DNA of 39,894 nucleotides from Jimgerdemannia flammicorona. Its lineage: Eukaryota. Below, one piece after another: positions 1 through 39,894 of this stretch (positions are counted from its first letter, which is position 1; every line of letters begins with the position of its first letter). The stretch lies in assembly GCA_003990765.1 (NCBI GenBank), contig RBNJ01000131.1, positions 1-39,894 on the forward strand. The letters are read 5' to 3'. Under the pieces are notes generated by a model. The model was not told the origin of the DNA and ran no database searches. It was given only the letters and a program-made list of their open reading frames with translations. A program made the position numbers and the translations under genes.

Positions 1-73
<73 letters not shown>

Positions 74-89
74 AAAAAAAAAAAAAAAA
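1..89 (+). repeat. Poly(A) tract, probably the 3' tail of a non-LTR retrotransposon or retrocopy lying upstream of the window
   Basis: 89 nt of A with a single G at 61; similar to the TSD-flanked poly(A) insert at 34262-34307. Confidence 0.6.
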
Positions 90-143
90 GGTTCTAGTTG
101 AAAAATTACCAGAAAAATATACAACCCTAGAAAAATAATATAT

Positions 144-1095
144 TGTGATGAGCAAATAACATACATAGTATAGCCAGATGATGTGAACACTCAGCATAGC
201 ATAGTTACCCATACCTAGTTACCCACATGTGCCACAACTTATATAATTAGTCATATATCAAATTGAATATGTTAATCTGTACTCTAAGAACACACTAGTA
301 CTCAGTAGACACACCTGGTCACTCTCTCTCTAAAATAGCATTACTGTGCATTCTATAATTACTCAGATAGTAACCAGATAGCAACTATAACTATATAAAA
401 TACCCCAGAGACAAGAGTAAATAAACCTCAGTCTAAAAAGTTAAAGAAAAGTAGAGAGCTTCCCTTTCTACTCTAGTTTACTTTCTGATACAAAAGATTG
501 ATACACTTGTCAGACTAAGTCAGAAGAGAAACCTATATTTTTAGTATATTTACCAGACTAAGTCTGAAGATCTGATATTTAGTATACTTATCAGACTAAG
601 CCAGAAAAGTAGAGTCTGAAAAGTTCAAAAGCAAAAAGCCAATTATCTGGTATATTAGGAAAAATGCCTGTCAAAAGTCACTTGATTCAGGAAGAATTAT
701 AATACTTAGGAGATATGTCTGCTAATGAGCTACTGCTAAGAAGTTGTGAGCTTACTTTTCACTCTGATCTACTTTTTAATATAAAAAAGAAGAAGGTCCA
801 GCAATAAAAAGGATCTGTACTATTCAAGTTATCTATTTTATTCAAAAAACCTCTTAATTTAGAAAGAATCTATATCACCCACTATCTAAGGAAACTCTGC
901 ACTATTTAGAAAATTACTGCCTAATTAGGAAATTACTAAAATTATCTGTATTATGCAAAATAGAACTTGTATATATTTTCTGAGAGAGACTATCAAATAT
1001 TTTGTTACTTTTTTAATAAAGTAACTAGAGACTTAAGCTAATCTATATAATAGTTCTAATCTTATAATTTACCCTCATTGAGCTGGTATATTATA
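144..1095 (+). repeat. Putative 5' LTR of element E
   Basis: Starts TGTGATG, ends ...TATTATA (read as mutated ...TTACA); TATA-like ~391 and AATAAA ~420; followed by TTTGGGTGCTC (PBS-like); three CAGACTAAG repeats at ~505-610; no second copy to confirm the boundaries. Confidence 0.5.
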
Positions 1096-1199
1096 TTTGG
1101 GTGCTCAATTAGAAAGATTTTCTTTAAATCTATATAACTTTTCAGCTTACAAAAACTCAATAGCCAAATTGAATACATTTGATACAATACTAATCTCTG

Positions 1200-4100
1200 C
1201 CACTATAGAAGAATAAATCATTACTAGTATTTAGACAGAAGAGAAGTAATTAGCTCAAGACTTGCTAATTACTTAGTATTAGAAAGATCTCAACCAGAAG
1301 CCAGTATAGTACAGAATCCTCAACTAGTACTAATAGACTTACTACCAGAAGATCTAATCTAATTAGATCAATCAGATAATACAAATAACTCTACTAGAAA
1401 CTTTAATAAGCTTGTATAAGAATTAGAAAACTTTATTATATAAACCTAGTTTTCTTTAAAGCTTTACTAGTCTCCTCTATTGACCCATTATCAGAACTAG
1501 CAACTATAGTATCAGAAGAATCAGAAATAGTTTCTTTGAGAATACTCAGACCTACTGTATCTTACTCAAGACTAATAATCTCATCTTTAGAATACTCAAG
1601 TATTCCAAACTTCAGCAATAACTCAAAAAGTGAATCAGAACTAGAAGACACTAATGATAAAATGACCACTCTAATGTCAATTTTTGCAGAATATCCAGAA
1701 GAAGATCTAAGAGAATTCTTTGATGAGATTGAAAGAATAGTAGCTCTAAAGAATCTCTCTACTTAGAGAAAGATTACAGCCCAAATTAGAGAACTAGCTA
1801 AAGGAATTTTCAATCAAGTAGTATATAATATACATACAGATCTTAGAATAGCTATCCAGATAGTAATCTCTTGAAAAGAAGAGTATGAAACTATAATCTA
1901 CTAACTTATTGAAAAATTTACAGAAAATAAAACTCATCATAAGTTTTAAGAATTTATCATAGAAAGAAGATGAATCTCAAAAAATCACCTAGGGTATTTT
2001 TTATTAGAATCTAGAAAAAAATATATATAGCAGAGTTCAATGTTACTAACTAGAATATTATAGATTCAATGATCTTTATGAATGAAATTTCTCCAAACAT
2101 TACTCAGTATGTCTGTACTCTAGGCATTAGAAAGTCTGAAGAACAAGTAGATATAACTTAAGAATTTTTCAATATCAGATAAGAAACAATCTAGAGTAAT
2201 TAATAAGAAGAATAATAAGAAAGACCTCTTGGTTAAAACTTTATAAAAGCTCCTTTAAGAATGTAGAAAACCAGAAGAAGAGAAGCCAGTCAAGGAGTAA
2301 AAGAAAGAGAAAATCAAAATCCAGAACCTCAGTTTCAAACTAGACTAATTGGTTAGATAAATTGAAAAATTCACTATATATAAAAATTAGAGCTATCTAC
2401 AGGACAATAGAGGGTATATACTATGAAGAAACTAAGACTACTCACCCAGAAATAATAGGAGCTATCAGCTACAAAAAGAAAGAAAGTATCCAGTCTGAGA
2501 TAGAGCTCAAGTTTAATACTTCTACTGTAGATAGTTTGGTTGCTATACTATAAAATATAAAAATAGAAGAAGTATCAGAGCTACCAAATTAAAAGAATAC
2601 AACCCAGTATAAGAAGACTGAAACTCACTCTGTTGAAGACTTTGAAGAAAAAAGTAACAGTGAAGACTACAGTAATCTAGACCTATATCTAATTAAGGTT
2701 ATCTTTAGAAAAACAGTTTACTCAGCTAAGAAAAAGAAGAGACCAGTAGAAAGATCATCCAGAAATATCAGCAGAAGAACTATTTAGAAAGAAGATAAAG
2801 AAGATGAAGAGGAACAGATTGAAATATCTCTCCAGTCTTTCTCACTTTTTGTCTTTGAAACAAACAAACTACTACTAGAAGATGAAGAAATAAAGTAAGA
2901 AAAACAAAAGCCTATTGTTCTAAAGTCTAAGAAGAAGTATATTCCATGGACCATACCTAGAGATATCTATAATAAAACCTAGCAAAAGATTTAAAAAGTT
3001 AAAATAGAAGTCTCTCTTCTGTAGTTCTTATAGCTAATATCTGCTAGAGTTTAAAATAAACTGTTGAGAATTACCAGGTTCAGTACTAGCCAAGTTCCAA
3101 TCCTATAATAAGAACCAGTACTAACTACTATCCAGACTACAGAAAGATATATTAGTATCTGTATAGAGATATTAGAGGACAGAAGGTAAAAATTCTTATT
3201 GATATAGGAGCAGCTATCTGTATTATTACCAAATAATTTCTAATCATAGTAGCAGATGGAGTACAAACTCAACCTCTTAGAGAAGTATAAAATATTACTA
3301 TCTCTTTTAGATATATTTATTTCTCCATTTTAAAGGCTATTGTCACTAAAGCTATCATATATAATAAAATTCTTAGTACTAACTAGATGAAGAAGATGAA
3401 TACAGTTATTGATATTAGTCAATAGGTACTCAAATTTAAGTACTGAGAAAAGAAATACCAAATCAAGATAATCAACTATAAGTAATTGAAGAAGAAGAAA
3501 GTTATTATCCAAATAGTATACCAGTAGTGAAGAATCTACTATAGAGAAAGAAGAAGAATCTGAAGATAGAAATGATCCCAGACTTAATCTATGAATCAAT
3601 CTAGTAGATGACAGATCAGAAGATAATATATAGACAAAAGACACTATCTCTATTACATATAATCAGAGCTATTGCAGGATAAGCCAGAGGATGCCTCATT
3701 TGTCTCAAAAGATACAAGTACTCCAAACATTCCTCCAAGATCATTAGAATAAGGAATTTATTTAATATAGTCTGTTCTGAATATAGAAAAAGAAAGAAGA
3801 AATATAACTACTCTCTAAAGATATCTATAACTGAAGCTATAGAAGTTTAAGCAATCTGGGGTTAAAAAATATCTAATGAATAAACTCCTGAACAAGAAGT
3901 TTCTAAACAGGAGAAACTCTCTGAACTTATTCTCTGAGATGATTCTTACTAGACTCTATCAGAAGATGATGATTTCTGAAATGCTAAAGAAGTATAGTTT
4001 CTATTATCCCAAAATAAGAGATATACTAGGAAAGAGTCTTTTGGCTAAAAAGATACTAGTATCAGATAGTCTTCCACTCTTCTCAACACTACTACTATAG

Positions 4101-4302
4101 TGTCATTTATTGGATCAGTAAGAGAGATAAAGATATCTCAAACCAGTATCTCTAGTAATTATTTTATAGATAACTATATACTAAGAAATACAACTATATT
4201 GATAAAATAAGTTCATAAAATAGGCCATTATATCTATATAGAGATATAGCCCTTAGCTACTCTTCTCTCTACCTATGATAGGGAAGGTTATTAATTTTCA
4301 AG
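1200..4302 (+). pseudogene. Element E gag/protease region, degenerate
   Basis: Gag-like IFAEYPEEDLREFFDEIER (ORF 1536-1766); aspartic protease motif remnant near 3190; numerous stops; start boundary approximate. Confidence 0.6.
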
Positions 4303-4306
4303 ATAG

Positions 4307-5878
4307 TGTTATGTAGTGGTCACTGAGTCCTTCAAATATACCAGATTCTCTTTAAGATACATATATCTCTTAGACTAACTCAAGTTTGTTATAAGCAAGT
4401 TCTTATTGGAGTACCTTCCTAAGATCTTATAGTCCTCAAACTTCTTATCTTTAAACTGTCTTGTTATCTCTTTAGATTGCTTGTAAGAAATTGTGTATAA
4501 GTGAACCAGAACTGACTTTATTTCAAAGGAAATAAGAGGGGTATTTATACAAAATATAATTCAATAGTTGCTAATATATAAAGCTAAATATAAATTCCAA
4601 TAATCAAAACAAAATACCAGGACAGAAAAACTGCTAAGTTCCAGAGTTGGCACTGATAGTTGTATAGGTTCAGGATACTGGTATAATTTTGGTGGTATAG
4701 AAAAATAGTGCTGAAATAATTCAATATCACATCAGAATGCCAGTGTTGGCATAATTCAGTATCATATCAGAATGCCAGTACTGGCATAATTCAGTGTCAC
4801 CAAAGAACTTTAGAGTAGAATATTCAAGACTATAGGGCTTCATTCTCATCAGAGGTCAGGATGTCTTTGAAGGAGATGAGGTCTACAAATTCATCATCAT
4901 CATATAGGTTGTATGTTTTATATATATTATGTATCTCATGTATATCATATGGAATAATGTCATTATGTTCAGCAGTAGTAGAAATAAGGAGGTCTGGGGC
5001 TCTCTAGTCTATGAGGTTCTCTTCCACAAAATAGGGAACAAATATGGGGTCTTAGGGAGGTCTAATCTAAATGCTTGGGCCTTAGAATACTGAGATCAAT
5101 CCTTGCAGGAATTGGTCTGGGTTGTCCTGGAGGATGGGATGCTGGAAGTCTTCTACTTCATCACTATTGAGGGTGATAGTAGACTGGGCTTCTGTAGCCA
5201 CCCTGGCTTCTAGTGCATTGATACAGTAGGCTGACAGATCTCTGAAGTCTGAGACTCTAACATACTCTAAGTTGGGGATTGACTATGGTGCATGCCTGAA
5301 GATCTGATAGATCTTCTTAGCTGTCCTTGTTTTGCATATATCTATGGGAATGACATCTTGTAGCTCTTGAGTACTGGTCTGTGGAAACTTCCAGCAGAGG
5401 AGGTTTCCTATCTCATACTCCTGCTATATTTGGAGGTATTCAGTAGCAATGGTGATTCTTGTTTCCATTTCACAGTGGTAGAGGATATAATGATAAGAAT
5501 CACTAATACCCAGGTTGACACAAAGAGTCCTTCTTGAGTAGGTCCTCATGGCTCTTCTGATGTCTTGGAACATTCTTTCTTCAACTGAGGTATCTTGATA
5601 GTTCCTTGATCTTGAGGTTTGATGAGCAGCAGACATTTTGTTTATGGTAAGTCATTGAGCTATTTTGAGATTGGTGGGTCTTATTAGTTGCTGCTACTGT
5701 GGTTCCTTGATCCTTCTTTTATATTCCTTAAGATACCCATACTGTGGTCACAATAACTCACAGTTGGTCATTATTGCTCATCTTGTATACTGTATGATCT
5801 CCTTGTGCTTTGATCTGGTGGCTTACAAGGAAAGGCTGTCTCCTGTACTGATGTCATCATTCTGGGATCATTGTTACA
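4307..5878 (-). repeat. 3' LTR of element B (1572 bp)
   Basis: TGTTATG...TGTTACA; homologous along its length to 12137-13720 and 28943-30569; abuts the PPT; ~32-bp tandem repeats at ~4670-4800. Confidence 0.95.
4810..5636 (-). pseudogene. LTR-encoded accessory ORF of family B, copy 1 (stops and a frameshift)
   Basis: MSAAHQTSRSRNYQDTSVEERMFQDIRRAM..., collinear with the 12636-13478 copy. Confidence 0.75.
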
Positions 5879-5888
5879 TCTTTCTCCT
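5879..5888 (-). promoter_or_regulatory. Polypurine tract of element B
   Basis: AGGAGAAAGA on the minus strand immediately before the 3' LTR. Confidence 0.85.
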
Positions 5889-5912
5889 GAATAAGAATCT
5901 TCTTGAATATTC

Positions 5913-6227
5913 TTATTCATTGGTCCAGTCTTGAAAAATTTGCTAATCCCATAACCTCTGGCAAGGGGTTGAAAAGTGGTGTTTATGGGCTAGTATCTTT
6001 TCTTTGTATTTTGGCATGATGGTGAAGGGTTGCTCTCTTCATATAGAGCAAGGACCTGATTCTGATCTTAACCAATCAGTTGATGGTTCAAACTCCTCTA
6101 GCTTTGAAAGTCTCATGGATGAGTAGTTGCTGGTACCATATCCCTTAGAGAATGGTTCAGACAGATAGTTTGCTGGTCATGAGACATGCTGTTACGATTT
6201 GTGGACTAGAATCTTATGGGCAGTCAT
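5913..6227 (-). pseudogene. Extra ~104-codon ORF between integrase and PPT of element B, function unknown
   Basis: ATG 6 nt after the IN stop; MTAHKILVHKS*QHVS*PANYLSEPFSKGYG...GPCSI*REQP...HKHHFSTPCQRLWD*QIFQDWTNE; frame is kept and four internal stops are explicable by C>T/G>A. Confidence 0.45.
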
Positions 6228-6233
6228 TATATT

Positions 6234-7443
6234 TTACTTCTCTTGTATAGATTCATGGTACTTCTTGAGTCTGCTCCTATATACCATAGTAAGCAGTATG
6301 GTCTCTGAGATTTTTCTAAGCTAGAAGGTAGTTCCCTTAATATCTTGCATATAGAAGGGTCCTTCTCATTTGGGCTCCAGTTTTTGCAATCATGAGGCTT
6401 CTACCATATTTCAATACAGTAGGACCTTTTCTCTGATTTGGATGGATTCTAGAGTCTTGTGATTCTTTTCTGCATTTTTCTTTATCAGTACTTATGACTT
6501 GATGATACATATAATCTTCAGCCTTCTTCTTGATTTGGTATAGTCTCCAGATTTCTGCATTGACCCATCTCCAAGTTAGGTCTAGATTTGTGGCTAAGGT
6601 TCCATCAGAATCTTCTTCTCTGAAGAGCAGTTCTCTTGGGGTAAAGTGTGTACTCTGTGACTGTATGTCTTGTAGGACAGAGAGGGCAGTTGGGAGATAG
6701 TTATCTCAATTCTCATATATCTCTGAGATCTTCACCAGGATGTTCTTGAGGGTCTTGTTGGTTCTTTCTGTCTATCCATTTCCTTGAGAGTGATAGGCAG
6801 TAGTCTTGATGTGCTGAATCTTGTATTTCTGATACATTATCTCATAGAATCCATTGATAAATTCTGTGCTGTAGTCTGTTGTGATTTGCTTCAGTGTCTT
6901 GTAGTAGCAGATGATTTCTCAGTACAGGAAGTTAGCTATAGAGAGGGCATTGGCTTCTTGTAATGCTCCTGCTTCTATCCATTTGGTAAAGAGGTCTACA
7001 ATAACTATAATATAGTAGTTTCCTAATAGTATTACTAGTAGTAGCCCAATGATATCCATTGCAATATGGTAGAAGGAGATAGGCTCAATTCTTGATGACC
7101 TGGGTGCCTGGTCTTACTGATCTTGTTTCTGTTTTTAGTACTTATTACACTCTTTGACAAATTGGTGCAGGTCTTCTTTCATTTTGGGCCACTATATAGT
7201 TTTTCTTGCCTTGTTGTATATATTGATTCCACTTAGATATCCTTGCTCATATACTTCCTTCATTACTTGACACTTCTTATGTTCAGGTATTACTAGCTTT
7301 CCTCCTTTTCTGAGTATAATATTGTCTAGTTCAAACTGTTTTCAAGTCTGGTTGATGATAGTGATTATCTAGAGTTTGAGGTAGTTGGACATCTTCTACT
7401 GTCTAAGATAGCTGATTAATCTATAGTATAACTCCTTATTCAT
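6234..7443 (-). pseudogene. Integrase of element B, in a separate reading frame from RT-RH
   Basis: IAMDIIGLL, VDLFTKWIEA, TTAYHSQGNG, C-terminal GPFY; starts ATGAATAA overlapping the RH stop. Confidence 0.9.
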
Positions 7444-10400
7444 ATTGAATAGTCTTGATGGGGATATTTCAGAGTATTCTTGAGAGTATATCAGCATTGG
7501 TGTTGGTTCTTTCTGAGTGATGTTTGACAGTACAGTCATACTCTTGTAGCCTGTAGATCCATCTGGCATATATTTCTTTAGGGTTCAGAGTGTGGAATAG
7601 CCAGGCAAGAGCAGAATGATCTGTTTGAATAGTGAAGTGTTTCCTGGCTAGATAGTAGTGGAACTTGTCTACTGCTCAAACTACTGCTAAGCATTTGAGC
7701 TTGTATGACTCATAGTTCTGTTCTGCTCTGTAGGTATGTATCTCAGCTTGCATAGGAGATGACATATTCATATCCATCTTTCTTCTGAGCTAGAACTGTT
7801 CTAAGTCCTATAGCACTTGCATCTATCTGTAGAATGAATTCTAGATTTCAATCTGATCTTCTGAGGATAGGTACTTGGGTCAACCTGATCTTGAGTTTAT
7901 TAAAGGTTTCTTGGAATTTCTTGATCTATTTGAATTTTGTTTCCTTCTTCAGTAGCTCATAGATAGGTGCTGTAATATTGGAGTATTCTTTGATGAATCT
8001 TCTGTAGTAGCTGGCCAGTCCAAGGAAGGCATAGACTTCTGTGGTTGTCCTGGGTCTCGGGTAGGCTGCAACAGCCTCAATCTTCATGGAGTCTGTGTGG
8101 ATTCTGATCTGGTTGATAAGGTGTCCTAGGTAGGCAATTTCTTGAGCTACAAACTTGCATTTCTTGGGCTTGATGTAGAGGCCATGCTTCTTGAGCTTCT
8201 TGAGGGTTAGTTGTATATAGTTGTGTAGTATTGCTGAAGATGATTACATCATCAACATAAACAAAGAGACATTTTCCAATCTCATTGCTGAAGACTCTGT
8301 TCATCATTCACTGAAAACTTGCTGGGGCATTGCACATTCCAAATAGCATTCACAGGTAGATATAGGTAGCATCAGATGTAATGAAGGCTGATTTCTCACT
8401 GGCATCTTGAGTGAGACTAATCTGATGGAAGCCTGAGAACAGATCCAAGGTGGTGTAGTATTTGGCTTTACTTCCAAGAGTGGTAAGGATTTCTTAAATA
8501 TTTGGTAAGGGCTGCCTATCCTTCTTGATAATTGCATTGAACTTCCTATAGTCAATACAGAGTCTTGGTGCAAACTCTCCAGGCTTGCTTCCTTTCTTCA
8601 GAGCAAGGACAATAGGTGAAGCCCAGAGACTGATAGCTTGCTTGATGATTCTGGCTTCTTCCATTTCCTTGAGTTCTGCTCACAGCCATTCTCTGTAGAC
8701 AGATGGTATAGGTCTGGCTTTCTGGTAGATGGACTTGGTATTACCAGTGTCAACTTTGTGATAGTACTTGGGTTCTTGATTATAGATATTCCTAGTGCTT
8801 TGAACGAGTCAATCCGGATGGGATTTGGATGGATTCGAATCAACCATTGTTTTGATTGCCAAATTAGACAATTAAATGTTTACATCAATAACTTGATGAA
8901 TAATCATCCAAATTTGATGATCTTGGTGTCATTTGAAAGCCCTTAGTAAGGCCTTTCTAATGATACCAAGAACATTAAAATCGGATTACGTGTTGCCGAG
9001 ATATTAAGGAAAACGTTCCATATGACGAAATTTCCAAAATCGGCAAATCAAAGAATTTCCAAAATCGGCGATTCAGACGTTTTCCTTCATAACTCAGCAA
9101 CGCATGATCCGATTTCAATGTTCTTGGTATCATTAGATAGGCCTTATTAAGGGCTTTCAAATTACACCAAGATCATCAAATTTGGAAATCAAAACAATGG
9201 TTGATTCGAATCCGATTCGAATCTGATTTGAATCCGATTTGAATCCATCCAGATGGGATTCAAATCCCATCCAAGTTGATCCAGATGGGATTCAATCTGA
9301 ATCAATCCGAATCCAATCCAGATTAAATTGACTCGTTAGGAGCACTAGATATCCCTGAAGTCTTTAGCAAGTACTCCTTCATTCTGGTACAGGATCTTGA
9401 GAAGTTATTCTTCTAGGGGAAAGTTTTCTCCAATGGTATATGTGTGCTTGTTCTGGTCTCTGTCTTTCTTGTACTCAAGTTCGATAATCTTGGTAGTGGC
9501 ATAGACTCCTCTTCCAGTAGATCTAAAGCCTTGTTCTCCTCTCTTGGTCTTGATGAGTTCGATGGCTTCAGTGATCTTGGGCTTCTTAATTTTGTAGATC
9601 AGTATCTGGCCAATTCTGTCATGCTTCTTGACTTCAAATGAAGTAGTGGCATTGTGATTCCTGACTATGAGAAAGATCTCACCAGTGTAATCAGGGTCAA
9701 TACTCCTCCTTCAACTGAGATTTCACTTTTGGCCAGACTGCTTCTGGTCTTGATAATTCCAGTATGGTTCTCTGGCAGCTTGACTCCAATTCCAGTGCCA
9801 AGTAGGGTAGTGGTCTGTGGTTCAAGGATAGCATCTTGAATGCTGGCAAGGTCTATTTCTATAGCTCCTTTAGTCTTGTATTCTGGGATCTTGGCTTTGG
9901 GGTGAAACTTCTTAACCTTGAGGGTGATGTCTGATTCTTGTTCCTCCTCATTATTACTGTCAGCTTGAAGCTCAGGGGGCTGGTCATCTTCTTCAGCTTT
10001 CTTTTTTTCTTCAGTAGCTTCTTGCTCATATTTCTGTTGGTGGATTTTCCTAACTTTACTGATACAGAACTAGCAGTCATTCAGGTGTTCAGAGTAGTAC
10101 ATCTTAGTACCATGGGGGAATCTTCCTTGAGGGACATAGCTATTGATAATCTTGTTGTACCACTGCTCATCTGTGAGCTTGAGTGTCTTGTTCTTATTCT
10201 TGTTCACTGAGTGCATGAAGACTTCTGTGTCCTCTTCATCTCCTTCCTCTATATCTGATAAGACTCCTTTGTGAACATTGATAGAGACTCATACTTTTCT
10301 TTCTCTATAGTTGATCTGTATCTTCTAGACATTGAGGTCAATGATGGACTTGACCTTGTAAAGTCATTGGTTGCCAATGAGGATGTCATAATTGGTGGCA

Positions 10401-12016
10401 CTTATAACAATCACATCTACTGGAATAGTAGCTTCTCTTATCTTGATAGGGACTTCTTGGATTTTGCCAAGAAGGGTAGCTTATATACCATCTGCTGTGA
10501 CATAGACCATCTTGGTGGACTCTTCAATATCCCAGTCTAGGTAGTCAATTGCCTTCTTACTCATGAGGCATCCTCCAGCACTAGTATCAATAATGGCATC
10601 AAAGATACAATCTTCAATCTAATATAGAGTATAGGCTGATGTCTTGTGCTGGTCTTCAGATTCTTCACCTAAGTCTTCTGATTCTTTCTGTACATTGTGA
10701 GCTTCTACAATCTTGTACTCTTAATTCTTGGCAGTAGTTGTAAGTCCTACTCTCAACTGCTGTCTAAAGGCAGAGACTTCAGCTAGCTGTCCAAAAGTAG
10801 TATTGATCTTCTATTTCTTGAGATTCTTGTAAATATCATACTGATGGATCTTGGTCTTGCACAGCTTCTGTTCCTTCTTGCTTTCACTTTCTCCTGAGAC
10901 TGGAGTAGTACCTTCAATGATTTGGTGGGCAGCTTCATCTAACTCTATGTCTTGATCAATCTCCTCAGATTGGGTCTTGCTTTGAATAGTAACAGCTGGG
11001 GTCTTCTTTGGTCTTCCAACTGGCTTGCTATTACTCTTCTTATCATAGAGCTTAGACCAGGTTCTGGTACCTTCAGTAGCAGAATAGAATTTGAGCTCTT
11101 TATAGTATTCTTCATCATCAGTACCACCAATCTTCTTAATAACTACTGTATTGATTTGTTCTCTGGTTCTACTAGCATTGCTTGGTTGGACTTTATGTAT
11201 TGTTTCAGTCATGCAATTCTTTGTATAGTGGCCTTTTTCTCTATATCTGAAGCATATAATATTGTGTTCTTCTATAGCAGCTATAAATCTCTACACTGGT
11301 CTCCTGTTGGTACTTCAGACTTCTCTAACAACATTATCAAGGTATGCAGTCATCTTGGCAAACTTCTTGGCAAGTTCCTCCACTGGATCAGCTTTGGCTG
11401 TCTTGGGGGTAGGTGGGGTTGGTTGTCTGTTTATAACTGTAGTAAGTATGATACTAGTTGGCTTTGATGGCTCTATCTTGATGCTAGTTATTTTCTCCAT
11501 TGAGTGTTCAGCAGGGTGTCTGGCAGTCCAATATCTCTGTGCAAAGACTACTTTCTGATCAAGGGTCAGTGTAGCTGGGATAGACCAAATTGCTAGGGCA
11601 ATTTCAGAATAAACTCCTTTGAGGAAGGTTGAATCTGCTATTTGTTCCTTAAGAGTATCATCATAGCCAGCTAAGACAATTTGGTAATAGATTTGGGTAT
11701 AGAATGAGTTGGAATCTTCACTGAGTCTCTGGCAGATAGTATTGAGTTGATTCTTGAGAGCTTGCTTGATCTCTTCAGTATAGTATGTTGTTCTGAAAAA
11801 GGCCTTCATATTGGCAAGTTTGGCTGCACCATTAGTAGTAATAGTGGCTACATTGAACTTGTCTCTGACAGATCCTCTGAGGCTGACTGGTAGAAGGGCC
11901 AATTATGCATCCACACCAAGGGCTTATACAGTGGCAAATTGTTCAAAGTCTTCAATAAAGATCAGGATTGACTCTTTAATAGTATATCTATAGAATGTGG
12001 GAGGACACATTTCCAT
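7436..12016 (-). pseudogene. gag-PR-dUTPase-RT-RNaseH of element B, interrupted by a MITE at 8793-9347
   Basis: Gag ORFs 11315-11902 and 10811-11212; IIDTSAGG protease; GGVLTL/RSSLAKS dUTPase remnants; YVDD in ORF 8077-8307; RNaseH ADASAIGLRTVL. Confidence 0.9.
8793..9347. mobile_element. Non-autonomous hAT-type MITE (555 bp) inserted in pol of element B
   Basis: ~21-bp imperfect TIRs TAGTGCTTTGAACGAGTCAAT / ATTGACTCGTTAGGAGCACTA; 8-bp TSD GATATTCC (8785-8792) / GATATCCC (9348-9355); GAATC-type subterminal repeats. Confidence 0.9.
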
Positions 12017-12124
12017 CTTGTCTTGAATTCTTGCAGGGGTGACTCTTGTAGTCAGAATAGTTGTTGTGGTGGTTGTTCATTTTTCAGCTTGAAAGTGAGG
12101 GATTCATCTTGAATCACCAGCCAA

Positions 12125-12133
12125 TGGGCACCA
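12125..12133 (-). promoter_or_regulatory. Primer binding site of element B (TGGTGCCCA)
   Basis: Starts with TGG 3 nt inside the 5' LTR end; identical to the PBS of A and D. Confidence 0.85.
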
Positions 12134-12136
12134 AGT

Positions 12137-13720
12137 TATTATGTAGTGATCACTGAGTCCTTCAAATATATCAGATTCTCTTCAAGGTGTATCTCTTAGA
12201 CTAACTCAAGTTTGTTATAAGCAAATTCTTATTGGAGTGCCTTCCCAAGGTCTTATAGTTCTCAAACTTCTTATCTTTAAACTATCTTGTTATCTCTTTA
12301 GATTGCTTACAAGGAATTGTGTATAAGTGAACCAGAACTGACATTATTTCAGAGAAAATAAGAGGGGTATTTATATAAAATATAATTCAATAGTTGCTAA
12401 AATATAAAGCTAAATATAAATTTCAATAACTAAAACAAAATGCCAGAACAGAAAAACTGCTAAGTTCTAGGGTCAGTATTGATGATTGTATAGGTTCAGG
12501 ATGCTGGTATAATTTCAGTGATACAGAAAAATAGTGTTGGAATAATTCAGTATTACATCAGAATGCTAGTGCTGATATAATTCAGTGTCACATCAGAATG
12601 CTGGTGCTGGCATAATTCAGTATCACCAAAGAACTTTAGAGTAGAATGTTCAAAATCATAGAGGCTTCATCCTCATCAGAGGTCAGGATATCTTTAAAGG
12701 AGATGAGGTCTGTGAATTCATTGTTATTATATAGATTGCATATTTCATATATATCATGCATCTCACATATATTATGTGGGATGACATTATTGCCAATGAC
12801 ATTATCACATTCGACAGTGGCAGGAACAAGGAGGTCTGGGGCTCTCCAGTCTATGAGGTTCTCTTCTACAAAATAGGAGACAAATGTGGGGTCTTGGAGA
12901 GGTCTAACCTGGATGCTTGGGCCTTGGAATACTGAGATCAATCCTTGCAGGAATTGGTCTAGGTTGTCCTGGAGGATGAAATATCAGAAGTCTTCTACTT
13001 CATTACTATTGAGGGTGATAGTAGACTGGGCTTCTGTAGCCACCCTGGCTTCTAGTACATTGATATGGTGGGCTGACAGATCTCTGAAGTCTGAGACTCT
13101 AACATACTCTAAGTTGGGGATTGACCATAGTGTATGTCTGAAGATCTGATGGATCTTCTTAGCTATTCTTATTTCACATATATTCATAGAAATTGCATCT
13201 TATAGCTCTTGAGTGCTGGCCTGTGGAAACTCCCAGCATAGGAGGTTTTCTATCTTGTACTCCTACCACATTTAGAGGTATTCAGTAGCAATGGTGATCC
13301 TTGTTTCCATTTCACAGCAGTAGAGAATATAATAATAAAGGTCACCAGTATCCAGATTGATACTAGGAGTCCTTCTTGAGTAGGTTCTCATGGCTCTTCT
13401 GATATCTTGGAACATTCTTTCTTTGACTGAGATACCTTAATGATTTCTTAATCTTGAGGTTTGACAAGCAGCAGGCATTTTGTTTATGGTAAGTCTTTGA
13501 GCTATTTTGGGATTAGTGGGTCTTGTTGGTTGCTGCTACTACAGTTCCTTGATCCTTCTTTTATATTCCTCAAGATACCCATACTGTGGTTACAATGACT
13601 CACAGTTGGTCATCATTGCTCATCTTGTATGCTGTATGATCTCCTTGTACTTTGATCTGGTGGCTTACAAGGAAAGACTGTCTCCTGTACTAATGTCATC
13701 ATTCTGAGATCACTGTTATA
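12137..13720 (-). repeat. 5' LTR of element B (1584 bp)
   Basis: Direct repeat of 4307-5878; bounded by the PBS and TSD ATAG. Confidence 0.95.
12636..13478 (-). pseudogene. LTR-encoded accessory ORF of family B, copy 2 (280 codons, single frame)
   Basis: ATG 13478 to TAA 12636 without frameshift; five internal stops, all TAA/TAG/TGA derivable from CAA/CAG/CGA/TGG; includes track ORFs 12984-13187 and 12636-12941. Confidence 0.85.
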
Positions 13721-13724
13721 ATAG

Positions 13725-16700
13725 TAACTGAAAATAGTACTTTTAAGTAATGAGATACTATCTTTATAAAAAATACCCAAGCTGCCAAACTTGTCAATAT
13801 AAAAATATATACTTCAGCCAAGATATTATAGTATATATATACTTAAGAGAAAAGATGACAGAACTAAGATCAGATGGAACTGAGCCAAGAAACTCACAAA
13901 AAAGACCCTCAAGATCTATGATCTAGAAGATGATATCCTAGTTCTCATTAGATATATGTACAATTTACTAAGAATAGATAAAGAATACTATCAACTTTAT
14001 AAAAGCTCTAGACCTTACTAGAAGAGGAATTAATAATCTCTAAGACTCCTCTACTAGAGACAGATAGTAACATCTTAATATTAGAGTCTGGAGACTTACA
14101 ACTATAAAAGCTGAGGCCCAAGGATAGCCTGTCCTTAGTAAAGATATTGCATAGTATATTCTGCTATACTCTGAAGCCAGACCTATAATAAAAGCCCATA
14201 AAGAAGATATAGGCTATGATCTTTATAGTCTCTGAGATGATACTATTAGTCTGAAAAGTACAGTACTCCTTAGAATAGGAATTGCTATATAGCTATCCCA
14301 AGGAACTTATATTAAACTAATCTAAGATCTGGACTTACAAAATAAGAAATTACTATAAAAGGAGAGATAATAGACCCAAAATATATAGGTAAAATCAAAG
14401 TTATCTTAAAAAACAATAGTACTGAATAGATTCAAATCTATAAAGAAGAGAAAATTTCTCAAGTAGTCTTTAGAAAGATTGAAACATCTCAACTTCAGAA
14501 AGTCTCCAAATTGATCTGAGGCATAAGATAGACTGAAATATTTAGAAGCTCAGATAAGAAGAAAGTATATCTCCTCTAAGTCAACTACTTTAAGAAGAAT
14601 ATACCTCAATAAGGATAGTACCAACTAGTTAAACTTTTCAAGAATCTCATCCTAGAATCAGAAGAGTAGACCATTTTCAAAATCTTTGTACTACTTAATC
14701 CTAGAAACCTCTTCTTTGAACTCAATAAGGACCTCAAGAACCTAGATATAGAAGAATATATATTTCCTAATAAGATAAACTCTATATACTCTTGAGCAAT
14801 CAACCAAGACTGAGACAGTCTCATTCTGTTAAAAGAAATTATTATAGGCTATCTGGTGCCCTACCTCAATTAAATATATAGAGAAGTTTATAAACTAAAC
14901 TTATTAGAAAATAAAAAAAGGTCCTAGAAGAAAGAAAAGGCCTTTCTGTGTTCTAGGAGAAAGTAAAGTCTTGGAGAAGAATTGATACTCTAGCAATAGC
15001 AGTAACTACAGAACTTCTTCATAAATATCAGAATATCTTTACCATAGACTATGGTAATCTGTTATATAACTCATTATATCACTATAGTATAAATACAACT
15101 TATCTGACAGAAGTCTTCAAGTCCTTAGACCAGTCCTATACTTATTATATTTAAGCAAAGAGGATGAAAACTCTGTATAGATTATAGAAAGCTCAACTCA
15201 GTAATAGAAAAAGATATATAAAATTGATGATCTCTTAGACCAATTATAGGATATCAGATACTTTAACAGTATGAACCTTTTTGTAAGATTTTATAAGATT
15301 AACATAGACCCTAAGGATATTTAGAAAACAGTCTTTCTCATTTTAGAAAAACTTTTTAAATATCTCTGAATACTCTTTAGACTCTGTAATATATCTCTAA
15401 CCTTCTAGAGAATGATGAACTCAGTCTATACTCTACTGATCTACTATTATCTAATTATATATAAATAATTCTAATATCTATTCAGTAAATTTCAAAGAAT
15501 ACCTATACTATTTAGAAGAATTCTTTCAGCTTATCTTCAAGAACCACCTGAGACTTAATACTAAGAAGTATTACTTTAGAAAACAGAAACTCAAATTCCT
15601 TTTCTAAAGAAGGAATCTATATAGATATAAAAAATACTGAGAAAATTAACAATTGGCTAATACTTGAGACTTTAAAGAAAATACTATTATTTCTGATACT
15701 AGTATTCTACTATAGAAGATTTATTAAGAACTTTATCCAAATTGCTACCCAAGAAAGAATATAATAGAATGAGTGAACAAATGAGATAAAGAAGATACAA
15801 TGAGTGATTATATAACTAAGCAATGATATTACAATTAAGTATGATATATAATGAATATAATAAATAATATAAATAAGATATATATAAATAATACAGATAA
15901 ATGATATCTAGCTTATCTCCAATAACTAGTACTATAGCAAATCACTATAGCAATTGATCATTATCTAATAATCTATATTATAAAAGTTCTTATTATAAAG
16001 ATTCTAATTATAAAGATTGTGATCACAAACCTCATCTATAGTTACCAAATTAGTCACTCATACTTAGTTACAAATCATGAACTAACTTATATAAATACTC
16101 TACAGTTTTTATCTAAAATAAAGCAGTTTAGTTCAATCCTTGAATTTGAACTCTTCTCAAGAAAGAAGTACTATATAAATAGATGAAATCACAAGAACTA
16201 GCCTTCAGAGAACTCAAGTGTTACATAACTATAGTACTAATTCTTATATAACCTAATCTATAGAAGCTGTTCATCTTATATATAGATATCTTCAAAGATA
16301 GTCTTAGAGCAGTCTTAGTCTAAGAAATATCTAATCAGAAGTACTCTATATTAGCTATATAAGCTAAGCTACTAATAAGCAACATACTAATAATAGTAGT
16401 ACTAACTTAGAATATCTTATAGTTATATAAGCAGTCACTCTGTTTAAGTACTATGTATCTTATTAAAAAAAATTTTCACTCTGATAACTGATCATACTGC
16501 TCTCAAATAGCTATTTAACTATAAAAAACCTACTGAAATTTTTATTTACTGATTTTTTATCTTACAGGATTATAAGATCACTATTATTTATAAAGTAGAG
16601 AAAGTCTACAACAATATTGATATATTTTTCTACTAACTCCAATAAATCAGAAAAAAGGTATATTAAGAAACTGCATCCTAAAGGAAATTTCAATAACTAT

Positions 16701-16880
16701 TAAAGCACAAGAAGACCTCATCTGAAAGAATACCAAAAAGCCTACTAAGGATAGACAAATATAGAAAAAAAAACTATAAATAAAATACTAATACTGGCTC
16801 AACCTCAGAATATAAATCAGAATTATACTCAAGAAATATAAAACTTATCAGAAGTACTAAAGAAGACCTTTTAAGTACTA
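13725..16880 (+). pseudogene. Element E pol remnant (dUTPase, RT, RNaseH, start of IN)
   Basis: Resumes after the TSD of B; dUTPase ~14160-14550, RT ~15000-15750, RH ~16230-16630. Confidence 0.75.
15750..16225 (+). repeat. LTR-like fragment F inserted between RT and RNaseH of element E
   Basis: Non-coding interruption with TATATAAATA (~16088), AATAAA (~16117) and end ...GTGTTACA; 5' boundary and TSD not identifiable. Confidence 0.5.
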
Positions 16881-16881
16881 C

Positions 16882-17175
16882 TAGTACTTCTAAACAAATT
16901 GAATCAATTTGAATTGAATCAAATTGAGGGTAATTTAAATTGAATCAAATTAGAGATTTTTCAATTCAAATTGAGTTTGAATTAAATTGAGTTTAAATTG
17001 AATTGAGATCTAATTCAAATTGTTCTAATCAAATTGAGGTCTGATTTGATTTGAAATTGAAAGTTCTTGTTGAATTTGCCTTAATAAGATGAATCCAGTA
17101 TAATAAGAGTCATTAAATTTGGATATGTTTTTGTCAAGTTATTGAATTTCAAAAAATTTAGATTCAAAATTTAAA
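16882..17175. mobile_element. One end of an hAT-family element related to the MITEs
   Basis: TIR-like TAGTACTTCTAAACAAATTGAATC, GAATT/GAATC subterminal repeats, and 17080-17170 matches 17983-18070; no partner TIR/TSD found. Confidence 0.65.
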
Positions 17176-17812
17176 GTTGGTAGCTTGATGTATTAATTAT
17201 TTATTTATTATTCAAATACAATATATTCAGTACTTGTGATACTTGCCTAACACATTCCACTTATCTAATATTCAGTATCTAGCAGTATGCCTAGCTGCAG
17301 TAATAACCAACTAATGGAAATTATTATAAGGTCTTTTTTTCAAAGATAGATCAGGAGTCAATAAATTCAACTTCTGGCAAATTTTAGAGAGAGTATATAC
17401 CACAAGTCTTTCCATATTATCTGCAATTATTACAACTAGTTTGAGGATAGCCTCTTGGCTTTGGTGTGGCTGAGATGACCAGGGCTAAAGTGGTCAGGAT
17501 AATTAAAGCTGGGGAGGTCAGGGCAATAACTAGGGCTAGGGTAATGACTGGAGCTAGAGAGGTGATCAGAGTAGCTGAGAGGGTTGGGGCAATAGCTGAG
17601 ATAAATTACTCAATTGCTTTATCAATCATTTTCTTCTTCTTTTTATATTTATCTTAAGTAATATTGATTCTATCAATTGCTATCCAAATGGATATCTTAT
17701 CAATTACATGATTCATATCTTCAAAATGATTTAAGAGGTAGTTGAGATAAGCTTGAATATGTATTTTGTTTTGTTTTTATTAGGTTTTATTTTTTTTATT
17801 AAAGATGGTAGC

Positions 17813-18201
17813 TAGTACTTCCAAATGAATCAAATTAATTCAAATTGAATTAAATTGAGAGTAATTTGAATCAAATTGAATTGAGGTCTGATTTAATTCA
17901 AAATTGAAAGTCAAATTTTGAAATGCAATAACTTGATAAAAATATGTCCAAATTTGATAAATTTTAGCTTGTTGGATTTGTTTTAATAAGGTGAATCTAG
18001 TATAATAAAGATCATTAAATTTGAACATTTTTCTGTCAAGTTATTGAATTTTAAAAATTTAGGTTCAAATTGAAATTTGAATCAAATTAGACCTTGATTC
18101 AATTTGAATTGAATCAAATTGGACCTCAATTCAATTCAAAGTTTTTGAATTGAATCAAATTTAGATCTAATTCAATTCAATTTGATTTGTTAGAAGCACT
18201 A
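17813..18201. mobile_element. hAT-type MITE (389 bp)
   Basis: TIRs TAGTACTTCCAAA... / ...TTAGAAGCACTA; 8-bp TSD ATGGTAGC (17805-17812) / ATGATAGC (18202-18209). Confidence 0.85.
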
Positions 18202-18249
18202 ATGATAGCTTAGATAGTTTATTTATATATTTTTAATGTCAGGCCAATA

Positions 18250-18450
18250 AGTGAACCCTGAGAGCTTTATAAGCTATAGTGACATAATTAGAGCTTCAAA
18301 TATAACTAAGAGCTATGGTGACACAATTAATGAGCAAACCCTGAAAGCTTTAAATATAGTACCAAGAGTATAAGTAAGTCAGAAGATAGCACTGAGAGAT
18401 GTAGTGATATAATTAATAAGTTAGCCCTGAGAGCTTCAAATATAGCAGTA
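18250..18450. repeat. Imperfect tandem repeats (CCCTGAGAGCTT / GTGACATAATTA units), possibly subterminal repeats of the hAT element
   Basis: About three copies of each motif just downstream of the transposase 3' end. Confidence 0.45.
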
Positions 18451-18569
18451 TATATATTAGAAATTATATTCAAATATTATGATATATAGATATATTTATT
18501 TAGTATTTTGAGATTAAACTATATTTTGATATTTCAACTATATTTTGAAATTTTAGAATTGGCCAACTT

Positions 18570-19655
18570 ATTGCTATACCTTTAAATATATATATTCACA
18601 AATTGTTTCAGAGTCTAAAGCACCTCTTTTAGGTGCTACAAAATCTTTATCTCTTGAAAAAACTCTCTTTATGAGTATACTTGTTACTGAGATAGCTAAA
18701 TAGTTATATACTATTTTTGCTAGATTTGAGTAATCTCTACTATAGCCTTAATATTCTCAATGAATTAAATCAAATTAATAATATTTCAAATTGGATCTAT
18801 AATATTTTGAATTAGATAAACTCACTTATTACTAAGATAATATATTAACTCCTAGTTGAAATTTAACAGTTTTACTTTTCAAATAATTATCTAACTTCTT
18901 TTTAGAATTTGTTATCAGTTCTTGTCTTTTGTTGTTAAATATATGTTCAGATAGCTTAGTAATATTATTGACATTGACATCAATATCATCTCCTATTTTA
19001 GTATAATCTTCAGAACCTATATGATAAACTGATAGAGAGGTATAGTTTTTATTATAGACTGTATAAATAATTGTTTTGGCCACTTTAATCCAAATAGTTT
19101 CTCAATTATGATTTGAATAATATTATAGTTTAAGCTTAGGATCAAGAACTGGTTTTTATTCAAAGAATAAAATAAATTTTAAAATGGATTTATAGTTTAA
19201 AATTTCAAAATAGTTTTCAGTAATAAGTGAATTTTGGAATATTTACTTACTAGTACTAATATAATAAATTGGACAATCTATTATTGAATAATATTTCTTT
19301 AACTTATTAATAGCTACTGTTAGTATCTATTGAATGAGAGTATTTAGCTCTTTAGTTTCTTCTAGTTCTACTATATAATTTCAAAATACTTTGTTATTAT
19401 CCTTCAATATATCTAGTAGAAAGTGGTAAATCAGAATAGTAGAATAAATTGTTAGATATTTTTACTGAGTTGTAAGATCTATTGTATGTTGAAAACTTTT
19501 TAACACCAAAATAATATCTTTTAGCAACTGCTAAGTATAATCTCTAATAACATATTGTCACAAATCTTTATCAGCTATAATTGTTAAATTTAAGGGCTAT
19601 TAATAAAAATTAATTTATTAGATTAGACTCAGGTATAATTATGGACCCATGTTAT
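18570..19655 (-). pseudogene. Degenerate hAT transposase, C-terminal half; interrupted by element A and probably continuing at 26367-26600
   Basis: YSNLAKIVYNYLAISVTSILIKRVFSRDKDFVAPKRGALDSETI (~18600-18740) resembles the hAT dimerisation domain; PVLDPKLKL*YY (~19120-19155) resembles LDPRxK. Confidence 0.8.
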
Positions 19656-19659
19656 CTAT

Positions 19660-20126
19660 TGTGATGATATAGCCAGATTTGGAAGAAGGAAATAGGGAAT
19701 AGATACTTAATTGCACCCAGTCTCAAAGTAGTATAGCCACATAGTTAACAGTTCTCGATTTCGCAACTTGCTAAATATTCCGCAAAGTATAAGATCAAGC
19801 TCCCCAATATAGTATAGCATTTCGCAACTGGCGAAATATTTCACAAAGTATTAAATAACTCATAACTTAGCCACGTAACCCAGTAACCATCTCATAGCTA
19901 GCAAACTTGTATAAATAACCCAGTATCTTTGAGTGAATAAACCTCAGATTGAAATAGTTCAAAGCAAAGAGATAGCAAAGGAACTAGTAAGCCTGTAGGC
20001 AGATACACTTTGAGCTCACCCACCCTCCCCTGCAACTTCAAGAGACTCTGTGAGAGTCAGAATAGTCAAGTTTTCAAGATACAGAAATCCAACATACTTT
20101 CAAGAGTAAGCGTCTGCTACGTTACA
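19660..20126 (+). repeat. 5' LTR of element A
   Basis: TGTGA...TTACA; TATAAATA ~19910; AATAAA ~19935. Confidence 0.97.
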
Positions 20127-20129
20127 ACT

Positions 20130-20138
20130 TGGTGCCCA
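20130..20138 (+). promoter_or_regulatory. Primer binding site TGGTGCCCA (tRNA identity uncertain, His-like)
   Basis: TGG 3 nt after the LTR; complementary to a tRNA end ...UGGGCACCA. Confidence 0.8.
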
Positions 20139-20228
20139 TTGGCTGGTGATTCAAGACAAATCCCTCACTTTCAAGCTGAACAACGAACAACTGCCACTAC
20201 CTAAACCAAGCCCCAATACCCAGACAAG

Positions 20229-23200
20229 ATGGATATGAGACCACTAGTATTCCACGGATATACCTCAGATGAATCAATCATCACCTTCATTGATGATTTC
20301 AAGCAGTATGCCACTGTAAGGACCCTGACAGCAATACAGCAAGTAGCCCTCATGCTCTTTAGCCTATGAGGCCCTGCCAGAGCAGCATTCACAGCTGCAA
20401 CCCATATAGGAAACGATGCTGATGCTGTACTGACAGCACAGAAGACCTGGCTCCGAAATACATATTACACAGACAAGATCAAGCAAGCCCTGAAGGATCA
20501 GCTCAATACAACATACTAAGAAATGAGTGAGGATCCAAACACATTCTATACCAGAATTTGATATCAGATAATCCTTGCAGATTATGCTGCTGCTATCTAA
20601 GATCAAGTAGCCGAAGCAACCTTCATGAAAGGAGTCCACCCAGAAATAGCCATGGCCATCCGCTCATCACCAGTAATTCTGGATCTGCCACAGAAGATCA
20701 CCTATGCTCAGCGATATTAGATAGCCAGACATCCACAAGACCATACAATGGAAAGGGTCACAGGGGTCAGAATTGAGGCACTCAAGGCAACCAGTGTGAT
20801 CCCTATCACAATGATTAATTGGAACACACCTCAGCCAAAAGCTACAGAACAGCAGAAGAACAGTGACCCTATGGAGGAACTCGCCAAAAGGTTTGCCGAA
20901 ATGACCACCCACCTGGGAGATGTAGTAAAGGAAATTCGAGGAAGAGACTGCCACCCTGTTCAGAAGTTCGCCACCACCTCAGACAAGAAGAAAGGTACCT
21001 GCTACACTTGTGGAGAAGAAGGCCACTACTCCTATGAATGTATGAGTGAAACCAAGCACAAGGCTCAACCAAGCAATGCTATACAAAATAAGGAGCAGGC
21101 CAATATAATCACCTTTGAGGAGATTGGAGATTCTGATAAAGAAGAATGAGAGGCCTATCCAGCTCAGACCACCAAGAAGGATGCTCGCAAAAAACCCTAC
21201 AAGAGACCACCAGGAAGACCCAAGAAGAACCCAGTGGAAAAGCAGATGGAAATGGCCACCGAAAGCCAAACTGAAGAGATGGACCAAGATATAGAGCTGG
21301 AACAAGCAGTTCAAGATATTATCTGAGGAACTACTCTAGCCAGTGAAGGAGAAAAAGAAAAGAAGTTGTACAAGACCAAGACCTTCAAGTATGATATCTT
21401 CAAGGACCTCAGTCAATAAAAGGTCAATGCAACCTTTGGTCAGCTTGCAGAAATCCCAACATTCAGACAGCAAATGAGGTTTGGACTTGCCGAAACAACT
21501 AAGGAATAAGGATGGAAGATAACTGAGGCCAATAACACTCAAGAGGACTCAGGAGAAGAAAGTGAGGACAATCGCAAAACCTCTGCATATGCAACATGCC
21601 AAATCGAAGATAGAATCTTCGAGGCTATCATTGATATGGGAGCAGGAGGATGTCTCCTCAGCAAGAAGGCAGCAGACCACCTAGGTTGGGATGTGGAAGA
21701 AGCAACAAAGCTAGTGTTCATCACAGCCGATGGCATAAGAGCCACACCTCTGGGAAAGATCCGAGATGTTCCCATCAAGATTGAAGGAGCAACTATCCCA
21801 GTAGATGTAATCGTAACCAATGCCACCAACTATGACATCCTTATCGGCAATCAATGGCTTCACAAAGCCAAGGCAGTAATTGATCTCAATGCCCAGAAGA
21901 TGCAGATCACCTACTGGGGACAGAAGATACGAATTCCCATCAATGTCAACAAAGGAGTTCTGCCTGATATGGAGGAAGAAGAGAGTGAGCAAGAGGAAGC
22001 TTATATAGTGACTACTCCAAAGAAGAAGAAAGTCAGATGGATGAGTGAAGAAGAATGGTGCAAGAAGATGGCAGAAGGCTATGCACCACAAGGAGTCTGT
22101 CCTCATGGGATCAAGATGTACTGTATGGAGCATGTCAATGATTGCTACCAGTGCACCATTGGAATCAGAAAGATCCACCAGACAAGAAGGCAGAAAGCTC
22201 TTGAAAAACAGATCAGGGAAGAAAAGAAGGAGGAAGATGATGAACCACTAGCTCTCCTGGAGGACAGTAATGATGAAGAAGAAATCAAGGTCAAAATTCG
22301 AAAGATCCACCCTGATGCAGTCTTGCCAGAATATAAGTCAGAAAATGCAGCCAGAATGGACATCACTACAGTAGAAGAAACCATACTGGAACCCCAGACA
22401 ACCACCTTACTTGCAACTGGATTGGAGATGACCATCCCAAAGGATTATGTCAGGATTCTTAAGACAAGAAGCAGTCTGGCTAGAAGCAAAATTACAATCG
22501 AAGGAGAAGTCATCGATTCAGACTACACTGGAGAAATTCTACTCATTGCTAGGAATCACAATCCTACAATCCCATTTCCAGTCAAGAAGAAGGACCAATT
22601 GGCACAAATGTTGATCTTCCCGATCCTACAACCAAAGATCATAGAGGTTAAGAAGCTGAAGGAAACAAGAAGAGGAAAGAAAGGATTTGGATCCACAGGA
22701 AGAGAAGTATTCGCTAACACCAAGATCACCGAACTCGAGCATAAGAAAGAGGAAAACACAAGCAAGCACAGCTACACCATTGGAAATGAATTTCCACTCA
22801 AGAAAGAACTCAAGAAAATACTCCACGAATTCGAAGATATCCTTGCCACAGATTTCAAGGATATCAAAGGAAAGACCCCACACTACTATCACGAAGTAGA
22901 TACTGGAGACACAGAACCAATTTATCAGAAAGCAAGACCTGTCCCACCAGCCTACCAAGAATGGCTCAGAGAAGAAATCAAGCAGATGGAAGAAGCCAGT
23001 ATCATTAAAGAAGCAAGCAGCCCCTGGTCCTCACCTGTTGTACTGGCCCCAAAAAAAGGGAGTAAGCCTGGAGAATTCGCCCCAAGACTCTGTGTTGACT
23101 ACAGAAAACTCAACATGGTTACCAAGAAGGATCGCCAACCACTGCCCCTCATCAATGACATCCTCATAATACTGGGAGATGAAGCACAATACTACAGCAC

Positions 23201-24221
23201 CTTGGACTTATACTCAGGATTCCACCAAATTGGACTTACAGACATGGTAAGTGAAAAGTCAGCTTTCATCACTCCAGACGGAACCTACATCTACCTACGA
23301 ATGCCATTTGGAATATACAATGCACCAGCAAGTTTCCAGCGAATGATGAACAAAATCTTCCGCTATGACATGGGAAGATGGATGATGGTCTACATCGATG
23401 ATGTAATCATCTACAGCAAAACACCTGAGGAATATCTACAGTACATACAGCAGATAATGGAGAGACTAAGACAACATAGTCTTTACATCAAACCCAAGAA
23501 ATGCAAGTTCACAGAAATCGAGATCTCCTATCTCGGCCACATCATCAATCAAGATGGAACACACACGTACCCCCTCAAGATACAAGCAGTGGTAGCATAT
23601 CCAAGACCCACCACTGTTACAGAAGCCCAAGCCTTCATGGGACTTGCCTCCTATTATCGCAGATTTATTAGAGGATTTTCTAATATTGCGGGACCAATCT
23701 ACAAACTCAACAAGAAGGATACCAAGTTCCAGTGGACTGGCAGACAACAAAAAGCATTTGATGAACTCAAGGTCAGACTAACCCAGGCACCCATCCTCAG
23801 AAGACCTGACTGGACTCAAGAATTCATCCTACAGACTGATGCAAGTGCACAAGGACTAGGAGCAGTTCTAGCTCAAAAGAAAGATAAAGTGGAGTATGTC
23901 ATCATATACCTCAGCTGCGGAACCCGAGGAGCTGAAAAAGAATATGAATCCTACAAGTTGGAATGCCTCGCAGTCATCTGGGCCATAGAAAAGTTCCACT
24001 ACTACTTGGCTGGAAGACACTTCATCATCCAAACAGACCACTCAGCTCTCACCTGGCTACTGACAACTGGACAACCCAAAGGAATCTATGCCAGATGGAT
24101 AATGAAGTTGCAAGCTTATGACGTAACCATCATACATCGCTCTGGAAGAACTAATGCCAATGCAGATGCCCTCTCACAGATACCCCGAAGGACCCTACCC
24201 CCACAAAATCACCATGAATAA
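20229..24221 (+). pseudogene. Single-frame gag-PR-dUTPase-RT-RNaseH of element A (stops in gag; 861-aa open segment 21636-24221)
   Basis: Zn knuckle CYTCGEEGHYSYEC; protease IIDMGAG (from DTGAG); dUTPase RSSLA, VIDSDYTGEI, RGKKGFGSTG; RT LCVDYRKLN, YIDD; RH TDASAQGLGAVL, NADALS. Confidence 0.95.
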
Positions 24222-25404
24222 GGAGCTCTACTACGGAATTATCACATACCTGGGACAGTGAAAGATGCCCCAACATCTGGAAGAATAGATACAAACGATT
24301 ATCAACAGAACATGGAAACAATTCGAAACTGATGGAGAAACACTGAAGAAAGGAAAACTACTAGTCATACTAGAATACAAGAAGGAGCAAGCGATGAAAT
24401 CAGTATATGAACTTGGCCATCTAGGAGGAACAAATACATATGACAAGACAAGAAGAACAATATGGTAGCCAGGGATAGAGGAAGATATCAGATAATTCAT
24501 CAAGACCTGCAACAAATGCCAGAAACAGAAACAAGACCAACGAAATCAAGCCCCAGGTTCAGCACACATAGAACCAGTACCATTTGCCCACATTGCAATG
24601 GATATAATCGGTCCCCTACCCTTGACCTTGACTGGCAACCGATACATCATCATTATCGTAGACCTCTTTACAAAATGGATAGAAGCGGGACCCCTTATGG
24701 AAGCCAATGCACAGTCAATTGCTGATTTCTTCCACAAGGAAATCATCTGCCAGTTCAAGATCCCAACACAAGTAACTACAGATAGAGGAACTGAATTTGT
24801 GAACCAGTTCTTCGAAGTTCTCTACAAGAAGTACAAGATCCAGCATATTCGGACCACAGCATATCACCCTCAAGGAAATGGATAAGTAGAAAGGACCAAC
24901 AAAACCCTCAAGAATGTTATTGCCAAGATCTGTGATAACTACGAGAACTGGGATCACTATCTACCAATAGCATTATCTGCTCTCCGGGATATCCAATCAC
25001 AAAGCACCCACTTTACCCCTCAAGAAATGCTGTTCGGAGAAGAATGTTCTCAGGGAACCTTGTCATCCAATGGAGATACTGTATAGAAACATGTGGACAT
25101 GGAAATATGGAGACTACACCAAATCAGGAAGAAGGCTGAGAATTACATAACGAAGGCACAGACACTACAATGGAGGAATGCAGAAAAGACCCACAAATCC
25201 TTGGAGATTATCAAGATAGGAGACAAAGTCCTAGTATATCAGAATATGGTTGAAGCTTCATGGTCATGAAAACTGAAGCCCAAGTAGGAAGGACCTTACC
25301 TTGTGCAAAATATAAAAGGAACCACCTTTTGGCTATGAAAACCCTCAGGCACAATAATCCCCACCACCATTTACCGAAACTGACTCAAGAAATATCATGG
25401 CTAG
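24214..25404 (+). pseudogene. Integrase of element A, +1 frame relative to RT-RH
   Basis: GHLG...CNKC zinc domain; MDIIGPLP, TDRGTEF, YHPQGNG*VERTN catalytic core; GPY motif; several C>T/G>A stops. Confidence 0.93.
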
Positions 25405-25858
25405 TAATAAAAGTACTGTGATGGCACTTAAGATCACTAGTACTGCCCAAAGAGCCATTGAGAGACAATAGTGCACCACTGAGCCTCCAACCATAGAAGA
25501 GTCTTATGACAGTATCCAAAGCATCGTACAGACTCATCTCTCTCAGATCTCACACTTCAAGGCCTATCAGCATTGAAACGAATTCCAAGAGTACTTCAAA
25601 CTCGGCCAAGTACTCAACCAAGACCCAGAAATGACCAAAGAAAACTGGATCGCAGAATGTCAGCTCTCCTATTCCCAGATCACCATTGCCAAGAGAATCC
25701 ACAAGCTATTCCGAGAGGATGAATCAGCATTAGCCCACCTGCGAGGAGTGACTCCCTCAGACTTCGACTGAGTCAGGCAACACCATTGGGAAACAGTGAT
25801 ACAACAAATTGCACAATATAAGACCATACAGACCATTGAAGCTTGGGAGTTTGAATAG
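25397..25858 (+). pseudogene. ORF3: 153-codon accessory protein of element A
   Basis: MASNKSTVM...FQEYFKLGQVL...QITIAKRIHKLFREDESALAHLRGVTPSDFD*VRQHHW...EFE*; three internal stops (TAG, TGA, TGA), no frameshift. Confidence 0.8.
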
Positions 25859-25885
25859 ATGCTTTAGGGACGAGATCATCTATTC

Positions 25886-25894
25886 AGGAGGAAG
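25886..25894 (+). promoter_or_regulatory. Polypurine tract of element A
   Basis: AGGAGGAAG just before the 3' LTR. Confidence 0.85.
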
Positions 25895-25895
25895 T

Positions 25896-26362
25896 TGTGA
25901 TGGTATAGCCAGATTTAGAAGAAGGAAATAGGGAATAGACACTTGATTGCACCCAGTCCCAAAGTAGTATAGCCACATAGTTAACAGTCCTCGATTTCGC
26001 AACTTGCTAAATATTCCACAAAGTGCAAGATTGAGCTCCCCGATATAGTATAGCATTTCGCAACTGGCGAAACATTTCGCAAAGTGTTAAATAACTCATA
26101 ACTTAGCCATGTAACCCAGTAACCATCTCATAGCTAGCAAACTTATATAAATAACCCAGTATCTTTGAGTGAATAAACCTTAGATCGAAATAGTTCAAAG
26201 CAAAGAGATAGCAAAGGAACTAGTAAGCCTGCGGGCAGATATACTTTGAGCTCACCCACCCTCCCCTACAACTTCAAGAGACTCTGCGAGAGTCAGAACA
26301 GTCAAGTTTTCAAGATACAGAAATCTGACATACTTTTAAGAGTAAGTGTCTGCTACATTATA
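25896..26362 (+). repeat. 3' LTR of element A
   Basis: Gap-free match to 19660-20126 with about 31 substitutions. Confidence 0.97.
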
Positions 26363-26604
26363 CTATACTCTTAATCAACAAATTAAATATAATTAAATAT
26401 AAATATCTTTGATAATTTAATGACCTATTTAATTATCAAATATGTTGAGTTTTACTAAGTCTTAACATCCAAAATAAGTTTCTTTGAATTATTGATTCTA
26501 TAGACTTTATATTATATAGTAAATCTCTTATAATACTATAGTAATAACTAGATCTTGATAATACTTATTCAGAGACTTAAAATTATTTCTCTATTATCAT
26601 CAGC

Positions 26605-27008
26605 TGTAATGGTTCTAGTTTCTAAATAAGGAAGCAACTGATTCTGGTAGTCCTAAGTAGCTCAGAGAGATACTAAGGATTCAAATATTCTTAAAGGATT
26701 TCTGAGAGAAAATATTCTGAGACTTTATTCATGAAAACAAAGAGGATATTTATACAAGATCTGAAAGAAGGATCCAGAAGGATCTGAGAAATCAAAGGAA
26801 AATACCAAGAGGAAAGTTCTCAGCAAAAATGACAAATGATGACAAATAAAGTTCTATAAGTTTCCAGAACATTTAGTGACTAACTAAATAAGTACTAGTT
26901 AATGCTCGGTGCCAAGAAAGGATTTCTAAGCATTCAGAAAGTACCAGAAGATCATAGAATATTGAAGAAAGATAAAGAAAAAGGAATAAACTATGCTAAA
27001 ATGTTACA
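26605..27008 (-). repeat. 404-bp LTR-like element G
   Basis: TGTAA...TTACA termini; TATAAATA and AATAAA on the minus strand; purine-rich GAAGGCGGA adjacent on the minus strand (PPT-like); flanks TCAGC/TCCGC are an ambiguous TSD. Confidence 0.6.
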
Positions 27009-27054
27009 TCCGCCTTCAGACAGATTAAAAAGACTTAAACAGCTAGATTAATAA

Positions 27055-28558
27055 TGTAAGTGCACAACCTCTAAGCCACCAAAATCATATGGCATTCTTA
27101 GAACTAATTTGGAAACCACATGTGAGACTACAAAACAAGTTACTGAAGAGATTATCTGGTTACATGAAATATACCAGTAAGCACGAGAACTCACCACTAA
27201 GATACAAGAATACTAGAAGAAGTATATACTACAACCATAAGACTGACTCTGAACTGTTATAACTAGTTTGGTGTACTATACTATTACAAAAGAAAACCAA
27301 AAGTACCAAACTCAAATTGAGACAAAAAGAACCCTATCTCATCTATCAAAAGGTTTACAAACTGCACTTATCAACTCAAGACCAAGATACACTATGACTA
27401 TATAAGACCTTATTACTTAGCAGAAGTAAAATACATTTGAACAACTCCATTTGCTCTATCTGTATCACCTCCATTGGAGAGTGATGGATGCTTCATCTGA
27501 ACTCAAGAAAGCCAACATCATCGAAACCAATCTCAAGCCATCTATGTGATAGATATTACTACTAGAAATTGCCTCAGATTATAGAAAATATCATTTCTGA
27601 GAGGTTTGAACCCCCAGCCATGACATTGGGAGCCCTTGCCCTAGACGAGAATGGCCAGTCCTCACAAATGCACCAGCAGACCAAAAAAAAAGAGAACCAA
27701 GATCTGTTATCCTTGTACAACCATTGCCACCAAGGACAGCCTTAATCTTGTAAGAGATAAAAGTGATGATACCTTTGAAACTGATGATGTCAGAAGTCAG
27801 AAAACTGCTCAGACCTTGCCAGCAATGATGTCATCAATAGTGATGTCATCAAAGACTAACCAGATAGTATCTAAACCTATAAATAGCTTAGCAGTCATAG
27901 TATAGTTAGATTAGCCTTGTACGACATGACTGTGAACTAACTCAGCAGTCAGATGATCTCTTGACATACCAGATCACTCTTATACTATATAACTGCATTC
28001 CAACTCAGCAAGGCACTTAGTGCTACATCCATATCTAGCATAGTCCAGATAGCCTCTCACTAGTATAAAAACCCCCTCTTCCAGACCTCAGAATCTCAGA
28101 CTTGAACAGACTTGAATACAAAGAATACTCCTGAATACTTTTCCATAATATCCCTTTATACAACTACTCCTAGTAGAGTAATATCATGAATAGCGAATAA
28201 ACCTATTTAATAACCCACAAACCACTCTTAAGTAAATTTACTCCCATTAGGTCCCACTCCTAACCCCATCACAAAATTTCCTAATTGGGTATTGTCTGTA
28301 GCGATATGCCAATTCAACTAAGCTGGTCTTAGTTTCTTGAACTTTCTGAAATACAGAAAATCCTGAACATCTAGAACTAGTCCAAAAAAGGACTTTGATT
28401 GAGATATCAATCTGATCTTAAAATCAATAAGCATAGAGGATATACTCCATATGAAATTGATCTTGACCTTAAGAAAATGGTCTTCCAGAATATCTAGAAC
28501 TTCCAGAAAACCCTTCCAGAACTACATAATGGTTACCCTAAAAAGCAACCCTCTTATA
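27055..28558 (+). repeat. Solo LTR, family C variant 2 (1504 bp)
   Basis: TGTAAG...CTTATA; 5-bp TSD AATAA (27050-27054, 28559-28563); first ~40 nt and last ~720 nt match 35564-37627. Confidence 0.9.
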
Positions 28559-28724
28559 AATAATATAAGTTATATAGTATATATATTATATTGGCTGATA
28601 GTTGAGGCCATGATCAAACTTCATTCTAATTATTTGAAAAAATGTATTATTATTAGATATATTATCTATTGTTATAGCTAATATCTAGAGTGAAAAATCA
28701 ATAATTTGAAATATAAGATAACTG

Positions 28725-28908
28725 TTTTTTAAAAACCCAACTTTTATCAAAAACCCAACCTTTTTTGAAACCTCAATTTTTCAAAAATCTAATCTTTTTT
28801 GAAAACCTGAATCTTTTTTAAAAACCTGACCTTTTTGAAACCCCAACTTTTTTTAAAAACCTAATCTTTTTCAAAAACTTGATCTTTTCAAAAACTCTTT
28901 TTGAAAGG
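28725..28908. repeat. Imperfect ~18-bp tandem array (AAAACCC/TnAnCTTTTTG), about 10 units
   Basis: Directly visible; alternating A and T runs. Confidence 0.75.
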
Positions 28909-28942
28909 CTTACTTACTCTTTATATATCATTATCTATATAT

Positions 28943-30569
28943 TGTCACATAGTGGTTGCTGAGTCCTTCAAATATACCAGATTCTCTTCAAGGTGTATCT
29001 CTTAGACTAACTCAAGTTTGTTATAAGCAAGTTCTTATTAGAGTGCCTTCTCAAGGTCTTATAGTTCTCAAACTTCTTATCTTTAAACTGTCTTGTTATC
29101 TCTTAGATTGCTTACAAGGAAGTGTATATATTGTACTGAATTAACTGAATTGACTGAATTGACTGAATTGACTGAATTGACTGACTTTATTTCAGAGAAA
29201 ATAAGAGAGATATTTATACAAAATATAATTCAATGGTTGCTAAGATATAAAGCTAAATATAAATTCCAATAACTAAAATAAAATGCCAGGGCAGGAAAAA
29301 CTACTAAGTTCCAGGGTCAGTACTGATAGTTGTACAGGTTCAAGATGCTGGTATAATTCAGTATTATATCAAATACTTACTGGTATTATTCAGTATTATA
29401 TCAAATACTGGTGCTGGCATTATTCAGTATTACATCAAATACCGGTGCTGGCATTATTCAGTATTACATTAAATACCAGTACTGGTATTATTCAGTATAA
29501 CAAAAAACTTAGAGCAGAAAGTTCAGGACTATGGAGGCTTCATCCTCATTGTTACTGAAGAAGATAAGATCCATAAATTCATCATTATTGTATAGGTCAT
29601 ACATTTCACATGTTTCAATGTTGTGTGAGATAACATCATCACTGATGATGTCATCACATTTGGCAGTGGCAGAAACAAAGAGATCTGGAGCTCTCTAGTC
29701 TATAAGGTTCTCTTCCACAAAATAGAGGACAAATGTGGGATCTTGGGGAGGTCTAATCTGGATACTTGGGCCTTAGAATACTGAGATCAACCCTTGCAGG
29801 AATTGGTCTGAGTTGTTCTGGAGAATAGGATGCCAGAAGTCTTCTACTTCATTACTATTGAGGGTGATAGTGGACTGGACTTCTATAGCCACTCTGGCTT
29901 CTAGTATATTGATATGGCAAAATGACAGGTCTCTGAAATCTAAGACTCTAATATACTCCAAGTTGGAGATTGACTATAGTACATGCCTGAAGATCTGATG
30001 GATCTTCTTAGCTGTCCTTACCTCATATATATCCATAGGAGTGGTATCTTGTAGCTCTTGAGAGCTGGCCTGTGGGAACTTCCAGCAGAGAAGGTTTCTT
30101 ATTTTGTACTCCTGTCATATTCGGAGGCATTCAGTAGCAATAGTGATCCTTGTTTCTATTTCATGGTAGTAGAGGATATAATAATAAGGGTCACCAGTAC
30201 CCAGGTTAATACTAGGAGTCTCTCTTGTATATGTCCTCATAGCTCTTCTGATATCTTAGAATATTCTTTCTTCAACTAAGGTATCTTGGTGGTTCCTTGA
30301 CCTTGAGGTTTGGCAGGCAGCAGACATTTTGTTTGTGGTAAGTCTTTGGGCTATTTTGGGATTGGTGGGTCTTATTGGTTACTGCTACTGTGGTTTCTTG
30401 ATCCTTCTTTTATATTCCTCAGAATGCTTGTATTGTGGTCACAATGACTCACAGTTGGTCATTGTTGCTCATCTTGTATGTCATATGATCTTCTTGTGCT
30501 CCAATCTGGTGGCTTGCAAGAAAAGACTATCTCCTGTACTGATGTCATCATTCTGGGGTCACTGTTACA
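28943..30569 (-). repeat. Solo LTR of family B (1627 bp)
   Basis: TGTCACA...TGTTACA; TSD ATAT (28939-28942, 30570-30573); homologous to the B LTRs; private GAATTGACT expansion ~29137-29185 and ~31-bp repeats 29345-29500. Confidence 0.93.
29509..30327 (-). pseudogene. LTR-encoded accessory ORF of family B, copy 3
   Basis: Includes track ORF 29773-29961 (EYIRVLDFRDLSFCHINILEARV). Confidence 0.75.
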
Positions 30570-31297
30570 ATATCAAAATCTCAAACACAGCTCTCAAAGA
30601 CATCAGCAAGATTTTTACCAGAATGAGATTCTGATAGCTTAATAAAATCAATCAATATATAGTTGAGTTACTAATTTTGACAAATTCAATATACATTAAT
30701 TTTAAGAAATATATATTGTGACAGCTGATCCGAATTAGTAACATGAAATAGAGAAATTAGACATTTGATTGCAGTATCTGAATCTGATTCCCAATATAGC
30801 TTAGCCTTATAAAAATAGTAGCCATATTCTGCAAAGTGCAGAAACTTTAATGTTTGCAAAGATTTAAGAGATGTTAGAATCTTCACAATTAGTGAAATCT
30901 TAGCAGATGTTAAAAGATTCAATACTTGCAAAATGAGCTATTACTTAGCAACCTTATAGCTAGCAAAACTTGTATAAATAACCTAGTATCTTAGAGTGAA
31001 TAAACCTCAGATTGAAATAGTTCAAAAGCAAAGAGATAGCAAAGGAACTAGTAAGCCTGTGGGCAGATATACTTCGAACTCACCCACCTCTGTATCCCAA
31101 GGACTCCAAGGAGTCAGAAAGATCAAGTATTCAAGATACAGAAATCTGACATACTTTTAAGACTAAGTGTCTGCCATATTACAACTTGGTGCCCATTGGC
31201 TGGTAATTTAAGATGAATCCCTCACTTTCAAGCTGAACAACAAACAACTATCACTATCCAAGCAACTACACAAACTGAGTCAAGATACCTAGACAAA

Positions 31298-34271
31298 ATG
31301 GATATGAGACCACCAGTATTCCATGGATATATCTCAGATGAATCAATCATCACTTTTATTGATGACTTTGAGCAGTATGCTGCTGTAAGGATACTGACAG
31401 CAGCACAGCAAGTAGCCCTCATGCCCTTCAGTCTATGAGGTCCTGCCAGAGCAGCATTCACAGCTGTAATCCATGCAGGAAATAATACTGATGCTATATT
31501 GACAGCACAGAAGACCTAGCTCTGAAATACATATTACACAGATGAGATCAAGCAAGCCCTGAAGGATCAGCTCAATACAATATGCCAAGGAATGAGTGAG
31601 GACCCAAACACATTCTATACCAGAATCTGATATCAGATAATCCTTACAGATTATGCTGTTGCTATCTGAGATCAAGTAGTCAAAGCAACCTTTATGAAAG
31701 GAGTTCACCCAGAGATAGCTATGGCTGTCCATTTATCACCAGTAGTCTTGGATCTGCCACAGAAGGTCACTTATACTCAGTGATATTGGACAGCCAGACA
31801 CCCACAAGACCATACAATAGAAAGAGTTACAGGAGTCAGAATCGAAATACCCAAAGCAACTAGTGTGATTCCTACTACAATGATCAATCAAAACACACCT
31901 CAGTCAAAAGCTACAGAGTAGCAAAAGAACAGTGACCCTATGGAGGAACTTGCCAAGAGGTTTGCTGAAATGACCACCCACCTGAGAGATGTGGTAAAGA
32001 AAATCCAAGGAAGAAACTGCCACTCAGTCCAGAAGTTTACCACTACCTTGGATAAGAAGAAAGATACCTGCTATATCTGTGGAGAAGAAGGCCACTACTC
32101 CTATGAATATATGAGTGAAACCAAGCACAAGGCTCAACCAAGCAATGCTATATGAAACAAGGAGCAGGCCAATATAATTACCTTCAAAGAAATTGGAGAT
32201 TCTGATGAAGAAGAATAGGAGGCTTATCCTGCTCAGACTACCAAGAAGGATGTTTGCAAGGAACTCTACAAGAGACCACCAGGAAGATCCAAGAAGAATC
32301 CAGTAGAAAAGTAGATAGAAACTGCCACTGAAAGCCAAGTGGAAGAGATGGACCAAGATATAGAGCTGGAGCAAGCAGTTCAAGATATTATCCAAGGAAC
32401 TACTCCAGCCAGCAAAGGAGAAAAAGAAAAGAAATATCACAAGACCAAGACTTTCAAGTATGATATCTTCAAGGACCTTAGCCAACAAAAGGTCAATACA
32501 ACCTTTGGTCAGCTTACAGAAATCTCAACATTCAGACAGCAAATGAGATTTAGACTTGCTGAAACAACCAAGGAGCAAGGATGGAAGATAACTGAGGCCA
32601 ATAATGTTCAAGAGGACTCAGGAGAAGAAAGTGAAGACAATCACAAAACCTCTGCCTATGCAACATATCAAATCGAAGATAGAGTCTTTGAAGCTATTAT
32701 TGATACTGGAGCAGGAGGATGTCTCCTTAGTAAGAAAGCTGCAGACCACCTAGGTTGGGAGGTTAAAGAAGCAATCAAGTTGGTGTTTGTCACAGTAGAC
32801 AGCACAAGAGCCACCCCTCTGAGAAAGATCCAAGATGTCCCCATCAAGATTAGAGGAGCAACCATTCCAGTAGATATAATTGTAACCAATGTCACCAACT
32901 ATGACATTATCATCAGCAATCAATGGCTTCACAAAGCTAGGATAGTAATTGATCTCAATGCTCAGAAGATGCAAATTACCTACTGGGGACAGAAGATATG
33001 AATTCCCATCAATGTCAACAAAAGAGTCTTGCCTGACATGGAGGAAGAAGAGAGCAAGCAAGAGAAAGCTTATATAGTGACTATTCTGAAGAAGAAAGTT
33101 AGATAGATAAGTGAAGAAGAATGGTATAAGAAGATTACAGAAGGCTATACACTATAAGGAGTCTGTCCTCACAGGATCAAAATGTACTGTATGGAGCATG
33201 TCAATGATTGCTACCAGTGCACCATCAGAATCAAGAAGATCCACCAGGAAAGAAGATAGAAAGCTCTTGAAAAACAAATCAGGAAAGAGAAGGAGGAGGA
33301 AGATGATAAACCACCAGCCCTCCTGGAGAATAGTGATGATGAAGAAGAAATCAAGATTAAGATTTGAAGGACACACCCTAATACAGTCTTGCCAGAATAC
33401 AAGTCAGAAAATGCAGCCATAATGGACATTGCCACAGTAGAAGAAGCTATACTGGAACCCCAAACAACCACCCTACTCACAACTGGACTGAAGATAACTA
33501 TCCCAAAGGATCATATCGGGATCCTTAAGACAAGAAGCTATCTGGCCAGAAGCAAAATTACTATTGAAGGAGGAGTCATTGATTCTGACTATATGGGAGA
33601 AATTCTGCTCATTGCTAGGAATCACAACCCTACAATCTCATTCCCAGTCAGGAAGAAGGACTGATTGGCACAGATGTTGATCTTTCCGATCCTACAACCA
33701 AGGATCATAGAAGTCAAGAATTTGGAGGAAACAAAAAGAGAAAAGAAAGGATTCAGATCCACAGGAAGAGGAGTATTTGCCAGTACCAAGATCACTGAAC
33801 TGGAGCATAGGAAGGAGAAAATCACAAACAAGCATAGTTACACTATTGGAAACAAATTCCCACTCAAGGAGGAACTCAAGAAAATACTTCATAAATTTGA
33901 GGATGTCCTTGCTACAGATTTCAAGGATATCAAAGGAAAGACTCCACACTACTATCATGAGGTAGATACTGGAGACACTGAACCAATTTACCAGAAGGGA
34001 AGATCTGTCCCACCAGCCTACCAAGAATGGCTCAGAGAAGAAATCAAGCAAATAGAAGAAGCTGGTATTATCAAAGAAGCCAGCAGCCCCTGGTCTTCAC
34101 CAGTTGTATTAGCCCCAAAAAAAGGAAGCAAACCTGGAGAATTCGCCCCAAGACTCTGTGTTGACTATAGAAAGCTCAATGTAGTTATTAAGAAGGATCA
34201 CCAACCACTGCCCCTCATCAGTGACATCCTTATAATACTGGGAGATGAAGCACAGTACTACAAAAAAAAAG

Positions 34272-34310
<39 letters not shown>

Positions 34311-35336
34311 CACAGTACTACAGCACCTTGGACTTATACTCAGGATTCCACCAAATCAGACTCACAGAGATGGCAAGTGAAAAGTCAGCCTTCATCACCC
34401 CAGATAGAACCTACATCTACCTATGAATGCCATTCAGAATGTGCAATACACCAGCAAGCTTCCAGTGAATGATGAACAAAATCTTCTGCTATAATATAGG
34501 AAGATGGATGATGGTCTATGTTGATGATGTAATCATCTACAGTAAGATACCTGAGGAACATCTGCAGCACATATGGCAGATAATGGAAAGACCGAGAAAG
34601 CATAGCCTGTACATCAAGCCTAAGAAATGCAAATTTGCAGAAATTGAGATCTCCTATCTTGGCCATGTTATCAATCGAGATAGAATACATATGACCCCCT
34701 CAAGATACAAGCAGTAGTAACATACCTAAGGCCCACCACTATTACAGAAGTCCAAGCCTTCATGGGACTTGCCTCTTACTATTATAGATTTATCAGAGAA
34801 TTCTCCAACATTATGGGTCCAAGCTACAAACTCAACAAGAAGGACACTAAGTTCCAGTAGACTGGCAGACAATAAAAAGCATTTGATGAACTCAAGGTCA
34901 GACTGACCCAGGCACTCATCCTCAGATGACCCAATTGGACTCAAGAGTTTATCCTTCAGACAGATGCAAGTGCACAAGGACTAGGAGCAGTCCTAGCTCA
35001 AAAGGAAGACAAAAAAGAGTATATTATTGCATACCTTAGCCATGGAACCCAAGGAGCCAAAAAAGAATACAAATCCTACAAGTTGGAATGCCTCACAGTC
35101 ATCTGGACTGTGGAAAAGTTCTGGCTGGAAGACACTTCAACATTCAGATGGACCACTCAGCTCTCACCTGGCTACTGACAACTGGACAACCCAAAGGAAT
35201 CTATATCAGATGGATAATAAAGTTACAAGCCTATGATGTAACCATTGTACACTGCTCTGGAAGAATAAATTTCAATGCAGATGCTCTCTCATAGACACCT
35301 CTAAACATCTCTAACCAATAAATCAATTACGAATAA
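31298..35336 (+). pseudogene. gag-PR-dUTPase-RT-RNaseH of element D
   Basis: CYICGEEGHY, IIDTGAGG, GGVIDSDYMGEI, LCVDYRKLN, YVDD, NADALS; many stops and frameshifts. Confidence 0.93.
34262..34307 (+). mobile_element. Poly(A)-only insertion with a 14-bp target-site duplication
   Basis: AAGCACAGTACTAC at 34248-34261 and 34308-34321; element A has one copy and no poly(A) at the equivalent site (~23182). Confidence 0.9.
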
Positions 35337-35851
35337 GGAGCTCTACTATAGAATCATTATATATCTGAGATAGCGAAAAATGGGGTCCTGGATGCTGATG
35401 GAGACATGGTTCATAGCACACAACAAATCCTGGGGGTCTTGAAGGAGAGATGGCAGGGTTTGTGGAGTGAGGGAGAAGGGGGTGCAGATGAGGCAGAGAT
35501 TGTGAATTCACTAGATGAGTGAGGGCCACCGCCAGTTGCTAGACTGGGGGATTTGATCTTACCTGTAAGCGCACAACCTCCAAGCCACCGAAATTACACG
35601 TCACCCTCTGAACAAGCCACTGAAATCACATGCGAGCTCTGAACGAATCTGGAAATCACCTGCTTGATCATGAAGCTGAGTCAAACCGAAGTCACAGTGC
35701 ACAAAGCTGAGTCAATACAAAGTCACGGAACACAAGATCTACACAAACAGAACCTTACCAATCAGGACCAAATGCATATATACTGAGCACCGAGATGCGT
35801 CAAATCAGAGAACCAAAACAAACAACAACCACAACTTCCAAACACACAAAC

Positions 35852-36340
35852 ATGACCACTGAGATCTATAACTGCATCCGCGCTGACATTTGGAATGCCA
35901 TTGTCAACCGAGCCACACCCCCTCTGCCCCTCATGAATATCCATAGCCTGGCACCCCTCTACTTCATGGAAGCCCAATGGAACGCCCTGAACATGCTTAA
36001 CGAGGCCCACCGAATCGGACAAATCTCAAGCTACTACCAGATCAGCCACCTCCTGGAAGACATGGTCGAATACCACCATGATACAGACATTACCCAGATG
36101 TCTCAACACCAGAAGCTCATCGCCCGCAAACATCGAGAACTCTTCTATGAGTACAATACCTTTATTTCCCGCCTCCGAGTCACTACCAGTGAAATGGTTG
36201 CTACCCTGTCCTATGGCCAAATCGATGACATGATACAAGAACTCAACCACAAGTACCTCGAGTATGTCAAAACCACAGACAGAACCTTCCCGCACCCTGA
36301 TGACCATATCCTACAAATGCCTCAAGTCAGTACGCCATGA
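35852..36340 (+). CDS. Uninterrupted LTR-encoded accessory protein (162 aa from ATG 35852; 181 aa from 35795), related to ORF3 of A and the LTR ORF of B
   Basis: SYYQISHLL...MSQHQKLIARKHRELFYEYNTFISRLRVTTSEMVATLS motif; no internal stop. Confidence 0.75.
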   Translation: MTTEIYNCIRADIWNAIVNRATPPLPLMNIHSLAPLYFMEAQWNALNMLNEAHRIGQISSYYQISHLLEDMVEYHHDTDITQMSQHQKLIARKHRELFYEYNTFISRLRVTTSEMVATLSYGQIDDMIQELNHKYLEYVKTTDRTFPHPDDHILQMPQVSTP

Positions 36341-36948
36341 AGGACGTCTATGATATAATCCAATTCGACAAAGATGAAGCAGAAGACAATGATCCCTCTG
36401 ACGCTGACATGACCTCTAGCCAAGGATCTCTGCCAACCCTGATCACTCCACCAACCTTGCTGATGAACTTACAACAGTTCATAACCACATACGAGACTTA
36501 TTGAGACAATGACTACTGGTACAAATACCAACCCGCGTTTACCCCTGATTACTTCAATTACAATAAAGAGACCAGAGAACACAACCTGTACCTCCAAACA
36601 ACCCTAGAGATTGAACCAACAACCCCACCACCTGAGTACGAATGACATGAACCACAGCCGCCAGCTTACTACAACCCTGCGACTCATAGTGCTGTAACCT
36701 ATAGAAGGTATACAGACAGTGAATCCGATGAAAGCGAAGACAGTACACCCATCCTTTGCCCACCAACACCTTATCCAGCATATGAAACAGACAATGCTAT
36801 CCTGTGGGATGGAGATGAAGTCCCAATATATTACTATCTCAGCCAACAAGGAGAAGTAATCCGTGAACCACTATTCCTAGACGACTACTTCATCAGAGAT
36901 GATGCAATTAATGGTGATGTCATCGAGGACTACCCAGATAGTGCCTAA
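36337..36948 (+). pseudogene. Second LTR-C ORF: 203 codons, acidic and Pro/Tyr-rich, two PPxY motifs
   Basis: ATGA overlap with the upstream ORF; two internal TGA (probably from CGA); MKDVYDIIQFDKDEAED...TTPPPEYE*HEPQPPAYY...EDYPDSA*. Confidence 0.65.
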
Positions 36949-39894
36949 ACCTATAAATAGTCTAGCAGTCATAGTATAGATAGATTAGCCTTGTACGACG
37001 TAACTGTGAACTGACTCAGCAGTCAGACGATCTCTTGACATGTCAGATCACACTTGTACTACATGACTGCATTCCAACTCAGCAAAGCACTTAGTGCTAC
37101 ATCCATATTCAGCATAGTCCAGATAGCTCCTCACTAGTATAAATACCCCCTCTCCCAGACCTCAGAATCTCAGACTTGAACAAATCCAAACACAACTCCT
37201 GAGCACTTCCCCACAATACCCCTTCACACAAATACTCCTAGTATAGCAATATCATGAATAGCAAATAAACCTATTCCATAACCCACAAACCACTCTTAAG
37301 TAAATCCACTCCCTATTAGGTCCCACTTCTAACCCCATCACGAAATTCCCTAATTGGGTATTGTCTGCAGCGATATGCCAATTCAACTAAGCTGGTCTTA
37401 GTTTCTTGAACTTCCTGAAATACAGAAAATCCTGAACATCCAGAACTAGTCCAAAAAAGGACTTTGGTTGAGACGTCAACCCAATCTTGAAATCAATAAG
37501 CATAGAGGATGTACTCCATACAAAATTGATCTTGACCATAAGAAAACGGTCTTCCAGAACATCCAGAATATCCAGAAAACCTTTCCAGAACTACGTAATG
37601 GTCACCCTAAAAAGTGACCCTCTTACATTACTGGTGCAGGAGGAGGAGATCCAGAGTGTCCTGGCAGCAACTAAGCTTGGGACGGCGCCAGGGGAGGATG
37701 GATTGCCTTGGGACTTCTGGAAGAAGATGGTTAATGTCCCCAGAGTATTGGGTGAGATGGCTGATCTTTGTGACCATGTCATTCAGAGTAGTGGGTGGGT
37801 TGGAGAGCAGGATCTGGGTCTGGTGGCCTTACTGTACAAAGACAAGAGAAGGAGGGAAGATTGGAAGAACTGGAGGCCAATTATGCTTCTGGATATGGAC
37901 AGGAAGATGGTGACTAAGGTGATTATCGCAAGGCTGCAGAAGGTTGCCCAACAGGTGCTGGGGGAAGAGCAGAGGGGCTTTGTTGGGGGCAGGCTAATAA
38001 GAGATGGGACTGCATGGGTTCATGGTATCATTGAAGGGGCCCAGGCCTGTGGACTGGATGGAAGGTTGGTCTTTCTGGACCAGGAGAAGGCCTATGACCA
38101 TGTATAGTGGGTGTGGCTGGGAAAAGTGTTGGACCGAATTGGTGTTTCTCCAACATTTAGGTCCTCTATGTTGAGTCTGCTGGATAGTAGTCGGGCAGCT
38201 CTGATGTGTAATGGTTACCATGGGAGGGCATTTCCCTTGGGAAGGGGAGTACCTCAGGGGGACCCTCTATCCCCGATTCTCTATGCCCTGTCACTGGAGC
38301 TGTTAATGGATAGGATTTGCCAGAAGGTAGCAGGGCTCTCTATATATGGTATAGTGTGGAAGGTGGGGGCCTTTGCTGATGATATGGTGGTTGGACTTGG
38401 GTCTGTGGTGGATATTGAGGCACTTCAGGAGACTGTGGAATGGTATGAGGCTCATTCAGGGGCAAAACTCAACTGGCATAAGTGTGAGACAATGGTGCTA
38501 GGGAATGGGCTAGTGGGTGGGGACATCATTGGAACAATTATCCCTACTGGTGAGGTGGTGTGGTATCTGGGCATCTTCCTCTCTGTATATGGTTCTGTCT
38601 TGCCACAAGTGTGGTGAGAGGGCAGGGTGAATAGTTGGGGGGAGGCCCTTCGTGGATGGGGAGGCCGCCATATCTCTCTAGCAGGGCGAGTGTCGATCCT
38701 GAATGTATATTGGTTCCCGAAGCTATGGTATGTGGCATATCACCTCAACTTCCCAGCGTGGGTGGTGAAGAAGCTGATGAAGGTGGCTAGAGATTGGATT
38801 TGGGTGGAGAGGAGGTCCCAGGTCAGTTGGGATACTCTTGTGAGACCAGTAGTCAGGGGAGGTCTTGGTCTGGTGGATTTCTCTAAGAGGCTGCACTGCT
38901 TGAGAGCCTGGTGGTTGAAGAGAGCTGTGGAACTGCAGGGTGGAGGTTGGGTGCCTCTGCTGCAGAAGGTATGGGAGATGCGAACATCCCCCTGAGGGTC
39001 CTCTGGAGATCTGCTCTCTTTGGTGGGGCTGAATGGAGTTCAGAGGCTGTAGTTCAAGGGCTTTTGGTGGGGAGTGGCTGATGGAGCACACCAAATTGGT
39101 CTGCGATGGTAAGGTAATGAGGGGGAGGCAGTATGGGGGCCTAATATGTGGTGTTGGGATAGACTGCTCCTGGGGAGTACTCCACTGGCTGTGTTCGATA
39201 TTGGGGAGAGAGTGGAGTGTCAGCAGGGGCTTGGCCAGGACCTTTGGCCGAGTAGCTGGCAGGCAGTTGGAATTGGAGAGGAGTGGGATTGGGCAGGCAT
39301 CTGGTCTTGGAGTGCTGAGGTATGGAGATGGCTTCCTCCCAAGTTCTGGGTGGTATGGTGGCGAATGCTGCAGAGGAATATCATGCTGAATTTCCACTCG
39401 AGGCATTTAGTAGAGGGTGGACAATTTGACTGTAAGGAGTATTATGGTGTTGGGCAGGCTGGGGGTCATGTACAGACACCAGAACATTGGCTGGGAGAGT
39501 GTGAGGTCTTGGGGGAATTTTGGGCTGAGATAGGGGATAGACTGGGTGTGGGGCGTCGGCGGGTGGGGGAGGGGGGTCGCTGGGAGGACTTAAGATCTCA
39601 GCTTATAGGTGGGGTGGGGGATAGTTGGCTCACTGTAGGATGGGTGTTCGCAGTATGAGTGGGACTGGCGGGCCATTGGTTTTTTGTATTTAAAGAGGGA
39701 CAGCAGTTGGGGCTGTATGAGAAGGTGTTAAGGTGGGAGGTGCTGGTGGGGGATCTGCTGACCAGATGGTGGGTGGGTTGGGGTCCTCAGGGAGGACAAT
39801 GTCATGGTTTGGTGATGATGATCTGTGAGCAGAGTGGTGGGAGGGTGGGGATGTTTTTCGACAAAGTGGTCTTTCACAGAGAATGGGTAGGGGG

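Follow-up and report, generated by a model that had tools for sequence, protein, structure and literature searches.

A putative accessory gene inside the long terminal repeats of a Ty3/Gypsy retrotransposon family in Jimgerdemannia flammicorona

The family B element and its LTR-borne reading frame

We analyzed a window of 39,894 nt (the whole stretch of contig RBNJ01000131.1, assembly GCA_003990765.1), which carries LTR retrotransposon sequences of three families, A, B and C (Table 1). The family B element is oriented on the minus strand and 'sense' for its ORF therefore means the minus strand. Self-BLAST and direct reading of the borders placed the three B LTR copies within 1-3 nt of the positions given in the initial annotation. 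The 5' LTR starts with T(A<-G)TAACAG and ends with ..ACTACATAA(T<-C). According to self-BLAST, the two element LTRs are 87.2% identical (4309-5876 vs 12139-13718, 1584 columns) and the solo LTR (~28950-30570) is 79.7% identical to each of them. The element is flanked by the target site duplication ACTAT at 13725-13721 and 4307-4303. Borders are also visible in sequencing data. In run X1, 1622 short contigs of at least 80% likeness cover the B LTR and coverage ends at the outer border; contig depth falls to 0 beyond 13776 and persists on the internal side of the 5' LTR. One contig of run X3 diverges into unlike letters at 13723, near the outer border of the 5' LTR. Depth in X1 is ~1500 in the ORF core, comparable to ~2000 at the R/U5 end, and low across 12503-12837, which comprises the repeats and the variable ORF tail.

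The primer binding site (PBS) TGGTGCCCATTGGCTGG is identical between families A and B, with exact matches at 12117-12133(-), 20130-20146(+) and 31187-31203(+); three matches were found in 0 of 100 shuffles. Searches of the window returned no tRNA genes and no Rfam families. The internal region of B is heavily mutated, with 65-69% nucleotide identity to family A, and Pfam domains could be assigned for dUTPase (9665-10069) and RVT_1 (7926-8243). A metagenome contig, L001, is collinear with B from 7615 to 5516 and contains an open integrase frame. Its order of intact integrase, stop, spacer, polypurine tract (PPT), LTR start and ORF start is that of B. Direct LTRs with a target site duplication, a PBS by the 5' LTR, a PPT by the 3' LTR and the domain order dUTPase, RVT_1 and then integrase (the last via collinear L001) are those of a Ty3/Gypsy element.

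Table 1. Positions of the elements, LTRs, reading frames and signals discussed in the text
Feature	Positions	Strand	Remarks
Family B 5' LTR	12138..13720	-	1583 bp; self-BLAST, direct border reading, three-copy alignment
Candidate internal promoter box TATAAAAG	13558..13565	-	80-87 nt upstream of the ATG
ORF, 5' LTR copy	12636..13478	-	280 codons + TAA; internal stops at codons 14, 69, 72, 93, 165
35-nt tandem repeat array	12532..12626	-	between ORF stop and main TATA; TRF
Main TATA box TATATAAATA	12368..12377	-	collinear with the family A LTR TATA block
Primer binding site TGGTGCCCATTGGCTGG	12117..12133	-	4 nt past the LTR end
Family B internal region	5879..12137	-	gag, dUTPase, RT, integrase, ORF-less spacer of ~380 nt
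Polypurine tract AGGAGAAAGA	5879..5888	-	directly adjoins the 3' LTR
Family B 3' LTR	4308..5878	-	1571 bp; self-BLAST, border reading, three-copy alignment
ORF, 3' LTR copy	4810..5636	-	in-register stops at codons 71, 118, 185, 190, 195, 211
Family B solo LTR	28944..30569	-	flanking 5-mers GATAT/AATAT; self-BLAST, borders, alignment
ORF, solo-LTR copy	29509..30327	-	stops at codons 24, 71, 118, 185, 211
Family A element copy 1	19660..26362	+	LTRs 19660-20126 and 25896-26362; PR-dUTPase-RT-RNaseH, then integrase
Family A ORF homologue	25397..25873	+	between integrase stop and PPT (25886-25894), outside the LTR; 2 internal stops
Family C solo LTR C1	35564..37627	+	2064 bp; TGTAAG...TTACA; flanks TTACC/TTACT; inserted in a LINE
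C1 ORF	35795 (ATG)..36948	+	ATG 231 nt from LTR start; one frameshift, two stops
Family C solo LTR C2	27055..28558	+	1504 bp; target site duplication AATAA/AATAA

Frame analysis and the three-copy alignment bear out that all three B LTRs carry the same sense ORF upstream of the repeats and TATA box. The ATGs (13478, 5636 and 30327) lie 242 nt inside each LTR, the TAA is common to the copies, and the whole ORF is bounded by the PPT/LTR 5' end on one side and by the promoter-proximal part of the LTR on the other. Relative to this frame, the 3' LTR copy lacks 15 nt in frame and has a further 1-nt deletion close to the C-terminal end, and the solo-LTR copy has two 12-nt in-frame deletions. The frame is interrupted by 5 stops in 280 codons (5' LTR), 8 in 274 (3' LTR; 6 in register and 2 after the 1-nt deletion) and 5 in 272 (solo LTR). 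The other five frames have 10-26 stops each and 17 are predicted from base composition. All three window copies are pseudogenes.

Coding history and mutational decay

The earlier observation that the 5' LTR frame contains only transition-type stops proved correct and extends to the other copies: for each of the 16 in-register internal stops, which occupy 12 codon positions, another copy reads CAA, CAG or TGG, a single transition apart. The two LTRs of the B element differ by 182 transitions and 8 transversions, and only 0-2 CpG remain per LTR. Compared with L001, 217 C>T/G>A changes were counted vs 50 in the reverse direction, and CpG fell from 61 to 1. The window copies of the ORF were destroyed after insertion by extreme genome-wide C->T hypermutation. 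A reassigned genetic code with stops read as Gln or Trp was considered and rejected, since the ORF stops show the C->T pattern also seen in non-coding sequence and the 903-codon pol frame of family A contains no stop under the standard code. Stops common to the 3' LTR and solo-LTR copies (codons 118, 185 and 211) are likelier to be parallel hot-spot changes than signs of common ancestry; codon 71 was changed differently in the two copies (TAG vs TGA). A palindrome seen in the 35-nt repeat is present in one copy only, is accounted for by transitions and was dismissed.

An intact homologue, P0001, has 271 aa without stops, shares start and end with the window frame and is 68% identical to the 5' LTR copy at 100% coverage. 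Including P0001 and P0002 (247 aa), 5 proteins at E<=0.01 were found among 704 candidates, and a search of 1.84 billion representatives returned 6 proteins at E<=1e-3 with identities down to 22-28%. These intact homologues are known from metagenome contigs of ~1-2 kb, and the LTR context is visible in L001 alone. Homologues only 22-46% identical to P0001 still have open frames, and the chance of a 271-codon open frame at the given base composition is ~4e-8. All 12 positions at which the window copies have internal stops are occupied by Gln, Trp or Arg in the homologues. Further, at the stop at codon 69, the Gln letter accounts for 400.9 of 410.2 depth in run X1 (16 contigs).

Selection was assessed from codon positions, substitution ratios and indels; the initial annotation had named neutral dN/dS together with random indels as the outcome that would speak against a gene. 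Where the element LTRs agree against the solo LTR, differences fall 22/18/42 at codon positions 1/2/3 (chi-square p 0.0024). For the pair that diverged after insertion, i.e. the two LTRs of one element, the distribution is 50/30/37 (p 0.07). Nei-Gojobori omega was 0.28-0.38 vs 0.57 in an internal control; transition excess biases the absolute values, so that the contrast alone counts. Indels in multiples of 3 amounted to 3 of 4 in the ORF and 1 of 9 outside it, a marginal difference (Fisher p 0.052). Conservation is uneven, with 48 invariant columns clustered at positions 142-251 of the alignment. Divergence between B lineages shows the signature of purifying selection, which shows that the gene was retained in a family that was still transposing. 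Taken at the sequence level, the LTR ORF is supported as a genuine coding sequence that was selected in the past and that lies wholly within the LTR.

Relatives in families A and C and the predicted protein

In family A, a single 903-aa ORF encodes RVP, dUTPase, RVT_1 and RNaseH, with rve downstream (Pfam). The suggestion that a homologue of the B gene lies here outside the LTR and just before the PPT holds in part. The homology is real according to hmmsearch (i-E 1.7e-8 with a profile built without any window sequence) and hhalign (probability 94.5%, E 8e-8; tblastn E 6.9e-4) but covers the N-terminal helical half only (profile positions 7-143 of 260). The homologue ends ~10 nt ahead of the PPT.

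It had been proposed that the PPT/LTR boundary moved upstream in B and thereby captured the gene. Our analysis does not bear this out, since A and B share a conserved block of PPT and first LTR bases. Matches to the pattern TATTCAGGAG(G/A)AAG(T/A)TGT occur only at 25881-25898 and 5876-5893, and the observed score of this block between L001 and A was reached by 0 of 300 shuffles. The B pre-PPT spacer showed no similarity to the ORF region of A (280 of 300 shuffles reach the observed score). An ORF relic in this spacer was likewise rejected, there being no profile match, and the three-copy alignment shows no trace of a PPT past the B ORF. With the PPT block conserved, the spacer unlike the A ORF and no PPT relic, gene and PPT block have swapped order. 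Such a swap could have come about by duplication of the PPT/att block across the gene or by insertion of the gene into U3.

Family C provides a further candidate. The ORF in the solo LTR C1 shows weak homology (hmmsearch i-E 1e-3; hhalign probability 38%, E 3.3e-4) and is, judged by these profiles, probably a distant homologue inside the LTR. We rejected a position straddling the PPT/LTR border, since the common start TGTAAG.. and the target site duplications at 35564 and 27055 place the ORF inside a longer LTR. C2 shares with C1 the first ~40 nt and the last ~730 nt; its middle is unrelated and without recognisable ORF. The similar offset of the ORF in the unrelated-looking C LTR suggests that the in-LTR arrangement is old and not a recent, B-specific capture. 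An acidic motif seemingly in common with Gag (21066-21155) was not significant (hmmsearch i-E 3.1) and was discarded.

The predicted protein is soluble, has an acidic pI of 4.5 and combines a basic patch at residues 21-40 with an acidic disordered tail, as judged from charge profile and model. No 19-residue stretch has a Kyte-Doolittle mean above 1.05 in 6 of 6 family members (0.55-1.05). AlphaFold2 yielded a mean pLDDT of 60.6, with an all-helical segment at 80-93 (residues 60-160) and values below 50 for residues 187-271. The helical core (~47-150), modelled with confidence, is the part common with the family A homologue. The ESM Atlas model of P0001 was poor (pLDDT 0.35).

No known family could be assigned. 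Pfam returned no family at E<=0.01 for the window ORF and none at E<=1 for P0001, the distant homologues P0009-P0012 and the two C1 ORF pieces. A sequence profile search of the PDB gave 0 matches at E<=10, Foldseek gave 0 PDB matches at E<=0.001 (best E 0.88), and a VIA structure search gave 0 chains at Z>=5 among 48,161. The best VIA-align matches were helix-turn-helix (HTH) domains of the ParB/SopB/VirB type (Z 4.3-4.4, rmsd 3.8-4.7, 76-80 residues, model residues 68-153), which lie within the noise band; by the tool's own rating, Z under 8 may reflect just a common arrangement. Two ESM Atlas queries peaked at 0.83 and 0.88, both under the 0.9 threshold. The same 244-aa cluster (61 members) came top both times, a lead only at these scores. 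Homologues are unannotated or labeled 'hypothetical protein', in clusters of 1-2 members. Related loci numbered 1 in metagenome contigs and 0 in viral contigs and in prokaryote genome contigs. By these sequence comparisons, the ORF protein is an orphan family. Tentatively, it may act as a nuclear nucleic-acid-binding regulator that promotes the element's own expression.

Promoter layout, competing readings and known systems

We consider the ORF to be a true accessory gene of a dUTPase-bearing Ty3/Gypsy clade that lies wholly inside the family B LTR, at a probability of roughly 75%. Reverse transcription copies everything from the PPT to the RNA end to both ends of the new DNA. Thus, the gene passes on with the LTR in which it lies: an element has two copies and the solo LTR retains one, as supported by the three window copies.

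The B LTR consists of a 242-nt leader, the ORF, the 35-nt repeats, the TATA box and the LTR end. TRF counted 2.7 repeat copies at 12532-12626, 2.4 at 4716-4800 and 4.7 at 29346-29502. The main TATA block matches the A LTR block TT(A/G)TATAAATA(A/C)CCC at 13 of 15 positions, a match that is weak on its own. Placing the ORF in U3 takes this downstream TATA as the likely genomic promoter and draws on its collinearity with the A LTR. Were the genomic RNA to start from the downstream TATA, the gene in U3 would be the 3'-most cistron, expressed through a subgenomic message. Such a message might begin at TATAAAAG, a TATA-like candidate box in the form of one conserved 8-mer that lies 80 nt before the ATG, or it might be spliced. 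By analogy to sag of mouse mammary tumor virus (MMTV), it would use the poly(A) site of the LTR itself. Sequencing runs containing the sequence were three soil-metagenome DNA runs of one study (shares 0.15, 0.06 and 0.00), and no RNA run was among them.

The upstream box lends itself to a different reading, in which genomic transcripts start at TATAAAAG, the LTR poly(A) site lies far downstream and the gene resides in R instead of U3. The ORF would then be the first cistron (a leader ORF before gag) and also the last. Consistent with this, AAGGAATATAAA(A/G)GAAGGA at the upstream box is fully or almost fully conserved in 4 of 4 sequences (L001 and the three window copies) and is the best-conserved part of the leader. 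However, the downstream TATA lines up with the TATA block of the family A LTR, which is short and ORF-less, and the repeat array sits directly upstream of this downstream TATA in an enhancer-like position. The implied R, ~1.4 kb in length, would exceed by far any known to us for LTR elements. We consider a location in R unlikely.

A more far-reaching version of the accessory-gene reading would make each B LTR a self-contained gene with its own TATA (13565->13558), the 280-codon ORF and the LTR poly(A) site. Its product would be a DNA-binding transactivator (HTH-like core, acidic tail) that acts on the downstream 35-nt repeats, so that solo LTRs would be trans-acting sources keeping promoters active, in an old arrangement common to the C LTR. 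We regard this as a doubtful extension. If true, it would describe a 'public good' gene of a retrotransposon, one that persists beyond the elements responsible for its spread. The simpler notion of solo LTRs as dispersed gene cassettes stands in so far as the gene is physically present in the solo LTR, but all three window copies are dead.

The ORF block could also be foreign cargo, i.e. a captured host gene or another mobile element nested into an ancestral LTR, with no role in the retrotransposon life cycle. LTR middles are indeed modular, as the same ends and unrelated middles of C1 and C2 illustrate, A and B LTRs have just the terminal and TATA blocks in common, and the protein has no known family. 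Yet homologues were found only in retroelement context (by a B-type integrase in L001, in sense orientation at the family A 3' end, and probably within the C LTR), the B lineages show purifying selection, and a search of 2424 candidates gave no cellular form that was longer or fused, weak evidence by the tool's own rating. Together, this makes foreign cargo quite improbable. That there never was a gene, the frame being due to chance or never selected and the metagenome proteins gene-caller artefacts, would fit the interrupted window copies, the unannotated homologues in tiny clusters and the poor Atlas model but is very improbable given the ~4e-8 chance of the open frame, its persistence in distant homologues, the third-position excess, the clustered invariant columns, the confident AlphaFold2 core and the sense residues at all stop positions.

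LTRs are regarded as control regions without coding function; they are masked by annotation pipelines, which also disregard solo LTRs. A selected gene wholly in a Ty3/Gypsy LTR would extend the sag/nef arrangement from retroviruses to env-less retrotransposons. Gene copy number would then scale with LTR number and not with element number, and solo LTRs could keep coding capacity. The one window holds three arrangements, before the PPT (A), in the LTR (B) and probably in the LTR (C), which would form a natural series for cargo crossing the PPT border. We found no description of such an LTR-embedded Ty3/Gypsy gene in the full-text literature; subscription journals and Repbase were outside the scope of this search and an earlier description is possible.

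Close parallels come from retroviruses. HIV/SIV nef and foamy-virus bel/bet are 3'-terminal regulatory or accessory ORFs that begin upstream of the PPT and overlap U3 partly, and the foamy-virus transactivator uses an internal promoter. In contrast, the entire B ORF including its 242-nt leader lies inside the LTR. As with MMTV sag, the gene is located mostly or wholly in the LTR past the PPT, is duplicated in both LTRs and is kept by solo LTRs. Sag is a membrane glycoprotein, whereas the B protein has no hydrophobic segment, no sequence relation to Sag and no Pfam family. Unlike MMTV, B is an env-less Ty3/Gypsy retrotransposon. PMC4667437 calls LTRs 'ordinarily non-coding', places most of sag within U3 and describes several promoters, one inside U3.

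Sense post-pol orphan proteins of retrotransposons are, according to PMC7264820 and PMC10309623, lineage-specific and in some cases nuclear; that of CERV is translated from a spliced mRNA, and export of genomic RNA depends on it. The family A homologue fits this class exactly. All positions given in these texts lie in the internal region, whereas the B gene lies beyond the PPT and inside the LTR; the phrases 'within/in/inside the LTR' occur 0 times in PMC7264820. The B-type proteins also differ from env-like ORF3 products, which are marked by a signal peptide or transmembrane segments, in that 6 of 6 members have no such hydrophobic stretch (Kyte-Doolittle). A dUTPase between PR and RT, as in PosPlaTy3-5 of Postia placenta (excerpt of PMC2864245), is common to the elements studied here and to dUTPase-bearing Gypsy elements of basidiomycetes, Tuber and bdelloid rotifers. 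Bdelloid LTR elements carry dUTPase together with varied ORF3 cargo (excerpt of PMC5408684). Unlike B, no LTR-borne ORF is described in these portions of PMC2864245 and PMC5408684. The closest pol relatives are metagenome proteins, the best with 54% identity.

The family B LTR and its reading frame

The family B element, a minus-strand Ty3/Gypsy retrotransposon accompanied by a solo LTR, carries an open reading frame of about 280 codons that lies truly within its LTR. The 3' LTR begins TGTAAC... immediately after the polypurine tract (PPT) AGGAGAAAGA, the LTR end reads ...ACTACATAAC, and the full element is flanked on each side by ACTAT, a 5-bp duplication. With borders read directly, the LTR coordinates of the initial annotation proved right within 1-3 nt. 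The primer binding site (PBS) TGGTGCCCATTGGCTGG is found 4 nt beyond the 5' LTR and recurs unchanged in each family A copy, giving three exact matches in the window compared with three in 0 of 100 shuffles. Families A and B share 65-69% nucleotide identity and the same domains. The window is AT-rich, with 26-29% GC between repeats, and its retroelements are nested in one another. An 89-nt A run is found at its start (1-89).

Coordinates of LTR retroelement features in the window
Feature	Position	Strand	Remarks
Family B 5' LTR	13720->12138	minus	borders read directly
Family B internal region	12137->5879	minus	
Family B 3' LTR	5878->4308	minus	borders read directly
Family B solo LTR (third copy)	30569->28944	minus	flanks GATAT/AATAT
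Family A copy 1	19660-26362		467-bp LTRs
Family C solo LTR C1	35564-37627		flanks TTACC/TTACT; within LINE
Family C solo LTR C2	27055-28558		target-site duplication AATAA/AATAA

The gene is duplicated together with its LTR. In each B LTR one sense frame opens with an ATG 242 nt from the outer border and closes at a common TAA, and this distance is the same in three copies with differing flanks. Downstream of the frame come a 35-nt tandem array (2.4, 2.7 and 4.7 units in the three LTRs), a TATA box (12377->12368), ca. 280 nt and the LTR end. Both the presence of the same sense ORF in all three LTRs and its location upstream of the tandem repeats and TATA box had been claimed initially and are borne out. 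Further, a metagenome contig of a B-type element (L001), collinear with 7615->5516 at 83.7% identity, shows the order open integrase (Integrase_H2C2 and rve domains), stop, ca. 380-nt spacer, PPT, LTR start and first 40 ORF codons. From one soil-metagenome sequencing run (X1), 1622 short contigs mapped to 11900-13900, with a depth of 38.7 over 13709-13775 that dropped to 0 past the outer border while the internal side was still covered. One contig from a second run (X3) diverges into unlike letters from 13723, indicating another insertion site. An X3 contig with a loose end at 12137 matches the B-type leader/PBS side and then resembles the reverse complement of the A-type LTR end; judging from this sequence, relatives pairing a B-like leader with a short A-like LTR may exist.

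Coding status, selection and decay

The B LTR frame is a genuine gene. The three copies contain stops at 5 of 280, 8 of 274 and 5 of 272 codons, compared with 10-26 stops in the remaining five frames and 17 predicted from composition. Two of the 8 stops in the 3' LTR copy lie downstream of a 1-nt deletion near the end while the other 6 are in register. Across the window copies, 16 in-register internal stops fall on 12 codon positions and each (16/16) can be reached by a single transition from CAA, CAG or TGG of another copy, in agreement with the earlier claim, made for the 5' LTR, of transition-type stops. Intact homologues have Q, W or R at all 12 of these positions, and at stop codon 69 the Gln letter is found in 16 X1 contigs (400.9 of 410.2 depth). 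Searching 5.8 billion proteins with a word index yielded 5 matches at E<=0.01 among 704 candidates, including an uninterrupted natural homologue of 271 aa (P0001) with 68% identity across 100% of the query and the same start (MPAA.QTSR...) and end (..LNFLL) as the window ORF. When 1.84 billion cluster representatives were searched with a profile, 6 proteins were detected at E<=1e-3, 4 of them at E<=1e-10, among them relatives as low as 22-46% identical to P0001 that keep open frames.

The window copies also record past selection. As a control we used differences between the 5' and 3' LTRs of one element, which are neutral because these LTRs are identical at insertion. The test set consisted of sites where both element LTRs agree and the solo LTR differs, which take in pre-insertion divergence. 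Control differences were distributed 50/30/37 over codon positions 1/2/3 (p 0.07) whereas solo-LTR-specific sites gave 22/18/42 (p 0.0024). Nei-Gojobori omega among these copies was 0.57 in the control comparison and 0.28-0.38 in those with the solo LTR. Indel lengths provide weaker support for coding status, with multiples of three making up three of four ORF indels (15, 12, 12 and 1 nt) and 1 of 9 indels elsewhere (Fisher p 0.052).

The damage to the copies is repeat hypermutation, either RIP-like or methylation-driven. Between the 5' and 3' LTRs there are 182 transitions against 8 transversions, and only 0-2 CpG are left per B LTR. Relative to the less damaged L001, C>T/G>A changes number 217 and reverse ones 50, CpG drops from 61 to 1, and CpA and CpC contexts are affected as well. 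CpG observed/expected is 0.00-0.02 through much of the window (e.g. 1-8000 and 10001-18000), and the AT-rich stretches that look 'intergenic' may derive from old repeats too mutated to be recognised. The stops common to the 3' LTR and solo LTR are best read as parallel hits, since codon 71 turned TAG in one copy and TGA in the other.

Homologue in family A and probable homologue in family C

Family A copy 1 encodes PR-dUTPase-RT-RNaseH within a single open 903-codon frame, followed by integrase. A dUTPase between PR and RT is known from basidiomycete Gypsy elements (PMC2864245), and bdelloid rotifer LTR elements also have a dUTPase (PMC5408684). A homologue of the LTR ORF, ca. 150 codons from the integrase stop to ca. 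10 nt before the PPT (25886-25894), was detected at 25424-25834 with a profile built from metagenome proteins only (i-E 1.7e-8, profile positions 7-143 of 260) and by hhalign (probability 94.5%, E 8e-8). It covers only the helical half of the LTR ORF and lies outside the LTR near the PPT, where the initial annotation had placed it. Family A copy 2 (30953-35382) is 84-87% identical to copy 1, lacks the first ca. 232 nt of the 5' LTR and ceases to match at the integrase start; its RT frame contains a 48-nt A run (34262-34309), read as lysines.

Family C is a third LTR family, absent from the initial description. C1 and C2 have the first ca. 40 nt and last ca. 730 nt in common while their middles (1.3 kb and 0.74 kb) are unrelated. 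The C1 middle contains an ORF of ca. 380 codons, with one frameshift and two stops, which begins 231 nt into the LTR and ends at 36948. Its N-terminal part weakly matches the family profile (i-E 1e-3; hhalign probability 38%, E 3.3e-4), making it a probable homologue of the B LTR ORF family. By sequence comparison, the LTR centre looks like an exchangeable cargo slot in this clade. A non-LTR retrotransposon fragment (35383-35563 and 37628-39894; GC up to 54%; RVT_1 matches 37472-38617) adjoins the break of family A copy 2 at 35382. Its frame appears to resume on either side of the C1 LTR, indicating that C1 inserted there.

The PPT and first LTR bases are conserved as a block in A and B, the pattern being found solely at 25881-25898 and 5876-5893, and the score of this block between L001 and A was reached by 0 of 300 shuffles. 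The TATA block and the block after it are weakly collinear between A and B LTRs (13/15 and 12/13), beyond which no similarity between these LTRs was found; nor was any found between the B pre-PPT spacer and the A ORF region (280 of 300 shuffles reach the score). The PPT/att block is thus homologous in the two families, with the gene on one side of it in A and on the other in B. Such an arrangement would need either a second copy of the ca. 25-nt block arising across the gene (in either direction) or the gene itself moving into or out of U3. The initially proposed capture of the gene by an upstream shift of the PPT/LTR border in B is possible but unsupported, with no relic of an old PPT detected behind the B ORF and none of an old ORF ahead of the B PPT. 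An old in-LTR state is favoured by the probable homologue that the C LTR carries at the same offset.

Predicted protein and expression

The protein matched no Pfam family and had no relatives in a PDB sequence search, and no transmembrane segment was found. It has a pI of 4.5; a basic patch (net +6) spans residues 21-40, and the final 70 residues are strongly acidic. AlphaFold2, run on a 9-sequence alignment, gave a mean pLDDT of 60.6 (80-93 for residues ca. 60-160, below 50 for 187-271) and predicted six helices (H47-83, 89-95, 100-113, 117-122, 129-132 and 136-149). Foldseek returned no matches to this model at E<=0.001, and the top hits among 48,161 chains, ParB/SopB/VirB-type HTH DNA-binding domains (Z 4.3-4.4, 76-80 residues), are at noise level for helical models. 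In its predicted make-up, with the basic residues, a helical core that may bind nucleic acid and a disordered acidic tail, the protein would be regulator-like. The C-terminal end of family A Gag (21066-21155, 32156-32215) contains an acidic motif, ..ANIITFEEIGDSD.EE, resembling DLISFEDI..SDEDE in the LTR ORF tail at a non-significant level (i-E 3.1; E 0.52), which may reflect either a short linear motif in common or chance.

Reverse transcription copies whatever lies between the PPT and the RNA 3' end into both LTRs. The downstream TATA box would be the genomic promoter, placing the gene in U3 as the 3'-terminal cistron. Its message would arise from the TATAAAAG box at 13565->13558, which lies 80-87 nt upstream of the ATG and is kept in 4 of 4 sequences, or else by splicing, and would end at the LTR poly(A) site. 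MMTV sag, located mostly within U3 and served by several promoters, one of them inside U3 (PMC4667437), is the precedent. The Ty3/Gypsy element Cer1 likewise encodes an orphan accessory protein, CERV, described in PMC10309623 as required for genomic RNA export; by this analogy our best guess for the B protein, at low confidence, would be a nuclear regulator of its own element's transcription or RNA handling. The phrases 'within/in/inside the LTR' are absent from a review (PMC7264820), and in full-text literature, for the most part from outside subscription journals, no Ty3/Gypsy element with a protein gene in its LTR was found. Family B would thus show a sag-type arrangement in a retrotransposon that lacks env, with a protein from an orphan family. 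This matters chiefly for mobile-element research, tempered by the dead copies in the window.

The 242-nt leader from LTR start to ATG (13720-13479, minus) contains no indels among the three window copies. L001 does not share the short upstream ORF that begins at the first ATG of the LTR. All three window copies keep a pyrimidine tract and then AG (TCTTTCCTTGTAAG), of which L001 has a variant; this could be a splice acceptor.

Follow-up and report, generated by a model that had tools for sequence, protein, structure and literature searches.

A fungal Ty3 chromovirus family with an ORF-bearing and a gene-less U3 in its solo LTRs

Swapping of U3 over a conserved R-U5 is already known in LTR retrotransposons, and as such the architecture described here is ordinary. 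In soybean, Du et al. reportedly described in 2010 that autonomous and non-autonomous elements swap LTRs. Strand-transfer recombination joins the R/U5 of one RNA to the U3 of another, according to the accessible part of PMC6894440. In Podospora, the accessible text on crapaud describes 14 subfamilies of a fungal LTR retrotransposon with LTRs of about 800 bp in total. The subfamilies differ in U3, while R-U5 is kept and the internal region is common; recombinant LTRs occur, and template switching is proposed (PMC10787394).

Genes inside or near LTRs are also known. In the accessible part of PMC9412291, the sag/naf ORF of MMTV lies wholly within U3, is found in both LTRs and in solo LTRs, and is driven by a U3 promoter; the virus also has a dUTPase. 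Further, the additional ORFs of LTR retrotransposons are described as conserved, of unknown origin, located at the 3' end and present in most copies; in the text available they are internal, mostly between pol and the 3' LTR (PMC7264820).

The window studied here is the whole stretch of 39,894 nucleotides from Jimgerdemannia flammicorona (GCA_003990765.1, contig RBNJ01000131.1, positions 1 to 39,894, forward strand). It contains two solo LTRs, each with its own 5-bp target site duplication (TSD), at exactly the coordinates given in the initial annotation. The borders between U3, R and U5 in both are placed from motifs.

27050..27054, + strand: 5' TSD of LTR-S, AATAA
27055..28558, + strand: LTR-S, solo LTR of the short, non-coding U3 type (1504 nt; elsewhere this LTR stands next to a PBS or PPT)
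27055..27168, + strand: 5' end of the LTR-S U3, homologous to LTR-L at about 70-75%
27169..27812, + strand: LTR-S-specific middle, non-coding, origin not found
27813..28558, + strand: shared block of LTR-S, with a remnant of the LTR-L ORF (last ~19 codons), the U3 promoter part (TATAAA at 28064), R (AATAAA at 28196) and U5
28559..28563, + strand: 3' TSD of LTR-S, AATAA
35559..35563, + strand: 5' TSD of LTR-L, TTACC
35564..37627, + strand: LTR-L, solo LTR of the long, ORF-bearing U3 type (2064 nt, TG..CA)
35677..35714, + strand: two TGAGTCA motifs upstream of the LTR-L ORF, absent from LTR-S
35852..36948, + strand: U3 ORF of LTR-L, 365 codons in intact copies, broken in the window copy
36887..37627, + strand: shared block of LTR-L, with the ORF tail, TATAAA at 37138, AATAAA at 37264 and R-U5
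37628..37632, + strand: 3' TSD of LTR-L, TTACT (one C>T difference, a 4/5 match to TTACC)

LTR-S has the termini TG..TA, its final CA being mutated, and LTR-L is inserted in the RT frame of a non-LTR element. The TGAGTCA motifs we take to be AP-1/Gcn4-like.

The two LTRs share both ends. Their 3' block is 88.5% identical over 738 nt from 27820/36894 and reaches back to about 27813/36887, in line with the ~720 nt noted initially. The 5' match was put at ~40 nt, which is too short; it extends over about 114 nt (score 94, against a shuffle mean of 29 and a maximum of 43). The middles had been called unalignable, and they remain so when C>T changes are allowed for: with transitions unpenalised the local score is 34, which is at chance level (mean 33.7, maximum 49 in 100 shuffles), and the maximum over 64 copy pairs is 41.

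By sequence, both solo LTRs are assigned to one high-copy fungal Ty3 chromovirus with dUTPase and chromodomain. PBS, PPT and backbone are the same in both U3 types, each of which exists in hundreds of copies. Over 12 nt the PBS is complementary to the 3' end (CCA added) of a tRNA-like sequence with an initiator-type T-loop, found in 2 places. A long-type element (L096) contains gag, zf-CCHC, dUTPase, protease, RT, RNase H, integrase and chromodomain. Its order PR-RT-RNaseH-IN, the chromodomain at the integrase C-terminus (PF00385, E 5e-15), the TG..CA LTRs, PBS, PPT and 5-bp TSD are those of a Ty3/gypsy chromovirus. The net transversion divergence between the U3 types is 0.21% in gag, 0.13% in dUTPase-protease and 0.24-0.58% in the LTR block common to both; compared with B2, an older subfamily, it is 2.4-4.3%.

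We give a probability of roughly 0.7 to the reading that this is one Ty3/gypsy chromovirus family with two U3 modules on one backbone, swapped by strand transfer, the short one being a gene-less passenger. The swap may take two routes: minus-strand strong-stop DNA of one co-packaged RNA would be transferred to the 3' end of the other, or the template would be switched inside the shared block of ~740 nt. Long-type elements would supply the short type with Pol and probably also with the U3 protein.

The short type has spread mainly on a backbone without RT-RNaseH-integrase. Among its 179 3' LTRs, 167 follow the deleted junction of the pol-less backbone and 12 an intact 3' UTR. U3 type and autonomy are strongly, though not strictly, linked: short-type LTRs are found at both ends of elements with nearly full pol (L179, L181), and one long-type element lacks pol (L099).

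U3 types and R haplotypes recombine freely. All four combinations are present (10/21/23/43; 97 classified of 122 copies), which is expected from strand-transfer recombination, as in Podospora crapaud. Within each of the elements L091 and L151 the two LTRs agree in R haplotype, and the haplotype differs between the elements. The observed haplotype mixing could partly be due to post-insertion gene conversion, or to chimeras in this fragmented assembly.

The long-type U3 contains a single ORF of 365 codons, intact in 10 of 55 copies. What the initial annotation described in LTR-L as two ORFs, an accessory ORF and a PPxY ORF, is this one ORF, split in the window copy by a one-base frameshift near 36330 and by stops at 36502 and 36643. 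The ORF is under purifying selection. Its transversions shared between copies are distributed over the three codon positions as 37/19/70 (p 2.5e-7), and those seen in 3 or more copies as 23/6/47, in counts that may include variants shared merely by both LTRs of an element. Singletons are distributed as 77/81/72. The control regions give 23/33/33 (R-U5) and 16/15/13 (3' UTR), while the comparison genes give 3/4/21 (gag) and 57/35/103 (integrase). The same ORF is found in B2 copies at about 45-60% protein identity, and B2 aligns with the long type at about 70%; the long U3 is the type also present in the older subfamily.

The short type is different. Stops common to most of 30 copies occur in all six frames, and 1-nt indels segregate, each common to 4-13 of 62 copies. 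The codon score is mostly under 0.2 in the short middle, compared with about 0-0.57 along the long-type ORF. The different decayed frame noted initially in LTR-S amounts to about 57 codons between stops common to 30/30 copies. The 847 kb of examined loci yielded no donor of the short middle, and genome-wide matches were saturated by the short type's own copies. When a heavily mutated copy was used to look for an older short-type subfamily, all matches were at 85-89%. The short U3 is unrelated non-coding DNA apart from ~110 nt at its start, the final ~19 codons and the core promoter, which it retains.

A gene slot, as first suggested, would mean that the short U3 is what is left of a different, second accessory gene that the ancestor of today's copies already carried in broken form, and that U3 exchange swapped cargo genes. 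We consider this unlikely. Some short-type frames look protein-like by eye, weak positive codon scores reach 0.30 in patches, and other families of the J. flammicorona genome have a different U3 ORF. In addition, the transversions shared between copies are concentrated in one codon position with two of the references (10/17 with L151, 9/14 with L173). However, this skew is gone with a reference of the majority indel state (4/7/5 of 16), and the skewed frame has seven fixed stops within the middle region. Further, the short type has no Pfam match in six frames, the proposed frame, the only one searched in this way, has no homologue among 67 candidates, and profiles of related accessory families give nothing above the level of reversed sequence except the 19-residue tail. 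Thirty copies chosen through the shared block, which has 1414 matches in total, show only two U3 types, 20 copies being long and 10 short. The common backbone and the four haplotype combinations support an exchangeable U3, but two or more different genes at one site are not supported: the second type is non-coding and there is no third in the 30 copies.

It is quite improbable that no exchange took place and that two old subfamilies diverged separately in U3, with the 3' block and the backbone homogenised by post-insertion gene conversion. Conversion is discussed for crapaud in the accessible text (PMC10787394), and over its first 82 nt the short type lies nearer to B2, the old subfamily (3.0% transversions), than to the short-start variants of LTR-L (8.5%). 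On the other hand, the two middles have not just diverged but are unrelated, in contrast to B2, which can still be aligned with the long type, and the agreement in R haplotype within L091 and L151 suggests that exchange preceded insertion. Although the examined loci contain many nested insertions, it is highly improbable that one middle was inserted into, or deleted from, the other, as each type has sequence absent from the other (about 640 nt in the short and 1210 nt in the long), the junctions have no common direct repeat of 6 nt and no inverted repeat of 7 nt, neither middle is flanked by a TSD of its own or by terminal inverted repeats of at least 7 nt, and both forms exist in hundreds of copies.

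With two U3 modules swapped on one backbone, the family resembles crapaud, as far as the latter is described in the accessible text, in its unalignable U3 over a common R-U5 and internal region and in its recombinant LTRs. The likeness is one of the mode of working, and membership is not claimed. Unlike crapaud, this family has LTRs of 1.5 and 2.1 kb and two current types, one of which bears a constrained gene; the accessible crapaud text describes no LTR ORF. As in the strand-transfer and soybean systems, autonomous and non-autonomous partners trade LTR parts, but the exchanged part is regulatory there, whereas here one U3 also bears a gene. With MMTV sag, as far as the source is accessible, the family shares an ORF wholly inside the LTR, under coding constraint, and a dUTPase in the element. 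However, MMTV is a betaretrovirus with env, while this is a fungal chromovirus without env, no sequence similarity was found, and the U3 promoter and function are only putative. Like the additional ORFs in the available text of PMC7264820, this is an extra conserved 3'-end ORF in most copies; it differs in being inside the LTR. The literature searched, mainly openly accessible main texts, contained no description of an ORF within the LTR of a fungal retrotransposon.

The U3 protein matches no Pfam family at E up to 10, its best match among PDB sequences has E 0.58, and neither search gave homology to Sag, Nef, Tas or Env. A profile of the accessory ORF family of neighbouring Ty3 elements, built without the U3 ORF, scores the N-terminal domain of the latter at 9.9-12.1 bits in register (reversed -1.8); hhalign gives this pair a probability of 5% and E 0.008. 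None of 74 candidates from metagenome contigs was confirmed. AlphaFold2 models have pLDDT 32 (full) and 43 (N-terminal part) and are not usable as structures; a fold search with the latter gave no match at E 0.001. Several candidates were set aside. The two PPxY motifs are not kept in a 69% homologue (P0002), which speaks against a late domain; the match to P0004 (E 2.5e-6), a repeat protein, spans 38 residues and is taken as spurious; and the best ESM Atlas scores of 0.80 and 0.87 (closterovirus coat protein, 126/256 features) are a lead only, without Pfam backing.

Our best guess, a tentative one that is less likely than not, is that the protein regulates the element in trans. It would be made from a promoter inside U3 and have a helical N-terminal domain and an acidic, proline-rich tail. 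A bolder version is rather doubtful: the U3 would be a self-contained unit for such a regulator, with its own promoter, ORF and polyA signal in R, and the gene-less U3 a cheater that takes U3 protein and Pol. The U3 modules, of different ancestry and possibly once with a second gene, would be swapped by strand transfer. If so, every solo LTR would be a potential gene copy.

What is unusual here is a 365-codon gene under purifying selection within a fungal Ty3 LTR, accompanied by a naturally occurring U3 that lacks the gene but sits on the same backbone. Together they offer a ready comparison for the role of an LTR-borne accessory gene. They are also a warning that a solo LTR can code for protein and that backbone history is not reflected in LTR subfamily labels.

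Contigs of four sequencing runs lie over a locus with both types. Three of the runs cover both middles; the fourth, RNA by guess, covers them only partly and has its greatest depth over the presumed R region. None of this is counted as expression evidence.

The initial annotation had described two solo LTRs, each with its own target duplication, and both are genuine:

27055-28558: LTR-S, solo LTR of 1504 nt with a perfect AATAA target duplication
35564-37627: LTR-L, solo LTR of 2064 nt with a TTACC/TTACT target duplication, inserted in the RT frame of a non-LTR element

They are alike at both ends, as claimed, with ~114 nt matching at the 5' end and 88.5% identity across 738 nt at the 3' end. 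Their middles, the type-specific parts of U3, cannot be aligned even when C>T decay is tolerated: when transitions carry no penalty, the local score peaks at 34, which is the level of shuffled sequences (mean 33.7, maximum 49 in 100 shuffles), and among 64 pairs drawn from other copies the highest score is 41. A nested insertion is not supported either: no direct repeat of 6 nt and no inverted repeat of 7 nt flanks the two middles. The 5'-terminal part of the long U3 carries a 32-nt tandem unit (35564-35640 in the window, and likewise in further long-type copies); some elements have one such unit, others two.

The long U3 is a coding module under constraint. Rather than an accessory ORF plus a PPxY ORF, as proposed earlier, it holds a single 365-codon frame that opens with an ATG at 35852 and is closed by a stop codon at 36946-36948. 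This frame is uninterrupted in 10 of 55 copies; in the window copy it is broken by a frameshift of one base near 36330 and by stop codons at 36502 and 36643. Differences between copies are predominantly C>T/G>A, and to avoid this bias only transversions were counted, in 122 copies. Transversions found in at least two of these are distributed 37/19/70 over codon positions 1/2/3 (p 2.5e-7, on the assumption that columns are independent, and with both LTRs of an element able to count as sharing), and those in at least three copies 23/6/47. The signal is present in both halves of the ORF. Singletons are flat (77/81/72), as are the controls R-U5 (23/33/33) and 3' UTR (16/15/13); the coding controls gag (3/4/21) and integrase (57/35/103) resemble the U3 ORF.

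The encoded protein has no Pfam family and no solved relative, and its structure models were unusable. Its database homologues are two metagenome proteins (69% and 92%), the former lacking the PPxY motifs. The N-terminal domain may have a weak relationship to accessory ORFs found in two further elements of the window, going by 9.9-12.1 bits against a profile built without the U3 ORF and an hhalign probability of 5%.

The short U3 does not look like a gene, and we regard it as a non-coding module. Stops common to most of 30 copies occur in all six frames of its middle, also in copies with a pol-bearing backbone, and one-base indels are common to 4-13 of 62 copies. A codon score trained on the element is mostly below 0.2 and switches frame in the short middle, compared with ~0-0.57 in one frame for the U3 ORF. 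None of the six frames matches Pfam, and the "different decayed frame" that had been taken for a second cargo, the one of the six searched for homologues, yielded none. Profiles of related accessory families match the short U3 only in what corresponds to the final 19 residues of the long ORF, and no source of the short middle was found within 847 kb of loci. It is possible that the short U3 is a gene that had already decayed before the present copies spread: its shared transversions concentrate in one codon position with two references (9/14 and 10/17). However, the skew is gone (4/7/5) when the reference carries the majority indels, and the frame that shows it contains fixed stops.

The shared block begins, at 27826-27848 and 36900-36922, with paired TGATGTCA / TGATGCAA motifs shortly before a TATAAA. 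Their letters also encode an RDDVI-like peptide, which the U3 protein of the second LTR family listed below carries towards its end as well. Given these paired motifs, the ORF tail retained in the non-coding short type may be kept as a DNA signal.

The 231 Mb genome, whose rDNA seems to be of an early-diverging fungal type, contains 1414 exact matches to a 33-nt motif taken from the shared block. The first 30 in contig order, the window's two LTRs included, comprise 20 long and 10 short types and no third U3 type. Of the "exchangeable gene slot" suggested earlier, exchangeability stands, since the types share a backbone and recombine, but the gene slot does not, with only two types in 30 and the short one not gene-like.

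In other copies the same PBS and the same PPT flank both LTR types. The PBS is complementary over 12 nt to the 3' terminus of a tRNA-like sequence found in two places, whose T-loop we take to be of the initiator type. A long-type copy, L096, encodes gag, zinc knuckle, dUTPase, protease, RT, RNase H, integrase and chromodomain, a content by which the family is classed as a Ty3 chromovirus; the gag N-terminus has no Pfam match. In this copy gag and pol apparently lie in a single frame (2551-8714).

The short type is found mainly on pol-less elements. The interior of short-type elements is mostly 3.4 kb long; ~2.65 kb of pol is missing, as are ~470 nt from the 3' region. By exact-pattern count, the deleted junction precedes 167 short-type 3' LTRs and an intact 3' UTR precedes 12. 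In two of these 12 (L179 and L181) pol is nearly complete, with a short-type LTR at each end; L099 is the single long-type element seen without pol. The older subfamily B2 (~25 copies read, 66-75% identity to the long type) is built on the same backbone and also carries the ORF, so the ORF-bearing U3 is old.

Between short and long types, net transversion divergence amounts to 0.21% for gag, 0.13% for dUTPase-protease and 0.24-0.58% for the LTR block they share, compared with 2.4-4.3% to B2; over its first 82 nt, however, the short type is nearer to B2 (3.0%) than to the long type (8.5%). Just downstream of the TATA box two haplotypes occur in like proportions on short (10 and 21) and long U3 (23 and 43), among 122 copies of which 25 were unclassifiable. 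The U3 types thus recombine freely with the shared block. Both LTRs within an element carry one haplotype in L091 and in L151, and it differs between the two loci. Mixing together with agreement within elements is the pattern expected from intermolecular first strand transfer, described as linking the R/U5 of one RNA to the U3 of another (PMC6894440). The swap would occur during reverse transcription between co-packaged RNAs.

Short-type elements would take Pol in trans. A tentative guess, somewhat less likely than not, is that the U3 protein is a trans-acting regulator borrowed by the short type too; the hints are an acidic, proline-rich tail behind a predicted helical part, a pair of TGAGTCA motifs 5' of the ORF's ATG, which the short type lacks, and a polyA signal 3' of the ORF. 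At another locus, L154 (G000:C247, 1700-2087), the only run guessed to be RNA has far greater contig depth over the presumed R-U5 than over U3, although a start site cannot be read from contigs.

A variable U3 over a conserved R-U5, with recombinant LTRs, is also described for the LTR subfamilies of crapaud in Podospora (PMC10787394), and an ORF within U3, with a U3 promoter, for MMTV (PMC9412291). The extra ORFs described in plant elements sit in the internal region (PMC7264820), unlike the present one. U3 is called the least conserved part of the LTR in a source whose main text mentions no ORFs (PMC3601003). Our literature search, of incomplete coverage, turned up no description of an ORF within the LTR of a fungal retrotransposon. 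The point of note is a constrained gene within an LTR plus its natural gene-less counterpart.

Other features of the window are:

4294-5878, minus strand: LTR of a second family (~1.6 kb, ends approximate), its U3 with a long decayed frame
12139-13723, minus strand: the same
28930-30572, minus strand: the same
21510-24221, plus strand: pol frame with dUTPase between protease and RT
25397-25855, plus strand: 153-codon ORF between integrase and 3' LTR of the Ty3 element at 19659-26360

The second family's U3 frame has intact relatives in metagenomes (P0006, P0007, P0013 and P0017). The 153-codon ORF is related to it (hhalign probability 61%, E 8e-5) and has an intact relative, P0005 (83%). In the pol frame at 21510-24221 dUTPase follows the protease, whereas in the studied family it precedes it. 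Long poly-A runs at 1-89 and 34262-34310, one of them within a Ty3 pol region, are possibly an assembly artefact or a retroposed tail.
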